Below are positions 1 through 64,000 of a stretch of 64,000 bases of DNA, one piece after another. Below the pieces are notes generated by a model. It saw only the letters and a list, made by a program, of their open reading frames with translations, was not told the origin of the DNA and ran no database searches. The position numbers and the translations under genes were made by a program. How positions within the stretch are numbered: position 1 is the first letter of the stretch; each line of letters opens with the position of its first letter. Where the stretch lies: positions 305 to 64,304 of the IMG/VR virus record IMGVR_UViG_3300045988_183785; one strand, 5' to 3'. The DNA comes from a virus.

Positions 1-6
1 CAAGTC

Positions 7-3000
7 TTGCGAGAATTTGGACGCATCAAGTTTTCTTTGTCTGGAATTAGCACTTCTAAGAGTGGAAACAATCTAACAATTACAGCTACACCGGAAGCTG
101 CAAAAAGTATGTTGAACGGCATTGAGTCGCTTCCTTGTAAGGGCAATGTGATTGACCCCGACAGCGTCAACGCTTACCTTCTCGTTGCGGGTGGAAGCAA
201 GCAGAACTGTGTTGCTCTTAACGGTTGGCCTGACCCTGTAACTTGCTATGTGCGGGCGAAGGTGACGCAAACAACCGGGAATCTGAACATCACAAAGACG
301 TCTGAAAATGGGAAAAACATTTCCAACGTCAGCTTTACCGTAACCGGCCCGAACGGATATAACCGACTCTTTAAGACAAATGCATCCGGCAAAATCAGCA
401 TTACAGACCTGCAGCCCGGAACTTACACGATTACAGAAACTTCGCCGTTAGGATACTATGCTGTAAATCGGGTTCAGACTGCGACAGTTACGATTGGAGG
501 CACGGCAAGTGTCTCCTTCCAGAACAAAGTGTCTCGGTGTACCGTTCAGGTAACGAAGACATCGGAAGACGGAGTTCTGCAAGGGTTCACCTTTACACTG
601 AAGGGAACGTCTTACGCGGGAGATACTGTAAATTTGTCTGCGACCACAGATGCGAACGGCAAGGCTACGTTCTCCAATGTCCCCTTGGGTTCTAACTATG
701 TTCTTACCGAGGCAAATACGCCCGGAAGATATGTAGCCCCTGTCAGCCAGACGTTCACGCTTTCGACGCCTAATACGTCTGTAAGCAAAACATTCGAAAA
801 TAAATTGGCTCGCGGCAACGTGACTGTCACAAAGACCTCCGAAGATGGAAAAGTAAGCGGAGTCCAGTTTAATCTGAAAGGCACGTCTTTGTCTGGCCAG
901 ACAGTGAACCTCACTGAAACAACCAACGCCAGCGGCGTGGCCACCTTCTCCAATGTGCTTGTTGGTACATATACGCTGACGGAAGTAAATACAGGTAGGC
1001 AGTACGCCCCCGTGTCCGCGCAGAATGTCACGGTGCAGTATAACTCGACTGCGCGGGCGACTGTCAGCAACAAGTTGGCGCGTGGTTCGGTTCAAGTTAC
1101 GAAGTCTTCTGAGGACGGGAAAGTTGCCAATGTGAAGTTCCGCTTGCAGGGAACATCCATTGACGGCACCGCTGTTGACCTGTATGCTGCGACCAATGCC
1201 TCCGGTGTTGCGACATTCTCGAACGTCCTTATTGGAAGTTACACAGTATCGGAAGTCAACGTGCCGGCCTATTATCAGGCCGTGAACCCCGTCAATGTTA
1301 CAGTGACCATCAATCGTAAGGTCTCTGTATCTGTCCAGAATAGGCTCAAGGTAGGTGCCGTTCAGGTGACGAAGACCTCCGAGGACGGCGTTGTGAGCAA
1401 CCTTTCATTTACGCTGACAGGTACTTCTGACGCGGGGACGACCGTCAGCATGACGGCAAAGACGGACGCTCAGGGCGTTGCGAACTTCTCCAACGTGCCC
1501 ATTGGGACAAGGTACACAGTACAGGAGTCCAGCACCCCTACCCGCTACGTTGTTCCGGGTGTGCAGGCCGGCATTACCGTGAGGGTCAACGACACCACGA
1601 AGCTATCCTTCCACAATGACCTTGCGCGTGGAAGTCTTCGCGTTACCAAGACGTCTGAAGACGGATTCGTGTCCGGCGTGAAGTTCCATCTGGAAGGCAC
1701 CTCTACATCTGGAGCTGCGGTGTCTCTGGATGCGACTACCAATGCAGTGGGCATTGCTGAGTTCAAGAATGTGCTGGTGGGCAACAGCTACGTTCTAACG
1801 GAGGTTGATACGGCTGCCCGCTATGTTGTCCCTGCGGTGCAGAACGGTATTACAATCACTGTGGGGAAAACCACGGAGGCTTCGGTTTACAACAAGCTGG
1901 CTCGCGGAACGGTTACTGTTACGAAGACTGCCGAGGACGGGCTGGTTTCCGGCATCAAGTTCCGATTGACCGGCACGGCAGGTAATGGTGACACGGTGGA
2001 TATGACCGCTACCACCAACGCCAAAGGCGTGGCAACCTTCTCTGACGTCCTGATTGGCGAGAACTATTTCGTTCAGGAAGTTGGCACCGCCGAAAAGTAT
2101 ATCGTACCGGATGTCGTTTCTGGCATAAATGTAACGCTGAATAAAACTACGAACGCCAATGTGCATAATAAGTTGGCTCGCGGTACAGTGAGTGTGACCA
2201 AGACCTCTGAAGACGGTATCGTTGAGGGCATCAAGTTCCACCTGACAGGTGCTTCTGCACAGGGTCAGCGCGTAGACATGATGGCTGTGACGAACGCTTC
2301 CGGCATTGCAACCTTCGATAATGTTCTTGTGGGTTACAACTACGCACTGGAGGAAGTTGACACCGCTGCACGGTATGTCATTCCTGCAGTAAAGGGCGGC
2401 ATCAATGTAAAGCTGGATAAGACCACAACTGTTTCTGTTCATAATGTGTTGAAGAAGTGGTCTGTGACCGTTACAAAGCGCGATATCGAGACGACAACAG
2501 CGCAGGGCAACGCCACCTTGCAGGGTGCCGTTTATGGTCTGTATAACGGCGATGAACTGGTGAAACAGTACACCACTGATGTGAACGGAAAGTTTACTAC
2601 GGACATCTACATTTGCGGAGATAGTTGGACCATCAGGGAAATTGTTCCGTCCGTCGGCTATCTGCTGGATGACAGTGTATATCAAGTAGGCGCTGAGGCG
2701 AAGAACTACGTCATCGAAATCAATGCAGCGCCCGATTTGGGCGTAACAGAAAAGGTCATCAAGGGCTACATTAAGATTTTCAAGCACTCGGATGTCGGTC
2801 CTACCGGCGTTGAGGAATCCCTCCCGACCGGAAAGGTCACTCCCGAAGTTGGCGCTGAGTTCGATGTCTACCTGAAGGCGGCAGGAAGCTACGCTGCTGC
2901 GAAGACCACCGATAGAGACCACATTGTTGTGGACGAAGACGGATACGCGACAACCAAGGCGCTGCCTTACGGCACATATGTTATCGAGCAGACAAAGCAT

Positions 3001-6000
3001 TTCGAACACGCAGATATGCTTTCAGGCTTTGAAGTGACTATTTCCGAGAATGGGAAAACTTATTTCTATGTGCTTAATGACCGTCCTTATTATGCTTCTG
3101 TTCGAGTGGTAAAACAGGACGCAATGGACAATGTTCAAATTCCTTACAGCGGAGCTGAGTTCCAGATATACGACCCCGATGGAACTCTTGTGTCCCTCAA
3201 GGCTGGTACTCAAAAAATTGATACATTTAGGACGGATAATGACGGCAATTTGATAACCCCCGAAGAACTTCCCTTTGGTCGCGGCTATAAGCTGGTGGAA
3301 ACCAAAGCTCCTCGTGGCTATCGCTTGAATTCAACACCCGTTACATTCAACGTTGACTTTGAAAGCACAACCATGGAAGACGGGAACAAGGTTGTCGTTG
3401 TGAAGATGACAGACGCGCCTGTAACGCCTCAAATCAAGACTGTAGCTAAGGGCGCAGCAGGGGAGAAAACATTGGAACCCCTGACGTCTGTGACAATTAA
3501 GGATACGGTGTCCTGTACCGATGTCATTCCCGGCAAAACCTATACGGTGAATGGTTATCTGGTTTTGAAGTCTACTGGCGAACCTCTTTTGGATGGCGCC
3601 GGTCGAAAAATAACCGCTACGAACACATTTGTTGGCAGTAACGACTTTAAGGGCTCTACCGTGTTGTCCTTTACATTCGATGCTTCTCTTATTGCTGGAG
3701 ATGCTGTAGTTGTATATGATACGCTGCATCGTGACGGCGTAGAGGTGGCAACCCACAAGAACATTTCGGACGCGGACCAGACCGTATCTTTCTTCGCACC
3801 CGAAATTAAAACTTCTGCCGTCAACCCTGATGGAAATGTGAAGGTTGTTGACCCCTCCATCGGCGTATCTATCGTGGATACGGTGTCCTATAAGCACCTC
3901 ACTCCCGGACATAAATACATTCTGAATGGGCAGATGATGGATAGGGACACGCAGCAGCCGGCAAAGGACGATAACGGAACATACATTGTCGGAACAACAA
4001 CCTTTACTCCGGCGACAACGGAAGGTTCGGTAGATGTGACCTTCACCTTCGATGCAACTGAGATTGCGGGTGTGCAGCTTGTCGCGTTCGAGAAACTCTA
4101 TCATGTTGCCATCAGCAGCGATATCCCCGTTGCAACGCACGAGGACATTGAGGATGCGGAACAGACCGTAACAGTCGAGGCGCCTGAGATTACCACTCAT
4201 GCAACCAACGCCGAAGACGGAACTAAATTCCTTGACCCGCAGTACATGGTGAAGGTCAGGGACTCTGTTGCGTATGAAAAGGTTGTTGAGGGGCACACTT
4301 ATCTGTTGACCGGAAAGGTGTTTGATAAAACGACAGGCGAGTTTGTGAAGGATGCTTCCGGAAATGAAATTACCGGCACAACAAGATTTACGCCCACGGC
4401 GAAGGCCGGTACTGTGGATGTCGAGTTCGTTTTTGATGCTTCGGAACTGTATGGACATATGCTGGTCGTGTTTGAAAAACTGTCTTACAGGGGTGTTGTC
4501 TTAACCGTCCACGAAGATGAAGCAGATGCCGAGCAAACTGTGAATGTCTACAGCCCGAAGATTGGCACTACCGCTATTGATGGTGAGGGTACGGGTAAGT
4601 TTATTGACCCTGCGAAAAATGCTGTCATTAAGGATACGATTGCTTACGAACATCTTACCATAGGGCAGGAGTACACTATCATCGGTACAGTGATGAATAA
4701 GCGAACAGGTGAGGCTGTTGTTTCTGGCGGACGCACTGTAACGGTGACGAACACATTTACGCCGTCTGCGTCTAAGGGCAGCACCGAAATGGTCTTTACA
4801 TTTGATGCTTCTGGTCTTGATGGAGATTCCCTTGTTGTGTACGAAGAGTTGTATTTCCGTGCATCTGACAGCACACCTTGTGCCATCCATAAGGATATCG
4901 GCGATGAAGGGCAGACAGTTGTCGTGAACACTCCTGCAATTCACACGACCATCAATGAGAGCATCTCTCTGAATAACTATTTCGAGCCGCTGAACGAAAT
5001 TACCATTACGGATACTGTGACCTATACAGACCTCGTGCCCGGTCACAGGTACAAGGTGAAGGGCAACCTCGTTTCCAAAGACACCGGCGATGTTATCCGC
5101 GACGGTAATGGAAATTTGGTGTCCGGTGAGGCTGACTTCGTTCCGACGACCAAGGATGGAAATATTGATGTTAAATTCACGCTAAACGCCTCTATCCTGT
5201 ACGGTCAGAGTGTCATTGCTTTCGAGTCTCTGTATTACCACAACACAGTTATTGCCGAGCACAAAGACCTCGCTGACGAGAAACAGGAAGCTGTGTTCTT
5301 CGCTCCTGCGCTGAGTACAAAGGCTCTGAATAATGACGGCAATACAAACTTGATTGACCCTGCCAAGGGAACGCATATTGTGGACACTGTTTATTATCGC
5401 CACTTAACCCCTGACCATGAATATACCGTTGTAGGTAAGCTGATGGATAAAATGACAGGGCTTCCTTTGCTGGATGCGAAGGGTGACGAGATTACCGGCA
5501 AAACCGTATTCACGCCGCAGCGGGTCGCGGGGGCGGTCAACGTCGAGTTTACATTTGACGCCAGCAATATGGCAGGGAAGACGCTCGTTGTTTTTGAGTA
5601 TCTGTACTTCAACGAGGGCGATGAAACTCCCGCAGGGACGCATACGGACATTTCCGACCTGAAACAGAGCCTGACCTTCAACACACCAGCTATTAAGACC
5701 AGTGCGAAGAATGCGGAAGATAACTCCAAGTTCTTTGACCCTAAGAGTGCTGTAAGACTGGTAGATACCGTGAGTTATGAGGGTCTGTGCAAGGGACATG
5801 AGTACACGGTAAATGGTGTCCTGATGGATAAAAAGACCGGTACGCCGGTTCTGAATACGGATGGCAACCCCGTTACCGGAACAACATCATTTACAGCTCG
5901 CAGCGCTGCCGGCAAGGTTAAGGTGGAGTTTGTTTTTGACGCTTCGCAGCTCTACGGAAAATCTCTGGTTGTGTTTGAGGAACTCGTGTTTAACGGAACG

Positions 6001-9000
6001 GTAATTGCGGAGCATAGGGACCTTGACGACAGAAGTCAGACCGTAACAATAAATGTTCCCAGCATCTCGACAAGGGCTGTGAATACGGATGGCAAGGGTA
6101 AGATGCTTGATGCGGCGAAGGAAACCTCTATTACAGACACCGTTTCCTATTCCCATGTAACCCCCGGTCACGAGTACACCTTAGTGGGGCGATTGATGAA
6201 TGGAGGAACTGGTGAGGAAATTCCCGGCACTGCAACACGGGTGAAATTCACTCCGAAGCGTACGTCTGGTGATGTGGACATGACTTTCGCATTGGATGCA
6301 TCTCTCCTTGCTGGTAAAAATGTAGTTGTGTTTGAGGAGCTGTTCTTTAACGAAACGGACGCTGCTCCTTGTGCGACACACAAAGACCTTCGTGACGAAG
6401 CTCAGACCGTTACGGTAATGGAGCCGAGCATCGGAACTACCATGAAGGCAAGTCCTGATAAGAACCAGTTCTTTGTTTCCTCTCTGTCTACGGTTTTGGT
6501 AGATACCGTTACTTATCATAACCTCATTCCCGGTCACACCTATGTCGCCGAGGGGCGTTTGATGGACAAAGCTACTGGACGTGTTCTTGTTGGCGGAAAT
6601 GGCGAGATTTCAGGGAGAACAGTGTTCGTTCCCAAGTCCATGGACGGGTCTGTGGATGTCTATTTTACATTCGACTCTTCTGAGCTGTTCGGCAAAACGG
6701 TCGTGGCCTTTGAAACCGTTTCCTACGGCGGTCACATTATTGCCAAGCATGAGGACATTAACGATGTTGACCAGTCGGCAACATTCTATAATCCTGAACT
6801 GACCAATACGACCGCCGTGAACGGTGAGGGCGGCAGCAAGTACATTGATGCAGCCAGAAATGTGGTTATTAAGGATACTGTAAAGTATGCACATCTGCCG
6901 ATAAAACACGATTTCAAGTTGCGTGGAACACTTGTTTTCCAGTCCTCCGGAGAACCCGTTTTGCTATACAATAAACCTATTGTAGTTGAAAAATCCTTCA
7001 CAGCGAAGAAAGCGGAAGGCTCTATCGACATGGAATTCGTCTTCGATGCATCTGGGCTGCAGGGAAAGAAAATTGTTGTTTTCGAGGAGTTGTTTTACGA
7101 AAATCAAACGATTGCTGCGGCAGCACATAAGGACCTTGGAGATGTCGGCCAGACTGTTACTGTTTCCAATCCTAAGGTGAAGACTGTTGCCTCCAATAAG
7201 GTCGATGGAAGTAAGATGCTTGAGCCGGATAAGAGAGTTACAATCCTCGATACAGTTTCTTTCTCTGGACTGATTGAGGGTCACACCTATAAGGTTTCCG
7301 GGACGCTGATGGATAAGGCAACTGGCAATCCTGTGGTCGATGAAAGTGGCGAGACGATTACCGCTGAAAAGACCTTTAAGGCGAAGGCTGCTGGCGGAAG
7401 TGTTGATGTTGAGTTTACCTTTGCGGCCACAGAGTTGTACGGGAAAGACATTGTTGTTTTCGAGAAGATTTTCTGTAATGACACTGAGATTGCTTCTCAC
7501 GAAAATATCAACGACAGGGAACAGACGGTGACGGTTTATGCGCCTAACATCACTGGTACAACGGCGGTTGGAACTCTTGGGGGCGGTAAGCTGATTGACC
7601 CCGCAGCCAATGTGAAAATCACCGACACTGTTACGTATGAGCATCTGTCTGCTGGCCACAAATACACCTTGCGCGGTACGTTAATGAACAAGGAAACGGG
7701 TGAAGCTATCAAAAATGGTGGCACAGAAGTTGTAGTTGAGCAGACTTTTACGCCTGTGGAAGCAAGCGGTTCTGTGGATATGCAGTTTGTTTTCACTGCT
7801 TCCTTCTTGAAGGGCAAAGACATTGTTGTGTTTGAGGAAATCTATTTCAACTCCGAAGATACTGAACCGGTCGCCGTCCATAGGGATATCGACGATGGAA
7901 AACAGACCGTTTCTGTAACAAGCCCTGAAGTAAGGACTGTTGCCGTGAACAAAGAAGATAATGGCAAGGTCTTTGAACCGGACCAGACGGTTACGCTGAA
8001 GGATACCGTGTTTTACAACAATCTCATTGTGGGACATAGATACACCGTGACCGGAACTCTGATGGATAAGGGAACCGGCAAGCCCATCAAGGATACTGCG
8101 GGAAGCATCGTGGCTTCTTCTGTGGAGTTTACTCCTGATGCTCCCTGCGGCACGGTGGATGTTGAATTCCCCTTCGCTGCAACTGAGTTGTATGGCAAAA
8201 CCATCGTGGCGTTCGAGAAGCTACTCTTCAACGGAACTGTCATTGCGTCCCATGAGGATATCAATGATGAGGAGCAGACTACTACGGTTCACAACCCTGA
8301 AATCGTACGGACTGTTGCTTTGAGCGCAGTGGATGGAGGAAAGTTCATTGATGCCTCTGAAACTTCTACCATCAATGATACTGTGGTATATCGTCACCTG
8401 TCTACTGGACACGCCTACACACTGAGAAGCAGCTTGGTTGATAAAACTACTGGCGAGCCTGTTCTGAATAACGGCAAACCCGTCGTTTCGGAGATGCAGT
8501 TCACGCCTGAAAGCACTGCTGGCTCGGCTGTTGCGGCTATCGCTTTCGACGCTTCTGCCGCGAAGGGACGCGATATCGTGGTGTTCGAGGAACTGTTCTT
8601 TACTGCTGGTGACGAGGCACCTGTGGCGGCGCACAAGGATATTGAGGATGCTGACCAGACTGTGACCGTGGTAAAATCTTCCATCAAGACCTGCGCTGAA
8701 AATGCTGCTGACGGCACGAAGGTGTTTGAGCCCGCCAGCGAGGTTATCCTGAAGGATACTGTGGACTACGAAGGCATCATTGCTGGACATACGTACAAGG
8801 TCGTTGGCACCCTGATGGATAAGTCCACGGGCAAACCGGTGGAGGCCGCAGCAGGGAAGTCTATCACCGCTGAAAAAGTGTTCACGCCTGAGGGCGAGAA
8901 CGGTTCTGTGGTAGTCGAGTTCAAATTCGATGCACGCGATTTCTTTGGGCGCACTCTGGTCGTTTTTGAGGACTTGTACTACGGAGAGACTGTCGTCGCC

Positions 9001-10341
9001 GCTCACCGTGATATCAACGACGAAAACCAGTCTGTCGAGATTAAGAATCCCGTCATTGTTGAAACCATCGCAACAAACAAAGTCGATGGGGGAAAGCTGG
9101 TTGACCCCACAGAGAAGGTCGTTTTGACTGATTCTGTAAAATACGACCATCTCTCCACTGCTCACAAGTATACACTTGTTGGTAAGCTGATGGATAAATC
9201 TACTGGAGAATCCTTGAAGGATAAGGACGGCAACTCTGTTGTTGCATCCACATTCTTTACTCCTGACAACCTCTTCGGTTCTGTTGAAGTCTTGTTTGAG
9301 TTCGATGGGAGTTCGCTCGCTGGCAAGGATATTGTTGTATTTGAGTATCTCTATTACAACGAGGGAGATGAAACGGCTTTGGCAACTCACGAGGACTTGG
9401 AAGACACCGCACAGACCGTTTCCTTTGCGAATCCTGCTATCAAGACCTCTGCTGCCAATGCTTCTACGGGGAAGAAGACGTTCTCTCCGTATGAGAAAGC
9501 CGAGCTGGTAGACACTGTGACCTATGAGGGACTTATCCCCGGTCACGAGTACACCTTGGTCGGGACTCTGGTAGAAAAGGTTAAATCTGGTGGGAATTGG
9601 GTCGAAGGTAAACCCGTCATGGACAAGGACAAAAAGCCCTTGACCGCTACTGCGACCTTTACGCCTGAAAAGGCCGAAGGAACAACGACGGTTTCTTTTG
9701 TGTTTGGTGCTCGTTCCGTTGCGGGGAAAACTCTCGTTGTGTACGAGGAGCTCCTCTACAACAACATGAGTGTCACTACTCACGCTGACATAACGGACGA
9801 GAACCAAACGGTTACAGTTGACCGCATCCATTATAGCGGGCCTACTATGGGAACTACGGCGACATTTGCCAATGGCTCAAAGTCCAGCGGTTACGCCTCT
9901 CGCCTTGTGGTCGTAGATACCGTGAGTTATTCTGGGTTGGCTGTTGGTCAGAATTACACCTTGGTTGGCAGGTTGATGGATGCTCAGACGGGGGAGGCTC
10001 TGCGCGATGCGGGCGGCAGGGAAGTAACCTCCAAGCTGACATTTACCCCGAAGGCCTCCGATGGCTCCATCGACATGAAATTCTCCTTCGCTGCGTCGAA
10101 CATCAAGGGTGCGAAGATTGTCGTGTTTGAGGAGGTGTATGTCGGAGGAAGTGTGGACGGGACTCCGTACCTGAGCCATACTGACATCAATGATGCTGGA
10201 CAGACTGTGACTGTTACCGCGTCTCCCAAGACTGGAGACGATGGCGTCGGCAAATATGTCTCTTTGGGCTCGATTGCCTTGGGAACTGCAATTATTGTCG
10301 TTGTAGTGAGCAACGTCAAGAGAAGAAAGAAAAATAAGTAA
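7..10341 (+). CDS. Giant cell-wall-anchored surface adhesin, 5'-truncated by the window edge. It has Cna-B-like repeats followed by about 18 Thr-Gln ester-bond-type stalk repeats and a C-terminal SPKTG sorting signal.
   Basis: Single 3444-aa ORF with no stop until 10341. There are about 13 repeats of ~95 aa with the motif KTSEDGxV...FxLxGT...TDANGxATFxNV (Cna B / prealbumin-like). These are followed by about 18 repeats of ~120 aa, each with a conserved VVFEELY...HxDxxDxxQTV motif. That motif is the His/Asp/Gln signature of autocatalytic Thr-Gln ester-bond domains (Cpe0147-type). The C-terminus reads SPKTGDDG, then a hydrophobic stretch, then a KRRKKNK tail, which is a sortase sorting signal. 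The N-terminal 95 aa align to aa ~345-440 of the downstream paralog, so the signal peptide and thioester domain lie upstream of the window. Confidence 0.85.
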   Translation: MREFGRIKFSLSGISTSKSGNNLTITATPEAAKSMLNGIESLPCKGNVIDPDSVNAYLLVAGGSKQNCVALNGWPDPVTCYVRAKVTQTTGNLNITKTSENGKNISNVSFTVTGPNGYNRLFKTNASGKISITDLQPGTYTITETSPLGYYAVNRVQTATVTIGGTASVSFQNKVSRCTVQVTKTSEDGVLQGFTFTLKGTSYAGDTVNLSATTDANGKATFSNVPLGSNYVLTEANTPGRYVAPVSQTFTLSTPNTSVSKTFENKLARGNVTVTKTSEDGKVSGVQFNLKGTSLSGQTVNLTETTNASGVATFSNVLVGTYTLTEVNTGRQYAPVSAQNVTVQYNSTARATVSNKLARGSVQVTKSSEDGKVANVKFRLQGTSIDGTAVDLYAATNASGVATFSNVLIGSYTVSEVNVPAYYQAVNPVNVTVTINRKVSVSVQNRLKVGAVQVTKTSEDGVVSNLSFTLTGTSDAGTTVSMTAKTDAQGVANFSNVPIGTRYTVQESSTPTRYVVPGVQAGITVRVNDTTKLSFHNDLARGSLRVTKTSEDGFVSGVKFHLEGTSTSGAAVSLDATTNAVGIAEFKNVLVGNSYVLTEVDTAARYVVPAVQNGITITVGKTTEASVYNKLARGTVTVTKTAEDGLVSGIKFRLTGTAGNGDTVDMTATTNAKGVATFSDVLIGENYFVQEVGTAEKYIVPDVVSGINVTLNKTTNANVHNKLARGTVSVTKTSEDGIVEGIKFHLTGASAQGQRVDMMAVTNASGIATFDNVLVGYNYALEEVDTAARYVIPAVKGGINVKLDKTTTVSVHNVLKKWSVTVTKRDIETTTAQGNATLQGAVYGLYNGDELVKQYTTDVNGKFTTDIYICGDSWTIREIVPSVGYLLDDSVYQVGAEAKNYVIEINAAPDLGVTEKVIKGYIKIFKHSDVGPTGVEESLPTGKVTPEVGAEFDVYLKAAGSYAAAKTTDRDHIVVDEDGYATTKALPYGTYVIEQTKHFEHADMLSGFEVTISENGKTYFYVLNDRPYYASVRVVKQDAMDNVQIPYSGAEFQIYDPDGTLVSLKAGTQKIDTFRTDNDGNLITPEELPFGRGYKLVETKAPRGYRLNSTPVTFNVDFESTTMEDGNKVVVVKMTDAPVTPQIKTVAKGAAGEKTLEPLTSVTIKDTVSCTDVIPGKTYTVNGYLVLKSTGEPLLDGAGRKITATNTFVGSNDFKGSTVLSFTFDASLIAGDAVVVYDTLHRDGVEVATHKNISDADQTVSFFAPEIKTSAVNPDGNVKVVDPSIGVSIVDTVSYKHLTPGHKYILNGQMMDRDTQQPAKDDNGTYIVGTTTFTPATTEGSVDVTFTFDATEIAGVQLVAFEKLYHVAISSDIPVATHEDIEDAEQTVTVEAPEITTHATNAEDGTKFLDPQYMVKVRDSVAYEKVVEGHTYLLTGKVFDKTTGEFVKDASGNEITGTTRFTPTAKAGTVDVEFVFDASELYGHMLVVFEKLSYRGVVLTVHEDEADAEQTVNVYSPKIGTTAIDGEGTGKFIDPAKNAVIKDTIAYEHLTIGQEYTIIGTVMNKRTGEAVVSGGRTVTVTNTFTPSASKGSTEMVFTFDASGLDGDSLVVYEELYFRASDSTPCAIHKDIGDEGQTVVVNTPAIHTTINESISLNNYFEPLNEITITDTVTYTDLVPGHRYKVKGNLVSKDTGDVIRDGNGNLVSGEADFVPTTKDGNIDVKFTLNASILYGQSVIAFESLYYHNTVIAEHKDLADEKQEAVFFAPALSTKALNNDGNTNLIDPAKGTHIVDTVYYRHLTPDHEYTVVGKLMDKMTGLPLLDAKGDEITGKTVFTPQRVAGAVNVEFTFDASNMAGKTLVVFEYLYFNEGDETPAGTHTDISDLKQSLTFNTPAIKTSAKNAEDNSKFFDPKSAVRLVDTVSYEGLCKGHEYTVNGVLMDKKTGTPVLNTDGNPVTGTTSFTARSAAGKVKVEFVFDASQLYGKSLVVFEELVFNGTVIAEHRDLDDRSQTVTINVPSISTRAVNTDGKGKMLDAAKETSITDTVSYSHVTPGHEYTLVGRLMNGGTGEEIPGTATRVKFTPKRTSGDVDMTFALDASLLAGKNVVVFEELFFNETDAAPCATHKDLRDEAQTVTVMEPSIGTTMKASPDKNQFFVSSLSTVLVDTVTYHNLIPGHTYVAEGRLMDKATGRVLVGGNGEISGRTVFVPKSMDGSVDVYFTFDSSELFGKTVVAFETVSYGGHIIAKHEDINDVDQSATFYNPELTNTTAVNGEGGSKYIDAARNVVIKDTVKYAHLPIKHDFKLRGTLVFQSSGEPVLLYNKPIVVEKSFTAKKAEGSIDMEFVFDASGLQGKKIVVFEELFYENQTIAAAAHKDLGDVGQTVTVSNPKVKTVASNKVDGSKMLEPDKRVTILDTVSFSGLIEGHTYKVSGTLMDKATGNPVVDESGETITAEKTFKAKAAGGSVDVEFTFAATELYGKDIVVFEKIFCNDTEIASHENINDREQTVTVYAPNITGTTAVGTLGGGKLIDPAANVKITDTVTYEHLSAGHKYTLRGTLMNKETGEAIKNGGTEVVVEQTFTPVEASGSVDMQFVFTASFLKGKDIVVFEEIYFNSEDTEPVAVHRDIDDGKQTVSVTSPEVRTVAVNKEDNGKVFEPDQTVTLKDTVFYNNLIVGHRYTVTGTLMDKGTGKPIKDTAGSIVASSVEFTPDAPCGTVDVEFPFAATELYGKTIVAFEKLLFNGTVIASHEDINDEEQTTTVHNPEIVRTVALSAVDGGKFIDASETSTINDTVVYRHLSTGHAYTLRSSLVDKTTGEPVLNNGKPVVSEMQFTPESTAGSAVAAIAFDASAAKGRDIVVFEELFFTAGDEAPVAAHKDIEDADQTVTVVKSSIKTCAENAADGTKVFEPASEVILKDTVDYEGIIAGHTYKVVGTLMDKSTGKPVEAAAGKSITAEKVFTPEGENGSVVVEFKFDARDFFGRTLVVFEDLYYGETVVAAHRDINDENQSVEIKNPVIVETIATNKVDGGKLVDPTEKVVLTDSVKYDHLSTAHKYTLVGKLMDKSTGESLKDKDGNSVVASTFFTPDNLFGSVEVLFEFDGSSLAGKDIVVFEYLYYNEGDETALATHEDLEDTAQTVSFANPAIKTSAANASTGKKTFSPYEKAELVDTVTYEGLIPGHEYTLVGTLVEKVKSGGNWVEGKPVMDKDKKPLTATATFTPEKAEGTTTVSFVFGARSVAGKTLVVYEELLYNNMSVTTHADITDENQTVTVDRIHYSGPTMGTTATFANGSKSSGYASRLVVVDTVSYSGLAVGQNYTLVGRLMDAQTGEALRDAGGREVTSKLTFTPKASDGSIDMKFSFAASNIKGAKIVVFEEVYVGGSVDGTPYLSHTDINDAGQTVTVTASPKTGDDGVGKYVSLGSIALGTAIIVVVVSNVKRRKKNK

Positions 10342-10364
10342 ACGTAGGACCAAAGGTATTAAAT

Positions 10365-10396
10365 AGACCGGAGTTTTGGCTCCGGTCTATTTTTTT
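10365..10396 (+). terminator. Rho-independent terminator after the adhesin gene
   Basis: Hairpin AGACCGGAG-TTTTGG-CTCCGGTCT followed by a run of T. Confidence 0.7.
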
Positions 10397-10531
10397 GAAA
10401 AAATTATTTGATTGAAAACAGAAGGAAGGAAAGCGTGCAAACCCGTTGCAACATAAGGGGTTTCCGTCTTTGCGAGGCGCAAGACTTTGTGGTTTAAGAT
10501 GAGAAAACGAAAAATTTCCCAAAAACCACAC

Positions 10532-10560
10532 TTGACATTTTTTTATAATTGTGCTATTGT
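10532..10560 (+). promoter_or_regulatory. Sigma-A-type promoter (TTGACA-N17-TATTGT). It belongs to a conserved promoter family that occurs 4 times in the window.
   Basis: TTGACATTTTTTTATAATTGTGCTATTGT. The spacer is nearly identical to those of the promoters at 21982, 30403 and 60674. Confidence 0.5.
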
Positions 10561-10669
10561 AAGCACGTCAAAAATAATGTCAAGTTTTCCACAGCTTAAA
10601 CCTCGTCACGGTCTATTATTTAATTACATTCCCTGAGCAAATTTTGAAATGAATGAAAGGACAAGAACT

Positions 10670-11860
10670 ATGAAAAAGATGAAGAATTTTATCGCCCTGC
10701 TGCTGGCTCTGGTGATGACCATGAGTTTGATGGCCTGCGGCAACAAGACTGACGAGGAGACCAAGACCGGAGAGGATATCGGCTGTTACGTGCAGACCAC
10801 CGAGTCCGGTGAGAAGGTTCTGGTGGATAAGGACGGCAACGCCGTGACCGACTACACGCTGGACGACGAAGGCAATGTGGTGGACACGCAGGGCGTGGTG
10901 GTCGTCAAGGCGGCGGACATCACGGCTTACGAGAAGTCCGAGGAAAAGGATGCGGAGAACAAGACCGACGCATCCGAGGCAAATACTCAGAAGCCTGAGG
11001 ATACTGCGAAGCCCGATGGCGAGAACAAGTCCGACGCACAGAAGACGGACACCAAGGTAGATAACACCAAGAAGGACGAGACCAAGAAGGACGACGCCAA
11101 GCAGGAGACTCAGAAGCCTGCTGACGCCAAGCAGGACACCACGAAACCTGAGACCAAGCCCGAAACAAAGCCTGAGGTTAAGCCGGAGCCCCAGAAGCCC
11201 GCAGCACCCAGCTACGATAACGGTTCTCTGACCACCGCACAGGTGAAGGAACTCCAGCGCTGGTACGGCGTAAGCGCGGACGGTCAGTGGGGTGCAGGCT
11301 CCAAGAAGGCCGCCGGTGGCCGCACCGCTGATGAGGCGTGGGCATACTACCAGAGCAACAAGCAGATTACCACCCCCGAAAACCCCTCTGGCGGCAACAC
11401 TGGTAACACTGGCAACACTGGGAACACTGGAAATACCGGCAGCACAGGTAACTCTGGCGCTGGTAACACTGGAAACACCGGCTCTACCGGTTCCACGGGT
11501 GGCGGTTCCACGGCTCCCACTACGCCTTCTGAGCCCGCCAAACCCACCAAGGCGACCATTGATTGCGAACAGGCTATGAGAGTGGGTAACGCATATGCAG
11601 AAAGCCTTGGTTTTATGATTTGGGACGGAGCCACCGGGTATAATCCCCCCGTTTTCCTTGAGCGCGATTGTCCTGAGTCCTGCTGGAATCAGGAGTGGGT
11701 TGAGGCGACAATTAAGAGAAATATTGATTTCCTTGTAAGCCAGTTGGAAAAAGCTACGGGTGAGAAGCCTTCTGATGCACCTTATGGGTCTTATGCCGCT
11801 AACTGTGTCGTTCGGTGGAATGCCTCTGCCGGTTATCACGAAATTTATATCTACTATTAA
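10670..11860 (+). CDS. Lipoprotein with a K/E/T-rich low-complexity linker, a (GNT)n repeat and a putative peptidoglycan-binding-like segment
   Basis: Lipobox signal peptide MKKMKNFIALLLALVMTMSLMACG with an RBS (GAAAGGA) upstream. The ORF call began at 10649, but the ATG at 10670 fits the signal peptide better. There is a GNTGNTGNTGNTGSTGNSGAGNTGNTGSTGSTGGG repeat. The segment VKELQRWYGVSADGQWGAGSKKAA resembles PG_binding_1. Confidence 0.6.
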   Translation: MKKMKNFIALLLALVMTMSLMACGNKTDEETKTGEDIGCYVQTTESGEKVLVDKDGNAVTDYTLDDEGNVVDTQGVVVVKAADITAYEKSEEKDAENKTDASEANTQKPEDTAKPDGENKSDAQKTDTKVDNTKKDETKKDDAKQETQKPADAKQDTTKPETKPETKPEVKPEPQKPAAPSYDNGSLTTAQVKELQRWYGVSADGQWGAGSKKAAGGRTADEAWAYYQSNKQITTPENPSGGNTGNTGNTGNTGNTGSTGNSGAGNTGNTGSTGSTGGGSTAPTTPSEPAKPTKATIDCEQAMRVGNAYAESLGFMIWDGATGYNPPVFLERDCPESCWNQEWVEATIKRNIDFLVSQLEKATGEKPSDAPYGSYAANCVVRWNASAGYHEIYIYY

Positions 11861-11896
11861 GACAGATAAATGAGATGCCGCGAGATATAAACTAAG

Positions 11897-11940
11897 AACT
11901 CACAAGAAGGAGCACAGCGATAAGAGTCGCTGTGCTCCTT
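11897..11940 (+). terminator. Putative intrinsic terminator
   Basis: Hairpin AAGGAGCACAGCGA-TAAGAG-TCGCTGTGCTCCTT followed by a T-rich tract. Confidence 0.5.
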
Positions 11941-12222
11941 CTTTATACATAAGAGGAGAAGATTAAGATGGAAGCGAAATAAGTAAGAGATGAACCCAAA
12001 AAGTCAAAAGGGTGTCAGCAGGGGTTGATACCCTTTTCTTTTCTTCTTGAAATTTGTAGGTGCGGATGTGTTGACAATATGCGCGATTATGCTACCATAA
12101 AAACATGGAGGGCAATCCGCCTCCTTATATCATTCGTTTCAAATTGGCAATATTAAGAAATGAATAAATATAAGAGGGCTGATTTTCTCTAAATAATTCT
12201 TCATTGAAAGGAGACAAATACC

Positions 12223-15200
12223 ATGAAGCACAAGAAGGTACGTGGCGTTGTTGCTATGTTGCTGACGCTGGTGATGATGGTCGGAATGCTCCCGACATCC
12301 GTGTATGCGTCGGACGCGGATGGCGGCGGCAATTCGGTCGTCATCAAAAGTGTTTCTGACCCTGTGATGGTTGGAAAGACTGGTTCTGGCGACGGCGATT
12401 TGGTCTACAACGCCACAGAAGACACGAAGAATCCCGATGACAGCAAGAAGTCCGATTCTACCGTTGTTGAGGATGAGGTTAAGGGAGATGCCGATAAGAA
12501 GGACACCTCCAAAGAGAGCTCCTCTGAAAACGGGCAGGCTGCTCCGGGTGAAGCTAAATCTGAGACTGGTAAAGATGAGTCTGTCAAATCTTCCGTGACG
12601 GAGGAGGGACTTCAGGACCCCTACGCCGGAGAGAATACTCCTGTGAACGTTTCCATCCTTTACGGGTCTGCACAGAACGCCCCCAGAGCTATCAGTGCAA
12701 TGAGGGCTCCCGCTCGCGCATCGGGCACCATTACGACCGGTGACGACATGAGCTATAACAGCAAGTGGATGGCTGAGTTCGCACCCTATTCCAGTGCCGT
12801 TGTAAAATATTTCAACGGCCAGCCGGCGTACTGTATTGAACCCCACAAGGGTGCCCCCGGCGCGGGAACTTCCGTTGATGCCAGCGCGTATTGGGGAGAC
12901 CAGCGGGTTCGCCTCGCGCTTGCCTATGGCTACGGTGGGGCAGATGACTCAACGTTGCTCTGGTATGCTGGCAACGGCACCTATGCTTGGTGCGCCACAC
13001 AGGAAGTTATCTGGGAAATCGTCGGCGGCTACAGTGACCTGAGTGACCTGTTTGTGGGTCCCGGTCATGCTTATGACCCTGAAGTTGCTGTGCCCATCAA
13101 GGCGGCACACGATTATATCTGGGAGAAGATTAACCAGCAATCTATTATTCCAAGTTTTGCAGTATATACCCCTTTTGATAGCAGAAAGGATATTGAGCTT
13201 TCTTGGGACGGTTCTTCTTGGACAGCTACAAAAACCGATACCAACAGGGTTTTGAGAAATTTCGACGACTTTGAGTTTGGCCTGTCCGGTGTGAGCACCT
13301 TCCAGAGTGGAAACAATCTGACGATTACAGCCACACCGGAAGCTGCGAAGAGTATGCTGAACGGCATTGCGTCGTATGCTTCTGAGGGCAATGTGATTGA
13401 CCCCGACAGCGTCAATGCTTACCTTCTCGTCGCGGGTGGCAGCAAGCAGGACTGCGTTGCGCTGAACGGTTGGCCTGACCCCGTTACTGCTTACGTTCGC
13501 GCCAAGGTCACAAAGACTACCGGCGATTTGAACATTGCCAAGACCTCCGAGGATGGCAAGGTAGGCGGCGTGAGTTTCACGGTCACGGGCCCCAACGGTT
13601 ACAGCAAGACTGTGACCACTGGTGCAAACGGTAAGATTGCCATTACCGATTTGCAGCCCGGTACTTATACCGTAACGGAGAATACACCCGGCAATTACAT
13701 CCCGACGCAGCCCCAGTCCGTAAACATCGCAATCGGCGATTTTAAGACGGTGAACTTCAGCAACGTGCTGAAGAAGGGCGTTGTGAAGGTTACTAAGACC
13801 TCTGAGGATGGTCAGATTGCTGGTCACACCTTCCGTCTGTCCGGCACTTCCGCAGCAGGTACGGCTGTCAATATGACGGCTGTTACGGATGCCAACGGCG
13901 TGGCTACCTTCAATAATGTTCCTGTGGGCAACAACTATAAGCTGGAGGAAATCAACACCGCAGCGAAGTATGTTGTTCCTGCGGTGCAGGCTGGCGTGGT
14001 GGTTGAGTACAACACCAGCACCCCCGCTCAGTTTGAGAACAAGCTGGCTCGCGGCAATCTGAAAATCACGAAGACCTCCGAGGATGGCTTCGTGGCAGGC
14101 ATGACCTTCCGGCTGACCGGTACGTCTATCTCCGGTGCAGCAGTCAATGAAACTGCTTCTACCGACGAGAACGGTGTCGTCATGTTCAGAGAAATCCTTA
14201 TCGGTAATAACTATACCGTACAGGAAATCAACACCGCCGAGCGGTACGTTGTTCCCGCTGTCCAGAACAATGTGACCGTCACGCTCAACAATACCACCAG
14301 CTTGAACTTCCATAATAAGCTGGCTCGCGGCGCCGTTGAGGTTAAGAAGACCTCCGAGGACGGCAAGGTCGCTGGTATCACGTTCCGTCTGTCCGGTACT
14401 GCTATCAACGGCGAGACGGTGGATATGACCGCCGTGACCAATGACGCCGGAGTTGCCACCTTCAACAACGTTCTGATTGGCAACAACTACAGCGTTGAGG
14501 AAGTGAACACGGCTGCCAAGTATATCGTTCCCGCTGTGACAAACGGCGTGAAGGTTACTCTGGATAACACCACCCCCGTGAATGTCTACAACAAGCTCAA
14601 GCGCGGCGACCTGCGCGTTACCAAGACCTCTGAGGACGGCATGGTCGAGGGCATCACCTTCCGGCTGCATGGAACTGCCATCTCCGGCGATGCTGTTGAC
14701 CTGACTGCTACCACCAACGCTGACGGTATTGCCATCTTCAAGGATGTCCTGATTGGCAACAACTACACGCTGGAGGAAGTCGATACGGCGGTGAAGTATG
14801 TTATTCCTGCCGTGCAGACAGGTCTCGTTGTGGAGTTCCAGAAAGTTACCGACACCGCTGTGACCAACGTACTGAAGAAGTGGAAGGTCACTGTGGAGAA
14901 GACGGACGCCGAGACTGGCAACATCCCTCGCGGCGATGGTGTCTTTGAGGGTGCTGTGTACGGTCTCTATAAGGGTGACGAGCTGGTGAAGGAGTACGTT
15001 ATCGGCAGCGACGGTAAGTTTACCACTGACGAGTACATCTGCGGCTATGATTACACCATCCGTGAAATCAAGGCGCCCACTGGCTATCAGATTGATGAGG
15101 GCGTGTATCGCGTTGGCGCCGAGCCGGAGAACTACCGTATCGAACACAACGTTGCTCCCCAGATTACCTCTGTCGAGGTCATCAATCGCGGCACATTCGC

Positions 15201-17889
15201 CATCACCAAGTTCATCTCCGACGGGACCTCCGGTCCCGCTAAGTTCGAGGGCGGTGCAGAGTTCAAGTATTGGCTGCAGTCCGCCGGCTCTTACGAGAAC
15301 GCTAAGGATGACGAGCGCGGTATCCTGACGACCAACGACTTGGGCTACAGCGGCAAGTCCATCGAGCTGCCCTACGGCACCTATGTGGTGCATCAGACCA
15401 AGGCCGGCGATAAGGGGGCGGGGCTCGCGCCTGAGTTCACCGTTCTGGTCGGCGAGGTTGACCACGACCATCACGACTTGGCTGTCAACAACGGACCTAT
15501 TACCGCGTACCTGCGCGTTGTGAAGGTCGATGAGCTTGACGGCGAGGTCATTCCTTGGGGCGGCGCGAAGTTCCAGATTTACGACCCTGACGGGAACAAG
15601 GTGTCCCAGAAGGTCACTTACCCCACGGTAACTTATATTGATACATTCGAGACCAATGATGAGGGTTATTTTGTGACCCCGCTGGTTCTGCCTTACGGCG
15701 AGAACTATCATCTGGTCGAAATCGTACCCCCGAAGGGTTATGAGCTGATGGATACCCCGATTACCTTCAGCGTTACGCCCGATACCATTTCTCTGGATGC
15801 CGAGACCGGTCTGGTGACTGTGAATATCATCGCCGAGGACGAGGCGGTGACTCCCAAGGTCAAGACTACTGCAACCGACAAGGAAGGCAACAAGGAAATC
15901 GTTCCGTCCACCACCGTCACTATCGTCGATAAGGTGGAATGCACCGACGTTATCCCCAACAAGACCTATACGGTCGAGGGATATCTGGTGGTTAAGTCCA
16001 CCGGCGAGCCTCTGCTGGACGCCGAGGGTAATCGCATTACCGCCTCTAAGACCTTCAAGGCTGAAGCCGACTTCACTGGCTTTGTGGAGCTGGAGTTCAC
16101 CTTTGATGCGTCTCTGCTGGGTGGCGAGTCCATCGTTGTTTTCGAGGACCTGAAGCGCGGAAACCGTGTCGTTGCTACCCATGCTGACATCAACGATGTT
16201 GACCAGACCGTTGTAATCCTGAACCCCAAGATTGGCACCACGGCCAAGAACGCTGTTGGCGGCAAGGAGTTCATGCCTCTGGCTGATGTGATTCTGGTGG
16301 ATACCATCTCCTACGAGAATATGCCCGTGGGTAAGGAGTTCATCGCTATCGGTACGCTGATGGATAAGGCCACCGGCAAGCCCGTTACCGATGCCAACGG
16401 CGACCCCGTTACCTCTTACAAGGTGTTCACTCCCGAAGCTGCCACTGGTACGGTGGATGTGAAGTTCGTCTTTGACGCTTCCAAGCTGGCCGGCAAGTCT
16501 CTGGTGGTATTCGAGCGTGTGTATCTGGGCAACGAGATTGTTCCCGGCGACTCCAATAAACCCGTGTTTGTGAGTCACGAGGATATCAACGATGAGGGGC
16601 AGACCGTCACCATCGGCGTTCCCGAAATCGGTACAAAGGCCGTGAACAACGCCACCAATGGCAAGACCCTCGACCCCGAAGCCCGCGCTGAAATCAAGGA
16701 TACCGTGTCCTATAAGGGCCTGATTGCTGGAGAGAAGTACACTGTCTCCGGTAAGCTGATGAACAAGGCCACCAACGAGCCCCTGAAGGATAAGGACGGA
16801 AAGGAAATCACCTCCTCCGTTACCTTCACCGCTGAGGCGTCCAATGGCACCGTTGACGTGTTCTTCGTGCTCGATGCATCTCTGCTGCGTGGTCAGTCTA
16901 TCGTTGTATTCGAGTCCCTACAGTACAAGGACATTGAAATCGCAGTTCATGCCGACATCAACGATGTTGACCAGACTGTGACTGTCAATAGCCCTGAAAT
17001 CAAGACCACCGCTAAGAACGCTGCTGATGGCAAGAAGGAATTCTGGGCCTACAGCAAGGTCGAGCTGGTCGATACCGTGTCCTATAAGGGCCTGATTGCC
17101 GGCAATAAGTACACCGTAATCGGTAAGCTGATGGACAAGGCGACAGGTGAGCCTGTTCTGGGCCGCAACAACAAGGAAATCACCGCCACTACCGAGTTCG
17201 AGGCCAAATCCTCTGACGGCACTGTGGATGTGAGCTTCGTGTTTGATGCATCCATTCTGGGCGGTAAGACGCTGGTCGTGTTCGAGACCCTGACCCGCAA
17301 TGGCACTACGGTAGCGACTCACGCCGACATCAACGATGTTGACCAGACTGTGACCATCAAGCGCATCCCGACCTATTCCGGTCCGAGCATTTCCACCACC
17401 GCTACCTTCGATGGCAAGGAGAAGAAGAACTCCGTTGCTGGTAAGAACGTGAAAATCGTGGACACCGTCAACTATACCGGCCTGACTGTGGGCAAGACCT
17501 ACGTGCTGGTTGGTACGCTGATGGATAAGGATTCCGGTGTTGCCCTCAAGGACAATAAGGGGAATCTGGTAACGGCTACCACGACCTTTACGCCCAAGTC
17601 CTCCAACGGGGCTGTGAATGTTACGTTCAAGTTCGACGCATCCAAGCTGAAGGACCATGCGCTCGTGGTGTTCGAGACTCTGTATGAGGGTCGTGCTGAG
17701 GCGGGTAATGTCATTGCTACCCACAACGACCTGATGGACGGTGCCCAGACGGTGTATTTCCGCGACAGTGTCCAGACTGGCGATGAGGGCATCGGCCTGT
17801 GGGCCATGCTGGGTACGTTCAGTACCATTGCTTGCTGCGGCACTGCGGTGTTCATGTTCCGCCGCAAGAAGGAGTATGGCGCCGAGTAA
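12223..17889 (+). CDS. Thioester-domain (TQXA-type) surface adhesin with Cna-B-like repeats, 5 Thr-Gln ester-bond-type stalk repeats and a C-terminal sorting signal. It is a paralog of the upstream adhesin.
   Basis: RBS AAGGAGA, then a signal peptide MKHKKVRGVVAMLLTLVMMVGMLPTSVYASD. The N-terminal domain has Cys in YCIEPHKG and Gln in WCATQEVIWE, which is the Cys-Gln pair and TQxA-like motif of TED adhesins. There are about 8 KTSEDG Cna-B-like repeats, then VaFE/ester repeats with HADINDVDQTV motifs. The C-terminus reads SVQTGDEG, then a hydrophobic TM stretch, then FRRKKEYGAE. Confidence 0.85.
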   Translation: MKHKKVRGVVAMLLTLVMMVGMLPTSVYASDADGGGNSVVIKSVSDPVMVGKTGSGDGDLVYNATEDTKNPDDSKKSDSTVVEDEVKGDADKKDTSKESSSENGQAAPGEAKSETGKDESVKSSVTEEGLQDPYAGENTPVNVSILYGSAQNAPRAISAMRAPARASGTITTGDDMSYNSKWMAEFAPYSSAVVKYFNGQPAYCIEPHKGAPGAGTSVDASAYWGDQRVRLALAYGYGGADDSTLLWYAGNGTYAWCATQEVIWEIVGGYSDLSDLFVGPGHAYDPEVAVPIKAAHDYIWEKINQQSIIPSFAVYTPFDSRKDIELSWDGSSWTATKTDTNRVLRNFDDFEFGLSGVSTFQSGNNLTITATPEAAKSMLNGIASYASEGNVIDPDSVNAYLLVAGGSKQDCVALNGWPDPVTAYVRAKVTKTTGDLNIAKTSEDGKVGGVSFTVTGPNGYSKTVTTGANGKIAITDLQPGTYTVTENTPGNYIPTQPQSVNIAIGDFKTVNFSNVLKKGVVKVTKTSEDGQIAGHTFRLSGTSAAGTAVNMTAVTDANGVATFNNVPVGNNYKLEEINTAAKYVVPAVQAGVVVEYNTSTPAQFENKLARGNLKITKTSEDGFVAGMTFRLTGTSISGAAVNETASTDENGVVMFREILIGNNYTVQEINTAERYVVPAVQNNVTVTLNNTTSLNFHNKLARGAVEVKKTSEDGKVAGITFRLSGTAINGETVDMTAVTNDAGVATFNNVLIGNNYSVEEVNTAAKYIVPAVTNGVKVTLDNTTPVNVYNKLKRGDLRVTKTSEDGMVEGITFRLHGTAISGDAVDLTATTNADGIAIFKDVLIGNNYTLEEVDTAVKYVIPAVQTGLVVEFQKVTDTAVTNVLKKWKVTVEKTDAETGNIPRGDGVFEGAVYGLYKGDELVKEYVIGSDGKFTTDEYICGYDYTIREIKAPTGYQIDEGVYRVGAEPENYRIEHNVAPQITSVEVINRGTFAITKFISDGTSGPAKFEGGAEFKYWLQSAGSYENAKDDERGILTTNDLGYSGKSIELPYGTYVVHQTKAGDKGAGLAPEFTVLVGEVDHDHHDLAVNNGPITAYLRVVKVDELDGEVIPWGGAKFQIYDPDGNKVSQKVTYPTVTYIDTFETNDEGYFVTPLVLPYGENYHLVEIVPPKGYELMDTPITFSVTPDTISLDAETGLVTVNIIAEDEAVTPKVKTTATDKEGNKEIVPSTTVTIVDKVECTDVIPNKTYTVEGYLVVKSTGEPLLDAEGNRITASKTFKAEADFTGFVELEFTFDASLLGGESIVVFEDLKRGNRVVATHADINDVDQTVVILNPKIGTTAKNAVGGKEFMPLADVILVDTISYENMPVGKEFIAIGTLMDKATGKPVTDANGDPVTSYKVFTPEAATGTVDVKFVFDASKLAGKSLVVFERVYLGNEIVPGDSNKPVFVSHEDINDEGQTVTIGVPEIGTKAVNNATNGKTLDPEARAEIKDTVSYKGLIAGEKYTVSGKLMNKATNEPLKDKDGKEITSSVTFTAEASNGTVDVFFVLDASLLRGQSIVVFESLQYKDIEIAVHADINDVDQTVTVNSPEIKTTAKNAADGKKEFWAYSKVELVDTVSYKGLIAGNKYTVIGKLMDKATGEPVLGRNNKEITATTEFEAKSSDGTVDVSFVFDASILGGKTLVVFETLTRNGTTVATHADINDVDQTVTIKRIPTYSGPSISTTATFDGKEKKNSVAGKNVKIVDTVNYTGLTVGKTYVLVGTLMDKDSGVALKDNKGNLVTATTTFTPKSSNGAVNVTFKFDASKLKDHALVVFETLYEGRAEAGNVIATHNDLMDGAQTVYFRDSVQTGDEGIGLWAMLGTFSTIACCGTAVFMFRRKKEYGAE

Positions 17890-17934
17890 GCAGCTCATCA
17901 TATCATGTGGTGAGTAAACCCCAAAGTGAATGCA

Positions 17935-17970
17935 GGGGGCGCAGACCTTGTGCCTGCGCCCTCTGCTTTT
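17935..17970 (+). terminator. Putative intrinsic terminator
   Basis: GGGCGCAG-accttgtgc-CTGCGCCC followed by TGCTTTT. Confidence 0.5.
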
Positions 17971-18020
17971 ACAAATATAACAGTAGGGGAGAGCACCTTC
18001 CCGGAAAGAGAGAAAAGGAA

Positions 18021-18359
18021 ATGAAATACTGTAATAATTGTGGCAAAGAGGTCTCTGATAACGCTGTTGTCTGTCCTTTCTGCGGCTGCGCCGTGGCGAG
18101 CAAGAATGTCGAGGTGGACAAGCCTTCTACCGGTCTGAACATCCTGTCGTTCCTCATCCCGCTGGTTGGCCTGATTCTGTATCTGTCGTGGCAGAATTCG
18201 ACCCCCATTAAGGCGAAGGCGGTGGGGAAGTGGGCACTGATTGGATTCTGTGTGGCAGTCGGTCTGAGCATCCTTGGCACCATCCTTTCCGGCGCACTGA
18301 TTTCCAGTGTAGTTGGTGGATGGTATTCCGCTGTTGACACGGCATCAGTATTTAGCTGA
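18021..18359 (+). CDS. Zinc-ribbon domain membrane protein
   Basis: ATG at 18021 with RBS AAAGGA. The N-terminus has C-x2-C...C-x2-C (MKYCNNCGKEVSDNAVVCPFCGC), followed by 2-3 hydrophobic helices. Confidence 0.5.
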   Translation: MKYCNNCGKEVSDNAVVCPFCGCAVASKNVEVDKPSTGLNILSFLIPLVGLILYLSWQNSTPIKAKAVGKWALIGFCVAVGLSILGTILSGALISSVVGGWYSAVDTASVFS

Positions 18360-18453
18360 GATTTTGACTTCCGGCAGGAGAGTTAAAAACGCTTTATCTA
18401 AAAAGAGGAGAGGGAAGGTCCTCTCCTCTTTCAACAATGCAAAAGGTGAAAAA

Positions 18454-19176
18454 ATGGGGAAAAAAGCAAAACAAAACGAGGCGTGTTACGACAACAATGG
18501 GAACAAGGTCGAGGATAAAACGAGCGTCCTCCCGCGTATTTTCGTGCTGGCTGTAGTTGTTCTCGCTGGAATTCTACTTATCCTTTTGGCCGACTGCTAT
18601 GGATGGTTTGATTTTTTAGAAAAGCCCATGAATGCGGCGGGTCAGTTCTTGAAGGATAATTGGATGGAGGTATGGATAGGGCTTATAACTGTAGCACTTC
18701 TGCTTTGTTATCTTTCTTTCGAAATAGGCGGTGCAGTTTTCGCCAAGAAGCGTCGTCTTGAAATTGAGGCAAATGTAGTGGGAAGTGTTCCAATTTCACG
18801 TAAAGACTTTCTGCGTGATTGGGATTCCGCGCCCAGCCGGAGGGGGATGAATGCGTGTTCCAATGGAGCTTTGTTTGGATATAAATATGTCTTCTGTTCA
18901 GGTGTGTATGTGATTGCGGAGGTGGATGAATTGAATCGTTGTCTTAATGCGGTATTCATTGGTTCGTCCTCCGTCGGAGCGTGCTGCTCACGGGCGTATG
19001 CTCATCTTTCGTGCAAGGCTGCAGCTTCTGTCGCTGTGTGTGACGCTGTTCGGGCAGGATGTGAGCTTTATGTTGTGTTTGTTCCGTGTCAAGCAGAGTA
19101 TGTGAACGAAGTGAAAGGCGCTGTTAAAACATATCTTGAGAGCGCTTCTGAGCTCATAAGATTTGAAAATAGGTAG
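18454..19176 (+). CDS. Hypothetical membrane protein (Cys-rich C-terminus)
   Basis: ATG with an upstream GGTGA. Two predicted TM helices. No recognisable domain. The start site is uncertain. Confidence 0.4.
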   Translation: MGKKAKQNEACYDNNGNKVEDKTSVLPRIFVLAVVVLAGILLILLADCYGWFDFLEKPMNAAGQFLKDNWMEVWIGLITVALLLCYLSFEIGGAVFAKKRRLEIEANVVGSVPISRKDFLRDWDSAPSRRGMNACSNGALFGYKYVFCSGVYVIAEVDELNRCLNAVFIGSSSVGACCSRAYAHLSCKAAASVAVCDAVRAGCELYVVFVPCQAEYVNEVKGAVKTYLESASELIRFENR

Positions 19177-19285
19177 ACTCTTTATCGCAGGTAACTTTTG
19201 GGATAAAAAAGTTTTCGCAAAACACGCTGGTTTTCCGCCTTCTCACATGGTAGAATAATTAAAAACAAAGAAGAGGAGTTTTCAA

Positions 19286-20797
19286 ATGCCGATGGATGCC
19301 GATTACGCGCTCTTGAAGAAGTGGAGCAACTGGTTCGACCGGAAAAACGGCAGCGGTTATGGGCCAGCAAACATATTGCAGCGGAGAACGATGAACACTG
19401 CAATCGTAACTGTGAGTACACTGCAAAACATTCCTTTTACTGAGTTATCTTCTTCGCTGTACTTCTTTTGTAGTGATATAGATAGCAAGGAGTTCTCTCG
19501 TCTGTATGAGTCTCAGGTGGAGTTGGCCGGTGCCAACCCTGACAAGTTTATCAAGGGCCTTCACAGCTTTTTCAATTCCATGGCCAAGAGAATCAAGAAC
19601 GAATCCGAATACGCCCTGTTCTTTGATTTTCTCATGGCTGCATCTCGCCTTCTTTTTACCGCAAAGGAAGAAAAACAATCTAACATCAACATTGATGTGG
19701 TGTACTGTTACTTCAGTATCCTCCTTCAGCAGACGGAATACCTGCGTCCCGATAAGTTCGACTTAACCAAAGTCGTCTGCGGTTTGAAAACGACCGGCGA
19801 ACTGTTGGTCATGGAAGATACCTACCCCTTCTTGGATAAGCCTGCTTTTGAGTTGGAGCGCCGGAATCTTGATGGAAAGGTTCGTTCCCCCATGGAGCTG
19901 GATGCCCAAATCAAGGAAATCTATAGCAAGTGGGGATATGGCTACATCCAAAATAAGGAGGATTTGGAGCGCTACACGCAGGTAGACAGGATTTTCTCCA
20001 ACCAAATAGCGGGTATGGCTGCGCTCATCAATGAATACACCTTCGACATACTTCCACAGCATTGCTTTTCTGCCATCGCAAATAAGTTCTTTTCCGTTGT
20101 TGCGCTGCCTCCGATGCTGCCTGATGAGATGCATGAGCTGCTGCGGACGAAACGAAGTTCGACGCTTCCTGCCAACGGCGCAGTGTTTGAATTTGCAAGC
20201 GAGAAGGATATCATCCGGAAAGTCTTGCTCAAGGAAACTCTATACGGCGATTCCATCTATATGCTTTACCGTCTGGATACCAGCGAGGGGGACTTGAGTG
20301 GGTACTATGATACTAAGACTGGGTTCTTCTTTTCGATTTTTCTCGATTCAGAAGATAGAGTCATCTACGGGAACATAAGGCGGCTCGTTTTAACTCTCTA
20401 TGCCTGTGCCGTAACGCGCAAAGGTCCAGAACTGCTGTCGCAACTAAGCAGCCATGTCAAGTATCTGTCCCTCGACAATAATGGCGTCCGGAAATTCGAT
20501 GAGGTATCCATGAGCTACTACGGTCGCGGAGGACGCCTCAGGAACGTCTACGACGGCGCGGAAGCGGCAGGGAAGGGTGGATACACCCGTAAGGGCGACG
20601 AAGCCTATGAGGAGGCTCCCAGAGCCATTCAGGGCTTTATCCGAAAGGTGGGCGAGGGGAGAACGCCGTCCCGTGAGGCGGTGGAGTACGCGGAGGCTCT
20701 TGGGTACTCCCTCGCGCCTGACGAAACCTATGTAAAGCCATTCATCCGTAGAGTTCTTCGCCTGAAGCAAAAGGAAGCTGAGAACACAAATGGATAA
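19286..20797 (+). CDS. Hypothetical protein (503 aa)
   Basis: Clean ORF with RBS GAGGAG 8 nt upstream of the ATG. No recognisable domain. Confidence 0.5.
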   Translation: MPMDADYALLKKWSNWFDRKNGSGYGPANILQRRTMNTAIVTVSTLQNIPFTELSSSLYFFCSDIDSKEFSRLYESQVELAGANPDKFIKGLHSFFNSMAKRIKNESEYALFFDFLMAASRLLFTAKEEKQSNINIDVVYCYFSILLQQTEYLRPDKFDLTKVVCGLKTTGELLVMEDTYPFLDKPAFELERRNLDGKVRSPMELDAQIKEIYSKWGYGYIQNKEDLERYTQVDRIFSNQIAGMAALINEYTFDILPQHCFSAIANKFFSVVALPPMLPDEMHELLRTKRSSTLPANGAVFEFASEKDIIRKVLLKETLYGDSIYMLYRLDTSEGDLSGYYDTKTGFFFSIFLDSEDRVIYGNIRRLVLTLYACAVTRKGPELLSQLSSHVKYLSLDNNGVRKFDEVSMSYYGRGGRLRNVYDGAEAAGKGGYTRKGDEAYEEAPRAIQGFIRKVGEGRTPSREAVEYAEALGYSLAPDETYVKPFIRRVLRLKQKEAENTNG

Positions 20798-20908
20798 GCG
20801 AAAAAGACCGGTGGTGAGCCCATCGGTCTTTTTTTCAAAAAAGGAAGCAACCCTTGGGCTGTTTCCTGAGAAATTTTAATTTTGAAATGTATTTGTCTTT
20901 GCAGGTTG

Positions 20909-21475
20909 CTATGCGTCCAGCTCGTACACGATAAGCCCAATACTATCAATAAACTGATAGTGGTTCGCATATTCACGCTGGATGAATTCCTCTCCCTTTG
21001 CCCTGCCCCACTTATTCTCATCACAGATATCCGTAATCATGTCGGACATGGATTCGTAGATACTGGCGATAGGGGTAACAATGACATTTTCGCGCCTAAA
21101 CAACCACATCCGCAGCACCTCGCGGGGAGAGAAAGCCCGACAGAGACTCTGCTCTTCGGGGACAAGGTCGTGCGGCGCACGGGTGCCGTAAATTTCGTGC
21201 TGCTTCACAAGGGTCTTGAGGCGAAGCTCTGCCATGTCGAGAAGCCGCTTCGCTGTTTCGGGGTCGTCCCCTCCAAACTCCATAATGGATATCATCACAT
21301 CCATAAGGGAAAGAGGGTCGTTGACTGCCATTTCTACAGACTTCCGGACAGCGTCGCTTGTGCTGCCTGTGAATTGGCAAACGTCATCAATGAGGTCGTC
21401 ATTATCTTTCTTGTTCTGTTTTTCTTCGTTGCTGGTTCCGTGTTCATAGATTCTACTGTTCTGTTTTCGTTGCAT
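20909..21475 (-). CDS. Hypothetical protein (188 aa)
   Basis: Long ORF on the minus strand. No recognisable motif. Confidence 0.4.
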   Translation of the reverse strand: MQRKQNSRIYEHGTSNEEKQNKKDNDDLIDDVCQFTGSTSDAVRKSVEMAVNDPLSLMDVMISIMEFGGDDPETAKRLLDMAELRLKTLVKQHEIYGTRAPHDLVPEEQSLCRAFSPREVLRMWLFRRENVIVTPIASIYESMSDMITDICDENKWGRAKGEEFIQREYANHYQFIDSIGLIVYELDA

Positions 21476-21981
21476 TTCCCGTGACCTCCTTCTACGCTGC
21501 TACTTTTTCCTTTCTTCCTTTGAAAACGATGACAGTGGCGTGTTTTGTTCGCCATTCGAGATATTGCTCCCGCGTATTGGGCTGGCAAGAGTACATGGAA
21601 ATAGCGCTGACAAGCCGCTGCTTCTATGCCGCAAAAGTGGAGTAAGTGCTTCCTGCGGCAGTGAAAGTCGTCTGCCAGCGCTTATGTTCCATATTCAATA
21701 TCACTCTACCACGATTACATAATTTTGTCAAGTTTACGACTTGTGAAAATTGGAACAATCATGTCTTTCGTGTTGACATTATTCCTAATATAAACTGTGT
21801 TAATTTGTGGGATGTTACAGTTTCGTGTAACATCTTTTAATCATTTGTTAAAGGATTCTGCTCGTTTTTGTGCTAAATGTAGATATTCTTACCAAATATT
21901 ACGTTTTTAGACGTTTTGCTTTTCTCCCTTACGACTTAAATGATTTTGGCACATGAGCCACCCTTTTTACGCCCCGCGTAC

Positions 21982-22010
21982 TTGACATTATTTTATGTTC
22001 GTGCTAATAT
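21982..22010 (+). promoter_or_regulatory. Sigma-A-type promoter with extended -10 (TTGACA-N17-TGcTAATAT)
   Basis: CTTGACATTATTTTATGTTCGTGCTAATAT. It is a member of the conserved 4-copy promoter family. Confidence 0.5.
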
Positions 22011-22032
22011 GAAATCGAAGAAATAAGCCCTT

Positions 22033-24348
22033 TTGGGAGCTTTTAATGCCTGCTGTGAAAGGTCGTGTTTCCACATTAAACTAATACTGGCTGAAAAGAA
22101 ACAGCTTGGCGACTTGATTGCCCAAGCTATTCCCGGTACAGCACATTATGACCGTGGTGCAACCGTGAAAGGTGAATATGTAATCGTCTGTTCGCAAGGA
22201 CATCTTCTTTCTCTGAAGGAGCCTGAGGACTATGATGTCGCGTTTGGGAAATGGGAGTTGTCTGCCTTGCCTATTTATTTCCCGAACTGGCAAACAAAGG
22301 TGAAAGAGTATAACGGGAGAGGCGTGAATCCCAACGAGCGCGTTTCGCGCATTGGGGAGCTTTTGAAGCAGTGTTCCTGTGTAATCCACGCAGGAGACCC
22401 TGATGAAGAGGGGCAGCTTCTTATTGACGAGCTGCTTCGCTGGCACGGTTATCGTGGACCCGTTTACCGTTTGGCGACAGGCGACACCTCTATCCCTGCG
22501 CTGCAGCGTGCGCTCAACAACCTCAAGGATAACCGTCTCTTTGAGAACATGGGGTGGTCTGCTTACGCACGGAGCGTTGCCGACCTTATGGTTGGTGTGA
22601 ATATGAGCCGGTATTATTCGTTGGTCAATAATGCTTCGCTGACAGTTGGACGTGTGCAGTCTCCTACCCTTGGGCTTGTGGTCGAGCGTGATATGCTTAT
22701 CGAAAACCACGTAAAAACTAAATACTATGAGGTCTCAGCGAAGACTTCTGTTGAGGGTAAGGTCGTTGAGACGAAGTACAGGCCGAAGAAAGATGACCCT
22801 CATCTGACTGACGGGCTTATCTTGGAAAGACCTTACGCGGAGAGCAAGTCTGCGATGATTTCCGGAAAACAGTTCTCTGGGGCTGCCGTTACAAAAAAGA
22901 TTTCCAAAGAACAACCGCCTTTGCCGTTTGATATGCTGGAATTGCAGGGTTACTGTTTGAAGAGTTTCGGCTACAAGCTGGACGACACCATGGAAATCAC
23001 GCAGTCTTTACGCGATAACTACAACGCCATTACATATAACCGTACTCAGGTGCGATATCTCCCCGAAAACTACTTTGCGGAAGCTCCCGCCACCTCCCGT
23101 ACCGTTATCGCAAACATAAACACGGTAGGAAAGGGAAATTTCAACCCTATTCTTGGTATGGACTTCAAGACGAAGGGGCGGTGCTTCGACGATTCCAAAA
23201 TTGAAGCCCATTTTGGCATCATTCCTCAAAATGTGAGTCTCGACCTCAACAAGATGACAGAGCGGGAACGAAACGTATATCTTGCCATTTGTAAGTATTA
23301 TCTTATCCAGTTCTTTCCGCCCGCTGAGAAGGAAACAACAAGGCTGGTCGTCCCGCTGCCGGACGGTGCCACTTTAGAGGCGTCCAGCACTGGTGTGCTG
23401 AAACCCGGTTATCTCGTGATGATGCGCGAAGGTGTAGATACGCCCACAGCGTTGAGTATGATACCCGCCGGCAGTTACGATGCCTTTGTTTCCGACGCTC
23501 AGGTCTTAGAGAAGGAAACAAATCCCCCTCCTCGTTACACACAGTACACGCTGGCGAAGGATATGAGCCGTATTGCCAAGTACGTTACGGACCCATTCAT
23601 CAAGAGCACTCTGCTGAAGAAAGATGCCGACGTGGAGGAGAATAACGGGGCTATCGGCACCAGCGCAACACGGGACCAGATAATCTCCGGTCTCATTTCA
23701 AGAGGGTTCTTGCAGGAAAAGGGGAAGTCCCTTATTTCCACTCCGCTTGGACGCGAGTTGTATCGCATTCTCCCCGATTCCCTTCGTGGACCGGACCTCA
23801 CCGCCTTGTGGTGGGTCATTCAAGAGGAGATACATGAGGGGAAGGCGACGCCGGAGAAGCTGGAACAAAACGTTCTGGCTATGCTCAAAGATTTCCTGCA
23901 GCAACCGCATCCTAAAGTGGACCCCAACATTGTCCCGACAAGGAAGGGATTCACGCCGATAGGAGTCTGTCCTCGCTGTGGTGGGAACATCATAGAGGGG
24001 AAAATGGGCTTTGGTTGTTCCAACTGGAAGAGTGGATGTAAGTTTACCATCTGGAAAAAGCCAAAACCGACTCTGTTCCAGCACATCACATTCACAGAGA
24101 AGGATGTCAAAAACTTTCTCGCTGGAAAGCCTGTCCATAAGACGAAGCTGACCAAGAAGGACGGCGGTACATTTGCGGCAGACCTTGTGATGGATGACAG
24201 TCAGCGCAGTGATTGGGGCCCGAACTTTACGCTTCAGTTCAACAGCACCAAACCCGCAGGAGCCTCCTCGCGCTCTGGTGGTGGTCGTTCCGGTAGTCGC
24301 AGTACGTCGCGTGGTTCTTCGCGGAGTCGGCGCTCTGGACGTCGGTGA
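22033..24348 (+). CDS. topB: Type IA DNA topoisomerase (topoisomerase III-like) with a C-terminal zinc ribbon and an RG/S-rich tail
   Basis: The N-terminus IKLILAEKKQLGDLIAQAI fits the TOPRIM start LIIAEKPS. The acidic DPDEEGQ stretch is also TOPRIM-like. The C-terminus has CPRCGG...GCSNWKSGC and an RSGGGRSGSRSTSRGSSRSRRSGRR tail. The called start is TTG and has no clear SD, so the true start is uncertain. Confidence 0.8.
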   Translation: MGAFNACCERSCFHIKLILAEKKQLGDLIAQAIPGTAHYDRGATVKGEYVIVCSQGHLLSLKEPEDYDVAFGKWELSALPIYFPNWQTKVKEYNGRGVNPNERVSRIGELLKQCSCVIHAGDPDEEGQLLIDELLRWHGYRGPVYRLATGDTSIPALQRALNNLKDNRLFENMGWSAYARSVADLMVGVNMSRYYSLVNNASLTVGRVQSPTLGLVVERDMLIENHVKTKYYEVSAKTSVEGKVVETKYRPKKDDPHLTDGLILERPYAESKSAMISGKQFSGAAVTKKISKEQPPLPFDMLELQGYCLKSFGYKLDDTMEITQSLRDNYNAITYNRTQVRYLPENYFAEAPATSRTVIANINTVGKGNFNPILGMDFKTKGRCFDDSKIEAHFGIIPQNVSLDLNKMTERERNVYLAICKYYLIQFFPPAEKETTRLVVPLPDGATLEASSTGVLKPGYLVMMREGVDTPTALSMIPAGSYDAFVSDAQVLEKETNPPPRYTQYTLAKDMSRIAKYVTDPFIKSTLLKKDADVEENNGAIGTSATRDQIISGLISRGFLQEKGKSLISTPLGRELYRILPDSLRGPDLTALWWVIQEEIHEGKATPEKLEQNVLAMLKDFLQQPHPKVDPNIVPTRKGFTPIGVCPRCGGNIIEGKMGFGCSNWKSGCKFTIWKKPKPTLFQHITFTEKDVKNFLAGKPVHKTKLTKKDGGTFAADLVMDDSQRSDWGPNFTLQFNSTKPAGASSRSGGGRSGSRSTSRGSSRSRRSGRR

Positions 24349-24526
24349 TGGTGCATCATAGTTGACATTTTAACATAGTCTATGGTATAGTACAAGTGTT
24401 CTATTTAACAAAGATGTACCAGAACATTTGTTCAAGATGCTTGTTATTTACCTTTGATATCCGAGATAAATAACAAGAATCTTGTTATTGTGCTATATCC
24501 CGTTCAAAACATTAGGAGGTGAACCA

Positions 24527-25075
24527 TTGGACGGGCGAACCCATACTTTTGCCGGATACACGGCAGGATTACTTCTTGTGCAGGCACAAATCTTCGGAGC
24601 ATTTGGACTTCCGGCGCCGGACGGCATTCTTCCGTGTGTCGGAATGGTTGGACTGTCCATGGCGGGCTCCCTCGCGCCTGACATAGACCTTCCGCGCAGC
24701 AGAGCAGGACGACGCAATAGACCCGTGTCCGCTGCCGTAAATGCTCTTTTTGGGCATAGGGGTATTACCCATGCGCCCTTCATTTGGGCGGCACTGTACG
24801 CGGCCTTGAAGCTGCTTTTGGGTGCTGAATGGTTGACCTATATCCTTGCGTTTGTGATTGGTGGAGCGACTCATATTTTGCTCGACCTTTTCAATAAAGC
24901 CGGCGTTCCTTTGCTTTGGCCGATATCCCATCGCTTCTGGATATTCGGAATAAAGACGGACAGTGCTGCTGGTCACGCATTTTCTTTTGTCTTGGCGTGT
25001 GTCGCAGTTCTTTGTTCCATCAATTTCTTCTACGAAGCCGGCGACTACTTAAAGGAGGCGATTTGGTTTGTTTGA
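24527..25075 (+). CDS. YdjM-like membrane-bound metal-dependent hydrolase (DUF457 family)
   Basis: TTG start 7 nt after AGGAGG. Multiple TM helices. Motifs HRGITHAP and GGATHILLDLF are typical of YdjM / LexA-regulon inner-membrane hydrolases. Confidence 0.65.
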   Translation: MDGRTHTFAGYTAGLLLVQAQIFGAFGLPAPDGILPCVGMVGLSMAGSLAPDIDLPRSRAGRRNRPVSAAVNALFGHRGITHAPFIWAALYAALKLLLGAEWLTYILAFVIGGATHILLDLFNKAGVPLLWPISHRFWIFGIKTDSAAGHAFSFVLACVAVLCSINFFYEAGDYLKEAIWFV

Positions 25076-25778
25076 CGCTACAACAACAAAGTCTGAAAAC
25101 GCACAATGGGGTGAGCGCATGGCGACGTATATTGCGCTGATGCGGTGGAACGGCTACTCTGTGCAGGAAATTGCTGATACCTTTGGCATTTCCCGGCAGC
25201 AGGTGTATCTGCATCTGCAGAAGATTCCTTTTCCTAATGATAAGGCCAAAAGGTATCCTCGTCCCGCACTGAATGAAGAGCAGGTAAGGTCTGTGGTCGG
25301 TTTTTTTGTCGCGAATAAGGACGCGCCCATATCCGCCGCTTCAGAGACAACGGGCATTCCTGTTGCGGATGTTGTGATGCTTTGCAACAATATCCGTGGT
25401 GCTCATTCGTGGTATTTCAGCGAGGGTTATCCTCTCATTGCGGATTATCTGAACAGGGAGGGAGTTACGCTTGATTATCTGGAACAGATGGCTGGCGTTC
25501 AGGGACTCGCACAGTATATTTTTTCCACATACCCTTACAAGGAGATGCCGAAGGCTCGTGCTGCTGCGGTAGCCGCAGTAATTGACGTTCCCGCAGACAA
25601 GCTGATGGAGGTGGCTGTTGCGTCCGGAAATATGGCCACAGGTGTGGCAACATCGGATGAAATGGCATTGGTCATCGGCTCAGTAACCGGACGCGAAGCG
25701 AACTCGCGGCTCTTTTTCCGTGGACGCCGTATCAAACCCTCTTTCTCTGCAACTGGAGGTGGTTCTTGTGGTGAATAA
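25068..25778 (+). CDS. HTH-domain protein (sigma-70 region-4-like N-terminus)
   Basis: YSVQEIADTFGISRQQVYLHLQK looks like a sigma-70 region 4 / LuxR-type HTH. TTG start with AAGGAGG upstream. Overlaps the ydjM-like stop codon. Confidence 0.45.
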   Translation: MFDATTTKSENAQWGERMATYIALMRWNGYSVQEIADTFGISRQQVYLHLQKIPFPNDKAKRYPRPALNEEQVRSVVGFFVANKDAPISAASETTGIPVADVVMLCNNIRGAHSWYFSEGYPLIADYLNREGVTLDYLEQMAGVQGLAQYIFSTYPYKEMPKARAAAVAAVIDVPADKLMEVAVASGNMATGVATSDEMALVIGSVTGREANSRLFFRGRRIKPSFSATGGGSCGE

Positions 25779-26301
25779 ATCTGGGCCTGACCTCCAGAGC
25801 GATATCATCGCCGATACTCGCGATTACCCAGATGCTCTGCAGCGCCTCACGATGAAGGGAATCTTGATGGCCGGTGCCATTGTGGTTATCCTCATTGCAA
25901 CGCTTTGCCTGCAGAAGTCCGAATTGAAGGCAATGCTTCCCTTTGCCGGCGTTATCCTCTTGCTGGCAGGATATGTTGTCTATTCTGCCCTACACTTGCG
26001 AACAGAATGGCAGAATGGGGACATCGTGTGTCATATTGCTTTGTGCCGCTCTGTGCGGTCTCGGTCATGGCCACGGGACAGCAAAGAGGTGGTTTTTGTA
26101 ACAGGGGAAGACGAAGGTCAAGAGGCCCATGTGTTTAATCTTCCTGACCGCAAGAACAAAGACCTGTATCCCGGCTTTAAGTACACCATCTATGTTCGTG
26201 CAAGAGATAATACGCATCTCTTGGCCTACAAAGAAATCTATGTGCCTTCCGATGCGAAGGACACAGAAGAGGTCAAGTCGGAGCTTTCTTCGGAAAAGTG
26301 A
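25768..26301 (+). CDS. Hypothetical membrane protein
   Basis: GTG start 5-6 nt after GGAGGTGG. An alternative ATG lies at 25852. Two TM helices (MAGAIVVILIATLCL, LPFAGVILLLAGYVVY). Confidence 0.4.
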   Translation: MVNKSGPDLQSDIIADTRDYPDALQRLTMKGILMAGAIVVILIATLCLQKSELKAMLPFAGVILLLAGYVVYSALHLRTEWQNGDIVCHIALCRSVRSRSWPRDSKEVVFVTGEDEGQEAHVFNLPDRKNKDLYPGFKYTIYVRARDNTHLLAYKEIYVPSDAKDTEEVKSELSSEK

Positions 26302-26302
26302 A

Positions 26303-26332
26303 AAAAGCCGGCCTACGGGCCGGTTTTTTTGC
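26303..26332. terminator. Intrinsic terminator (GC hairpin with flanking A/T runs, possibly bidirectional)
   Basis: AAAAAAGCCGGCC-tacg-GGCCGGTTTTTTTG. Confidence 0.65.
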
Positions 26333-26382
26333 GTTTAGAAGAGGCCTTGCCTTGTGGCAAGACCTCTTTCGTGTTGTGAGAG

Positions 26383-26829
26383 TTAATTGAAAAAGAAGGG
26401 CCTTCCGATTTCTGCATCCTCCTGAGGTTCAGACTCTTCCGGAGTAAAGGCGTTTTCCGGCGTATTGGCCTCGTTCACAAGGCCATCATCGCTGTCCTCG
26501 TCTTCTGTGGCTTCCGCTGCAACAGGGGTCACGCCCCAGTTGAGAATAGCCTCATCCTCCTCGGACAGTGCAATACGCTGCCTTTCAGCGGTATCGCGGA
26601 TTTTCTTGACCATTTTTTCGCGGAAGTTTTTCATGGCGGACTGGATGCGTGTCGCGGCCTGTTCATCTACAACGATAGCAGGCTTTTTACGGCTTTTCGC
26701 CGATACCGTAAAGGCGTTATCCTTCGCAGCGATATCTAACATCGTATTGATGTCTGCGACTGCTTTCAGTCCGTCTGAGACCTGCTGGAGTGCCTGCTGC
26801 TGCTTTGAGTCACTGATAATTGCGGGCAT
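26383..26829 (-). CDS. Hypothetical protein with an acidic C-terminal tail
   Basis: RBS AGGAGAG upstream. The C-terminus is EDEDSDD...EESEPQEDAE. Confidence 0.45.
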   Translation of the reverse strand: MPAIISDSKQQQALQQVSDGLKAVADINTMLDIAAKDNAFTVSAKSRKKPAIVVDEQAATRIQSAMKNFREKMVKKIRDTAERQRIALSEEDEAILNWGVTPVAAEATEDEDSDDGLVNEANTPENAFTPEESEPQEDAEIGRPFFFN

Positions 26830-26852
26830 GGTTTTTCTCTCCTTTTCTTTTT

Positions 26853-27539
26853 TTAGTTAGCGAGTGCGGTATCTGTCTCAGTATCGGCACCTTCGATGAC
26901 CGCGCTCATATCTGCGAGGTAGTAAACATCCGCTGCCTTGTCGTAGTTGATGTGTGCGATAAAACTGCCAAGGTCTTCGCCCGTAGCCTTATCACATACG
27001 CGGATTGTCAGCGTTTCATTGCCGTTATATCCATCCACAAGAATGGAGTCCTGCCACGCAACACCGAATTTGTTTACATCGCGGTAGGTCGCGTCAATTC
27101 CCAGCACATCGTCATACCAAGTAAAGGCTGCAATACTGTTGGTATCCATTGTGTAAAAATCTTGCCGCTTGACCGTTGCGTATTCTTCCGGCATAAAGTA
27201 TAGGGGATATGTCGTACGCTCGCACTTGATATAGAACGCCGCACCGTTGGGGTCGTTGCAGGTGGGATTCAAGTAGATGGCGTTGACGCCGGCATCCTTG
27301 TCGCCCATACCCAGCGTGACCTCATAGCCGGATTCCAGCGTACAGCTCAACTTGATGTCGTTGCGGTACTTGCCATCCCCGATATATCCTTGGGAGTCCT
27401 CTTCACCGTCGGGGATGGGTTCGGGATTTTCGAGGTTGTACTGAGGTTCGCCGGTGTCCTCATCTTTATCTTTCTTTCCACAGCCCACAATGGTCAGTGC
27501 CATAAGCACAGCCAGAGTCAATGCGATGAACTTCTTCAT
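26853..27539 (-). CDS. Lipoprotein (hypothetical)
   Basis: Strong RBS AGGAGG. Signal peptide with lipobox MKKFIALTLAVLMALTIVGCG. Confidence 0.55.
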   Translation of the reverse strand: MKKFIALTLAVLMALTIVGCGKKDKDEDTGEPQYNLENPEPIPDGEEDSQGYIGDGKYRNDIKLSCTLESGYEVTLGMGDKDAGVNAIYLNPTCNDPNGAAFYIKCERTTYPLYFMPEEYATVKRQDFYTMDTNSIAAFTWYDDVLGIDATYRDVNKFGVAWQDSILVDGYNGNETLTIRVCDKATGEDLGSFIAHINYDKAADVYYLADMSAVIEGADTETDTALAN

Positions 27540-27562
27540 ATGGGATTCCTCCTTACGGATTT

Positions 27563-29056
27563 TTACTGTACGGGGTTCGCGTTCTGAGGTGCGGTATCAC
27601 CGCAGAGCACACGGTCTACAAATTGGCAGATGTTGAGCTGTGCGGCGCGTTCGGGAGTGTTTGCTTCCAGCTCCTCCAGCAGCTCCACGGTCGTAACCGT
27701 ACCACTTGTAAGTGTTGCATCTGCACCAGTGACCATGGTCGCGTCATACACGGTTGCAGCCTTTTCTGTCATACGGAATCTTACAATGGAGGGAACCATT
27801 TTTGCGATGCTAACATGGTTCTTCACATACTGTGTCAATTCGCCCTGCGGGATTGCTCCCAGCTTGGCATAGACATCAAACAGCAGCGTTCCGTCGGCGT
27901 TCAGGAGGTCGCTTACCACCGCATTCAGCTTAATGGTTTCATGCCTCCGGTTATGCTCGTCCTTATCGCTGATGGTGTACTCGATAGTGGGGTCATCCGC
28001 ATAGAGTTCCTCGCGCAACGCGGGGTTGTTGTCGTCCACTGTGCGATTGATGGTAATGACAGCCTCGCGTCCAAACATGAGGAAGCTGGTGTCCGTTTCC
28101 CACAGATAATCTCGCACATCTTCCTCATCAGTGGCCAGCCAAGGGTTGACGGCAACTGATGTTCCTCCTGTGCTGTTTACACTGAACTGGTCGATGCGGA
28201 GAATTTGACCGGCGCCGATATATTCAGTCGCGTATTTCCCCACCACAGTGGATGCCATGTCCACATTACACAGCTTGGAGCCAATGGCCACAGCGCAGTT
28301 GTAGACGTCGGCAGGAATGGTTGCTACGGCAAGATTATCCTTAGAGAACTGCGTTCCCGGCAGTATATCGTCTGTGACCTGAATCACCTGCACGCTATCT
28401 CCATGAACGTAGGACGTGGAAACTGTCGTTCCATCAGAACGCTGGAGCGTCGTGGGGTACTGAAACCCGATAGGTGCAGAACGGTTGGCCAGCGTGGTGT
28501 AGACGCAGAAGACAATAGCGGCACCGGCAATGATAGCTGCAGCAGGATAAACGACCTTTTTCAGAAACCGCTTCCCTTTACTTACAGGGACCATGCTCGT
28601 TCCTGCCGCATCACTTGCGGATACGTTCTTTTCCGCCGGTTTGCGCTTCTGCTGCTTTTTCTGCTCCTTTTCCCGCAGCCTCTCGGCCTTCAGCCGTTCT
28701 TCCTCCTGCCGCTTGAGCTCGCGCCAGTCGGGGGTTTCTGCCGTGCCTGAGCTGGGCGTGTCGGTGCTGTGAGTGGGGGATTCCGTGCTCCGAGAGGCTT
28801 CCTTTTTCTCAGGTGCGGAAGGGGGCGCGTCGTCGCCGCCGTTTGCAGCGGGAACAACGATAGTCGTCTGCTTCTTTGCGCTACCAACGCGGCCAGTCAG
28901 CTCTCCGTCTTCCCTGCACTCGTAGAAGCGACTATTGGCGTCATCGAAATATCCGGTACAGATATTCCCAGCACCCAGCTTAAACTGGCGCTTAGGCAGC
29001 TTTTTGATTTGTGCGACTTCCTCAGCAGTGAAAGTCCATGTGTTATCTCTCGCCAT
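27563..29056 (-). CDS. Membrane-anchored protein with a cytoplasmic N-domain, a charged K/E-rich linker, a single TM and an extracellular domain
   Basis: 497-aa ORF with a coiled-coil-like linker RQEEERLKAERLREKEQKKQQKRK and a TM helix VVYPAAAIIAGAAIVFCVYTTL. The C-terminal domain is unassigned, with a weak resemblance to a CpaB/SAF-like fold only. Confidence 0.45.
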   Translation of the reverse strand: MARDNTWTFTAEEVAQIKKLPKRQFKLGAGNICTGYFDDANSRFYECREDGELTGRVGSAKKQTTIVVPAANGGDDAPPSAPEKKEASRSTESPTHSTDTPSSGTAETPDWRELKRQEEERLKAERLREKEQKKQQKRKPAEKNVSASDAAGTSMVPVSKGKRFLKKVVYPAAAIIAGAAIVFCVYTTLANRSAPIGFQYPTTLQRSDGTTVSTSYVHGDSVQVIQVTDDILPGTQFSKDNLAVATIPADVYNCAVAIGSKLCNVDMASTVVGKYATEYIGAGQILRIDQFSVNSTGGTSVAVNPWLATDEEDVRDYLWETDTSFLMFGREAVITINRTVDDNNPALREELYADDPTIEYTISDKDEHNRRHETIKLNAVVSDLLNADGTLLFDVYAKLGAIPQGELTQYVKNHVSIAKMVPSIVRFRMTEKAATVYDATMVTGADATLTSGTVTTVELLEELEANTPERAAQLNICQFVDRVLCGDTAPQNANPVQ

Positions 29057-29080
29057 AGGGCATCATCTTCCTTTCTCTGT

Positions 29081-29536
29081 TTAGCCCTCAAATCCCAATG
29101 CTTTCATCACCGCTATTGCAGCGATAATTGGGATAATATACATAAGAAGTTTTGATGGGCTTGAACTTACATCAGCTTCTGAAAAGACTTTGCCGTTATC
29201 GTAGTAGAGAGTAATTTTCAAAGGCGGCATACTATTTGAAGTCACAACCGTTTTTGTGTGCAAGCCATCAAGCTCATATTCGTATGTGGCTACATAATTT
29301 CTTGCACCAGAGCTCTTTTCGTGATAACGACATTTTATCTGTGTTGCAGAAAGCATATGCCCGCTTTCTTTTGCCTTCGCTATTTTTTTCTCGCCTCTCG
29401 AAAAAATGATTCCTTTTTTGTATAAAACGATTTCAATAGCAAAAACAACGATAGCAGTAAAAACTCCTATCCAGACAGCAGGGTCATACGCCAGCAACTG
29501 TTCCCACGCTTCTTTGAGTCCAATTTGATTGTTCAT
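29081..29536 (-). CDS. Hypothetical membrane protein
   Basis: N-terminal and C-terminal TM helices flanking a ~90 aa soluble domain. Confidence 0.45.
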   Translation of the reverse strand: MNNQIGLKEAWEQLLAYDPAVWIGVFTAIVVFAIEIVLYKKGIIFSRGEKKIAKAKESGHMLSATQIKCRYHEKSSGARNYVATYEYELDGLHTKTVVTSNSMPPLKITLYYDNGKVFSEADVSSSPSKLLMYIIPIIAAIAVMKALGFEG

Positions 29537-29554
29537 ACAACTCTCCCAATTCTA

Positions 29555-29986
29555 TCAACCTACAGTCTCATCAGCCTTGGCTGAAACAGGTTTTTTTAAG
29601 AATGGGTTCGGTCCGGGAAATTCGCCCTTGTACTCTGTGGCGTCAAAAGCCAGAATTGCAAGGACGATGAGCTGGAAGAAAATCATCCAAATAAAAAGTT
29701 TAGGGGTGTGGTAGCTGGTGCGACCTTGATAGTCGACGCCAAGCATAGGTATGAACTTCACCCATATGATAATCCACATGATGAGGTTTACACCCGGTAT
29801 GAGCATCAGCCATATATAGCGAAGGTTCCCAAAAACGGAATAGAATAGGCAAATGATGTTATACACGGGGATAAGCCCCGCCCAAATGGGATACTTGGCC
29901 TTTTTAAGAATAAAGGCAAGAAGTATGCAGGTGGCAACGGTTCGGCCTACAATCCAAAGCAGGCGAAAAGTTTCATAGTGATTCAT
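29555..29986 (-). CDS. Hypothetical polytopic membrane protein
   Basis: Four hydrophobic helices. Confidence 0.45.
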   Translation of the reverse strand: MNHYETFRLLWIVGRTVATCILLAFILKKAKYPIWAGLIPVYNIICLFYSVFGNLRYIWLMLIPGVNLIMWIIIWVKFIPMLGVDYQGRTSYHTPKLFIWMIFFQLIVLAILAFDATEYKGEFPGPNPFLKKPVSAKADETVG

Positions 29987-30041
29987 AGTTTTGTCCTTTC
30001 AGTGTGGAGGCGTAGTTGACAGCCTCAGTGGGTTTAGTAGG

Positions 30042-30275
30042 TTAAATGATGCTCGTGAGCCAACCGAGAACAGTGTAGAAGATGCTCGGTACGAGGAAAT
30101 AGAGTCCGGCCAGAACAGCCAGAATGGTCAATACAACAGACAGTCCCTTTTTCACTACTTTCCGCGCCGCATACAGTGCGGCAATGAGAATCAGCAGACT
30201 CGCGATTTGTGCGGGGGTAAGGGTCAATACCCAAACTTTGATACGTTCAAAAATATTGACAAGTTTTTCAAGCAT
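30042..30275 (-). CDS. Small membrane protein (77 aa, two TM helices; holin-like topology)
   Basis: ATG preceded by GGAGGT. The sequence is hydrophobic throughout. Confidence 0.4.
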   Translation of the reverse strand: MLEKLVNIFERIKVWVLTLTPAQIASLLILIAALYAARKVVKKGLSVVLTILAVLAGLYFLVPSIFYTVLGWLTSII

Positions 30276-30402
30276 AAAATACCTCCGTTGGCAGGTTCCC
30301 GCCACAGCCACATTCTCTAAAGACCGTGGCGGGACTTGCTTTTCTACATTTTCTATATTACCATATTCGAACATAATGTCAAGCGAAAAGCACCATGTAG
30401 AC

Positions 30403-30431
30403 TTGACATTATTTTATATTCGTGTTATAGT
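30403..30431 (+). promoter_or_regulatory. Sigma-A-type promoter with extended -10 (TTGACA-N17-TGtTATAGT)
   Basis: ACTTGACATTATTTTATATTCGTGTTATAGT. It is a member of the conserved 4-copy promoter family. Confidence 0.5.
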
Positions 30432-30473
30432 CGAATTACGATAGAAACATAAAAGACTCGAAAGGAAAGCGTT

Positions 30474-31265
30474 ATGGTAAAGAATAATAACAAGAAAAAC
30501 AACGGCACGAATGCCTTGCGAGGGCTCCTCGCTTTCCTTGTTGCCCTTGCTGTGTTTCTCGGAGTAGAGCTCATTCCGCAGCTCACAGAGAACCTTGGCC
30601 CCGACAACCATCCGTCGTATACAGAAGCGTCTGACGTCTACGAGGAGAGTTATAAGAGCTGGTTTTCGTTAGATGACATTGTTCCGTTTGAAGGGGAGCC
30701 ATATGTCGTTGTAAACGGTAATGTTCCTTTCTTTACAGAAGTTGATATGACCACAGAGCCGTTCGAATTGTTTTCCGAGTTGGATGACCTTGGACGCTGC
30801 GGGACTGCCTACGCAAATGTGTGCCAAGAGCTGATGCCTACGGAAGAACGAGGGTCTATCGGCTCCGTGAAGCCGTCAGGCTGGCACCTGAACAAATACG
30901 ACTGCGTGGATGGCAAGTACCTCTACAATCGTTGTCATCTGCTGGGCTATCAGCTTACCGGCGAGAACGCCAATGTCAAGAACCTCATCACCGGAACTCG
31001 CTACCTCAATGTAACTGGTATGCTGCCGTTTGAGAACGAGATTGCTGATTATGTTCACGAAACAAACAACCACGTTCTGTATCGTGTGACTCCCGTTTTT
31101 GAAGGCGACAACCTTGTAGCGAACGGTGTCTTGATGGAAGCCCTTTCTGTGGAAGATGATGCCATTGAGTTCTGTGTGTTTTGCTATAATGTGCAGCCCG
31201 GTGTCAAGATTGATTACGGCACCGGCCTCAACTGGGCGGACGCGGAATACTCCGCTGAAAACTAA
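30474..31265 (+). CDS. Secreted or membrane-anchored DNA/RNA non-specific endonuclease (EndA/NucA family)
   Basis: N-terminal TM/signal sequence LRGLLAFLVALAVFLGV. Active-site-like motif NRCHLLGYQLTGENAN resembles the DRGHLLG motif of Endonuclease_NS. Confidence 0.65.
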   Translation: MVKNNNKKNNGTNALRGLLAFLVALAVFLGVELIPQLTENLGPDNHPSYTEASDVYEESYKSWFSLDDIVPFEGEPYVVVNGNVPFFTEVDMTTEPFELFSELDDLGRCGTAYANVCQELMPTEERGSIGSVKPSGWHLNKYDCVDGKYLYNRCHLLGYQLTGENANVKNLITGTRYLNVTGMLPFENEIADYVHETNNHVLYRVTPVFEGDNLVANGVLMEALSVEDDAIEFCVFCYNVQPGVKIDYGTGLNWADAEYSAEN

Positions 31266-31292
31266 ATTAGAAAGAATAAAGGAGAAAGAACT

Positions 31293-32738
31293 ATGTTTGA
31301 CCTGCTCTTTGGGAACAAGGCCGTTCTCGTCCCCGCAATTATCGTGATTGCGGTCCTCATCATCTGTATTTTGGGGTATATCAAGGCGCCGCCCGATATG
31401 GCGTATATCATCTCCGGTCTTCGCAAGAAGCCCAAAATCCTCATTGGTCGTGCCGGCGTTCGCGTTCCGTTTCTGGAGCGCGTCGATAAGCTAATTGTCC
31501 GTCAGATTTCCGTGGACATCAAATCCGATGGCTACATTCCCACACTGGACTTTATCGGTGTTGACGTGGATGCTGTCGCCAAGGTCCGTGTTCGGACGGA
31601 TGATGAGGGCATTAAGCTGGCTATGCGGAACTTCCTGAACATCACCGATGCCCGTGGCTTCGAGCAGGCGATTTCGGACTCTCTTCAAGGAAACATGAGA
31701 GAGATTATCGGTACTATAACGCTCAAGGAAATCTGCAATGACCGCAAGAAATTCGGTGATGAAATCCAGTCCAAGGCTCAAGTGGATATGAATGCGTTGG
31801 GTATCGAGATTATCTCCTGCAACATCCAGCGTGTGACCGACGAGAAGGGTCTTATCAATGCTCTGGGTCAGGACAATATGAGTCAAATCCAGAAAAATGC
31901 TTCTATCGCCAAAGCCGAAGCGGAGCGCGATATTCAGATTGCTCAGGCGGAGGCGGCGCGTCAGGCGAACGAGGCTCAGGTCGCGTCCGATACGCAGATT
32001 TCTATTCGTAAGACCGAACTGGCCGTGAAGCAGGCCGAGCTGAAGGAGACCTCCGACATCAAGAAGGCTGCTGCCGATGCTGCCTATAAGATTGAGGAAC
32101 AGAAGCAGCGCCGGAGCCTCGATATTGCATCTACCGATGCCGACATTGCGAAGCGCGAGAAGGAAGCAGAGCTGGCCGAGCGCGAAATCACGCTGCAGGA
32201 GCGTCGGCTGGATGCCGATATCCGCAAGAAGGCGGATGCCGATAAGTACGCCGCTGAGAAGAAGGCTGAAGCAGAGCTGTACGCCCGTAAGCAGGAAGCC
32301 GAGGCAAAGCGCTTCGAGCAGGAGCAGATTGCCGAAGGTATCAAGGCCGTCGGTGCCGCAGAAGCCGAGGCTATCAAGGCCAAGGCTCTGGCCGAAGCGG
32401 AAGGTATCGACCGTAAGGCTGAGGCCATGAAGAAGTATGGTGAGGCCGCAGTGGTCGAGATGATTATGAACGCGCTGCCCGAAATCGCCAAGAACGTGGC
32501 TGCACCTCTCACTAATGTGGATTCTATTACCATGTACGGCGAGGGCAACAGCACCAAGCTGATTGAGGACATCGTTTCTTCGACTACTCAGGTCTCCAAC
32601 GGTATGCTGAACGGTCTGGGTATCGACCTGCGGAGCCTGCTGGCTGGCTTTGTCGGCGGTAAGGTCGCAGTTCCCGCATCTGCTTCCAGTGTTGAGCCTG
32701 TTGGACCCGTTGCTGCTACTGAGGGCAACGCCGAGTAA
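31293..32738 (+). CDS. Flotillin-like SPFH/band-7 domain protein (FloT/YuaG-like)
   Basis: N-terminal TM, SPFH domain, then a long A/E/K-rich coiled-coil with EA repeats ([24 protein letters not shown]), which is the classic flotillin architecture. Confidence 0.8.
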
Positions 32739-32780
32739 AAACAATATCCCGCCGTAGGCGCTCCCTGCGGCGGGGAATAC

Positions 32781-32868
32781 GGAGAGATGGCCGAGCGGTT
32801 GAAGACACCGGTCTTGAAAACCGGCGATGCGAAAGCATCCGTGGGTTCGAATCCCACTCTCTCCGCCA
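32781..32868 (+). tRNA. tRNA-Ser (anticodon TGA)
   Basis: Cloverleaf with acceptor GGAGAGA/TCTCTCC, anticodon loop CTTGAAA, long variable arm, T-loop GGTTCGAATCC and 3' CCA. Length 88 nt. Confidence 0.9.
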
Positions 32869-32882
32869 AAAGTAAAAAATAA

Positions 32883-33400
32883 GTACGGACGGTATAACCG
32901 GAATTAACGCCTGTGGAGATGCATGGTCATCGTGGAAGCAGGAATACTCTGTTAGCTGGTCATTCATGTGAGAGATGATGTCAGCACTTTTAGGGAACTG
33001 AATATGCCTGTGTCGGGTGTATGAAACCCTGAAAAAGCAGTGGTGTATACCATCAACGCAGTCCCATTAGAGTGCCGGAGAGGTATATAAAGCCCCGAAA
33101 TAGCAGGGTTGTATACCATGTTGACTACGGGAATCACAGTATACAGGGCCTTAAAACAATAGGGTTATATACCACTCACGCATTCCTGTTGCTTGTGAGC
33201 ACAAGATGCCAAATTTTGAAAAAGTGTGCAATGATTGCATACTTAAAAAGTACGGATGGTATAACCGGAATTAACGCCTGTGGAGACGGACTCCGTCGCT
33301 AAAGCAGGAACTTGCCATGAGCTGAATTCTGCGTGAGAGGCGGTGCAACGCCGAGGTGGGAGTACCTTGGGGGAACATTAGCAAGCGCACAAAAATCAAA
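32883..33400 (+). mobile_element. IS200/IS605-family right-end / omega-RNA-scaffold-like remnants (two diverged copies plus a 3-unit mini-repeat), directly 3' of tRNA-Ser. No tnpA or tnpB is present.
   Basis: 32883-32972 is about 92% identical to 63059-63150, the sequence downstream of the tnpB-like gene. A second diverged copy at about 33215-33400 includes the palindrome GTGTGCAATGATTGCATAC found right after the tnpB-like stop (63018-63036). Three short repeats resembling CCCyGAAAwAGCAGGGTTGTATACCA lie at about 32990, 33040 and 33140. Confidence 0.55.
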
Positions 33401-33437
33401 AATCGGTGGAATGGCATGGAAGGCAGGTGACTTGTAA

Positions 33438-33836
33438 ATGGCAGACTATTTCAAAGTTGTTTACTCGCGGGAGCTTTCCGCTGAATATAACCCTCGCTAC
33501 ATCGTGATACAGCCGAATACCGGCGCGGTTTTAGATGATGCCCAAGGTTTCGGCTACACGAGCCGCGAGAAGGCGGCAAAGGCATACACCTACAAGAAGA
33601 TGCCGCATCCCGAACAGCGGTCTCTGGCGGCCCGCAAACGCCGCGTAGAGAAGTGGTGTCTGGAGCACCTTGATGTGGTAGATGGTTATGCTGACATCTG
33701 CTTGCAGCATATGAAGGCATCGGGAGATGGACGTATCAGTATGAGTTCTGCTGTTGTCTCCCGTTATTTGAAGGACTGCGGATACGATAATCTGCCGTTC
33801 TCGGCACAGGACTTTATCCGCTACTGTAAAACTTAA
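33438..33836 (+). CDS. Hypothetical protein (132 aa)
   Basis: ORF with ATG start. No recognisable domain. Confidence 0.4.
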   Translation: MADYFKVVYSRELSAEYNPRYIVIQPNTGAVLDDAQGFGYTSREKAAKAYTYKKMPHPEQRSLAARKRRVEKWCLEHLDVVDGYADICLQHMKASGDGRISMSSAVVSRYLKDCGYDNLPFSAQDFIRYCKT

Positions 33837-33858
33837 ATTTGGGGTGAGGTGGAAGGAC

Positions 33859-36048
33859 ATGAAGAACACCATATTGGGGACGGTGCGCTTTAATGACATC
33901 GAGGCGTACAAGAATGAGTGGGCGGCGAGAAGCCGTGAATGGCGCTTTGAAAAGGCCCGACAGGAGGAAACCCACATTATCAGAGAGAATGACAGAGACG
34001 ATGCAACGCTCTTTTCTGGACTCACAGACCTGTCCAGTCTCTCACGAGATAATAGTGACACCAATGAGAGATGGTGGCGGAAACGCATTGAGGACTACCT
34101 CAAGAACCTTTCTGAGTTCATCGACTACTGTAAGACCTATGAGCAGCCTGCCAACGTATATAGCATTTATGAGGGCATTGGTATGGTCGTCGGCCTCGGC
34201 AGTCGTAGGTTCTTTCTCTACCAGCCGGACTCTCTGGTGGCGGAGTATGTGCCGGTCAAGGACTATTCCGCAATGTCCGTGGGCGAGATGCGAGCTCTTG
34301 CGTCAAGCAGCGCGTCCTCAACCCTGCCGGCATCCGTGCCTGAGTCTCTTTCGGTCTCTCAGGTGCGTGAAGGTCTGTCCGACCGTGAGGCGGAGCTGAA
34401 CGCCCTCAAAGCCAATATCGAAGATACCAAGAACGGAACCAGCGAAGAACTTCGCGCCCTCAAGGAAGAGGTCGAGCGTGCCATGGCAGCCTTGGAGCAG
34501 AAAAAGGACAAACTGATGGCAGAGCTGTCCGCCAAACGCGAGGCTCTGGAGGAACAGGTAGAAATGATGAACAATCAGATTTACCTGTTGGAATCTCAGA
34601 TTTATGCTATCCGCTGCTACATGGGTGAGACAATCAACTTTACCCGTATCCGCACTGGCCGGAACGCACCGGAAAAGGAGCCGGTCGTCCTGTTCCAGAA
34701 GCTCCGTTTTCTCGATGAAGAGATGGGGCGTCTTGCTTCCATTTACAACATGAAAGAAAGCAAGCTGAAGTATTTCGAGGAGTTTCTCGCAGCGTCTCCT
34801 GTTGCGCTGGATACCTTTGCTCCCAGTGAGAAGTGCGTGGCACTGGTTCGTCTCAGCAAGACCGGCAAGCATTTCTTTGGGCATGAGATGTGGAGCAATA
34901 TGCTGGACAGCTATAATATCTACCACGGGAACACCATTGGTATCATTATCCGAAACGGAGAAAATGTCTATATCGGTTGGACTGACCCTGAGGAAGTCCA
35001 TGTGACAGATGACTTCATTATGGAAGTAAATCCCAAGGATTTCCGCGTCAATACGGAGTATATCGGGCAGGAGGATGAATACCAGCGGAAGCTGCGTATC
35101 AAAGAGGAGCGTTCACAGGCGCGAAGTATGGTCGTGGAAATGGTTTCCAGAATTTTCCTGTTCAACATCCTGCAGGGTGTGGTGGATAGCTCCAACATCC
35201 TTTCTCTGCCGGATGGTGTCAAAATCTCCAAGTCCTCCGAATATGTCGTGTTTTCCATGGCTGACCGCTGGTTGACCGACAACCGTTATGGCAGCTTTGT
35301 AGACATCGTGAAGCGATGCAATAAGCCTGATGCCAAGAAGGGTGATAGCATCTTGACCGTCCTTTCTTTGACTCCGGAGAGAGAATACAGGTATAGGCCT
35401 TACTGGAATGACCGTGGCAGGGGAGACCGCAACCGTACCCACGACTGTTCCGTTGATGACTGCGCCATCTATCCCATCAATCTGGTGGAGTATGACGCAC
35501 CGGAGCAGCGCACCTATTATCTCTTTAATGGCATTCGCTACTCCACATATGGCGATGGCAGTAATCTCGGCGATGACGCTGAAATCATCGAAACCGTTAT
35601 GGAGACTAAGCCGCATTTCTTCGTATCTGTGGAGAAAGGCGAGTCCATAAACCGCCGTTGGTATGCTGACGAGGGCAAGAAATGCGCCCGTTCCAACTTC
35701 GAGGTGTTCCGCGACGAATATATCAACCTCGCTTTTATGAACTCCGAGTGGCTGACTTACGCCATCAATACCAAGAACCTCGGTGGATGGATTATCGGCG
35801 GTAAGTGCGTGGATTACGCCTACGGTATCAAGTACCTGAATGTGGCACTGCAGCACATCCGCCAGCGCGAGGCATCCGAGAAAGAGCACCTCGACCGCTC
35901 TTGCCCCGGCTTTACGGAGAAGTACCCTTCTTGGATGGTAGACCTGTCAGAATGGAAGCTCGCCGAAGATGTCCATAGCCTCCATTCCCGCAATGTATCG
36001 AGATTCTTAAAATGGTTTGCTGAGAAAGCGGAAAGAGGTGAGGGGTAA
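33859..36048 (+). CDS. Large hypothetical protein with a central coiled-coil (about 730 aa)
   Basis: ATG at 33859 preceded by GAGGTGGA. The ORF call starts at a GTG at 33844. Coiled-coil segment EAELNALKANIEDTKNGTSEELRALKEEVERAMAALEQKKDKLMAEL. No known domain. Confidence 0.5.
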   Translation: MKNTILGTVRFNDIEAYKNEWAARSREWRFEKARQEETHIIRENDRDDATLFSGLTDLSSLSRDNSDTNERWWRKRIEDYLKNLSEFIDYCKTYEQPANVYSIYEGIGMVVGLGSRRFFLYQPDSLVAEYVPVKDYSAMSVGEMRALASSSASSTLPASVPESLSVSQVREGLSDREAELNALKANIEDTKNGTSEELRALKEEVERAMAALEQKKDKLMAELSAKREALEEQVEMMNNQIYLLESQIYAIRCYMGETINFTRIRTGRNAPEKEPVVLFQKLRFLDEEMGRLASIYNMKESKLKYFEEFLAASPVALDTFAPSEKCVALVRLSKTGKHFFGHEMWSNMLDSYNIYHGNTIGIIIRNGENVYIGWTDPEEVHVTDDFIMEVNPKDFRVNTEYIGQEDEYQRKLRIKEERSQARSMVVEMVSRIFLFNILQGVVDSSNILSLPDGVKISKSSEYVVFSMADRWLTDNRYGSFVDIVKRCNKPDAKKGDSILTVLSLTPEREYRYRPYWNDRGRGDRNRTHDCSVDDCAIYPINLVEYDAPEQRTYYLFNGIRYSTYGDGSNLGDDAEIIETVMETKPHFFVSVEKGESINRRWYADEGKKCARSNFEVFRDEYINLAFMNSEWLTYAINTKNLGGWIIGGKCVDYAYGIKYLNVALQHIRQREASEKEHLDRSCPGFTEKYPSWMVDLSEWKLAEDVHSLHSRNVSRFLKWFAEKAERGEG

Positions 36049-36258
36049 ATGTCTGCGGTAAAGAAGAACAGTTCCGGAATTCTCAAATACGTCGTGTTTT
36101 GCAGTGCCTGCGGGCAGACTGCTCCCTTAACTGACAAGGTTGATGTTGACGGCCATCTTATGTACGATTGGCACCGCCCTTGTCCGCGCTGTGGTAAGGA
36201 AGACTGGGCAACTCGCTTCATTGAACCTCTCGGAGCTGCAAAGAAAACGCAAACTTGA
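36049..36258 (+). CDS. Small zinc-ribbon protein (69 aa)
   Basis: CSAC...CPRC. Its ATG overlaps the stop of the upstream gene (TAAATG). Confidence 0.4.
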   Translation: MSAVKKNSSGILKYVVFCSACGQTAPLTDKVDVDGHLMYDWHRPCPRCGKEDWATRFIEPLGAAKKTQT

Positions 36259-36356
36259 GTTTGCTTATCTCTTTGCTTATTCACCCAATCTCTTAGCTTT
36301 TTCCTTGAAATTTAGTTTGGTTTGTCGCAAGTTGGTTGCAACCTTGAAAAATAAGC

Positions 36357-36390
36357 AAAAAGCACCTCTCAAGAGAGAGGTGCTTTTGTG
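36357..36390. terminator. Bidirectional intrinsic terminator between convergent operons
   Basis: AAAAGCACCTCTC-aaga-GAGAGGTGCTTTTGTG. Confidence 0.65.
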
Positions 36391-36391
36391 T

Positions 36392-37765
36392 TTAGAATTT
36401 GAGTTGCTCTTCAGTTATTTTTGCGATTTGCGGCAACTTGCGAGCTTCTTCGGTACGGAGCTGGAACATATCCAGCTCATAATTGCCGAGCCGAACGCGG
36501 TCAAGCCCATCAGCGTCTTTGAAAATATCAAAGAGTGCTTTGACGCGCAGCGCATCCTGCCTATCCCTCCAGTGTTCCGAGATGAAGTCGTAGCCTTCCT
36601 TATCGGGGCGGCAGTGATACTCCATCAGAAACAGAGTGATGGGGTCCGTATCAGGATATGCTTCCTGCAGCATCCTTGCGCTCTCGCCACCGTGGGTATT
36701 ATCCTCGGAATCGCTACGTCTGCCTGTGTCGTGATACAGTGCAGCCTCAATCAGAATTTCTTTGTCTTCCAAGTCCAGACCCTTCATATATGCCAGCAGC
36801 ATACACATGAATAGGACACGACCAGCGTGAGCCTTTCCATGCAGTTTGCCTGCCATCTGGAATGGAACGGCGTCATAGTCAGCAGTCTTCTGATAGAGCC
36901 AGAAGTCGTCTATCGCACCGTCATCCGCTGCCTCGTTGAGCCAGTCGATACCATAGAAGGGGAAGTCTTCAACCTCCTTGATGTCATCGGGAGATACAAT
37001 AACTTCAGCCTCCACGCCTTCGAAATACTCAATGACAGAGGCTTTTTCGACTGTAGCCCGATATACCTTTGCATGGTCAGACGGAAAGCGCGTGGCGAAG
37101 AACACGGCTACGGCAGGGTCCAGCGTCCAAGAGAACGCTTCCTCCAGACTTGCGCTTTCATCGCCGGCGCCACGGTAAACCGTCAGTGTGTCAGGATACT
37201 TCTTGAGCACCTTCTCTGTTGCCTGAACCTGTTCCGGCGTTTTCATGCTTTTGAGCTTCAGTATACCATCCCGTCCGAGTGCGGAGCATCCGTAATCGGA
37301 AAAGGGGTAGACATTGTAGAACAGTTTGTAAGCACCATCAAAGCCCTCATCAACGAGTTTCTTCAGATACTCTATCCGCATCCGGTCGTTGAGTGCCGTG
37401 ATGATGAAGTTACAGTTGCCGGAGGCAATTTTCTCCTTCAGTTGCTCAACAGCCCCTCGGATTTCAGGCGTTTTATCTTCACCGTCGGCTGCCATTGTAA
37501 GACTGTTGCAGGGGAATATGACCTTATCCTTATCCCAGTAATAAAACGGGGTAAAGCCGCAGCCGTAGTAGAGGTTCTCAATGATGTCGTCGGTTAGATG
37601 AAACTTCTTCCGCAGTTCATCGGCTGTATAGGGCGCCATATATCCGTTCCGACTGGCAACTGCCTTTGATTTCTCTGATGTGACAGATGTAACAGGGAGA
37701 AGGTTGTTGAACGATTCAACATTGCGGGACTTCATCACCACATCAGCGATGTTCATACTTTTCAA
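36392..37765 (-). CDS. HD-domain phosphohydrolase fused to an N-terminal domain of unknown function (about 280 aa)
   Basis: The C-terminal region has the motifs H...HGKAHAGRV, YHDTGRR, THGGESA and DADGLDRV, which give the H..HD..H..H..D pattern of the HD superfamily. It is the last gene of the AAA/vWA operon. Confidence 0.6.
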   Translation of the reverse strand: MKSMNIADVVMKSRNVESFNNLLPVTSVTSEKSKAVASRNGYMAPYTADELRKKFHLTDDIIENLYYGCGFTPFYYWDKDKVIFPCNSLTMAADGEDKTPEIRGAVEQLKEKIASGNCNFIITALNDRMRIEYLKKLVDEGFDGAYKLFYNVYPFSDYGCSALGRDGILKLKSMKTPEQVQATEKVLKKYPDTLTVYRGAGDESASLEEAFSWTLDPAVAVFFATRFPSDHAKVYRATVEKASVIEYFEGVEAEVIVSPDDIKEVEDFPFYGIDWLNEAADDGAIDDFWLYQKTADYDAVPFQMAGKLHGKAHAGRVLFMCMLLAYMKGLDLEDKEILIEAALYHDTGRRSDSEDNTHGGESARMLQEAYPDTDPITLFLMEYHCRPDKEGYDFISEHWRDRQDALRVKALFDIFKDADGLDRVRLGNYELDMFQLRTEEARKLPQIAKITEEQLKF

Positions 37766-37952
37766 TCTCCTTCAATAATTTTTCTATCACATCTGCAGCA
37801 TCCGCTTCAATGTTGTTGATGTTACAGGCACCGTCCACATCACGGTATTTGCACCGCTTATCGCCGCAGCCGAAGTTGTCTTCAGCATCCGTGCCGTAGC
37901 AGCGGAGCTTCTTGATAACTCTCAGCGCATCGCTTTTCAGCTTTGATGTCAT
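37743..37952 (-). CDS. Small Cys-containing protein (69 aa)
   Basis: The ORF overlaps the start of the HD gene. Contains CYGTD...CGDKRCKYRDVDGAC. Confidence 0.3.
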   Translation of the reverse strand: MTSKLKSDALRVIKKLRCYGTDAEDNFGCGDKRCKYRDVDGACNINNIEADAADVIEKLLKEIEKYEHR

Positions 37953-38046
37953 TATGTTTTCTCCTTTCTACAACACCGACTTCTTTTTGCATATCATTAT
38001 ATATTCTTATATGCAGAAACTCAACTCCTTCCTGCAGCAAACAGAA

Positions 38047-38283
38047 TCAAAGGGTCTCATCGGCAATGACTTCCTTGGAAACCGTGTTATTCCACATCCG
38101 CACACTCTTCCTGATACTGCTGGCATAGATTTTTGTGCCGGCATAGGTCTTCAGGTTTGCGTGGAACGGAAACCCCTTTTTGCAACTCTGACATACAGCC
38201 TTACAATCGGGCTTGCCACAGCGGGAATACAGCTTGATTTTGCCGCCACACACGGGGCAGGGAGCAACGTAACCTAAATCCAT
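38047..38283 (-). CDS. Zinc-ribbon protein (78 aa)
   Basis: ATG preceded by AGGAGA. Contains CPVCGG...CGKPDCKAVCQSC. Confidence 0.4.
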   Translation of the reverse strand: MDLGYVAPCPVCGGKIKLYSRCGKPDCKAVCQSCKKGFPFHANLKTYAGTKIYASSIRKSVRMWNNTVSKEVIADETL

Positions 38284-38337
38284 AGTATTATCTCCTTTCA
38301 AAGAGAGCCACCCCAAAGGGTGGCTCTTTAATTGTTG

Positions 38338-40560
38338 TTAGACCTTCAGCCGCTTCTTGACGATTTTGACCATTGCCTTTGGAAAGGTGGAAAGGTCAGT
38401 AATGTCAAGGAACTGGTCGCCGTAAATCTTCTTGAGGTACTCTTTGTCGTCGCCGATAGCTGCTGCGACAATCTCAACACCGCGCCGGCGATTGCGGGCT
38501 ACGATGTCTTTGATGTCCTTCGCCGCAGAATCTCCACCATAGGAATCATCATTCGGCTTACCATCCGAAATGATAATGAGGAGCTTCGTGCGCTCAGGTC
38601 TCGCATTCAGCAGGTTCGCAACGACCTCCAGTGCTGCACCGTCACGGTTACAGCCGCCAGTGGAGAGCTTGGCAAGACGGTACTTGTCACGCTTACCGGC
38701 CTTCAGGAAGTCTGTGTAGACGAACAGGTTGACCCTACCATGCATGGTCACATTGTGACCGTACACAGCGACAGGAACATGAACACGCTCTGCAAAGTCA
38801 TGCAGGAGCATGGTAGCCTTCATAGCGGCGCCCATGCGCTGTCCGTACATCGAGCCAGACTGGTCAACCAGCACGGAAACTGCCATATCGGGCAGGTCCT
38901 GCGGCAACTTTGTGTCGCTGAAGAACCGGCAATCCGGACGCCACATTTCGCTTGCAACGATATCTCTACCGTACATTCGGTTTCTGCGGACATCGCCGTC
39001 CTGCAGGTCCTTCAACTCCTGCTGCATCAACTTTGCCAGACGCTTGGAATACTGCGACACATCCTCCATCATTTCACCGTAGAGCTTGATGTTGGAAGGT
39101 GTTACTTCAACCTCGCGTTTGACGTCGATGCTATGGCCCTTGTGCGTAGAGCTACGGTCCATGATGTCAACATCAGCGATGATTTGAGACTTCAAATCCT
39201 GCTCCATCTGTGCTTCGGCCATGTTTCCGGCAACGGAGGAAATAATGGTCTGCAGGACATTCGCCAACATACTGTCGGCTTGCTCCTGCTTTCCGTTTTT
39301 ATCCTGTCCATCGCCGCTCTTGCCGGCCACAGCAGCGGGGATGTTGCCCTTATTGGCATCATTCCCGCCGGAACCACTACCGCTGTCGTTTTTCTTACCC
39401 TTCTTCTTGTCGGCAGACTGGGCATCCTTGGTAGCTTGCTTGGCTACGTTGGATGCCTTCTGGTTCTGAGGCATCTGAGAACCACCTCCATTCTGTGCGC
39501 CCTGAGCAATTTGCTGGAGCACCTGCTGAATGGCATTGGCGCTGGGCTGGGAGATACCTCCGCCGCCCTGCTGGTTCTGACTGCCTTGACCACCGCTGGA
39601 AGCGGGCTGTCCTTGCTGCCCGCCCTGACCGTTCTGGTCGGAGCCGGACTGCTGACCTTGCCCCTGCTGGCCTTGGCCTGCCTGAGAGCTCTGCTGCTTG
39701 TCACACTTCTCAATCGCGTCCTTAATGTAAGGCCACATAAAGAGAAGCATCACATTGATTTGGGAATACAGCTCCTTCGGGTTATCCGTGTTGGTGGCAA
39801 GCTCAATGGTCTGCGAGATGTCTGTCAGCTTTTTGGCGTACTCATTGGTATAGAGCGTCTGCTCATCCGCAACGAGAATTTCACCAAATCGTGCGAACTG
39901 GAGAACGAGGCTTGTCATAATAGACAGCGGCTCCTTCTTGTTGTTCGTATAGCCTTCCAGCGTGTGAAGCTGCCCCTGAAGGGAAGATGCTGCCATCTCA
40001 ATACCACGAGCGACAATGCCGCCGTAGTAGTCGCTCATACGTTCCTCGTCGTGTGCGTCGATGATGCAGTTGACGAGTTCGTCTCGCAGCGACTTGAACA
40101 CCTTGCGGTATTCAGGATGCTTCAGCGCCTCCTTCATCTCATCCAGCTCTGTCTCATCGTCCGGTTCAGGCATCCGTCCATAGAGTGTGCCGTTCTCTTC
40201 CAGTTCCTTGTCTGCCAGCGCATCGGCGCGAAAGTCGTGGAATCGGATGTGGGCCAACTCGTGATAGACAATACCCATGACCGTTGCGAATCGGGAGGAG
40301 GGGAGCTTATACCATGTGATGACACTGTTTGCCGTATTCTGACAAAGACTATTCCCGTCAGTACAGGCGGTGATGTCGGATTTGGGGTTATGCATCAGAG
40401 AAACGGAGATGTGCTTGTCAAGGTCTTTCGTCATCGAATCGACCGTTGCCTGCACATGACTCCGAAACGCTTCACTGGTGTAGATGTCAGCATCTGTGAG
40501 TTTTTCGCTCATTTCCTTGGCGCCTACGCGGATTTGCCTCCAGATAGATTTCTGGTCCAT
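38338..40560 (-). CDS. vWA-domain protein with an N-terminal HExxH putative metallopeptidase domain and a Q/G-rich low-complexity linker (CobT/DUF2201-like architecture)
   Basis: YHELAHIRFHD carries the HExxH motif. The central region is Q/G-rich (QGQQGQGQQSGSDQNGQGGQQGQ). The C-terminal vWA has a MIDAS motif VLVDQSGSM...GGCNRDGAAL...LIIISDGKPND. Confidence 0.7.
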   Translation of the reverse strand: MDQKSIWRQIRVGAKEMSEKLTDADIYTSEAFRSHVQATVDSMTKDLDKHISVSLMHNPKSDITACTDGNSLCQNTANSVITWYKLPSSRFATVMGIVYHELAHIRFHDFRADALADKELEENGTLYGRMPEPDDETELDEMKEALKHPEYRKVFKSLRDELVNCIIDAHDEERMSDYYGGIVARGIEMAASSLQGQLHTLEGYTNNKKEPLSIMTSLVLQFARFGEILVADEQTLYTNEYAKKLTDISQTIELATNTDNPKELYSQINVMLLFMWPYIKDAIEKCDKQQSSQAGQGQQGQGQQSGSDQNGQGGQQGQPASSGGQGSQNQQGGGGISQPSANAIQQVLQQIAQGAQNGGGSQMPQNQKASNVAKQATKDAQSADKKKGKKNDSGSGSGGNDANKGNIPAAVAGKSGDGQDKNGKQEQADSMLANVLQTIISSVAGNMAEAQMEQDLKSQIIADVDIMDRSSTHKGHSIDVKREVEVTPSNIKLYGEMMEDVSQYSKRLAKLMQQELKDLQDGDVRRNRMYGRDIVASEMWRPDCRFFSDTKLPQDLPDMAVSVLVDQSGSMYGQRMGAAMKATMLLHDFAERVHVPVAVYGHNVTMHGRVNLFVYTDFLKAGKRDKYRLAKLSTGGCNRDGAALEVVANLLNARPERTKLLIIISDGKPNDDSYGGDSAAKDIKDIVARNRRRGVEIVAAAIGDDKEYLKKIYGDQFLDITDLSTFPKAMVKIVKKRLKV

Positions 40561-40577
40561 GCGTCAACTCTCCTTTC

Positions 40578-40997
40578 TTACTTTTTCCGGTTCTTGAAAA
40601 TTTCAACGGTAAATTCAAGGCAGAAGTCTGCCACCTGCAGGCGGTCGGTGGAATCTCCGGTAAAAATCGGACTGATTCCGTTTGCTGCCGCCATCCGGTT
40701 AATGACATTGCAGCTATTGCAAGCAACGTCATGGTAGCATTTACGGAGCCTGTCGATGGTCTGCAATGCGTCGCGGAGGTCTTCGCCCTCAAGACGGTTG
40801 TGAGCAATGATGATGCGGGTCTCACCCATATCAACTGTGTTCACATAGTCGAGGAAGGCAGAGCATCGCTCTTCAAGGCTCTCAAGCAGCTTATCTGCAT
40901 TGGGAATACCCTTCTTGACGCATTCGCCGACCTTGGCGCAGAGCGCGTTGTAATTTTCACGATTGAAAAAGTTGATGTTGTTATAGTTCTGAGTCAT
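40578..40997 (-). CDS. Hypothetical protein (139 aa) lying between the AAA+ and vWA genes
   Basis: ATG preceded by AGGAGAAAAAAA. No known domain. Confidence 0.45.
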   Translation of the reverse strand: MTQNYNNINFFNRENYNALCAKVGECVKKGIPNADKLLESLEERCSAFLDYVNTVDMGETRIIIAHNRLEGEDLRDALQTIDRLRKCYHDVACNSCNVINRMAAANGISPIFTGDSTDRLQVADFCLEFTVEIFKNRKK

Positions 40998-41073
40998 GGT
41001 GTTTTTTTCTCCTTTCTTTCTTATCCGAAAAGAAAGAAAAGAGGCACCATGCCTCTTTTCTCCTTTCGGACCC

Positions 41074-42939
41074 TTATGCCACCTTGCTGATGACTTGTGC
41101 TGCGTTGGAACGAATTTCGTTCTGTTCAACGGGGTCGTTCGTGCATTTCGAGATGAGGCACGTGTCAATATACTTTTCAAGATTCGCCAGATAGCGGTCA
41201 TCACACTGCACGCAGCACACGAGGGATTCGAGCTCACAGATGGTGCAAGAACCCTCGGTGATTTCCTTGTCCGCACAGTAGCTGCGAATCTGCTCGTACA
41301 CATCGTAGAGCGCGTACAGGGTTCTGTCATCGCGACTCCAGCCGGTGTTGTATTTGATGCGCTCCAGCATGGCTTTCTTCTCGATTTCCGTACTGTCGAA
41401 AATCATGCGGCAGCGACGGAGAACCGACTGGTCAATGGGACGGCAGGAAGCATATCCGACGTTATCTGTGAATACCACAACGGCGTCCTTCTGCCGATAG
41501 GTAAATCCACCATCTACCAGAGGAATCATAGCTCCCGGCAAATCGTACTGGTTCAGCGCGACCATAACACCGGAATCCTTGATTCGGCTGACCTCCTGAA
41601 TCTCGCAGATGTATCCGCGAGAAACAGCCTTCACAAAAGCGGATTCAACCACTTTCACGGGGGAAGTGCAGCCGGCACGTGCAACCAACAGCTCGGAATA
41701 CTTTGCAAAGCACTCCTCGGAGGTAATGCCCGTGCCATCTTCTCCTGTCATGTTGTTCCACGCGGATTCGGGGTCGAAGGAAATTTCCTCAAAGGAGGGG
41801 AGTTCTCCTCGTGCCGCATCCACAGGATTGCAGGGAACGAACTCGGAAATCAAGTCCTTTGCCAACATATCAGTATGACAGGTCAGCTCCAAACGGGGGG
41901 TGTGCAGGATGCACGCCAACACCTTCGTACCGGTAGACTTGCCGTAACCGGTAATGCCGCGCCACAGGAAGTTGCGGAACGGAACGCGCATATTAGACGT
42001 TGCGACGATTTTATCTGCGATTTCGATTACCTCCGGCTGGACCTTGAAGTCGTCGTCAAAGGTGGGAATCAGCAGTTCTTCGTCTTGCGTCCACGTATGT
42101 GTTTTTGTCCATGCAGCATATCTGAGTTTGGCATCCTTCACGGTCATGCTCTTTTCAGACGAGCCGGTGCTTGAGGCCATGGTTCCACCGATAATGGTCG
42201 GGGAGCCAACGATGACGGTGCCATTAAAGGCTCCACTGTTTACCTTCTGCCGGGTCAGGGTATCCAGATTGCCGTTCTGGATGTTGAGAGGGATTTTTCC
42301 GTCTTCACAACCGTAGTAGAGAATGTCGCTGAATGTGTAGAGGAAGTCTCTTGCATCAGGAATCTCATCCATATGGTTGCCCCAGTCGGCGGGGTACTTG
42401 GCACTCAGGTCAAGGATGTCCGTCTGTACCTGCTTGAGCTCCACATTGTTTGCGACAACAGCCAGTTCAGGTGCGCCGTAATACGTTGCGAGGGTGAACG
42501 GGGTCATCGCAAGGAGAGCACCGCTCAGGTCGAGAGTGTCCGACTCCGAGCCAATAGACGGGGTTCCCGCCCACTGTCCGGAAGGTGCCGCTGACGCAGC
42601 CGCCAGCTTACCTACTGCCGGCGCATTCGTTTGAATGACCGTCTTGTAGGTGAAAAGATACGTCCTCGATTCCGTGGCGTCTCGATATTCCGCGCTCCAC
42701 AGGTTATCAGAAACCTGCAAAAGAGCGTAGTCATCGACAAAATTGGGAATTCCCAGATACGCCAAAAGAGCTCTGGTCGCATAGTTGTGAAGGGTAGAAT
42801 ACCCCTTTGCAGAGGGGCGCTTGGGAGCACTCCATTTGGACACCGTACTTGTGTTTCTATTGGGAAGCGAGTTCAGCCCGTACGGAAGGGTGCTGATATC
42901 GAACCCTTTCTTCCCTCGGAAGAGTACACAGTTTGCCAT
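41074..42939 (-). CDS. MoxR/CbbQ/CobS-like AAA+ ATPase with an N-terminal extension of about 330 aa
   Basis: Walker A motif RGITGYGKSTGTKVLACIL. Walker-B-like motif YICEIQEVSRIKDSGVMVALNQ aligns with the MoxR motif LLADEINRAPPKTQSALLEAMQ. First gene of the operon driven by module R1. Confidence 0.65.
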   Translation of the reverse strand: MANCVLFRGKKGFDISTLPYGLNSLPNRNTSTVSKWSAPKRPSAKGYSTLHNYATRALLAYLGIPNFVDDYALLQVSDNLWSAEYRDATESRTYLFTYKTVIQTNAPAVGKLAAASAAPSGQWAGTPSIGSESDTLDLSGALLAMTPFTLATYYGAPELAVVANNVELKQVQTDILDLSAKYPADWGNHMDEIPDARDFLYTFSDILYYGCEDGKIPLNIQNGNLDTLTRQKVNSGAFNGTVIVGSPTIIGGTMASSTGSSEKSMTVKDAKLRYAAWTKTHTWTQDEELLIPTFDDDFKVQPEVIEIADKIVATSNMRVPFRNFLWRGITGYGKSTGTKVLACILHTPRLELTCHTDMLAKDLISEFVPCNPVDAARGELPSFEEISFDPESAWNNMTGEDGTGITSEECFAKYSELLVARAGCTSPVKVVESAFVKAVSRGYICEIQEVSRIKDSGVMVALNQYDLPGAMIPLVDGGFTYRQKDAVVVFTDNVGYASCRPIDQSVLRRCRMIFDSTEIEKKAMLERIKYNTGWSRDDRTLYALYDVYEQIRSYCADKEITEGSCTICELESLVCCVQCDDRYLANLEKYIDTCLISKCTNDPVEQNEIRSNAAQVISKVA

Positions 42940-42999
42940 GATGTTTTCTCCTTTCTCCCAGCCTGTGATAAGGACTTACGGGAAACCAAAATAAAATGT

Positions 43000-43200
43000 A
43001 TATATAGAAAAAGACAATCACTGCCCGAAAAGGGAAGTGATTGTCTGAATTTATGATGTGACTTGAAAAACGGAGATAAAACTCCTTATAAAAATATCTT
43101 CGTAATTATACTATTATACTACCACGTTTCGCTATTTTGTCAACAGCAGCAACGTAAAAAAAGAAGCTCCCGAAGGAGCTTCTTTTGAAATTTAGTTTTT
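43000..43200 (-). promoter_or_regulatory. Repeat module R1: terminator of the upstream operon, then promoter (TTGACA-N19-TATAAT-AG-TATAAT), conserved leader and a terminator-like attenuator hairpin
   Basis: Sequence shared with 48935-49125, 52925-53112 and 55965-56160. Read on the minus strand it is TTGACAaaatagcgaaacgtggtagTATAATagTATAATtacgaagatatttttataAGGAGttttatCTCC...AGACAATCACT-loop-AGTGATTGTCT-TTTTTCTATATA. Confidence 0.6.
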
Positions 43201-43212
43201 TTTATCTTGCTT

Positions 43213-43854
43213 TTAGCATTCCCTTTTAACCATGCGCTCCTGATACTCCTTCAGAACCCTTTGGCCGTACCCATCAGCGTCGTTGCGATAATCCAAGGAA
43301 AACGCTGCGAAGGCGTCTCGCAGCACGGCGGCGCTTCTGGAAATGGTCTGGAGCAGTTCATTTTCCTGATGGCTCATTGCGGAGAGTGTGGTGTCGAAAT
43401 CCTCATGGTACTGAGCCGTCCAAGCGGTCGTAAATGTACCATCATCATCCCAAATCCACAAAGGGTCATTATGCTGCCCTTTTGCCTTGTAGAGTATATC
43501 CGTGCAATGCGACACATGGACGATATACTCGCACAGCGCAAAGTACAACTCGTGGTAGGCTTTGATGGATTTCTGTTTGCTCTCACTGTCGCTGCGGAAC
43601 AGAATACCGGAAATCAGGAGATGGGCGTAGTTTTGTTCGACGAAGCCGTATAACTCAGCCAGTTCGCGCTTCCGCAGAACCAGTTCCGCCGCGTCTTGCG
43701 GCAGGTCAGACAACTTCGGACGAACCTGTAAGGACGCACCCATCCCGATGATTGTGGCAATGGCTTCAGCCGCTTTCTCATAGCGGTTGATATACAGAAT
43801 GGTCTCTCTTATCTTCGGTATTACAAAATGGCGAATGTCGGCAGTATCCAGCAT
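43213..43854 (-). CDS. Hypothetical protein (213 aa)
   Basis: ATG preceded by AGGAGGAACAAACGAAA. Last gene of operon 2. Confidence 0.45.
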   Translation of the reverse strand: MLDTADIRHFVIPKIRETILYINRYEKAAEAIATIIGMGASLQVRPKLSDLPQDAAELVLRKRELAELYGFVEQNYAHLLISGILFRSDSESKQKSIKAYHELYFALCEYIVHVSHCTDILYKAKGQHNDPLWIWDDDGTFTTAWTAQYHEDFDTTLSAMSHQENELLQTISRSAAVLRDAFAAFSLDYRNDADGYGQRVLKEYQERMVKREC

Positions 43855-43880
43855 TTTCGTTTGTTCCTCCTTTCCGTGGC

Positions 43881-44927
43881 TTAAATGGCGCAAGTGAATG
43901 TGTCATTGCAGCCAGACTTTTCCATCTCTTTTTCCCATGCCTCAGTAATCTTGTTGCTGGGAGCGCCGGATGCCTTCTTCCATATAATAGCATCACCGCT
44001 GACTTCCAGCGCATCATCGCAAAAGACAAGCGAATTAAAGGTATGCTCGTCTTCATAGAGTGCCAGATGCATCGGGTTCAGCATGACTGCGCCTTCCGTC
44101 AGCAGCATACGGGCCCAGAGCTGGTATTCAAGCGACCAGCGGGACGTTTCTGCCGGCAGGTCGCCATACAGCTCGTCCAACTTTCGCAAGATGGAGGCGC
44201 AAATCACGCAGCCTGCGGGAGTTCCGTGATGCGTACCGAGATACGGCAGCTTGGCGAAGAATAGGGGACTCTCAGCATACTCGTCTTCCGCATAGGCGTA
44301 AAACGTTAGCTCCATGTCCGCTGCTGCGAAGAACCGGTCGGGAAGGATATCCTTCACTTTACAGTTGCTCCAGACAACATCATCCGAAAGGAATCTGAAG
44401 CCAAGAGGCTCCGTCCTATCAGGTGTGAGGTACTTCCGTGCCATATGTCGGACGAGGGCAACGAAACCCAGCTCATGCCGCAGCGTCGGCACATCGTCAA
44501 AGATTCTGTGAATGTTTGCCCACAGCTTCTCTTCGCTTCGTTCCACGCACTCGAAAAAGAGTTTGCAGGACGACCCGTGTGTGAAAGCGACACTCAGGGT
44601 CACGAGCCAAGGTGCGAAATCATCAGGCTTCAGAACATACTCTTTCTGCCCAGTACAGGCGACCGGCACAAACCAACCACCCGCACGAGCTTCGCTATAC
44701 GAAGCGTCCTCCGCAGCATAGGCGGTTGTTCTGAAGGCATCGTCGGTGTCCTTATCAGGAATATCAATGGCATCGCCCTTGCAGATATACTTGAAGGGGA
44801 CATACATTTCCACCTCTCTAATGCCGTCGCCATCTGCATCATCCGTATCACGGCAGTAACGCACGATATGGACCAATACGTTCTCGTCGCAATGCAGCTT
44901 TCGCTTGTTCGAAATCAGATTATCCAT
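43881..44927 (-). CDS. Hypothetical protein, the downstream copy of a tandem paralog pair
   Basis: 348 aa. The C-terminal half is about 70% identical to the product of 44945-45982, for example ELTFYAYAEDEYAESPLFFAKLPYLG and LEYQLWARMLLTEGAVMLNP. Confidence 0.45.
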   Translation of the reverse strand: MDNLISNKRKLHCDENVLVHIVRYCRDTDDADGDGIREVEMYVPFKYICKGDAIDIPDKDTDDAFRTTAYAAEDASYSEARAGGWFVPVACTGQKEYVLKPDDFAPWLVTLSVAFTHGSSCKLFFECVERSEEKLWANIHRIFDDVPTLRHELGFVALVRHMARKYLTPDRTEPLGFRFLSDDVVWSNCKVKDILPDRFFAAADMELTFYAYAEDEYAESPLFFAKLPYLGTHHGTPAGCVICASILRKLDELYGDLPAETSRWSLEYQLWARMLLTEGAVMLNPMHLALYEDEHTFNSLVFCDDALEVSGDAIIWKKASGAPSNKITEAWEKEMEKSGCNDTFTCAI

Positions 44928-44944
44928 GTTTTCTCCTTTCAACG

Positions 44945-45982
44945 TCAGCCAGTTACGATGCAGGTAAAAGCCTCATCGCCGGACTCACTCATGTCATTCT
45001 CCCACGCCTCGGCGATTACGCTGATAGGTGTTTTGACAGCCTTTGCCCACGCAATACCGTCACCGCTGTCTTTCAGCATTTTATTACCGAAAGCCAGCGT
45101 TTTGAATTCGTAGGCGCAGTCGGGGAGGTCGAGGTGCTTCGGATTCAGCATGACCGCACCTTCTGCCAGCAGCATACGAGCCCAAAGCTGATACTCCAGA
45201 GCCCATTTTGTTGTGTCTTCAGGCAGGTCGCCGTACATCTCATCCAGCTTCTGCAGCAGTTCTGCGATTGCAGCACGTCCCTCAGGCTTGTTGTACCGTT
45301 CGCCCAAATCGGGCAGTTTGGCAAAGAACAGGGGGGACGCTGAATACTCGCCGTCGGAATAGGCGAAGAACGTCAGCTCCATGGCAGGGGAATTGAAGAA
45401 CTTCTCAGAGAGAATGTCCTTCACACCGCACTGGGTGAAGTTTACGCTGTCCGAAATGAGGCGGAAGCCGAACTGCTCCGTCCACTCGCGGGTAAGGTCT
45501 CTCTTCGCCATGGCCGCAACCGTGTCAGAATGCCGCCCGCAGGTGTTTTCCGGAGCCACACGCGGCTCGAATCTCGCCCGCATATTGTTGACGATAGCTT
45601 CAGTATCGTTGAGGACACTCTCAAAAAGCAGCCGGCAGCCGCGCCAATCTCCTTCGTCGGTGACGGAAAGGCTGATGATATAGGGCGCAAAATCTGCAGG
45701 ATGGAGAATCAATACCGTCTTGCCGGCATCCTCAGTGACCTTAACAGACCAGCCGCACTCATTCCCGTATCGCTCGTCCTTCTCGAAAGAAGCATTTGTG
45801 AGAACGGAAAAGTGCAGTTCGTGACCGTCGCTGAAGACGCTCACAGAATCGCTCTTGCGGATGTCCTTGAAAGGAACGAATGTGGTCTCGAATCTGTCGT
45901 GCTTAGGGTTGTTGCGGGAGACCTTAACCAGCGTGTTCTCGTCGCAGAAAGCTGCGGCGGCTTTGATAGATACATTGTTCAT
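44945..45982 (-). CDS. Hypothetical protein, the upstream copy of a tandem paralog pair
   Basis: ATG preceded by AGGAGAAAAAT. Shares ELTFFAYSDGEYSASPLFFAKLPDLG and LEYQLWARMLLAEGAVMLNP with the downstream copy. Confidence 0.45.
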   Translation of the reverse strand: MNNVSIKAAAAFCDENTLVKVSRNNPKHDRFETTFVPFKDIRKSDSVSVFSDGHELHFSVLTNASFEKDERYGNECGWSVKVTEDAGKTVLILHPADFAPYIISLSVTDEGDWRGCRLLFESVLNDTEAIVNNMRARFEPRVAPENTCGRHSDTVAAMAKRDLTREWTEQFGFRLISDSVNFTQCGVKDILSEKFFNSPAMELTFFAYSDGEYSASPLFFAKLPDLGERYNKPEGRAAIAELLQKLDEMYGDLPEDTTKWALEYQLWARMLLAEGAVMLNPKHLDLPDCAYEFKTLAFGNKMLKDSGDGIAWAKAVKTPISVIAEAWENDMSESGDEAFTCIVTG

Positions 45983-46047
45983 ATTTTTCTCCTTTCTTTT
46001 TTGGGAAAGCAGGGGAGAGGCAGAGTGCCTCTCCCGCTGGCTTTGAT

Positions 46048-46215
46048 TTAACCGGTTATGACCGCCACAATAACCAAAACAATGGTGAGCGCAATAGTAC
46101 CAAAGGCAGCCGGAAGCATTTCTGGCTGGTCTGTTTTTTTTGCGGCTATGACTGAGACGACCATTGCGGCGATGATGAGAACGACATAGGCTATAAACAA
46201 GGGGTTCGTCAGCAT
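46048..46215 (-). CDS. Small membrane protein (55 aa, two TM helices)
   Basis: ATG with GGAGAAGGA upstream. Fully hydrophobic. Confidence 0.35.
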   Translation of the reverse strand: MLTNPLFIAYVVLIIAAMVVSVIAAKKTDQPEMLPAAFGTIALTIVLVIVAVITG

Positions 46216-46235
46216 TTTGAACACGTCCTTCTCCG

Positions 46236-46397
46236 TTAATACCACCGAACAAGTGCGAACAGTTCCACCATAATAACGCCCACAGAAACGCTGCAGACGA
46301 TTGGCGGCAAGAGGTCCTGTGTGTCCAGTCTCCTTATGCCAAGGAATATGCCGCACATCACGAAAATGGTCAGAGCGAAGTAAAGAATAATCGACAT
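46236..46397 (-). CDS. Small membrane protein (53 aa, two TM helices)
   Basis: Hydrophobic ORF with a weak RBS. Confidence 0.3.
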   Translation of the reverse strand: MSIILYFALTIFVMCGIFLGIRRLDTQDLLPPIVCSVSVGVIMVELFALVRWY

Positions 46398-46402
46398 TAG
46401 AG

Positions 46403-47044
46403 TTACTCCACCTCGCTCTTTTCCAGCTCGGAAAGGTTGTCGCATTCAAATCCGCAGGTCATGCAGTGATATGGACCGTAGGGGTCAGACGACTCGTAGA
46501 TGTTAGATTCGATTTCGTCGTTGATATTTCCGAGGAAATCTCCCGTTTCGATGTCAACCAACACATCAATGTGGAGGACCTGATGACCAGAGAAAGATAC
46601 GCCACCACAGTTGGGGCAGCAGCGGGTATACACCTTCTGCTCCCGCTCTGATGCACCAGATTCGATGTCTTCAAACGCTTCGGCGAGTGTGAGAAGCATC
46701 TCATTGATTTCCTTGGCGTCCTCGACAAGCACTGACAGTTTCGGAACGCCTGACGTGCCCTTTACGGAAGCCTCCGCAAACAGAGCGACGTGCTCGTCAA
46801 CGTCGAAGTCCTCGTAGACGCGGCGCACAGCAGCGGCTACTCCATCGCCGAAATCATCGTCGGCGTACAGGTCGAAGGAGTAGTCCTCGCCGGCAGGCGA
46901 CCCCTGTCTGAACGTGAACACACCACAGACCTTGTCCTCGTCGATGACCCAGCCCAACGCTTCTGCCTTTTCGCGGTAGTTGGCCGGAAGCAGGTCAGGA
47001 ACACTGGTCTGGACCTCCGCAGCGTTTTTTTGGTTATTCTCCAT
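46403..47044 (-). CDS. Hypothetical acidic protein with a C-terminal zinc ribbon
   Basis: ATG preceded by AGGAGAAAATC. Contains CCPNCGG...CMTCGFEC. Confidence 0.45.
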   Translation of the reverse strand: MENNQKNAAEVQTSVPDLLPANYREKAEALGWVIDEDKVCGVFTFRQGSPAGEDYSFDLYADDDFGDGVAAAVRRVYEDFDVDEHVALFAEASVKGTSGVPKLSVLVEDAKEINEMLLTLAEAFEDIESGASEREQKVYTRCCPNCGGVSFSGHQVLHIDVLVDIETGDFLGNINDEIESNIYESSDPYGPYHCMTCGFECDNLSELEKSEVE

Positions 47045-47066
47045 GATTTTCTCCTTTCTTTTTTCG

Positions 47067-47846
47067 TTAGGCTTCGGCGCCGAACACCTTTTTGCAGATA
47101 GAGTGAATAGCCACGAACTGTTCCTGAAGCTGTGCCGGCACAAGGGAGATGGAGAGACCGGCATCACGCCATACACTATGGCCTGCGAATGCTTTGTCCC
47201 ACAGTTCTCCACGTTCGTGCTGGGCCTCCAAGAGCCTCTCATAGCGTTCTTCTTCCGTCTTTGCAGCGCCAATGTACTGCCGTGTGTACTCGTTGAAGTC
47301 TGAAATATTCATCTCCGTCTGGTCGGTGTACTCAAAGCGGGGATATTGGGAGTCGACGAAATGGGCCGCTTCTCTGGTGAGATTGAACCCTTTCATGTAG
47401 GTACTGCCATTATCGCCCCTGAGGAACAGCAGTGACGCCTGCCAATCACGGGAGACGATTTCGTAGATTTCAGTGATAACGTCGAGCAGATTTCTCTTCT
47501 GCTCTACTGTCAATGAAATCTTCCGTTTCTGCGCCTCCTTCTGCAGAATCTGTTCCGCAGAGCTTTTGGCGCTATCCGTCATCGTAAAAGACGGCGTCCA
47601 GTCGTACATCAGAACACACTTATGGACGACGTTTGCGGCGATTGAAGCAAAAACAGGTCTGAGCTCCTCAATATCCTCTACAGACTTCTTGGCGAAGATG
47701 ATGGCGAGCTGGCAGAAATCGAGCGAGTTGTAGACAGCGTCCACAAAGGACTTCTGCTGCACTTCCCGAATCTCACTGCCGAGCTTGACCAACTCCCCGA
47801 TGTCGGTAGAGTTGATGCGCCAAGCATCAAAGATTTTTGTGCTCAT
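47067..47846 (-). CDS. Hypothetical protein (259 aa)
   Basis: ATG at MSTKIFDAW. No known domain. Confidence 0.4.
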   Translation of the reverse strand: MSTKIFDAWRINSTDIGELVKLGSEIREVQQKSFVDAVYNSLDFCQLAIIFAKKSVEDIEELRPVFASIAANVVHKCVLMYDWTPSFTMTDSAKSSAEQILQKEAQKRKISLTVEQKRNLLDVITEIYEIVSRDWQASLLFLRGDNGSTYMKGFNLTREAAHFVDSQYPRFEYTDQTEMNISDFNEYTRQYIGAAKTEEERYERLLEAQHERGELWDKAFAGHSVWRDAGLSISLVPAQLQEQFVAIHSICKKVFGAEA

Positions 47847-48211
47847 TTCAGGCACCCGCCTTCCTTGAGAATGTCCATGACCTTCTCCAACACGGTCAAC
47901 GGGGCGTTGAAGCCGAAATTGCTCACCGCCCTGCAAAGCGCCACACGCAGTTCCGCCTGCCGGTGATAGTCCTTGGCAGCCTGTTCCGTCTGATACAGCC
48001 GGTAATCTGTACTCCAGTACATGGAGTTTTGCTGGAAGTAGGGATTTCTGTTCGCATCTTCGGAAGGAGCCTTGTAGTATCGACAGTCTCTATTGTCTGT
48101 CAGCCACTTGGTTCCAACCTTGACCGTGACCTCATCCACCACCTTTCCGTGCCGCCGTTCGGCATTACTACCGATAATAGGTACGCGGTAGAGTCTCATC
48201 TCAGTGGCCAT
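47843..48211 (-). CDS. Hypothetical protein (122 aa)
   Basis: ORF with overlapping start/stop to its neighbours (operon arrangement). Confidence 0.4.
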   Translation of the reverse strand: MATEMRLYRVPIIGSNAERRHGKVVDEVTVKVGTKWLTDNRDCRYYKAPSEDANRNPYFQQNSMYWSTDYRLYQTEQAAKDYHRQAELRVALCRAVSNFGFNAPLTVLEKVMDILKEGGCLK

Positions 48212-48410
48212 TGTTCTTACTCCTTTCTTCGTCTGTCAGCCCACCATCCACAGCCATGTCCATCAGCGTATTGATGACGCTGGTTAGACGCTGTGCGAAC
48301 GGGGTGTAGGGGTTCGACAACTCACTGCGGCGCTCCATCAGAATCGCCATAGCAAACTTAGCGTCATTGACGCTCTTCAGCTCTTCGATTGTCCAGCGAT
48401 GCTTACTCAT
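48201..48410 (-). CDS. Hypothetical small protein (69 aa)
   Basis: Coupled ORF within the operon. Confidence 0.3.
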   Translation of the reverse strand: MSKHRWTIEELKSVNDAKFAMAILMERRSELSNPYTPFAQRLTSVINTLMDMAVDGGLTDEERSKNNGH

Positions 48411-48715
48411 GCTCTTGCACCCCCTTCCATAACAGGCCGGTCGGCATAAGCCGACTGCAACGCGAACTCCATAGCGGAGATGACCTGTGCGATTGAGGGC
48501 GTAGGCTTACTCAAATCGCGGGCATATCCGCACCTGTCGTTCAGGTGGGTAGTCAGGGTGTCCCTGACCTTTCCCTGTATTCCCGTTATTTCCAGCAGCC
48601 GCCTCAGAGCGTCGCTGACGTCTTTTGCGGGCAACTTCTTGCGGGGGTGGAACAACAACTCGTTCCGATACTGAGACAATGTGCTGTCAATAAAGTGCAG
48701 CGAAGATGTATCCAT
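48407..48715 (-). CDS. Hypothetical protein (102 aa)
   Basis: Coupled ORF within the operon. Confidence 0.35.
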   Translation of the reverse strand: MDTSSLHFIDSTLSQYRNELLFHPRKKLPAKDVSDALRRLLEITGIQGKVRDTLTTHLNDRCGYARDLSKPTPSIAQVISAMEFALQSAYADRPVMEGGARA

Positions 48716-48730
48716 TTTATTCTCCTTTCT

Positions 48731-48907
48731 CTAAATCTGCTTGTAAGGCCCAAGTGTGATAGACAGGTTGTAGATATAATTACCACAACGCACACATTCG
48801 TCGTTCTTTCCCCACAAGCCGCTTGCTTTCATACCGCGCACGCTGCCTGTATAATGGATAGACGGGTGTGTATCGCACTCGTGCTGGGTAAGCTCCTTTT
48901 GTTTCAT
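48731..48907 (-). CDS. Small Cys/His-containing protein (58 aa), first gene of operon 2
   Basis: ATG 8 nt after AAGGAG. Sequence MKQKELTQHECDTHPSIHYTGSVRGMKASGLWGKNDECVRCGNYIYNLSITLGPYKQI. It falls below the 60-aa ORF cutoff. Confidence 0.3.
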   Translation of the reverse strand: MKQKELTQHECDTHPSIHYTGSVRGMKASGLWGKNDECVRCGNYIYNLSITLGPYKQI

Positions 48908-48934
48908 GCGTTTACTCCTTTCGTTTTTACTTGT

Positions 48935-49125
48935 TCTGAATATATAAAAAGACAGTCGTTCCCAAATGAGAACAACTGTCTTGAATATGATGATGTGACT
49001 GAAAACGGAGATAAATCTCCTTATAAAAATATCTTCGTAATTATACTACTATACTACCACAATTCTTTATAATGTCAACGGAAACGGTACAAAAAAAGAA
49101 GCCCCCGAAAGAGCTTCTTTTTAAG
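48935..49125 (-). promoter_or_regulatory. Repeat module R2 (terminator, promoter, leader and attenuator hairpin)
   Basis: Read on the minus strand: TTGACAttataaagaattgtggtagTATAGTagTATAATtacgaagatatttttataAGGAGAtttATCTCCgttttcagtcacatcatcatattcAAGACAGTTGTTC-loop-GAACGACTGTCTTTTTATATAT. Confidence 0.6.
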
Positions 49126-49131
49126 TTAAGG

Positions 49132-49635
49132 TTATTCGTTCTTTGCAGTCTTATCGGCGATACCATCGAAGATGTTGCCAACAACACGGATTTCGGTGCC
49201 GAGCAGCTTACAAAACGGAACAAAATGTCCGTTGTCGTAAGCCTCGTCCATCAGCTCTGCTGCCGTTTTTGTTTTCAAAGACTCACTAACCAGCAGGCCA
49301 AAAGAACCATTTCGGAACACAACCGTGTTCTCGTTGAAGAGAGGAGTGGGGCGGAATCCTTCAAAGGTCTCCACGATGTCTCCTTCGAACACCTTTGCGC
49401 CGTCCTTGTCGATGATGCCGGTGTACTGCGTTACGGTATCCGCGTAGACACCGCAAACGTCGCGGCTTTCAGCCGTGTCGGACAAGTACGTGTAGATGAT
49501 GGCGAAGTCCTTCGGGCTATTATGGGGACGTGCGGCGCCCCCGTAGACCCAAATTCCCGGCAGGGGTGCTCCGGTTGCCATGCGAACTTTCTCGCCATGC
49601 CGCCGAACCTGACCACGAAACAGGATTTCTTTCAT
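49132..49635 (-). CDS. YopX-family phage-associated protein
   Basis: The N-terminus MKEILFRGQ fits the YopX start (MKEIKFRAW...). Length 167 aa. Last gene of operon 3. Confidence 0.5.
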   Translation of the reverse strand: MKEILFRGQVRRHGEKVRMATGAPLPGIWVYGGAARPHNSPKDFAIIYTYLSDTAESRDVCGVYADTVTQYTGIIDKDGAKVFEGDIVETFEGFRPTPLFNENTVVFRNGSFGLLVSESLKTKTAAELMDEAYDNGHFVPFCKLLGTEIRVVGNIFDGIADKTAKNE

Positions 49636-49656
49636 TGTTTTTTTCTCCTTTCATTT

Positions 49657-49956
49657 TTAATGCAGTCCGTGGAGCTTTTTCCACTGGGCCTTGTCCATCC
49701 AAGGTCCGTCAAAGCTGTCGTCCACACACTCTGTTCTGAGACAGTTAGGGCAGACGAGACAGTCCACAGCCCGCCGGACACGACCGGTCTTGAACCGCAC
49801 ACCATGTTGGATGATTTCTTCCTCCTCCACGAAGTAGCTCGGTTCAAGCTCGCAGCCACAGGTGCCGCAGATGCCAAACGGGTTTGCATTGGACTCGTAG
49901 GTGCCGTTCTGTTTTTGGATATTCTCCTGAATCACTGCATGGTAATCCGTCGCCAT
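49657..49956 (-). CDS. Hypothetical zinc-finger protein (99 aa)
   Basis: Contains CGTCGC...CLVCPNC. Confidence 0.4.
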   Translation of the reverse strand: MATDYHAVIQENIQKQNGTYESNANPFGICGTCGCELEPSYFVEEEEIIQHGVRFKTGRVRRAVDCLVCPNCLRTECVDDSFDGPWMDKAQWKKLHGLH

Positions 49957-50693
49957 CAGAACTTCACCTCCTCAAATTCAATGACCCATACCCACGGGTT
50001 TCCGGCCCACTTTGACAGGGCCTTGTGTTCGGGAATCGTGCTGTCCCACAGCTCGATAAACTTCTCCTGAAGGGACATGGTGTTCTCGCCGGAGGTACTG
50101 TCACAGGTGATGCCCTCCTTAGTGAAGTCCTCGTCCTTCATGTCATTCAAATGTTCCAACCGCACATCCGTCACACGCAGGAAAATGCGTGCCGCCTCTT
50201 TGGGCATATGAATGGACGGTGTCCAGTGAATGAGGGAACTCACCTCAGGGGAGTTTTTCAAATCCTCATCCGAATAATCGGCCTTATAGAGCCAGCGGTT
50301 CTCGGCGCAGGCACAAGTCGTCTCACGGACATACAGGATATCGCCCTTATCAAACGGGGCGCGAAAGCTGCGAATAACGGTATTCTCATCAGCGAAAGCG
50401 GCCACGAGACGTCCGTCTCCGTCGCGATACAGTCCATCCGCTCTCTTTCCTGCGAAGTGGAATGCACCACGGCGAGTCACTGTCTTGCGACCCTCCCGGA
50501 TGGCTCGAACCATCTCTCCGTTGAAAATAATGGGCTTAGGCTTTTTGTCCTTAAAGGCATCGGGGTCAAAATGGATGCCGGCTTTCTCGCGCAGTTCCTT
50601 GCAACGAGAGCCACGATAGATGTCTGTGTCGCACTCTTTGACAGGACAATGTGAGAGGCAGATTCGCCGCTCATAAGGTTCCTTTCTGGGCAT
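49956..50693 (-). CDS. PUA-like (ASCH / DUF3850-type) domain protein
   Basis: PIIFNGEMVRAIREGRKTVTRR resembles the GxKTxExR / GRKTQTRR signature of ASCH-like prophage proteins. The assignment is tentative. Confidence 0.4.
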   Translation of the reverse strand: MPRKEPYERRICLSHCPVKECDTDIYRGSRCKELREKAGIHFDPDAFKDKKPKPIIFNGEMVRAIREGRKTVTRRGAFHFAGKRADGLYRDGDGRLVAAFADENTVIRSFRAPFDKGDILYVRETTCACAENRWLYKADYSDEDLKNSPEVSSLIHWTPSIHMPKEAARIFLRVTDVRLEHLNDMKDEDFTKEGITCDSTSGENTMSLQEKFIELWDSTIPEHKALSKWAGNPWVWVIEFEEVKF

Positions 50694-50721
50694 ATGTTTT
50701 TTCTCCTTTCTTTTCCGGGGG

Positions 50722-51174
50722 TCACTCGTATTCCTGACAACAAAGGTCGTAGACCTTATGCAGCGCAGCTAACGCCGCCTCAGGAATATCCTGAGTGTCC
50801 ATATCAAACCATTCGCCGAGCAATCCGGTAACATCTCCAAGGAACAGGAACTCGTCGAACACTTCCGACGGCGTACCGGAACCTTCTTTGCTTACTTTGC
50901 GCCGCTTATGTGGTGAAGTTCCGCGACAGGCATCCAGTGCATCCTGCAGGAGCGATACCGCACCCTTGGGAATTTCACCGGTATCCATTTTCAGCCAATT
51001 TACCAGAGTCTCGATAACATCATCGAGGAACACATAATTGCACTCGCAGATAATTCTCGCCATCTGCAAATGTCGAATTGCGTCCGTTGGGATGTCGGTA
51101 ATGTCATACTCGGTGAGCTGCTTCTTCAGGCTTTTTACGACCTCATCGCGGGACAAAACTTTGTTTCTTCCCAT
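50722..51174 (-). CDS. Hypothetical protein with two internal ~25-aa repeats
   Basis: ATG preceded by AGGAGAG. Repeats WLKMDTGEIPKGAVSLLQDALDAC and WFDMDTQDIPEAALAALHKVYDLC. Confidence 0.4.
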   Translation of the reverse strand: MGRNKVLSRDEVVKSLKKQLTEYDITDIPTDAIRHLQMARIICECNYVFLDDVIETLVNWLKMDTGEIPKGAVSLLQDALDACRGTSPHKRRKVSKEGSGTPSEVFDEFLFLGDVTGLLGEWFDMDTQDIPEAALAALHKVYDLCCQEYE

Positions 51175-51203
51175 GTTACTCTCCTTTCTTTTTTTTGCGG
51201 ATT

Positions 51204-51755
51204 TCAACTGCTCTGCCTCAGTGTATCAGGCACGGCACCGAAGCTCTGCGCGGCTGGGTAGGCGGGAGGGAAGGGGATAGCCCCTCCTCTCGCTACCTGA
51301 GCCACCACGAGGGTGCTAATGCCGCCAGAGGGCGTTCTGTATTGCTGAACGCTTGGCGTGTAGAGAAACCCATCTACCGCTTGTCTCACGGTCATTGTGG
51401 GGTATTTTGGCGCCCGCCAACGATGCTCCTTAGAATAGTAGATTTCCCTGACCCGGCACGTTGCAACTGTGACGGGAATGAGGGGATTGTCTACCGTATG
51501 TTCACACACGATGGCGATAGATGTCTTTCCAATTCTGGAAGCATCCTCCACCATGCGCTGGAGCGCGAGTCTCTGACCATAAGGCATTGCGGCATTACGA
51601 TGCTTTACCTCAAAGAAAACATACCCCTTGTCGTGATACTCAATGAGTCCGTCGATGTCGGTAGGATAACAGTTACCCTTGTTTTCAATAGTCATGCCCG
51701 TGAAGCTGACGAGCTGTTTCATTCTTGCGGGAAATCTAATGTAGTCCTTCCTCAC
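51204..51755 (-). CDS. Hypothetical protein (about 184 aa)
   Basis: GTG start 5 nt after AGGAGG. The longer ORF call has no RBS. Confidence 0.4.
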   Translation of the reverse strand: MRKDYIRFPARMKQLVSFTGMTIENKGNCYPTDIDGLIEYHDKGYVFFEVKHRNAAMPYGQRLALQRMVEDASRIGKTSIAIVCEHTVDNPLIPVTVATCRVREIYYSKEHRWRAPKYPTMTVRQAVDGFLYTPSVQQYRTPSGGISTLVVAQVARGGAIPFPPAYPAAQSFGAVPDTLRQSS

Positions 51756-51783
51756 GGGAGCCTCCTTTTTGCCGGCATCCCCC

Positions 51784-52116
51784 TCAGCGGGGGATGCCTT
51801 TGCCGTTTTTGAGCATGGAAATGACTTTTGCGGCCAAGAAATCGTCGGCCACAAACTGGTTATAGCCGTTTTTCAGACCGTTGCTGGAGAAATCTTCTGT
51901 GTCCTTGGCGTAGCGGCACATGGATTTGTCGGAAATAGGTCCATAGCAAGAGTGCTCGGTGGTTACATAGACGCAACTCTCTCCGCAAGTCACGAAGCCA
52001 GAGCAGCCGCGCTTCTGTCCGTTGACTGTGATGTTCTTCAGGTGCGTGGTAATGTCCATGCCCATCTGTTCTGCCAAAGAGGTAAGTCCGTTTTTCAGCT
52101 TTACAGAAAGCAACAT
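51784..52116 (-). CDS. Hypothetical protein (about 110 aa)
   Basis: ATG at MLLSVKL with a weak RBS. Confidence 0.35.
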   Translation of the reverse strand: MLLSVKLKNGLTSLAEQMGMDITTHLKNITVNGQKRGCSGFVTCGESCVYVTTEHSCYGPISDKSMCRYAKDTEDFSSNGLKNGYNQFVADDFLAAKVISMLKNGKGIPR

Positions 52117-52118
52117 TC

Positions 52119-52871
52119 TTACACCGCCTTTCTTTCTACCCAGACATCGCCCAACTTGGCGCACTCGCCGTGGTAAGGGCAGTCGTGATAGGTTTCGCAA
52201 CCCTCATCAACGAAGGTCTGGCAGGTGCCACAGTCCAAATTGTGATGCAGAAGACGCTGGATAACATCCCGCGCATTTTCGGTCTCTACCGCGAGGTAGG
52301 AAAAAGCTCTCGCCTTGACGCTTGCATCGTACTCATCCGTGTAGTAGAGGGAAGACGCACAGAGAACCTTTGCGCCGAACACACGGCGGCACTCCTCATC
52401 GGAGAGCATTTCACCGGCAAACGGGAAAAGACCGCGTCTGCCTCTGAGCTGGTTGCTGACGTGTGTGTGCGCGTTCTTTGCCAACTTAACGCCCTCACGA
52501 GCCTCATCCAGTGTGTCGAAGGACAACGCACACACATCCACAAGAGAACCTTCGCCGATAGGGGAGTGGTTCACAAAAAGCATCGCGTATCTTCTGCTGG
52601 GAAGGGTTGCAGTTCTCGCTGCATCCTCGCCTTCGAGACACACGTAACGCGCCACTTTGTCGTCCCACACATACTTCTCACAGGAGGTGCAGGTGTTCTC
52701 TGCCTTATCACATCCGGATTTCGACGCAACGACCTTCAGCTCGGCTGCTTTTTTTTCTGCCTCGCACTTATCCACAGCGGCAAAGCACACTTTTCGTCCC
52801 TTTTCCTCATCGAAACGATAGTGCTCACATAACGCACAGGAACCAGCAGGCTTTTCACAGATATATGCCAT
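52119..52871 (-). CDS. Cys-rich hypothetical protein (250 aa), first gene of operon 3
   Basis: ATG preceded by AGGAGAAAAAT. Many CxxC pairs (CALCEH, CTSCEKY, CGTCQTF, CPYHGEC). Confidence 0.45.
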   Translation of the reverse strand: MAYICEKPAGSCALCEHYRFDEEKGRKVCFAAVDKCEAEKKAAELKVVASKSGCDKAENTCTSCEKYVWDDKVARYVCLEGEDAARTATLPSRRYAMLFVNHSPIGEGSLVDVCALSFDTLDEAREGVKLAKNAHTHVSNQLRGRRGLFPFAGEMLSDEECRRVFGAKVLCASSLYYTDEYDASVKARAFSYLAVETENARDVIQRLLHHNLDCGTCQTFVDEGCETYHDCPYHGECAKLGDVWVERKAV

Positions 52872-52924
52872 ATTTTTCTCCTTTCTCCCAGCCTGTGTTA
52901 AGGTCTTATGGGAACAAAAATGTA

Positions 52925-53112
52925 GTGAATATATAAAAAGACAGTCGTTCTCAAAAGAGAACAACTGTCTTGAATGTGATGATGTGACTGAAAACGGAGA
53001 CAAAGCTCCTTATAAAAATATCTTCGTAATTATACTACTATACTACCACATTTCCTTATAATGTCAACGGTTTCGACGCAAAAGAAAAGAGCCGCACAGC
53101 GGCTCTTTTTTT
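52925..53112 (-). promoter_or_regulatory. Repeat module R3 (terminator, promoter, leader and attenuator hairpin)
   Basis: Same architecture as R2. The leader hairpin is AAGACAGTTGTTCTC-tttt-GAGAACGACTGTCTT followed by TTTTATATAT. Confidence 0.6.
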
Positions 53113-53124
53113 TAGGCTTGTTGT

Positions 53125-54084
53125 TCACGCTTCTACGTAAACTGGTTTAAGATACTGTGCGCTGAGAAATTTGCCTCGCAAGGAAGAAATCTTTGCCTCA
53201 GCGTCTTTCTCACTGATAAACCTCTGAGCATCATCCACGGAGGACGTGTACTGGAGGTTGTTCTTCACGGATTTCTTCACATACTTCCCTGCGTATGCCT
53301 TTTCCGTACACATAACGACATAGGGCCGAGGCGCCGTCATCTTGCGCGTTACGGTCTTGAACTCAAGTCCCATTACGCTGATAACCTCTCCCATTGCTGC
53401 CGTAGCTGCTTCCGCAGACGGGTAGTGAATGGCATCTCTGACATCCTTTGTGAAATGCACAGTTATTCTTCCAATCACATTATCAAATGCACGCACATAG
53501 CCCGCGTTGCGCTTTTGAACTACAAGCGGACCCTTTACATCCCGCGCTCTGGCAGGTCGCAGGCGCTCGCCGCGCTGTGTTCCGCTGAACGACATGAAGA
53601 TGTAGTGGTCCTTGTGTTCTTTTACCAGTTCCCGTGCCTCATCCAGCCAGACTTCCAGCTCATCCGTTGTTCTGACATACCTCCACAGCAGATGGTCGCC
53701 GGACGTATAGGGCATCAGCCCTACATTCAGGTCGTTGACGCCGGGATTGGCGGCGAGGATGTCCTCCAGCGTGGCGGCATCCTTTGCGGCGCGAGCAAAC
53801 CATTTCCGTGCCTGAGAGCAAGTGACCCACTTGCTGTTCATCTTCCAGCACTCATCATCGGTGTCGGGGAAGGTGGTATTCACCTTCGCCACAAATTCGT
53901 CCTCAGGAAGTTCCAGAAGATTGATTCCTCCCAGCAAGAACCAGTGGCGCTCGCGAATCTCTCGCGGCTTGAAATTCCTGTCGTAGATGAACTCGGAGCA
54001 GTTGTTGCTGCCACCCAAGGCAAGGGGAATGATACCACGAGTTGTCTTGATGAAAGAGCGGGCATCAATGATAGTGTATCCCAT
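53125..54084 (-). CDS. Hypothetical protein (319 aa), last gene of operon 4
   Basis: ATG at MGYTIID. No confident domain. Confidence 0.45.
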   Translation of the reverse strand: MGYTIIDARSFIKTTRGIIPLALGGSNNCSEFIYDRNFKPREIRERHWFLLGGINLLELPEDEFVAKVNTTFPDTDDECWKMNSKWVTCSQARKWFARAAKDAATLEDILAANPGVNDLNVGLMPYTSGDHLLWRYVRTTDELEVWLDEARELVKEHKDHYIFMSFSGTQRGERLRPARARDVKGPLVVQKRNAGYVRAFDNVIGRITVHFTKDVRDAIHYPSAEAATAAMGEVISVMGLEFKTVTRKMTAPRPYVVMCTEKAYAGKYVKKSVKNNLQYTSSVDDAQRFISEKDAEAKISSLRGKFLSAQYLKPVYVEA

Positions 54085-54100
54085 TTTTACATCTCCTTTC

Positions 54101-54370
54101 TTACATCTCGCCATCCTCGGCAGCGGTTATAATACCGAATCTGAGGTTGTTGTTGATGTCGTAGATACTTAATCCGCTATCAAAGTCCTTGCGGAGCTGC
54201 GTCGCAGCGGCCTCTACGGAGTCTTCGCCGTACTCAAACGTCTCGGACTCGACGCAGGTTGCCACAAGCTCCTTCAGCTTTGCGCGGGAAGTCGTCGCAG
54301 AAACCAGACGCATAGAGTCTGTTGCTTTCCAAGCGTCACAGGCAAACACGATGAAGATAGGATTACTCAT
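54101..54370 (-). CDS. Hypothetical small protein (89 aa) immediately downstream of the MazF-like gene
   Basis: ATG at MSNPIFIVF. It overlaps the stop of the MazF-like gene by 8 nt. Confidence 0.4.
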   Translation of the reverse strand: MSNPIFIVFACDAWKATDSMRLVSATTSRAKLKELVATCVESETFEYGEDSVEAAATQLRKDFDSGLSIYDINNNLRFGIITAAEDGEM

Positions 54371-54941
54371 TTTCGGCTTGCTCCTTTCTTCTTCCAACGG
54401 TGGCTGCGGGGTACGGTGTGGCCCGCTTGTTGTTGCTGTCCATGATTCGCATAACATGGACAAGCATCTCGGAATATGCCCTGTGCATGGTTTCATACCG
54501 CGCACGCCATGTATTATCATCATTGTCGTTCACGCGAGCACTCAGCCCCATGCTGTAGTACAGCGCGGCGTCGATGTCTACCAGCTCCGCTTCAGTCAGG
54601 TGGCAGATATAGGCTCCCAGCTCATTGACAGAAACTGCCATCGGCTGCTCGCACAGTGCTGTGCTGGGGCGGCTCGTGCTCGTGATGAGTACATGGGAGG
54701 GCTGCTGCATCTTTGGAGATGATGTCGTAAATACGACCTCCACTACACTGCTGTAGCGGTTCAGGTCATCCGAAGATACAACGATTGCGGGACGATGCCC
54801 TCTGATAACAGAGCTATTGGAAGGATGTCCGTCTTTATCGCGGAACTGGCTTCCTTCCGGGGCCCAAGGGGAAAAGATTTCGATTTCTTTCGCATTGACC
54901 CAAAAAACATCGCCCCTGCGGATGTTTCCATTTCTACCCAT
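54363..54941 (-). CDS. MazF/PemK-family toxin-like protein with a C-terminal extension of about 70 aa
   Basis: RGDVFWVNAKE...GHRPAIVVSSDDLNRYSSVVEVVFTTSS matches the PemK/MazF signature (RGDIY.VDF...RPAVVIS...N.....V.VVP.TS). Total length 192 aa, against about 110 aa for canonical members. Confidence 0.6.
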   Translation of the reverse strand: MGRNGNIRRGDVFWVNAKEIEIFSPWAPEGSQFRDKDGHPSNSSVIRGHRPAIVVSSDDLNRYSSVVEVVFTTSSPKMQQPSHVLITSTSRPSTALCEQPMAVSVNELGAYICHLTEAELVDIDAALYYSMGLSARVNDNDDNTWRARYETMHRAYSEMLVHVMRIMDSNNKRATPYPAATVGRRKEQAENE

Positions 54942-55149
54942 AGATTCTTGTCTCCTTTCCTTCAGAATTGGTTACACACGACGGAATGCCGAAAAAAGAC
55001 AGAACCGCTTTAAGCGGCTCTGTCTCCATGCAGTCGATATGACACTGTTTGTTTTCGTAGGGTGCCTCGACAAATTCTTCGCCAACCTCAATGGGTTCGT
55101 GGCAAATGCAGCATTCGCCGGCGTAACGAATTTTCTTTTTTGCTTTCAC
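54934..55149 (-). CDS. Small zinc-ribbon protein (71 aa), a candidate cognate antitoxin
   Basis: Contains CCICHEPI...CHIDC. Its stop overlaps the start of the MazF-like gene by 8 nt. Confidence 0.4.
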   Translation of the reverse strand: MKAKKKIRYAGECCICHEPIEVGEEFVEAPYENKQCHIDCMETEPLKAVLSFFGIPSCVTNSEGKETRIYG

Positions 55150-55170
55150 AATGAATTTACTCCTTTCTTT

Positions 55171-55374
55171 TCAAAGTTGCCGAGACAGTGTTACGGCTGC
55201 CTGCTGGCGTCGTCTTTCGCAGTTTCTTCGCTGCACTTCGATAGCTTCGCGAGCCTCCGCAATACACTGCTTCGCACGCCTATCCTGTTCAGAAGAGAAA
55301 GATGCGTAGCGCTCAGAGTAGACGGAATCCATACGCTCGGCTCTCTCAATTAACTCATACAGCGGTGTAGACAT
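55171..55374 (-). CDS. Hypothetical small protein (67 aa)
   Basis: ORF within operon 4. Confidence 0.3.
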   Translation of the reverse strand: MSTPLYELIERAERMDSVYSERYASFSSEQDRRAKQCIAEAREAIEVQRRNCERRRQQAAVTLSRQL

Positions 55375-55390
55375 AGCTTCTCCTCCTCGT

Positions 55391-55663
55391 TTATTGAATG
55401 TTCATGCCTACGGCGCGAGGACCTTCTTTGGACCAAGTTTCCTTGAGCCAGTGATAGGTGATTGTGCTATCTTCGGGACTCTTGTCTGGGTAGCAGGGAA
55501 GGTATGCTGCGGAGTACAAGTCTCTGCACTGACTGAAGTACACATGATTCCAGTCAGCCCACACATCACCAAGAGAACGGATAGCTCGCTTGAACGACCG
55601 AAAGCTCTGTGGCGTGTGAACTACGATGGCATTTGCTCCGTTCCACTTTCCATTCCACATCAT
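55391..55663 (-). CDS. Hypothetical protein (90 aa)
   Basis: ORF within operon 4. Confidence 0.35.
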   Translation of the reverse strand: MMWNGKWNGANAIVVHTPQSFRSFKRAIRSLGDVWADWNHVYFSQCRDLYSAAYLPCYPDKSPEDSTITYHWLKETWSKEGPRAVGMNIQ

Positions 55664-55929
55664 TGCACTTCACCTCCCTGATACGTCGGGCGGCTGCGTC
55701 TGTTACGGAACGGAGGCATCACCGGTGCGGTGTAGCTGGTCAGCTCACCCGTCATTTTGACAGGCACACACTGGAGCAATCCGCGCTGTTTTCGATACTG
55801 GTGAGCCAAGTTGTTGCGAGCCTGTTTCTCAGAAACCGCCATAGTCGTCCCGCCCCACTTATTTGTGGTAATGTCGTCATAGACACGAACGGGTCCGAGA
55901 TAGCTGAAAACCATTTTTGCCTGTGCCAT
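55660..55929 (-). CDS. Hypothetical protein (89 aa), first gene of operon 4
   Basis: ATG preceded by AGGAGAAAACAT. Confidence 0.35.
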   Translation of the reverse strand: MAQAKMVFSYLGPVRVYDDITTNKWGGTTMAVSEKQARNNLAHQYRKQRGLLQCVPVKMTGELTSYTAPVMPPFRNRRSRPTYQGGEVQ

Positions 55930-55964
55930 TATGTTTTCTCCTTTCTTATTGTGTTGTAATGTAA

Positions 55965-56160
55965 AAAAATATATAAAAAGACAGCTATCCCTGTCTTGGG
56001 ATAACTGTCTTGAATACTTGGTGTGACTGGAAGCGGAGATAAGTCTCCTTATAAAAATATCTTCGTAATTATACTATTATACTACCACAATTATTTATAA
56101 TGTCAACAATGGCAGAGAAAAAAGAGGCGGCTTTCGCCTGCCTCTTTTTTTACCTTATTT
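55965..56160 (-). promoter_or_regulatory. Repeat module R4 (terminator, promoter, leader and attenuator hairpin)
   Basis: Read on the minus strand: TTGACAttataaataattgtggtagTATAATagTATAATtacgaagatatttttataAGGAGActtATCTCC...AAGACAGTTATCCC-aagaca-GGGATAGCTGTCTT followed by a T run. Confidence 0.6.
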
Positions 56161-57322
56161 CCTCGGAGTATTGTGCCATCCAGCAGTCGCAAAGGGCTTC
56201 CGCTACGACCTCACTTCTATCGTTATCGTCAGAAATCATCAGGATTGAAGAAAGGGCTGACCGCATACCTTCATCGAGCGTAAACTCCCTCTCGTTTCCA
56301 CTTTTATCTGGGACATTTGTTCGAGCAAGCAGCGTCGAATATTTCGTATAATCGGGGGAAATGAAATAGTCCACAGCCGTGTCGAGTCCAATACTCAGCA
56401 TCATAAGATTGCCGGTCGTTCCCATTGGTTCTTTCTTTCCGGACTTCTTCTCCGGTCTCATAAGAGTTCCGTTCTTGTCAAAGAATATTGCCCTATCTGA
56501 CTTTTCAAATGTGTCTACAGGAACGCTAAAGCATCTGATTGCCATGTTCTTAAAAGGAGCACTGGCGTCTTCACCGAACAGTGAGGAAGCATTACAGCAG
56601 TCATTTTCCATCTTCTCGTTAAGCCGCTTTATATAAAGCTCCTGAAAATCAATGGGAGCACCTGCGCTGTCCGCGTATACGTAGTTTTCTGGCTTTTTGC
56701 CGTCTGCCGTTTCCCTTACCATGTACTGCTCGTACTGCTTGCACATTTCTTTAATCTTAACTTGTATCCGCAAGGAATCGGAAAACGGAACTGCTGAGAT
56801 TTGGGAGAAAAGGGAGGAGTAGTTGTGAGGGAGGTGGATGGGCGCACACTCATCTCCGAATAAGACTTTTTCGCAGGACTTGTCAAGGAAAAAGTATGAG
56901 GTTTTGTAAAGACCTTCAACAGACGCATAAAACCCTTCAGGCAGCCGTCGCGTCTGCTTGCCGTCTGCTGGAGGCGAAATGCGTAACTCAAACGGGCCCA
57001 CAGAGGTAAGCGCACCGTCCTCAGGCTCCTTGAGGCGCGACATTTTAGTTGCGTCCATGCCGATTTCTGCGCCAATTTGCTTCACATTCCATTCTCCATA
57101 GACACGTGGCATTTTGGTAATGGCAAACAGCTCTTCGTACACTCTCGCGGAAACAAGCCTGCGTACCAAAGTGAGCTCATCGCTGAATTCGGCATATATT
57201 CCGAGCATTTCCTTGTAATTCAATTTTTCCGACTTCTCGGCGGAAGAGAACCGCGTATTGAGTTTTGTCGCCCATTTATTGCAGTCGATATATGCGTTGA
57301 CTGCACTATCCTTTTTTCTCAT
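56150..57322 (-). CDS. Hypothetical protein (390 aa)
   Basis: Long ORF downstream of recG, ending at a strong terminator (GAGGCGGC-tttc-GCCTGCCTC plus T run). Confidence 0.45.
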   Translation of the reverse strand: MRKKDSAVNAYIDCNKWATKLNTRFSSAEKSEKLNYKEMLGIYAEFSDELTLVRRLVSARVYEELFAITKMPRVYGEWNVKQIGAEIGMDATKMSRLKEPEDGALTSVGPFELRISPPADGKQTRRLPEGFYASVEGLYKTSYFFLDKSCEKVLFGDECAPIHLPHNYSSLFSQISAVPFSDSLRIQVKIKEMCKQYEQYMVRETADGKKPENYVYADSAGAPIDFQELYIKRLNEKMENDCCNASSLFGEDASAPFKNMAIRCFSVPVDTFEKSDRAIFFDKNGTLMRPEKKSGKKEPMGTTGNLMMLSIGLDTAVDYFISPDYTKYSTLLARTNVPDKSGNEREFTLDEGMRSALSSILMISDDNDRSEVVAEALCDCWMAQYSEEIR

Positions 57323-58287
57323 TTGTTTTCCTCCTTAAAGTGTTCAAGTCTTTCGGAAAACTTTTGCAGCGCTTTTCTAAACTCAATTTTGCAGGTGGTT
57401 GACATGAAATAATAGGCGGAAACAATATCTTCTGTCGTAGAGTTTTTCGCATAAAGTCGCATTGTGCTTGGCATCCCCATGAGCCAGTGTAAAGAGACGC
57501 CAAAGGCAGCCGCTATATGCGGCAGAATTCTTTCGTTGCTTGTGGAGCAGGAGGGTCTCACCAACATGATATTCGCCAACTCGTGAATGACATCCTTTTG
57601 TTTATCATCTAATTCAAAATTGCCTTTTCCGGACTGAATCAATTCATCCAAATCGAGAATATCCTGTCGCTTAAATGAACATCTGTGGGAAAAAACGTAC
57701 TGTACTCGCGCAGAAGGGCGCAGCAATAAGCTGCGTTTTTTATCATCCCAGAATTGATGTATCCACATCGTATCAATCATGCCGAGAGCTGACTCTCTTA
57801 TGCATCCGTCTCTTATCGTTTCTGGAAAGCTATCTACAAGATTATAGACTTCTTGAACATCTGGCGGCAGGCTGCTGAAAGCTGGAAAGTTTTTATCTCC
57901 GAATCGAATCATTTCCTCGTAAGATATGTCCAACTCGGCAAGAATCCGAAAAACGATTTGCCAGTTAAATCCCTGCCAGCCTATAAATCGCTGTGTTTCT
58001 CCGTTTGTAATGGGAGTTTTATCAAATAAAAGGGCTGGCAGCTTTTCTTCTGGACAATTAAGCTGTTCGGCTAACCGCAGCTTTTTCATTTCTGCCCTGT
58101 ATGGCGTGGTGTCTGTGATAATGTTGTTTACTCTTGCCATGTTGCCTGCATCCTCCGCAATTCTTAATTTGCGGAGGAGCAGGACTATAGAGGTATAGAC
58201 AGTTGTTGAGACGTTTTCTCCGTACCTTATATCGTCTCCAGCTCGTGCCGGCTTTGTGGGATTTGTTCTTTTATAAATAGCACTCAT
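57319..58287 (-). CDS. Hypothetical protein (322 aa)
   Basis: Translationally coupled to recG (4-nt overlap). Confidence 0.45.
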   Translation of the reverse strand: MSAIYKRTNPTKPARAGDDIRYGENVSTTVYTSIVLLLRKLRIAEDAGNMARVNNIITDTTPYRAEMKKLRLAEQLNCPEEKLPALLFDKTPITNGETQRFIGWQGFNWQIVFRILAELDISYEEMIRFGDKNFPAFSSLPPDVQEVYNLVDSFPETIRDGCIRESALGMIDTMWIHQFWDDKKRSLLLRPSARVQYVFSHRCSFKRQDILDLDELIQSGKGNFELDDKQKDVIHELANIMLVRPSCSTSNERILPHIAAAFGVSLHWLMGMPSTMRLYAKNSTTEDIVSAYYFMSTTCKIEFRKALQKFSERLEHFKEENK

Positions 58288-60359
58288 TTTCTTGATGCCT
58301 CCTTTGCGGTATTGTCGGTCTCCTGACCTCCCGCGATTATGGAATCGACCATTTTGCAGGAACCTTTTCCTCTGTTCAAAAGTGTCTTTGCGTCCTCCTT
58401 TGCCTGTTCGTACTCAGCGGGGTATGCCATCATAAGGGTCATATATCGGTTCCATCCGGATTGTTCTGTGCCGAGGAAATCTCCGGCACCTCTAATGCGG
58501 AGGTCCGCCTCTGCAATTTCAAACCCGTTATTGGTCTGTACCATGGCGTTCAGTCTCTCCATCGCAGCCGGCGTGGGCGACGCGCCTGCTTCCAGCACAC
58601 AATAGGACTGTACGCTGCTCCGCCCTACACGCCCTCTCAACTGGTGCAGACTGGAGAGCCCGAAACGGTCCGCGTTTACAATGACCATCATTGTCGCGGT
58701 AGGGACATTTACGCCAACCTCCACAACGGTTGTACTGACAAGCACATCTACTTGACCATCCTTGAAGCGCGAGAGAATGTCCTCCGTTTCTGTCTTTCCC
58801 ATCTTGCCTGTTACTGTTTCGATGCGGACGCCATACGGCTCCAGAACAGAACGGTATTCTGCGTTGACTTCCTCGACAGACTGTACGCCTTCCAGTTTCT
58901 CGCTTCTATCAATAAGCGGACAGACAACATAGGTTTGATACCCCTTTTGTTTCTGCAGCAGAATGAAGCGAAAGATTTTTTCTTTACTTGTGGCAATACC
59001 GGTAATAACCGGAAGACGTCCGTCCGGCATCGTTTTAATGGTGTGGAGTTGCACGGTATCCCCATAAATTACCTGAGCCAAACTGCGGGGGATGGGGGTG
59101 GCAGACATAGTAATAGAATGAACACCGCCTGAAGCCTTTTCGATGAGCGCTGTACGCTGGTCAACGCCAAACTTGTGTTCCTCATCCGTTACGGTTAAGG
59201 CGAGATTTTTATACTCCACATCTTCTCCAATGATGGACTGTGTTCCAACAATGAGTTGCGCCTTGCCTTCCTTGATGACGGCCAAGGCTTTTTTCTTTTC
59301 GCTCGTCTTCAAATCGCTGCCAAGCCAAACGACGCTTACGCCAAACGGTTCCGCCAGAGCGGAGAGGTCCTCGTAGTGCTGACGCGCCAACACCAGCGTG
59401 GGAGCCATCACCGCTGCCTGATACCCATTCTCGGCCATAGTCATCATAAGGCAGAATGCAACGATACTCTTTCCGCAACCGACATCGCCCTGCACAAGCG
59501 CGTTGATGCGGTGCCCGTCTGCTGCAAATTGAGTCATGCTCTCAATCGCGTCCATCTGGTCTTTTGTGAGAGAATAGGGCAGGGTCTTCTTAATCTTTTC
59601 AATCCAGCCGTTTGTCTTGACGGAGAATTGGCTACCCTTAGAAATCTTTCGTGCGGCCCATTCGTTAGCCATAGCAAAATATACGAGGTCTTCCTGAAGG
59701 AGTCGGGTTTGACCGTCCTTAATATCCTGCTCGGTAACGGGGAAGTGCAGCTTCTTGAGTGAAGTCCAAAGGCTTGAAAGACCTTTTTTGTCGAGGTAAT
59801 CATTGGGAAGCGTTTCAATAAGCCCGATAGTTCTGTCGGAAGCCTCCTGAATCTTTTCTCTCAGGTAGGCATCGCTCATGCCTCCGATTTGCGCGTACAC
59901 AGGACGAATGCCCGGTGCCTGCCCATAGGCAGGCTCGAAAATCTCCGGTGCCGTCATGGTGTAGTTGTTGTATTTCTCGCTGTATCCGACCTTTCCGGCC
60001 ACATAAACCTCCTGCCCTGTGCAAGTGGAAATCTTGCGGAAAAGGTAGTTTTGCCGGAACCATGTAATGACGAGTTTTTCTCCACTCGGAAGCACCGTGC
60101 AGTGTGCGATAATCATAGGGACATGGGAGGAAGTCTGCACATAAGAACCCTTATAGCGCAGTTCTTGGCCGAAGGACTTCACTTCGTCTACGCGCACAAG
60201 ACAAGCCTGCTCCGCACCATCTATGAGATGCGTTGCAAGCTGCCGGTAGTCCTTATAGCTTTTTGGGATATAACGCAGAAGGTCTTCTGCTGAGTGGATA
60301 CCTTTTTTCTCGAAACGCTTTTCCTTTTGTGCGTTTACTCCAATGACGGATAGCTTCAT
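58284..60359 (-). CDS. recG: ATP-dependent DNA helicase RecG
   Basis: Helicase motifs GDVGCGKS (motif I), VTDEEHKFGV (DExH), MSATPIPRS and RGRVGRS, plus an N-terminal wedge domain. ATG at 60359 lies 7 nt after GGAGGTG. Confidence 0.8.
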   Translation of the reverse strand: MKLSVIGVNAQKEKRFEKKGIHSAEDLLRYIPKSYKDYRQLATHLIDGAEQACLVRVDEVKSFGQELRYKGSYVQTSSHVPMIIAHCTVLPSGEKLVITWFRQNYLFRKISTCTGQEVYVAGKVGYSEKYNNYTMTAPEIFEPAYGQAPGIRPVYAQIGGMSDAYLREKIQEASDRTIGLIETLPNDYLDKKGLSSLWTSLKKLHFPVTEQDIKDGQTRLLQEDLVYFAMANEWAARKISKGSQFSVKTNGWIEKIKKTLPYSLTKDQMDAIESMTQFAADGHRINALVQGDVGCGKSIVAFCLMMTMAENGYQAAVMAPTLVLARQHYEDLSALAEPFGVSVVWLGSDLKTSEKKKALAVIKEGKAQLIVGTQSIIGEDVEYKNLALTVTDEEHKFGVDQRTALIEKASGGVHSITMSATPIPRSLAQVIYGDTVQLHTIKTMPDGRLPVITGIATSKEKIFRFILLQKQKGYQTYVVCPLIDRSEKLEGVQSVEEVNAEYRSVLEPYGVRIETVTGKMGKTETEDILSRFKDGQVDVLVSTTVVEVGVNVPTATMMVIVNADRFGLSSLHQLRGRVGRSSVQSYCVLEAGASPTPAAMERLNAMVQTNNGFEIAEADLRIRGAGDFLGTEQSGWNRYMTLMMAYPAEYEQAKEDAKTLLNRGKGSCKMVDSIIAGGQETDNTAKEASRK

Positions 60360-60673
60360 ATATGTTCTCACCTCCGTATGGTGGGAAAATGTCAGGGTGT
60401 CGGGGTGCTTTTCGTGAACTACTCGGCAATAAATCACCGAGGATTCTTGCTTACTTCTTATAAAGAGGGCTTACACACCCTTATTATAAACACGAACATA
60501 AAATTTTGTCAAGTGTGTTAGAGAGAAAATTTACTGGATGTCAACCTTTATTCTTTTGCATATTCGTTATTATTGCCAACTATTTTTTCGTAAAATACAG
60601 CTTGCTTTAGTTTGTGCAGCACGCTTTACGGCGTATAAACTCGCGGTATAGCTTTTTTTACTGATAATTAGAC

Positions 60674-60702
60674 TTGACATTTTTATATGTTCGTGTTAGT
60701 AT
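60674..60702 (+). promoter_or_regulatory. Sigma-A-type promoter with extended -10 (TTGACA-N17-TGtTAGTAT)
   Basis: GACTTGACATTTTTATATGTTCGTGTTAGTAT. It is a member of the conserved 4-copy promoter family. Confidence 0.5.
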
Positions 60703-60709
60703 AACAGCG

Positions 60710-61198
60710 TGGACAGGGCAAGAAAGGCTCGTTCGAAGGGCTCGTGCCTAAAATGACAATATTCTTGCGATTGTAAGAATAAGCGCCTAAATTGCCCGTC
60801 CCGTTTTCTTCTTTCTTTAATTACACTCATAAGCACAATAAAGTCAGCTCCCTGAGGGAAGTGTGCGGGAGCTGCTTCGACTTTCGCGTTGTTCTCCATG
60901 CGGGGAGGTTCTGGCGGTTCGAGTCCGCACGACGCGCCTTCTGTTTTCGCTGCTGTTATCTTTGCCTCTGTCTTTTCCAACGAGCAGCGGACACGGAAAC
61001 ATCTCTCAATATGATAGCGTAGCATAACTGGTAATGCCGTACCTCTCTCACAGGTAACGATATGTTGGTTCAACTCCAGCCGCTATTGCCAGCCGGCGTT
61101 CTACCCACCCCGCCGACATCAACTCTCTTCGGCGCTGGCGGCCTCCGTGCAGACGTGATTAACCTGCGATAAGCGGAGGCTGCCAGCACCACCAAAAT
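60710..61198 (+). ncRNA. Candidate structured non-coding transcript or leader upstream of the tRNA cluster (no convincing ORF; contains tRNA-like T-loop motifs)
   Basis: About 490 nt lie between a strong promoter and tRNA-Thr with only short, low-quality ORFs. GGTTCGAGTCC (60918) and GGTTCAACTCC (61067) are T-loop-like. A tRNA-like acceptor pairing CGCGTTG/CGACGCG flanks the first. Confidence 0.25.
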
Positions 61199-61274
61199 GC
61201 TGGTGTAGCTCAGTAGGCAGAGCGGCGCACTCGTAACGCGCAGGTCGTGGGTTCGACCCCCACCGTCAGCTCCA
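61199..61274 (+). tRNA. tRNA-Thr (anticodon CGT)
   Basis: Acceptor GCTGGTG/CGTCAGC (two G-U pairs), anticodon loop CTCGTAA, T-loop GGTTCGACCCC, 3' TCCA. Length 76 nt. Confidence 0.8.
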
Positions 61275-61367
61275 TTCCATACTCATTCTCCTTCAAGTGA
61301 AGCCCCCGTGTAACAGGTCTTTTGAAAAGTGCTTTCAGCCTCGTTGTGCGGGGGCTTCACAACTTAT

Positions 61368-61443
61368 GCTGATGTAGCTCAGTTGGCAGAGCGGCGGATT
61401 TGTAAACCGCAGGTCGGGGGTTCAAGGCCCTCCATCAGCTCCA
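61368..61443 (+). tRNA. tRNA-Thr (anticodon TGT)
   Basis: Acceptor GCTGATG/CATCAGC, anticodon loop TTTGTAA, T-loop GGTTCAAGGCC, 3' TCCA. Length 76 nt. Confidence 0.8.
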
Positions 61444-61478
61444 TTAAAACCATGTGCTTTTGTGGTGTTTTTATATGC

Positions 61479-61555
61479 GCGGATGTCGTCTAATTTGGTG
61501 AGACACCAGCCTTCCAAGCTGGTCATTGCGGGTTCGAGTCCCGTCGTCCGCTCCA
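61479..61555 (+). tRNA. tRNA-Gly (anticodon TCC)
   Basis: Acceptor GCGGATG/CGTCCGC, anticodon stem-loop CCAGC-CTTCCAA-GCTGG, T-loop GGTTCGAGTCC, 3' TCCA. Length 77 nt. Confidence 0.8.
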
Positions 61556-61943
61556 AGGACACCGTAAAGTGTGTCCTTTTTCTTTATCTGCTTGTTTGTC
61601 CTGTGTTTTTCGGACAACATCGGCGAGCGCAAAAGTCGCCTGAAGCGTGAGAAGCGAGCTGCCTGCACCTGTTTTGCGGGCGGTGGCGTGATAAGGGTGA
61701 AACTCTGCGCTTTCAGTAGCCGAAAGCAGATGAGCAAAAGTCTCCGCGAACGCCTGCATGGTTCGCGGGACAAGGGAAGCCGGAAAAATAAGTAAACGCG
61801 GGCCGAGCGCAGAGGTTGTTGGCGTATTCCAGACGTGGGTGCTGCCTTTTATGCTGTGCTTGTTTGCGTGGGGTCCGGTGTTCTCGCAGTCTGGATGGTT
61901 GCTGCGAGAGGTGCCAAAACTTATTGCGAAAGGACGGAGTTCT

Positions 61944-63002
61944 ATGCCAACTACATTTCAAGCGTTTAAGTATCGCATTTACCCGACTGATGAGCAGGTC
62001 GAAATCATTGAAAAGACTTTCAAGTGCTGCCGGTTTGTGTGGAACCATTTCCTTGAGCGAACCTCCAAAATCTATGACCGTCGGCAGGAAAAGATGACGA
62101 CCTTCGACTGTATGAAGGTTCTCACGGAGATGCGGGAGCGCTGGCCTTGGCTTGCGGACTGCGGCTGTACGGCAGAGAGATATGCCATCATTGATTTGTT
62201 TGAGGCGCGAAAGGCGTTCTTCCGCCGCATTAAAGCGGGGGAGAAGCCCGGTTATCCCAAATTTAAGGGCGCGTCCCATCCGACACAGAGTTTTACGACC
62301 GCTGGTACTATCTATGTGACGGACGATTACATTCAGGTTCCGTTTGGAGGACAGTATCAGAAAATCAACAAGCTCAGGCGAGGGACGGGGCGCCCCATCG
62401 AAGGGTCTCCCCGCGAGGTCACTATTTCTCGGTCTGCTACCGGAAAATACTGGGCATCTGTCTGCTGTAAAGTAGAGCGAGACACGCTGCCTATTGTGGA
62501 CGGCGAGGTGGGAATCAGTCTCGGCCTGAAGGAGTTGGCTATTGACAGCAACGGCGTTCACTATGAGAACCCGAAGCATCTGAGCAAGTCTGCAAAGCGG
62601 TTGGCACGTGAGCAGCGGCGTCTATCCCGCAAGAAGAAGGGCTCTGTCAACTACGAGAAGCAGCGGCGCAAGGTAGCCGGCGTCCATGAGCATATTGCCA
62701 ATCAGCGCAATGACTACCGGCATAAAATCAGCCGTGAACTTGTCAACGCGAACCAGCTTATTGCTGTTGAGAAGGTGGCCGTTAAGCCCTTAGTTGAGGG
62801 CAATGAGCAGGCTAAAAGCATCCTCGATGCCGGCTGGTCTGAACTTACCGGTATGATAAAGTATAAGGCGGACTGGGCTGGACGCACTCTGGTGGACGTA
62901 GATACCGCCACCGTAGCACCGGAAGCCAAGCATGATGAGGCACTGGCACAGGTCGTGCTGTCCGAAGGTCAGCGCATGGCTTCCGAGCAGAAGCCTGCCT
63001 AA
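61944..63002 (+). CDS. tnpB: TnpB homolog (IS200/IS605 OrfB family) with a substituted RuvC-I Asp and a C-terminal truncation that removes the zinc finger and RuvC-III. It is either a TldR-like nuclease-dead RNA-guided protein or a decaying tnpB.
   Basis: The N-terminus MPTTFQAFKYRIYPTDEQ is typical of TnpB. The RuvC-I motif reads VGISLGLKELAIDSNG where GIDLG is expected, so the catalytic D is replaced by S. The RuvC-II Glu is retained in LIAVEKVAV. The protein ends at ...EYKADWAGRTLVDVD plus a short tail. Canonical TnpB continues from here with a CxxC...CxxC zinc finger and the RuvC-III Asp. No alternative frame restores these. Length 352 aa against about 400 for active TnpB. Confidence 0.7.
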   Translation: MPTTFQAFKYRIYPTDEQVEIIEKTFKCCRFVWNHFLERTSKIYDRRQEKMTTFDCMKVLTEMRERWPWLADCGCTAERYAIIDLFEARKAFFRRIKAGEKPGYPKFKGASHPTQSFTTAGTIYVTDDYIQVPFGGQYQKINKLRRGTGRPIEGSPREVTISRSATGKYWASVCCKVERDTLPIVDGEVGISLGLKELAIDSNGVHYENPKHLSKSAKRLAREQRRLSRKKKGSVNYEKQRRKVAGVHEHIANQRNDYRHKISRELVNANQLIAVEKVAVKPLVEGNEQAKSILDAGWSELTGMIKYKADWAGRTLVDVDTATVAPEAKHDEALAQVVLSEGQRMASEQKPA

Positions 63003-63222
63003 AGCCGAGCGAGGAAAGTGTGCAATGATTGCACACATTGCCAAGGAAATAAAAACGAGTACGGACGGTATAGCCGGAATTAACGCCTGTGGAGATGCAT
63101 GGTCGTCGTGGAAGCAGGAATACTCTGTTGGCTGGTAGTCACGTGAGAGGTGGCACCAGCGCTTTGGGGAACTGAATACCTGTGCTGGGTATACACCACC
63201 CGGAAATAACAGGGTTTTACCA
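63003..63222 (+). ncRNA. Omega-RNA (reRNA)-like scaffold downstream of the tnpB-like gene, at the IS605-type right end
   Basis: A perfect palindrome GTGTGCAATGATTGCACAC follows the stop. A ~90-nt block is ~92% identical to 32883-32972. Further hairpins follow (GGCACCAGCGC..., CCCGGAAATAACAGGG). The structure shows compensatory changes relative to the copy at 33215-33400. Confidence 0.5.
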
Positions 63223-63321
63223 TTCGTAATTATAGTTCTTCCCTCCGCTGTGTGGAGCGTTTTGTCGAAATGACAAAACATTCCTCTTAAATTCTTAAAA
63301 ACAAGAAAGGAAATAAAGAAT

Positions 63322-63891
63322 ATGGAACCTTCTATCAACAGAACTCTCACCGTCAGCGTCGTCAGCTATGGCGTCGTATCTGTCGTCAATGGAGTCATCA
63401 ACGTTGACAACCAGAACCCCATCGAGTTTCCCGCCGTGCTGGACGAGGCATCCGCTGCCAAGCTGCTGAAGAGCAGATACGGCGGCAAGCTGTTCCCCGT
63501 GGATGCAAATATCGTCGTGTCTTCCATCCGGCATGAGAAGTGGAAGTTCTCTATGGACCTGAGCCAGTTCGTCGCTACCGCTGCCCGCAGCCGCGTGGAT
63601 GGAACCGAGTCCGGTGCTGATGATACCCCCGCAGAGGACGTTCCCGCCGCCGAGCCTGCTGCTCCTGCGCCTGAGACGGCACCCGCTGCTTCTCCTGCTA
63701 TCCCCATGCCTCTGGTCTCTGAACCTGAGGAGGATTTTGCGCCTGTAGCTCCCGAAGCGCCTGCTCCCGCCGGTGGTTTCGCTCCTGAGACTCCTGCGCC
63801 CGCTGCTCCCGCCAAGGAAGTTCCCTATGGTGGTAACTTCAATTTCCCCGCTGACAGCGGTGGCGACTTCGGTTCCGGCTTCTTCGGTTAA
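63322..63891 (+). CDS. Hypothetical protein with a Pro/Ala/Glu-rich low-complexity C-terminal half
   Basis: ATG 8 nt after AAAGGAAATAAAGAAT. The C-terminal half contains the repeats AAPAPETAPAASPAIP and APEAPAPAGGFAPETPAPAAPA. Confidence 0.4.
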   Translation: MEPSINRTLTVSVVSYGVVSVVNGVINVDNQNPIEFPAVLDEASAAKLLKSRYGGKLFPVDANIVVSSIRHEKWKFSMDLSQFVATAARSRVDGTESGADDTPAEDVPAAEPAAPAPETAPAASPAIPMPLVSEPEEDFAPVAPEAPAPAGGFAPETPAPAAPAKEVPYGGNFNFPADSGGDFGSGFFG

Positions 63892-64000
63892 TAACCGATG
63901 GACGCTGTGAACGTTGGCCGTGGATGCCTTGATTGCATCAACAAGGAAACTACGACGACCAAAGAACCCTGTAAGAGCTGTTCCCGCTGGAATAGGTGGG

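Follow-up and report, generated by a model that had tools for sequence, protein, structure and literature searches.

What can a TnpB homologue do once its active site is altered and its zinc finger lost, and which DNA would the guide RNAs encoded beside it address? The question is raised by a gene in a 64,000-nt stretch of DNA, hereafter the window, that belongs to a large human-gut mobile element, classed as a virus by IMG/VR. The original prediction, made from the sequence alone, was a TldR-like RNA-guided factor next to an omega-RNA-like scaffold. We arrive at a broader reading, to which we give a probability of roughly 0.6: the locus is best explained as a silencer of the TldR-like kind that works with several guides and is directed against a rival or parasitic island. 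As for the carrier, about 40 proteins tested from the window and related loci included no capsid, terminase or conjugation protein, and no hallmark gene of either a phage or a conjugative element. No cas1, cas2 or cas4 was found in this set or among the Pfam-annotated neighbours of the gene in the related loci L001 and L003.

A TnpB homologue with a degraded active site

The tldR-like gene (61944-63002, + strand; tldR below) encodes a 352-aa protein in which profile searches detect the Pfam domains HTH_OrfB_IS605 (E 1.6e-17) and OrfB_IS605 (E 3e-25). Among relatives of solved structure, ISDra2 TnpB is the closest by sequence (E 2e-49), and the predicted model (pLDDT 87.6) has 8exa as its best fold match in Foldseek (TM 0.83/0.86). 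The domains and the confidently predicted TnpB fold place the protein in the TnpB/IS605-family OrfB superfamily, as had been anticipated. The nearest full-length TnpBs are about 50% identical to it.

The active site was said to have lost its RuvC-I Asp to Ser, and the alignment bears this out. The motif 'VGISLG' falls opposite 'GVDVG' of ISDra2 and 'GIDxG' of 70 full-length homologues, which identifies the change as D192->S and not as a misaligned motif. The CxxC...CxxC zinc finger is likewise missing, owing to an in-frame deletion of about 28 aa, and the Cas12f1-like_TNB profile aligns only over positions 1-24 of 60, below the cut-off. Two further claims, that RuvC-III is absent and that the protein ends right after the YKAxW block, did not hold as worded. 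A conserved 32-aa tail ('...KHDEALAQVVLSEGQRM...') follows that block and aligns with 'DRDENAAKNILTEGLRM' of full-length TnpBs, and D331 stands in the RuvC-III Asp column. E276 of RuvC-II is retained, and the NAAxN context around RuvC-III is gone. The protein therefore has neither the intact D-E-D triad nor the zinc finger of an active TnpB. These sequence features support its description as a domesticated, predicted nuclease-dead, TldR-like derivative of an ISDra2-type TnpB.

The dead form is maintained by selection

About 20 related elements carry the dead form at the corresponding position, with the same changes and with conserved neighbouring genes. Orthologues at 79-99% identity have D192->S and the in-frame zinc-finger deletion in common. 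Nearly all of the 19 distinct tldR coding sequences from related elements have the same length and reading frame, and dN/dS among the 19 is about 0.07 at a dS of about 1.2. The combination of a degraded RuvC site (D192S) and zinc-finger loss under such selection is what is expected of a TldR.

Each related genome has a single protein gene, always behind the same tRNA cluster; in the window this cluster (tRNA-Glu/Thr/Thr/Gly, 61013-61555, + strand) lies directly upstream of tldR. The search for orthologues proposed with the prediction thus recovered the truncated form in its conserved setting. One gene copy at a fixed position is not the mobility expected of a transposon-borne TnpB. The window contains no TnpB-like ORF besides 61944-63002. 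In the related elements, the TnpB-like ORFs adjoining the scaffold described below are all of the dead form, and none of its 94 copies has an intact TnpB beside it.

A scaffold that ends in a hairpin repeat

Between the stop codon and the scaffold lies a perfect hairpin, GTGTGCAAT-G-ATTGCACAC (63018-63036, + strand). The omega-RNA-like scaffold itself (GTACGGACGGTATAGCCGGAATTAACGCCTGTGGAGA...GGGGAACTGAATACCTGTGCTG; 63059-63187, + strand), recognised by sequence conservation, is present in 94 copies among 61 sequences examined. The structured, partly palindromic region expected after the stop therefore holds as far as the conserved scaffold goes, but the palindrome is a separate hairpin and the scaffold starts only at 63059. 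Comparison of the window with itself confirmed that the RNA-like region occurs three times: positions 63051-63223 are 83% identical to 32875-33053, and 63015-63120 are 74% identical to 33221-33310. The hairpin is also found ahead of the latter, variant scaffold, at 33224-33242. The covariance-model check did not support the assignment, as no omega-RNA family of Rfam was matched at gathering or permissive thresholds. With compensatory changes in only 7 of 36 pairs, covariation within the scaffold is insufficient to establish its structure. The omega-RNAs that accompany P0005 and P0006, the nearest full-length TnpBs, neither align to the scaffold nor have arrays.

The main feature overlooked by the first reading is that the 3' end of the scaffold is a 36-nt hairpin repeat, which is reiterated into CRISPR-like arrays. 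Behind tldR, a single degenerate terminal copy of the repeat (GGTATACACCACCCGGAAATAACAGGGTTTTACC; 63188-63221, + strand) is followed by a terminal guide, ATTCGTAATTATAGTTCT (63222-63239, + strand). In L003, a relative with 99% identity, this position is occupied by three repeats, together with two additional spacers. The scaffold-array locus behind tldR is probably co-transcribed with the gene. Across the related elements the repeat occurs 233 times in 86 variants, in arrays of 1 to about 6 units with spacers of 30-31 nt and a period of 66. Up to eight or more scaffold-array loci accompany the one protein gene per genome: one lies behind tldR, one directly behind a tRNA-Ser gene, and others are scattered. 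Spacers differ even between elements whose proteins are 99% identical. A TnpB/Cas12-type effector with downstream repeats and unique spacers is the layout of a type V system, whereas the single guide typical of TldRs gives way here to multi-spacer arrays at many loci. No conserved partner protein gene of the kind that defines TldR clades was identified for tldR. The prediction of a TldR-like RNA-guided factor thus stands for the dead, domesticated TnpB core, while its picture of one protein, one omega-RNA and one promoter is too narrow.

The second locus of the window begins with tRNA-Ser(tga) (32781-32868, + strand). An orphan scaffold copy without an adjoining protein gene (32883-33015, + strand) starts 15 nt past the tRNA 3' end. 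At least 9 related elements preserve this junction, an arrangement suggesting that scaffold and tRNA are co-transcribed and that tRNA processing defines the 5' end of the scaffold. A mini-array follows (33016-33202, + strand), with repeats at 33016-33051, 33082-33117 and 33138-33173 and spacers at 33052-33081, 33118-33137 and 33174-~33202. Beyond it, a divergent scaffold paralogue (33250-33376, + strand) has the same 5' core but altered stems, ends at GGGGGAAC and is devoid of the hairpin repeat. It is conserved in two related elements (L023 and L047) and could represent either a leftover or a scaffold that acts in trans.

Exact scans of 185,579 species-representative bacterial and archaeal genomes found no copy of the hairpin repeat, and one conserved spacer had no match in species-representative genomes. 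The three mini-array spacers had no target in any collection searched, and the one at 33052-33081 was absent from JGI metagenomes. For the other spacers of the window, neither 1.4 Mb of related elements nor the islands discussed below gave a match. Promoter hexamers are weakly enriched in spacers (p 0.003 for a -10-like motif, not significant for TTGAC), and we do not use this as evidence.

Spacers match an integrative island

One metagenome match led to a small integrative island that carries Xis and a tyrosine integrase and resides beside ychF in bacterial chromosomes. The island and the large element have one promoter element and one gene in common; a search of IMG/VR did not find the island's Rep gene. 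A stretch of about 2.6 kb containing the island's Rep-like and FtsK-like genes is matched by at least 16 spacer families, and about 80% of the 96 spacer families have no match. Stringent mapping places 13 families on one island, and three more map to another island variant. A G precedes the protospacer at -1 in all 13 stringently mapped families (p 1e-8), and 12 of these 13 lie on the coding strand (p 0.003). The mapped targets are in the 2.6 kb of the Rep-like/FtsK-like operon nearest to its promoter, most of them inside the coding region of the operon, with the TAM end towards the promoter. Spacers that match foreign elements next to a conserved 5' motif are what one expects of a type V system. 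For a TnpB, however, a TAM of a single base is unusually short, and this counts against our preferred explanation.

The terminal guide behind tldR also matches the island. Sixteen of its 18 bases match the island copy of the promoter element (L164, 3537-3553), which is flanked by the G. The window itself has four copies of an element that is about 130 nt long and resembles a promoter (TTGACA...TGGTAGTAT...TATAATTACGAAG), and 123 are found in the family. All four window copies are on the - strand, at 43024-43174, 48959-49109, 52948-53098 and 55987-56137. They match 12 nt of the guide exactly (63223-63234), at 43099-43110, 49034-49045, 53023-53034 and 56062-56073, respectively. These matches fall in the -10/start region, and the flanking G is missing from the element's own copies. 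The terminal guide is thus a better fit to the island promoter than to those of its own element. Self-regulation of the four promoter copies, our first idea, was downgraded because the island copy is the better match and has the G. In addition, one spacer from an array of a sibling element (L005) has a protospacer in the window (12052-12081, - strand), in which the first 19 nt match and the flank is G. It covers the -35 box TTGACA (12071-12076) in the promoter of a gene for an 1888-aa adhesin.

Proposed mechanism and competing explanations

In the mechanism that we propose, the dead TnpB derivative would work with guide RNAs from an omega-RNA-derived scaffold, the last hairpin of which has been reiterated into repeat-spacer arrays. 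The ribonucleoprotein would bind double-stranded DNA complementary to the spacer and flanked by a 5' G, without cutting it. The guide adjacent to tldR would block transcription initiation at the island promoter, while most of the other spacers would block elongation within the island operon. Replication or mobilisation of the rival or parasitic island would thereby be silenced. We infer that no cleavage takes place and that binding results in repression, and likewise what the island does biologically. Downstream repeat-spacer units would presumably be used as well, possibly with the scaffold acting in trans, and tRNA-processing enzymes may take part in RNA processing. If the reading is correct, a mobile element might use RNA-guided silencing on another element with which it shares a promoter. 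As a whole, the system looks like home-grown RNA-guided silencing in a conflict between mobile elements.

A more conventional view would be that of a classical single-guide TldR that regulates the element's own repeated promoter, for instance as a timing switch, the other scaffolds and arrays being inert duplicates. The exact 12-nt match at four promoter-like elements speaks for it, since we estimate the chance expectation of such a match at about 0.008 per spacer (from the window length and 4^12), and some published TldRs have guides of 9-16 nt (10.1101/2023.11.30.569447). We nevertheless regard it as unlikely: the own promoter copies lack the G seen beside all 13 stringent protospacers (16 with the second island variant), and complementarity to them ends at 12 nt, against 16/18 plus the G in the island copy. 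Nor would one expect inert duplicates to vary between close relatives or to hold 16 families directed, with a strand bias, at one foreign operon. About as unlikely are two readings that involve a nuclease. In one, the protein itself would still cut the island in a miniature type V CRISPR-like interference, using Ser192 in concert with E276, with D331 or with an acidic residue that has moved to a new position. Several sequence features count against this. Characterised TnpBs cannot do without the RuvC-I Asp; the deletion here removes the zinc-finger/TNB module, which delivers substrate to RuvC; and the NAAxN context is lost. Moreover, the strong coding-strand bias suits a transcriptional roadblock better than cleavage. 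In favour of cleavage, E276 and D331, two of the three catalytic residues, are still present, and rearranged yet active RuvC sites are reported for TnpB/Cas12 (PMC10691335), so the protein may retain some nuclease activity.

The other of these two readings, which we deem just as improbable, has the arrays serve a different effector of the element or the host, such as a full-length relative, with the dead protein as regulator, competitor or decoy. Most arrays are indeed far from tldR. Furthermore, P0011 (885 members), a full-length relative whose sites are intact and which has recombined with tldR in L001, has an omega-RNA with the same scaffold core. That omega-RNA, however, has a different end without the hairpin repeat; the repeat is missing from all 185,579 genomes scanned, no scaffold copy adjoins an intact TnpB, and the dead gene is under strong purifying selection and always occurs with an array. 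As for the decay of an IS605-family element into a pseudogene with leftover right-end copies, raised as the alternative to the original prediction, the C-terminal deletion, the active-site substitution, the lack of a nearby tnpA and the scattering of right-end-like copies could all be cited in its favour. The selection analysis refutes it: tldR is not a decaying IS, because orthologues of the same length and frame remain in place with a dN/dS of about 0.07. Conserved neighbours, a confident fold prediction and structured arrays with non-random targets also argue against decay, to which we give almost no credence.

Relation to known systems

TldRs repress through RNA-guided binding, in fliC- and oppF-associated clades (Wiegand et al., 10.1101/2023.11.30.569447). 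In a 5'-UTR they are effective only with the TAM-proximal end towards the promoter, and they operate 'with just a single gRNA' (10.1101/2023.11.30.569447). The protein described here resembles them in its TnpB size, ISDra2-like fold, degraded RuvC, loss of the zinc finger and absence of tnpA. Other likenesses are its fixed position on a mobile element, the adjacent putative guide derived from an omega-RNA, the match of that guide to a promoter and the roadblock-type orientation. It belongs to a different, unrelated clade, however. Instead of a single guide, many loci carry repeat-spacer arrays, the spacers of which change between relatives, and most targets lie inside the operon of a foreign island rather than at host promoters. 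In its layout and in what it targets, the system is closer to a small nuclease-dead type V CRISPR than to published single-guide TldRs.

In the 2025 work of Jin et al., an engineered ISDra2 TnpB with a split omega-RNA can reportedly use arrays. TranCs (Jin et al. 2025, Cell; PDB 9jfo) likewise combine an effector of near-TnpB size with arrays from the omega-RNA 3' end, a likeness that supports array-encoded guides for an ISDra2-type protein. The split of the omega-RNA is what lets TranC use arrays (Jin et al. 2025, as cited in PMC13565253). TranCs are active nucleases, whereas the present protein is predicted to be dead, and LaTranC is only distantly related to it (E 1e-11 over 80 residues; Foldseek rank 5). 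A further difference is that the first repeat here remains joined to the scaffold, which exists in multiple copies.

Cas12m (subtype V-M) and Cas12c are DNA-binding, non-cleaving type V effectors of plasmids and prophages. The logic of Cas12m is similar, in that arrays without an adaptation module on a mobile element serve to silence a competitor by binding (PMC11656645). The two are not homologous at the family level: Cas12m has about 600 residues against 352, and its Foldseek matches (TM 0.67/0.49, about 10% identity, rank 27 or lower) have target-normalised TM values of 0.38-0.49 and recur in no sequence search. Cas12m also keeps its RuvC domain, although the catalytic site is degraded in many variants, and uses ordinary crRNAs without a fused scaffold.

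By description, the system is also similar to the small Cas12-U or 'omega-RNA array' groups and the inactivated TnpB clades of Altae-Tran et al. 2023. The excerpted text of that paper (PMC10691335) reports arrays arising from serial duplication of omega-RNA segments and array-only type V variants without cas1/2/4, as well as non-canonical RuvC-I sites; targets, TAMs or a carrier biology of the present kind are not described in it. The system is a variant of the TldR, TranC and Cas12m kinds, and its novelty is the conjunction of a dead effector, natural multi-guide arrays and identifiable targets. In published TldRs the guide is single and fixed, and the TnpB-to-CRISPR intermediates described so far are nucleases; the two sides are combined here, which provides a concrete, testable case for the origin of guide arrays from omega-RNA. 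A more tentative idea, possible though not our leading one, is that of an early-stage, independently born CRISPR-like system. The nuclease of a single ISDra2-type TnpB would have been lost, the omega-RNA gene multiplied, and the hairpin repeat would be acquiring uniform spacers, each about 30 nt long, at sites in a parasitic island that are flanked by G, with no help from Cas1-Cas2. This would imply an unknown route of spacer capture, along with a one-base TAM by which the island promoter is distinguished from the carrier's own 100-plus copies. The locus raises the question of how new spacers could enter the arrays if no known adaptation module takes part. For applications, it is a candidate multiplexed CRISPRi tool of very small size and with a minimal targeting motif (G).

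The CRISPR of phage ICP1 is reportedly directed against PLE islands. Virus mini-arrays similarly have spacers of one mobile element against a related or parasitic one (PMC11656645). They borrow host Cas proteins and repeats, whereas the present element has its own nuclease-dead effector and a repeat absent from the 185,579 genomes. GenBank phages yielded no relative of the locus and no protospacers; one of them, MT835962.1, carries another array.

Protein architecture and conservation

The tldR gene (window 61944-63002, + strand) encodes 352 residues in which Pfam recognizes the N-terminal and central TnpB domains, the C-terminal TNB/zinc-finger model being matched at its first 24 of 60 positions only. 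The top sequence match among solved structures is ISDra2 TnpB (E 2e-49, residues 6-322), whose 'GVDVGIKDFAI' aligns opposite 'GISLGLKELAI', and, aligned with 14 or with 74 homologues, the protein has Ser192 in a nearly invariant Asp column. The replacement of the RuvC-I Asp by Ser, put forward in the original prediction, is thus borne out, as is the loss of the CxxC...CxxC zinc finger, where the alignment has an in-frame gap of ~28 residues. Two other claims, that the protein stops right after the YKAxW block and that the RuvC-III Asp is removed, have to be revised. The last 32 residues of the protein pair with the RuvC-III region of full-length relatives ('KHDEALAQVVLSEG' vs 'DRDENAAKNILTEG'), which places Asp331 in the catalytic Asp column, with the NAAxN context lost. 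This assignment presumes that the second Asp of the DRD motif is the catalytic one, as we take it to be in Cas12f and TnpB. Glu276 of RuvC-II is retained in the homologue alignments. The AlphaFold model, built from 75 sequences, is confident (pLDDT 87.6, pTM 0.78) and superposes on ISDra2 TnpB with TM scores of 0.83/0.86.

The orthologues of the shortened form that had been called for do exist. Among 5.8 billion proteins, three clusters share its architecture (99%, 88% and 79% identity; 352, 352 and 348 aa), with the same neighbouring genes on the contigs of two of them, and the closest full-length TnpBs are only ~50% identical. Scanning IMG/VR with the scaffold core of the adjoining RNA-like region yielded 57 loci on ~25 large contigs (31-192 kb), with about one tldR-type gene per contig; every TnpB-like ORF adjoining a scaffold carries VGISLG and the same tail. 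Between the two deepest clades of 19 distinct coding sequences, dN is 0.085 at a dS of ~1.2, and this dN/dS of 0.07 indicates that the shortened, Ser-bearing form is under strong purifying selection. Together with the common neighbours and the constant architecture across relatives, it rules out a decaying insertion sequence.

Scaffolds and repeat-spacer arrays

Behind tldR, an omega-RNA-like scaffold of ~130 nt starts at window 63059 (GTACGG, + strand) and continues into a 36-nt repeat, GGTATACACCACCCNGAAATAACAGGGTTGTATACC. It had been noted earlier that this region occurs three times in the window, and two further copies are indeed present there. The repeat folds as a hairpin (~-6 to -20 kcal/mol) and was found 233 times in 86 variants over all loci, alternating with spacers of 30-31 nt at a period of 66 nt, with 1 to ~6 repeat units per locus and an often degenerate terminal repeat (window 63188-63221, for example). 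Whereas the window has one hairpin unit 3' of the stop, L003, a locus encoding a 99%-identical protein, has three with two unique segments, and the unique segments of the related locus L001 differ again. Spacers vary among close relatives, and some are common to different loci.

A second window locus (scaffold 32883-33015, + strand) lies directly 3' of a tRNA-Ser gene and carries three repeats and three spacers, to ~33202. Relatives retain this junction, as well as the tRNA cluster that precedes tldR. As the 5' flanks of the scaffold copies are mutually unrelated (tRNA end, terminator-like hairpins, palindrome), they mark the 5' boundary of what is conserved. The scaffold copies are so alike that covariation is limited, and no Rfam family matched them. 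The window also has a divergent, repeat-less scaffold (33250-33376, + strand), found in the loci L023 and L047 as well, in which stems are changed with pairing kept and a GC hairpin is added; it has neither a terminal repeat nor an obvious guide, and always lies 3' of a tRNA-Ser array and a GTGTGCAATGATTGCA palindrome. GenBank MT835962.1, an unannotated 14.7-kb 'Bacteriophage sp.' from human faeces, contains two spacers 180 nt apart (positions 1746-1927) and so holds one such array, which links the family with the human gut.

Spacer targets

A metagenome scan with the most widely shared spacer, its query worded to leave out arrays, returned one contig, L164, whose relatives were collected via its Rep-like protein. 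Many spacers from many arrays fall on a single stretch of ~2.6 kb in these contigs. By a stringent count, 13 spacer families match it; a G lies directly 5' of the protospacer in all 13 (binomial p 1.3e-8), and 12 are in coding-strand sense (p 0.003). Another variant of the target is matched by three more families, likewise G-flanked and in coding-strand sense, and no spacer matches the flanking chromosomal genes.

The targeted stretch contains a 107-aa gene, a gene whose 340-aa product carries the motif 'HIHMVL' and the Walker A sequence GTGKS, and one for a 423-aa FtsK/SpoIIIE-family ATPase. Labelling the 340-aa protein Rep- or relaxase-like is our interpretation, as Pfam gives only a weak AAA match. 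A Tn916-type Xis and a tyrosine integrase follow 3' of these genes. The unit of ~6.5-7 kb adjoins ychF in bacterial contigs, while its other flank differs (cobalamin genes in one contig, suf genes in another), which identifies it as a small integrative island. Island and large element have one gene in common (314 aa; window 10979-11857, L164 2084-3046; 58-64% protein identity), whose product is secreted and has a weak peptidoglycan-binding match.

They also have in common a promoter-like element of ~130 nt, with 123 copies in the family DNA analysed and one in the island, upstream of the targeted operon and directed into it. Four near-identical intergenic copies in the window (43024-43174, 48959-49109, 52948-53098 and 55987-56137, - strand) point leftward into a minus-strand gene block. 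The element has TTGACA, an extended -10 and then TATAATTACGAAG, reads as a putative strong promoter on the opposite strand, and contains the hairpin GGAGATAAATCTCC. The terminal guide next to tldR (63222 onward, abutting the last repeat) includes an exact 12-mer common to the four window copies, and it is conceivable that it binds these as well. However, it matches them at 12 positions only, with a T/C flank, against 16 of 18 positions with the flanking G in the island copy. The window matches therefore likely reflect the relatedness of the two promoters, the island copy being the probable actual target.

One sibling-element spacer matches window 12052-12081, where it spans the -35 box in the promoter belonging to the 1888-aa adhesin gene, a site also found in three other relatives. 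The remaining spacers had no match in 1.4 Mb of related elements and no protospacer in GenBank phages, and the two that were tried had none in IMG/VR, species-representative genomes or metagenomes.

Proposed mode of action and comparison with known systems

With the guide 3' in the RNA and the motif 5' of the protospacer, the system has the geometry of TnpB and Cas12. Target cleavage seems improbable, given that the protein lacks both the RuvC-I Asp and the TNB/zinc-finger module. The strand bias, of which a cutting system would have no need, implies a guide paired with the template strand, its TAM-proximal end towards the promoter. In a 5'-UTR, TldRs repressed a reporter in this one orientation (10.1101/2023.11.30.569447). 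On these grounds we propose that RNA-guided occupancy would keep transcription from starting at the island promoter and from proceeding through the Rep-like/FtsK-like operon.

An engineered split of the ISDra2 omega-RNA has reportedly served arrays. Here, the part lacking from the units past the first repeat could be supplied in trans by scaffold copies or by the repeat-less variant scaffold. For TranC, a split omega-RNA can serve arrays, according to Jin et al. 2025 as cited in PMC13565253. A dead RuvC cannot trim its own RNA; processing may come from placement 3' of tRNA genes.

The original prediction of a TldR-like factor stands for the protein, which shows the degraded RuvC site, kept under selection, that defines TldRs; the single guide of TldRs has its counterpart here in arrays. 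In layout and targeting the system agrees with type V CRISPR-like systems, save for the nuclease, and by sequence and fold comparison the protein belongs to neither the Cas12m nor the LaTranC family. In general terms, the PMC10691335 survey describes arrays from omega-RNA segments as well as inactivated clades. The natural targets of the present system are unusually clear.

The carrier element

The relatives are filed as viral in IMG/VR. Proteins encoded in the window include a surface adhesin with thioester, SpaA and TQ domains, a bacterial Topo III-type topoisomerase, a helicase resembling RecG, a MazF-like toxin, a non-specific nuclease that is secreted, and a flotillin-like protein; in relatives there are also a large serine recombinase, an HNH protein and enzymes resembling RecE and ExoV/Dda. 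Among ~40 proteins examined, none pointed to a capsid, a terminase or conjugation. Carrier and target may oppose a phage to a satellite or a conjugative element to a mobilisable island; under both readings, the conflict is between mobile elements.

Two giant ORFs are found in the window, at 7-10341 and 12223-17889. The latter encodes 1888 aa with a signal peptide and thioester, SpaA and five T-Q ester-bond domains, hence a Gram-positive covalent adhesin. The PemK/MazF-like toxin gene (54363-54941, - strand) is overlapped by an upstream small ORF with CxxC motifs (54934-55149, - strand), possibly its antitoxin; the pair is kept in L001 and L003.

Relatives and origin

The omega-RNA of P0011, a full-length TnpB relative with intact catalytic sites, shares the scaffold core, with a different end and no repeat. 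Its lineage has recombined with tldR in L001: the orthologue P0003 (L001 10001-11047) is a chimera whose first ~175 residues are identical to P0011 and whose remainder is the dead form, showing that the two lineages recombine. The shared core and the recombination fit descent of the tldR system from an insertion sequence of the P0011 family. A chimeric scaffold occurs at L014 3283-3505, its 5' half of tldR type and its 3' half of P0011 omega-RNA type, with the end GGTTGAATATCC; it is preceded by a 184-aa ORF ending in ...KAEYPTWSFEIY.

P0022 and P0026 form a second clade of shortened TnpBs (320 aa, 44-46% identical) without the RuvC-I Asp ('VTIRRD') and without the entire C-terminal module, which may represent another independent domestication. 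Finally, an out-of-frame ORF runs across the scaffold (window 62932-63138, +1 frame relative to tldR). As its residues are of the kind typical for the extreme C-terminus of full-length TnpBs, it appears to be a fossil of the ancestral frame overlapping the omega-RNA.

What the first reader, a model, noticed from the sequence alone, without database searches (positions are those of the whole stretch)
63223..63234. The 12 nt directly 3' of the omega-RNA-like scaffold are identical to the -10 region of all four island promoter modules
In TnpB and TldR systems the guide is the sequence immediately after the scaffold. The 12-mer TTCGTAATTATA at 63223-63234 occurs at 43099-43110, 49034-49045, 53023-53034 and 56062-56073. 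In each case it lies inside the TATAATAGTATAATTACGAAG promoter core of repeat modules R1-R4. If the TldR-like protein uses this as a guide, it would sit on the -10 elements of all four operons. That would make it a single RNA-guided repressor of the island. TldR guides reported so far are short, so 12 nt is within range. The caveat is that a 12-nt AT-rich match is only modestly unlikely by chance. I estimate a few percent after allowing for offset choices. The four module hits are not independent.
Basis: seen in the sequence. Interest (0 to 1): 0.8.

Follow-up and report, generated by a model that had tools for sequence, protein, structure and literature searches.

The report
Leftover anti-rival-phage guide, not self-repressor
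The 12-base match is real and sits in the guide position of a nuclease-dead TnpB-like RNA, but it looks like the stump of a CRISPR-type spacer taken from a sibling phage's promoter, part of an apparently undescribed phage system whose few traceable targets are rival phages' promoters, rather than a switch for the phage's own operons.

Summary
Observation confirmed: TTCGTAATTATA occurs only at 63223-63234 and in the four modules. It starts at guide position 2, because the scaffold ends at 63221.

In about 25 related jumbo-phage contigs the last 36 nt of the scaffold is a hairpin repeat. It forms CRISPR-like arrays with mostly 30-nt, strain-variable spacers. The window keeps one degenerate terminal repeat followed by the "guide".

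That guide matches the window's own modules over 12 nt (14-15 of 17). It matches 17/17 a module variant of the sibling phage lineage, which has G immediately 5' where the window's modules have T.

All relatives keep the 12-mer in their modules. About half lack this guide, and a guide variant shows no compensating change in the target.

A second spacer, from the sibling lineage, has perfect 30/30 protospacers in gut metagenomes. It lies over the -35 element of a promoter present in the window at 12052-12081. A third spacer resembles the module leader.

Best reading: a phage-borne, nuclease-dead, TnpB-derived CRISPR-interference-like system aimed at rival phages' promoters. The self-match is a by-product of module homology.

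The parts
61944..63002 (+). Gene for a 352-aa nuclease-dead TnpB-like protein (TldR-like effector)
   Evidence: Pfam HTH_OrfB_IS605 and OrfB_IS605, with the TNB domain truncated. NCBIfam IS200_TnpB scores 303 bits, below its 425 cut-off. The closest natural solved structure is ISDra2 TnpB, E=2e-49. Aligned with active relatives, RuvC-I D is replaced by S (GISLG), the 28-aa zinc finger is deleted, and RuvC-II E276 and RuvC-III D331 are kept. The gene is syntenic in 26 phage contigs.
63018..63036 (+). Conserved hairpin GTGTGCAATGATTGCACAC upstream of the scaffold; a similar one lies at 33224-33242
   Evidence: Read directly from the sequence. Conserved in the related loci.
63057..63187 (+). Omega-RNA / tracrRNA-like scaffold
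   Evidence: 72 distinct copies in this phage clade. Stems are conserved, mostly with one-sided changes. The predicted anti-repeat ACUCUGUU pairs with AACAGGG(U) of the repeat. No Rfam family matches.
63188..63221 (+). Degenerate terminal repeat: 34 nt, with a 2-nt deletion relative to the 36-nt repeat GGTATACACCACCCGGAAATAACAGGGTTGTATACC
   Evidence: Arrays in the relatives. The degenerate copy loses the 8-bp outer stem (-6.6 versus -14.3 kcal/mol) but keeps the anti-repeat pairing.
63222..63239 (+). Pseudo-spacer ATTCGTAATTATAGTTCT, which contains the reported 12-mer at 63223-63234. Probably a truncated old spacer.
   Evidence: Positions 2-18 match 17/17 a module variant of the sibling lineage, flanked by ...GATAG|C. 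It matches the window's own modules over 12 contiguous bases. Truncated spacers of 15-25 nt are common in these arrays.
63240..63321 (+). Array-distal flank specific to junction type A, with two small hairpins, leading to the RBS of the 189-aa ORF at 63322-63891
   Evidence: Found only in type-A loci, with no homology elsewhere. Junction types B and C replace it in other strains.
42997..43187 (-). Module R1: terminator, promoter TTGACA-16-TGgTAGTAT (43143..43116), TATAAT, small hairpin, then a terminator-like hairpin (not listed by the scan). The 12-mer lies at 43099-43110.
48932..49122 (-). Module R2: promoter at 49078..49051, 12-mer at 49034-49045, hairpin at 49020..49007, terminator at 48982..48949
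52921..53111 (-). Module R3: promoter at 53067..53040, 12-mer at 53023-53034, terminator at 52971..52938
55960..56150 (-). Module R4: promoter at 56106..56079, 12-mer at 56062-56073, terminator at 56011..55978
32881..33173 (+). Second, stand-alone scaffold with a mini-array of three repeats. Spacers lie at 33052-33081 and 33118-33138.
   Evidence: The same array is present in two related contigs.
33248..33348 (+). Third scaffold-like element: the 5' half is conserved, the 3' half differs, and there is no repeat
12052..12081 (-). Protospacer (28/30) of a spacer carried by the sibling lineage. It overlaps the -35 hexamer (12071-12076) of the promoter TTGACA-16-TGcTACCAT upstream of the 1888-aa gene.
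   Evidence: Perfect 30/30 versions with the same flank AATCGCG occur in 8 gut-metagenome contigs.

Best explanation
The window comes from a jumbo phage of about 170-190 kb. Related contigs are from gut metagenomes. The host is probably an Oscillospirales-type Firmicute, an inference from where the nearest bacterial TnpBs occur.

The phage encodes a nuclease-dead TnpB-derived protein and many copies of its RNA scaffold. The last 36 nt of the scaffold is a hairpin repeat that is reiterated with mostly 30-nt spacers. Together these form CRISPR-like mini-arrays.

Shown: the arrays differ between 99%-identical strains, and new units sit at the scaffold-proximal end. Shown: every spacer whose target could be traced points at a promoter or promoter-leader of a sibling phage lineage.

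Inferred: the RNA-protein complex binds DNA without cutting it and blocks RNA polymerase at a rival's promoters. This would be CRISPR-interference-like exclusion of co-infecting relatives.

Inferred: the sequence at 63222-63239 is the stump of an old spacer taken from a sibling lineage's promoter module. It sits behind the degenerate terminal repeat. It matches the phage's own R1-R4 modules over 12 nt only because the modules of the two lineages are homologous.

Inferred: the phage's own modules probably escape binding. They carry T instead of G at the position immediately 5' of the target, a tentative one-base TAM. They also mismatch at guide positions 1 and 14, and at 16 and/or 17 depending on the module. 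Whether the stump is still loaded and active is unknown, because its repeat has lost the outer stem.
For: Array structure and strain variability.

The repeat is confined to this phage clade. It gives 52 stretches in IMG/VR and none in GTDB genomes.

Scaffold family and predicted anti-repeat pairing.

Dead RuvC-I and loss of the zinc finger.

The guide matches 17/17 the sibling lineage's module variant, with flank GATAG|C. The homologous module of the window's own lineage reads AATAT|C with a mismatch at position 14.

The sibling-lineage spacer CATATTGTCAACACATCCGGACCCACAAAT has perfect protospacers in 8 metagenome contigs. It matches 28/30 in the window, over a -35 element. The carrier lineage's own homologous promoter has T at -1 and a mismatch at position 1.

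A third spacer matches the module leader 17/20, again with T at -1 and a position-1 mismatch in the carrier lineage's own copy.

Two further inferred protospacer flanks also end in G.

All five residues that read the TAM in ISDra2 TnpB are replaced here, including Q80 to R. The TAM therefore differs from TTGAT.

All relatives keep the module 12-mer. About half lack the guide, and modules are identical in carriers and non-carriers.
Against: Only three guide-target pairs could be traced out of about 105 spacers, and only one has a full-length perfect protospacer.

The G-at-minus-1 TAM rests on four independent flanks.

Position 1 of the pseudo-spacer (A) also mismatches the sibling target (C).

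The remaining 12 nt of a normal 30-nt spacer are missing, so truncation has to be assumed.

No expression, binding or repression data exist. How an array would be processed and how spacers are acquired is unknown. No cas1 or cas2 was looked for systematically.

Known TldRs can work with 9-12-nt guides and a seed of about 6 nt. Some binding to the phage's own modules therefore cannot be excluded.
Confidence: 0.55

Rival explanations
1. The RNA ending in ATTCGTAATTATAG... guides the dead TnpB-like protein to the TSS and -10-like region of the phage's own modules R1-R4. It represses, or times, all four operons.
For: There are 12 contiguous matches in the guide position. The target overlaps the start region of four strong promoters. 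TldRs repress with guides of 9-16 nt and a seed of about 6 nt. A degenerate repeat followed by a partly matching pseudo-spacer is the known layout of cr-like regulatory RNAs (preprint listed, 10.1101/2023.03.03.530964; the layout itself is from my own knowledge, as I did not read the paper). In the window this is the only guide attached to the scaffold next to the gene.
Against: The guide is absent from about half of the close strains and from the entire sibling lineage, although their modules are identical or conserved. The variant ATTATGG has no compensating change in the target. The guide fits the sibling's module better, 17/17. Position 1 mismatches. The 5' flank AATAT differs from the flanks of the traced protospacers, which all end in G. 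The repeat has lost its outer stem.
Confidence: 0.15
2. The stump originated as a spacer, as in the best explanation, but is now an inert relic. The degenerate repeat is not bound or processed, and the sequence has no function against either the phage itself or rivals.
For: The terminal repeat has a 2-nt deletion and loses the 8-bp outer stem. Terminal repeats of the other arrays here are also degenerate. The spacer is truncated to 18 nt. Junction types B and C show that the region is dispensable.
Against: The predicted anti-repeat pairing and the last four bases, TACC, are intact. In the window and several strains this is the only guide directly joined to the scaffold next to the gene.
Confidence: 0.2
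3. The match is a coincidence between an AT-rich array flank and AT-rich promoter DNA. Alternatively, the flank carries its own copy of a promoter-like cis-element on the minus strand.
For: A 5'-anchored match of at least 12 nt to the 64-kb window occurs for about 4% of real spacers and 1.2-2.5% of shuffles. The four module hits are a single event. The 17-mer has four unrelated chance hits in IMG/VR.
Against: The extension to 17/17 with one specific module variant has a chance of about 0.005 given the 12-mer (my estimate). The segment is bounded on both sides by unrelated sequence, as a spacer would be. The minus strand of the flank has no -35 or TAGTAT at promoter spacing (read). Two other spacers also point to sibling-phage promoters.
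Confidence: 0.07

Closest known systems
TldR, the TnpB-like nuclease-dead repressors (Wiegand et al., 10.1101/2023.11.30.569447; Xiao et al., 10.64898/2026.09.22.753285)
   Same: A small TnpB homologue with a defective RuvC site. It is encoded by a phage and not by a transposon. The guide lies directly 3' of an omega-RNA-like scaffold encoded downstream of the gene. The targets are promoters.
   Different: TldRs have one fixed, conserved guide aimed at a host promoter (fliC or oppA), with a conserved TAM. Here the 3' hairpin of the scaffold is reiterated into arrays with strain-variable 30-nt spacers. The scaffold occurs in many copies per genome. The traceable targets lie in sibling phages. 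Only the RuvC-I residue is lost, together with the zinc finger, and there is no fliC or oppF neighbourhood.
Binding-only type V CRISPR effectors (Cas12m / V-M, Cas12c) and V-U groups with altered catalytic sites (PMC10691335, PMC10442227, PMC11013384)
   Same: A TnpB-derived effector with a downstream array. Interference is expected to work by DNA binding and transcriptional silencing rather than by cleavage. The arrays probably arose by duplication of a segment of the omega RNA.
   Different: At 352 aa it is far smaller, and by sequence still a typical IS200/IS605-type TnpB (E=2e-49 to ISDra2 TnpB). The whole scaffold is repeated in front of each mini-array. The system is carried by a virus. 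No adaptation genes were seen. I could not test whether it belongs to any named V-U group.
Virus-borne mini-CRISPR arrays in conflicts between viruses (Medvedeva et al. 2019, PMC6858448)
   Same: Short arrays carried by viruses, with spacers that match closely related viruses. This implies exclusion of relatives during co-infection.
   Different: By my recollection (I saw only the abstract), those arrays use the host's Cas machinery and cleave the target. Here the virus brings its own effector, which is nuclease-dead, and the traced protospacers lie on promoters.
cr-like regulatory RNAs: a degenerate repeat with a partly matching pseudo-spacer (Shmakov et al., 10.1101/2023.03.03.530964)
   Same: A degenerate repeat followed by a sequence that matches a promoter in the same genome over about 12 nt.
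   Different: Those elements target the promoter of the cas genes and are conserved together with their target (from my own knowledge; the paper was listed but not read). Here the target is a family of operon promoters. The pair is not conserved across strains, and the sibling phage's copy fits better.
TranC, transposon-CRISPR intermediates (LaTranC, PDB 9JFO)
   Same: A TnpB-lineage protein working with CRISPR-type repeat-spacer RNA derived from the 3' part of the omega RNA.
   Different: LaTranC matches only weakly (E=1e-11, C-terminal part only). By my recollection it is an active nuclease. It has no described phage or promoter-targeting context.

Membership tests
TldR (TnpB-like nuclease-dead repressor) | Homologue of IS200/IS605 TnpB | tested here: met
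   Pfam OrfB_IS605 with HTH. NCBIfam guided_TnpB scores 253 bits against a cut-off of 100. ISDra2 TnpB matches at E=2e-49.
TldR (TnpB-like nuclease-dead repressor) | RuvC active site degraded | tested here: met
   RuvC-I D is replaced by S and the zinc finger is deleted. E276 and D331 are kept. Loss of activity is inferred, not measured.
TldR (TnpB-like nuclease-dead repressor) | Immobilised: no transposase and no transposon ends, at a fixed genomic position | tested here: met
   The position relative to the modules is the same in 26 contigs. Neighbouring tRNA genes and a no-Pfam ORF are shown for the window only. No tnpA lies next to it.
TldR (TnpB-like nuclease-dead repressor) | One adjacent guide RNA whose guide is conserved and matches a conserved promoter target flanked by the cognate TAM | tested here: not met
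   The guide position holds variable arrays and three alternative junctions. The guide is absent from many strains that have the target. The flank at the phage's own target differs from the flanks of traced protospacers.
TldR (TnpB-like nuclease-dead repressor) | RNA-guided DNA binding that represses transcription | not testable with these tools
   Needs ChIP-seq, RIP-seq or reporter assays.
Type V CRISPR-Cas (binding-only variants) | Array of direct repeats with variable spacers next to a TnpB-derived effector | tested here: met
   36-nt repeats with mostly 30-nt spacers, about 105 distinct spacers. In the window itself the array next to the gene is reduced to one degenerate repeat. A 3-repeat array lies at 33016-33173.
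Type V CRISPR-Cas (binding-only variants) | Spacers match foreign mobile elements (protospacers) | tested here: met
   One perfect 30/30 protospacer is present in 8 metagenome contigs, and 28/30 in the window. The pseudo-spacer matches a sibling module 17/17. Most spacers have no match in the data held.
Type V CRISPR-Cas (binding-only variants) | Adaptation genes (cas1, cas2, cas4) or another route of spacer uptake | not tested
   None was noticed in the stretches read, but the full genomes were not scanned. Polarised gain of units at the scaffold-proximal end suggests active uptake.
Type V CRISPR-Cas (binding-only variants) | Defined PAM/TAM 5' of the protospacer | tested here: inconclusive
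   Four independent flanks end in G: CGCG, ATAG, ACGG and AAGG. The carriers' own homologous sites have T. This is too few sites for a motif.
cr-like autoregulatory RNA | A degenerate repeat and a partly complementary pseudo-spacer, conserved together with a promoter target in the same genome | tested here: not met
   The degenerate repeat and the 12-nt self-match are present. The pair is not conserved, and there is no co-variation.

The most novel reading that the evidence does not exclude
Gut jumbo phages carry a self-contained, spacer-acquiring CRISPR-interference system. It is built from a 352-aa nuclease-dead TnpB and many dispersed scaffold-plus-mini-array RNA genes. It excludes co-infecting sibling phages by sitting on their promoters, including the promoter modules of the replication-region operons. 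It spares the phage's own homologous promoters through a single-base TAM difference (G versus T at -1). The reported 12-mer would be the visible trace of that discrimination between self and non-self.
Probability: 0.4. Interest if true: 0.88.

Novelty: new variant of a known kind. Interest (0 to 1): 0.72.

Why it matters
If the model holds, this is a natural link between single-guide TldR repressors and array-based type V CRISPR systems. It is caught in a virus and uses one of the smallest effectors known, at 352 aa. It would show that transcriptional silencing of promoters can serve as a weapon in conflicts between phages, without DNA cleavage. It would also show how a phage avoids silencing its own near-identical promoters.

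In practice it offers a very compact programmable DNA binder, possibly with a minimal TAM. It also gives a testable case of spacer uptake in the absence of visible cas1 and cas2.

For the finding itself, the lesson is that the self-match should not be annotated as an autoregulatory circuit without data.

Tried and rejected
- Rfam: no family matches the scaffold, at either gathering or E-value thresholds.
- INPHARED phages: no match to the locus or to 38 concatenated spacers.
- Exact scans for two window-lineage spacers returned only arrays.
- The target reconstructed from two reverse-complementary spacers is absent from IMG/VR and from the metagenomes.
- The repeat is absent from GTDB genomes, so no host CRISPR system shares it.
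- I tried to derive the TAM from active TnpB relatives. The P0005 locus has no recognisable left end. The bacterial relatives found with P0011 are only 31-48% identical and are single copies. I abandoned this route.
- I tested whether flank A is a decayed module or a minus-strand promoter. There is no similarity outside the 17 nt and no -35 or -10 at promoter spacing (and reading).
- I tested whether conserved short "fixed" spacers or the other array-end flanks match promoters locally. Only chance-level hits of 10-11 nt were found.
- Pfam and PHROGs gave no function for the module-driven operons.
- Literature searches found no description of a dead TnpB with arrays in phages.

Full report
**1. 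The observation.**

TTCGTAATTATA occurs, with 0-1 mismatches allowed, at exactly five places in the window, all on the + strand: 43099, 49034, 53023, 56062 and 63223. Shuffles give 0.16 expected.

The four upstream copies lie in a 190-nt repeat family at 42997-43187, 48932-49122, 52921-53111 and 55960-56150. On the minus strand each module reads as follows:
- the terminator of the preceding operon;
- TTGACA, a 16-nt spacer, then TGgTAGTAT, the best sigma-70-type match of the region;
- five bases, then TATAATTACGAAG;
- a small GGAG...CTCC hairpin;
- a strong intrinsic terminator about 60-95 nt downstream. The scan lists it for R2-R4. R1 shows a similar hairpin in the alignment.

The 12-mer therefore covers roughly +1 to +12 of the module transcript and a second -10-like hexamer. 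It is not the best-placed -10.

**2. What lies at 63223.**

The ORF at 61944-63002 is a TnpB homologue. Aligned with active relatives, RuvC-I Asp is replaced by Ser and the 28-residue zinc finger is missing. RuvC-II Glu and RuvC-III Asp are kept. It is thus a TldR-like, presumably nuclease-dead protein.

Twenty-six related IMG/VR contigs, up to 192 kb, carry the same gene. I call those at 99% protein identity "the window's lineage" and those at 87-88% "the sibling lineage".

Comparing the DNA after the stop codon changed the picture. The last 36 nt of the scaffold, GGTATACACCACCCGGAAATAACAGGGTTGTATACC, is a hairpin. In most relatives it is repeated with mostly 30-nt spacers.

Strains with 99%-identical genes carry different spacers at the scaffold-proximal end and share the distal ones. 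That is the polarity expected of a CRISPR array.

The repeat occurs only in this phage clade: 52 stretches in IMG/VR and none in GTDB genomes. It appears in many mini-arrays per genome, each behind its own copy of the roughly 130-nt scaffold.

I found 72 distinct scaffold copies. Their stems are conserved, mostly with one-sided changes, so covariation support is weak. A predicted anti-repeat, ACUCUGUU, pairs with AACAGGG(U) of the repeat.

The window itself holds a second scaffold with a three-repeat array at 32881-33173. A third, truncated scaffold lies at 33248-33348.

Next to the gene, the window retains only one degenerate terminal repeat (63188-63221), which has a 2-nt deletion. It loses the 8-bp outer stem but keeps the anti-repeat pairing. 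It is followed by ATTCGTAATTATAGTTCT...

However, the locus is the distal end of an array, not a fixed single-guide gene.

**3. Is the match more than chance?**

As a bare 12-mer it is only marginally so. Among 88 real spacers of this system, four had a 5'-anchored exact match of at least 12 nt to the window. Three of these distinct spacers were chance-level matches and one was a true protospacer. The same holds for 1.2-2.5% of shuffles.

But the similarity extends. It is 15/17 to R2 and R3 and 14/17 to R1 and R4. It is 17/17 (guide positions 2-18) to one module variant present in three sibling-lineage genomes...GTAATGATAG|C TTCGTAATTATAGTTCT ATACTACCAC.

The homologous module in the window's lineage reads ...AACAATAT|C TTCGTAATTATACTTCT.

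Outside these 17-18 nt the flank shares nothing with any module. The module-like segment is a short insert bounded by a repeat on one side and unrelated DNA on the other. That is what a truncated spacer looks like, and truncated spacers of 15-25 nt are frequent in these arrays.

**4. Comparative test of the self-repressor idea.**

Every locus in both lineages keeps the 12-mer in its modules. The array next to the gene has three alternative distal junctions:
- Type A carries the guide. It is found in the window and about a dozen contigs. Three of them have the variant ATTATGG, which shortens the match.
- Type B is found in four contigs of the same lineage.
- Type C is found in the sibling lineage.

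Modules are the same in carriers and non-carriers, and no other spacer or array-end flank matches them.

**5. What the spacers target.**

I harvested about 105 distinct spacers. Most have no match in anything I could search. Three could be traced.

(a) The spacer CATATTGTCAACACATCCGGACCCACAAAT, from a sibling-lineage contig, matches the window at 12081-12052 with 28/30. Eight human-gut metagenome contigs carry a perfect 30/30 copy in the same context, with the flank AGCATAATCGCG. The site overlaps the -35 hexamer of TTGACA-16-TGcTACCAT, which lies behind a terminator and in front of the 1888-aa gene. In the carrier lineage the homologous promoter reads TTCGAT|TATATTG..., with T at -1 and a mismatch at position 1.

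(b) The pseudo-spacer of this finding is described in section 3.

(c) A 20-nt spacer of the sibling lineage, TCGTTTTCAAGTAACCACAT, matches the module leader just 3' of the small hairpin with 17/20. Again the carrier lineage's own copy has T at -1 and a mismatch at position 1.

Two further spacers from different phages overlap as reverse complements over 14 nt. This reveals two more 5' flanks...AACGG and ...AAAGG.

All four independent foreign flanks therefore end in G. All three homologous sites in the carriers' own lineages have T.

The residues that read the TTGAT TAM in ISDra2 TnpB (Y52, S56, K76, F77, Q80; PMC10097598) are all replaced here, by T53, M57, C75, T76 and R79. The TAM must therefore differ from TTGAT. 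The Arg at the Gln80 position is compatible with reading a G, but this is inference only.

**6. Most likely mechanism.**

Shown:
- a dead TnpB homologue;
- a multi-copy structured scaffold;
- CRISPR-like arrays with strain-specific spacers;
- protospacers on promoters of sibling phages;
- a better fit of the reported guide to the sibling's module than to the phage's own modules.

Inferred:
- The complex binds without cutting and blocks initiation at a rival's promoters. The sibling module hit by the guide lies upstream of an operon with weak primase-like hits. The window's modules lie next to a RecG-like helicase gene.
- The phage's own homologous promoters escape through the -1 base and through mismatches in and near the seed.
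- The 12-nt self-match is a by-product of about 85% identity between the modules of the two lineages.

Whether the stump behind the degenerate repeat is still active is open.

I put 0.55 on this reading, 0.20 on "same origin, now inert", 0.15 on true self-regulation and 0.07 on coincidence or a cis-element.

**7. Comparison with known systems.**

It works like a TldR: a dead TnpB, with the guide 3' of the scaffold and promoter targets (10.1101/2023.11.30.569447). It fails the defining feature of a single conserved guide-target pair.

It works like binding-only type V effectors such as Cas12m. It also fits the general scenario of arrays arising by duplication of omega-RNA segments (PMC10691335). 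However, it is much smaller and still a typical IS200/IS605-type TnpB by sequence.

The ecological logic matches virus-borne mini-arrays used in conflicts between viruses (PMC6858448, listed). Here, however, the virus supplies its own effector.

I found no paper describing this combination. Some V-U group of the 2023 survey may include it, and I could not test that.

**8. Verdict.**

The self-repressor circuit is not supported.

What the finding exposes is a new variant of known kinds of system, and it is of considerable interest.

Noticed in passing
window 32881-33173 and 33248-33348: There is a second, stand-alone scaffold with a 3-repeat mini-array directly after tRNA-Ser. A third scaffold-like element follows, whose 3' half is different and lacks a repeat. 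Neither has an adjacent tnpB-like gene.
   Followed up: partly
window 62270-62282 (-) and 62772-62783 (-): Two array spacers (CCGGATGGGACGCG... and AAACGGCCACCTT...) match the antisense strand of the tnpB-like gene over 13 and 12 nt. The geometry is the same as in the finding: position 1 mismatched, match from position 2. Two of the three chance-level hits falling in one 1-kb gene is odd. They share no flank motif.
   Followed up: partly
window modules R1-R4 (e.g. 48940-49078, minus strand): Each module has a strong promoter, a second -10-like TATAAT at about +1, a small hairpin and a strong terminator within about 100 nt. This is either a short RNA gene or a leader that needs antitermination. 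It resembles lambdoid late promoters with a sigma-dependent pause site and tR'. That could by itself explain why the 12-mer is invariant.
   Followed up: no
L003 14430-14520 (about 3.2 kb beyond the window's right end): A promoter with the same dual -10 design (TTGACA-16-TAGTAT-5-TATAAG) lies on the + strand, followed by a terminator-like hairpin. The design is general in this phage and not limited to the four modules.
   Followed up: no
window 7-10341 and 12223-17889: Two giant ORFs of 3444 and 1888 aa are built from tandem coding repeats of about 276 and 375 nt. They look like adhesin-type repeat proteins. The flanking 403-aa gene at 10649-11860 is highly variable between otherwise near-identical strains (56-82% identity).
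   Followed up: no
window 61013-61555: A cluster of four tRNA genes (Glu-CTC, Thr-CGT, Thr-TGT, Gly-TCC) lies immediately upstream of the tnpB-like gene. The Glu gene is called only by ARAGORN, not by Rfam.
   Followed up: no
protein P0003 (loci L019-L022): In part of the sibling lineage the dead TnpB is a chimera. Its N-terminal third resembles an active TnpB type (P0011-like) and the rest is the phage type. This points to recombination with a mobile TnpB.
   Followed up: no
L004 11255-11350: In one strain the array next to the gene is joined directly to the repeats of the next array. The roughly 1.4 kb of genes in between is deleted, showing recombination between dispersed arrays.
   Followed up: no
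L005 11291-11310 and L016 11415-11444: Spacers in two different phages are reverse complements of each other over 14 nt. The same unknown target was therefore sampled on both strands. The reconstructed 23-nt target is absent from IMG/VR and the metagenome collection.
   Followed up: yes
second and third arrays of most loci (e.g. L003 12694-12718, 14139-14160): Several short spacers are conserved across both lineages: ATATAATCTGTCGCTTGAGGAGACA, ACAGAATAACTGCGGCAGC and GCATAAAAAAGGCTAT. This is unlike the variable ones. They may be fixed guides with a conserved target, possibly in the host. No target was found.
   Followed up: partly
L085, L086, L088: The 17-mer TTCGTAATTATAGTTCT also occurs in unrelated viral contigs (one labelled GVMAG) that share an apparently coding context. 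These are pure chance hits. They are a reminder that 17-nt AT-rich matches occur by chance at the scale of IMG/VR.
   Followed up: yes
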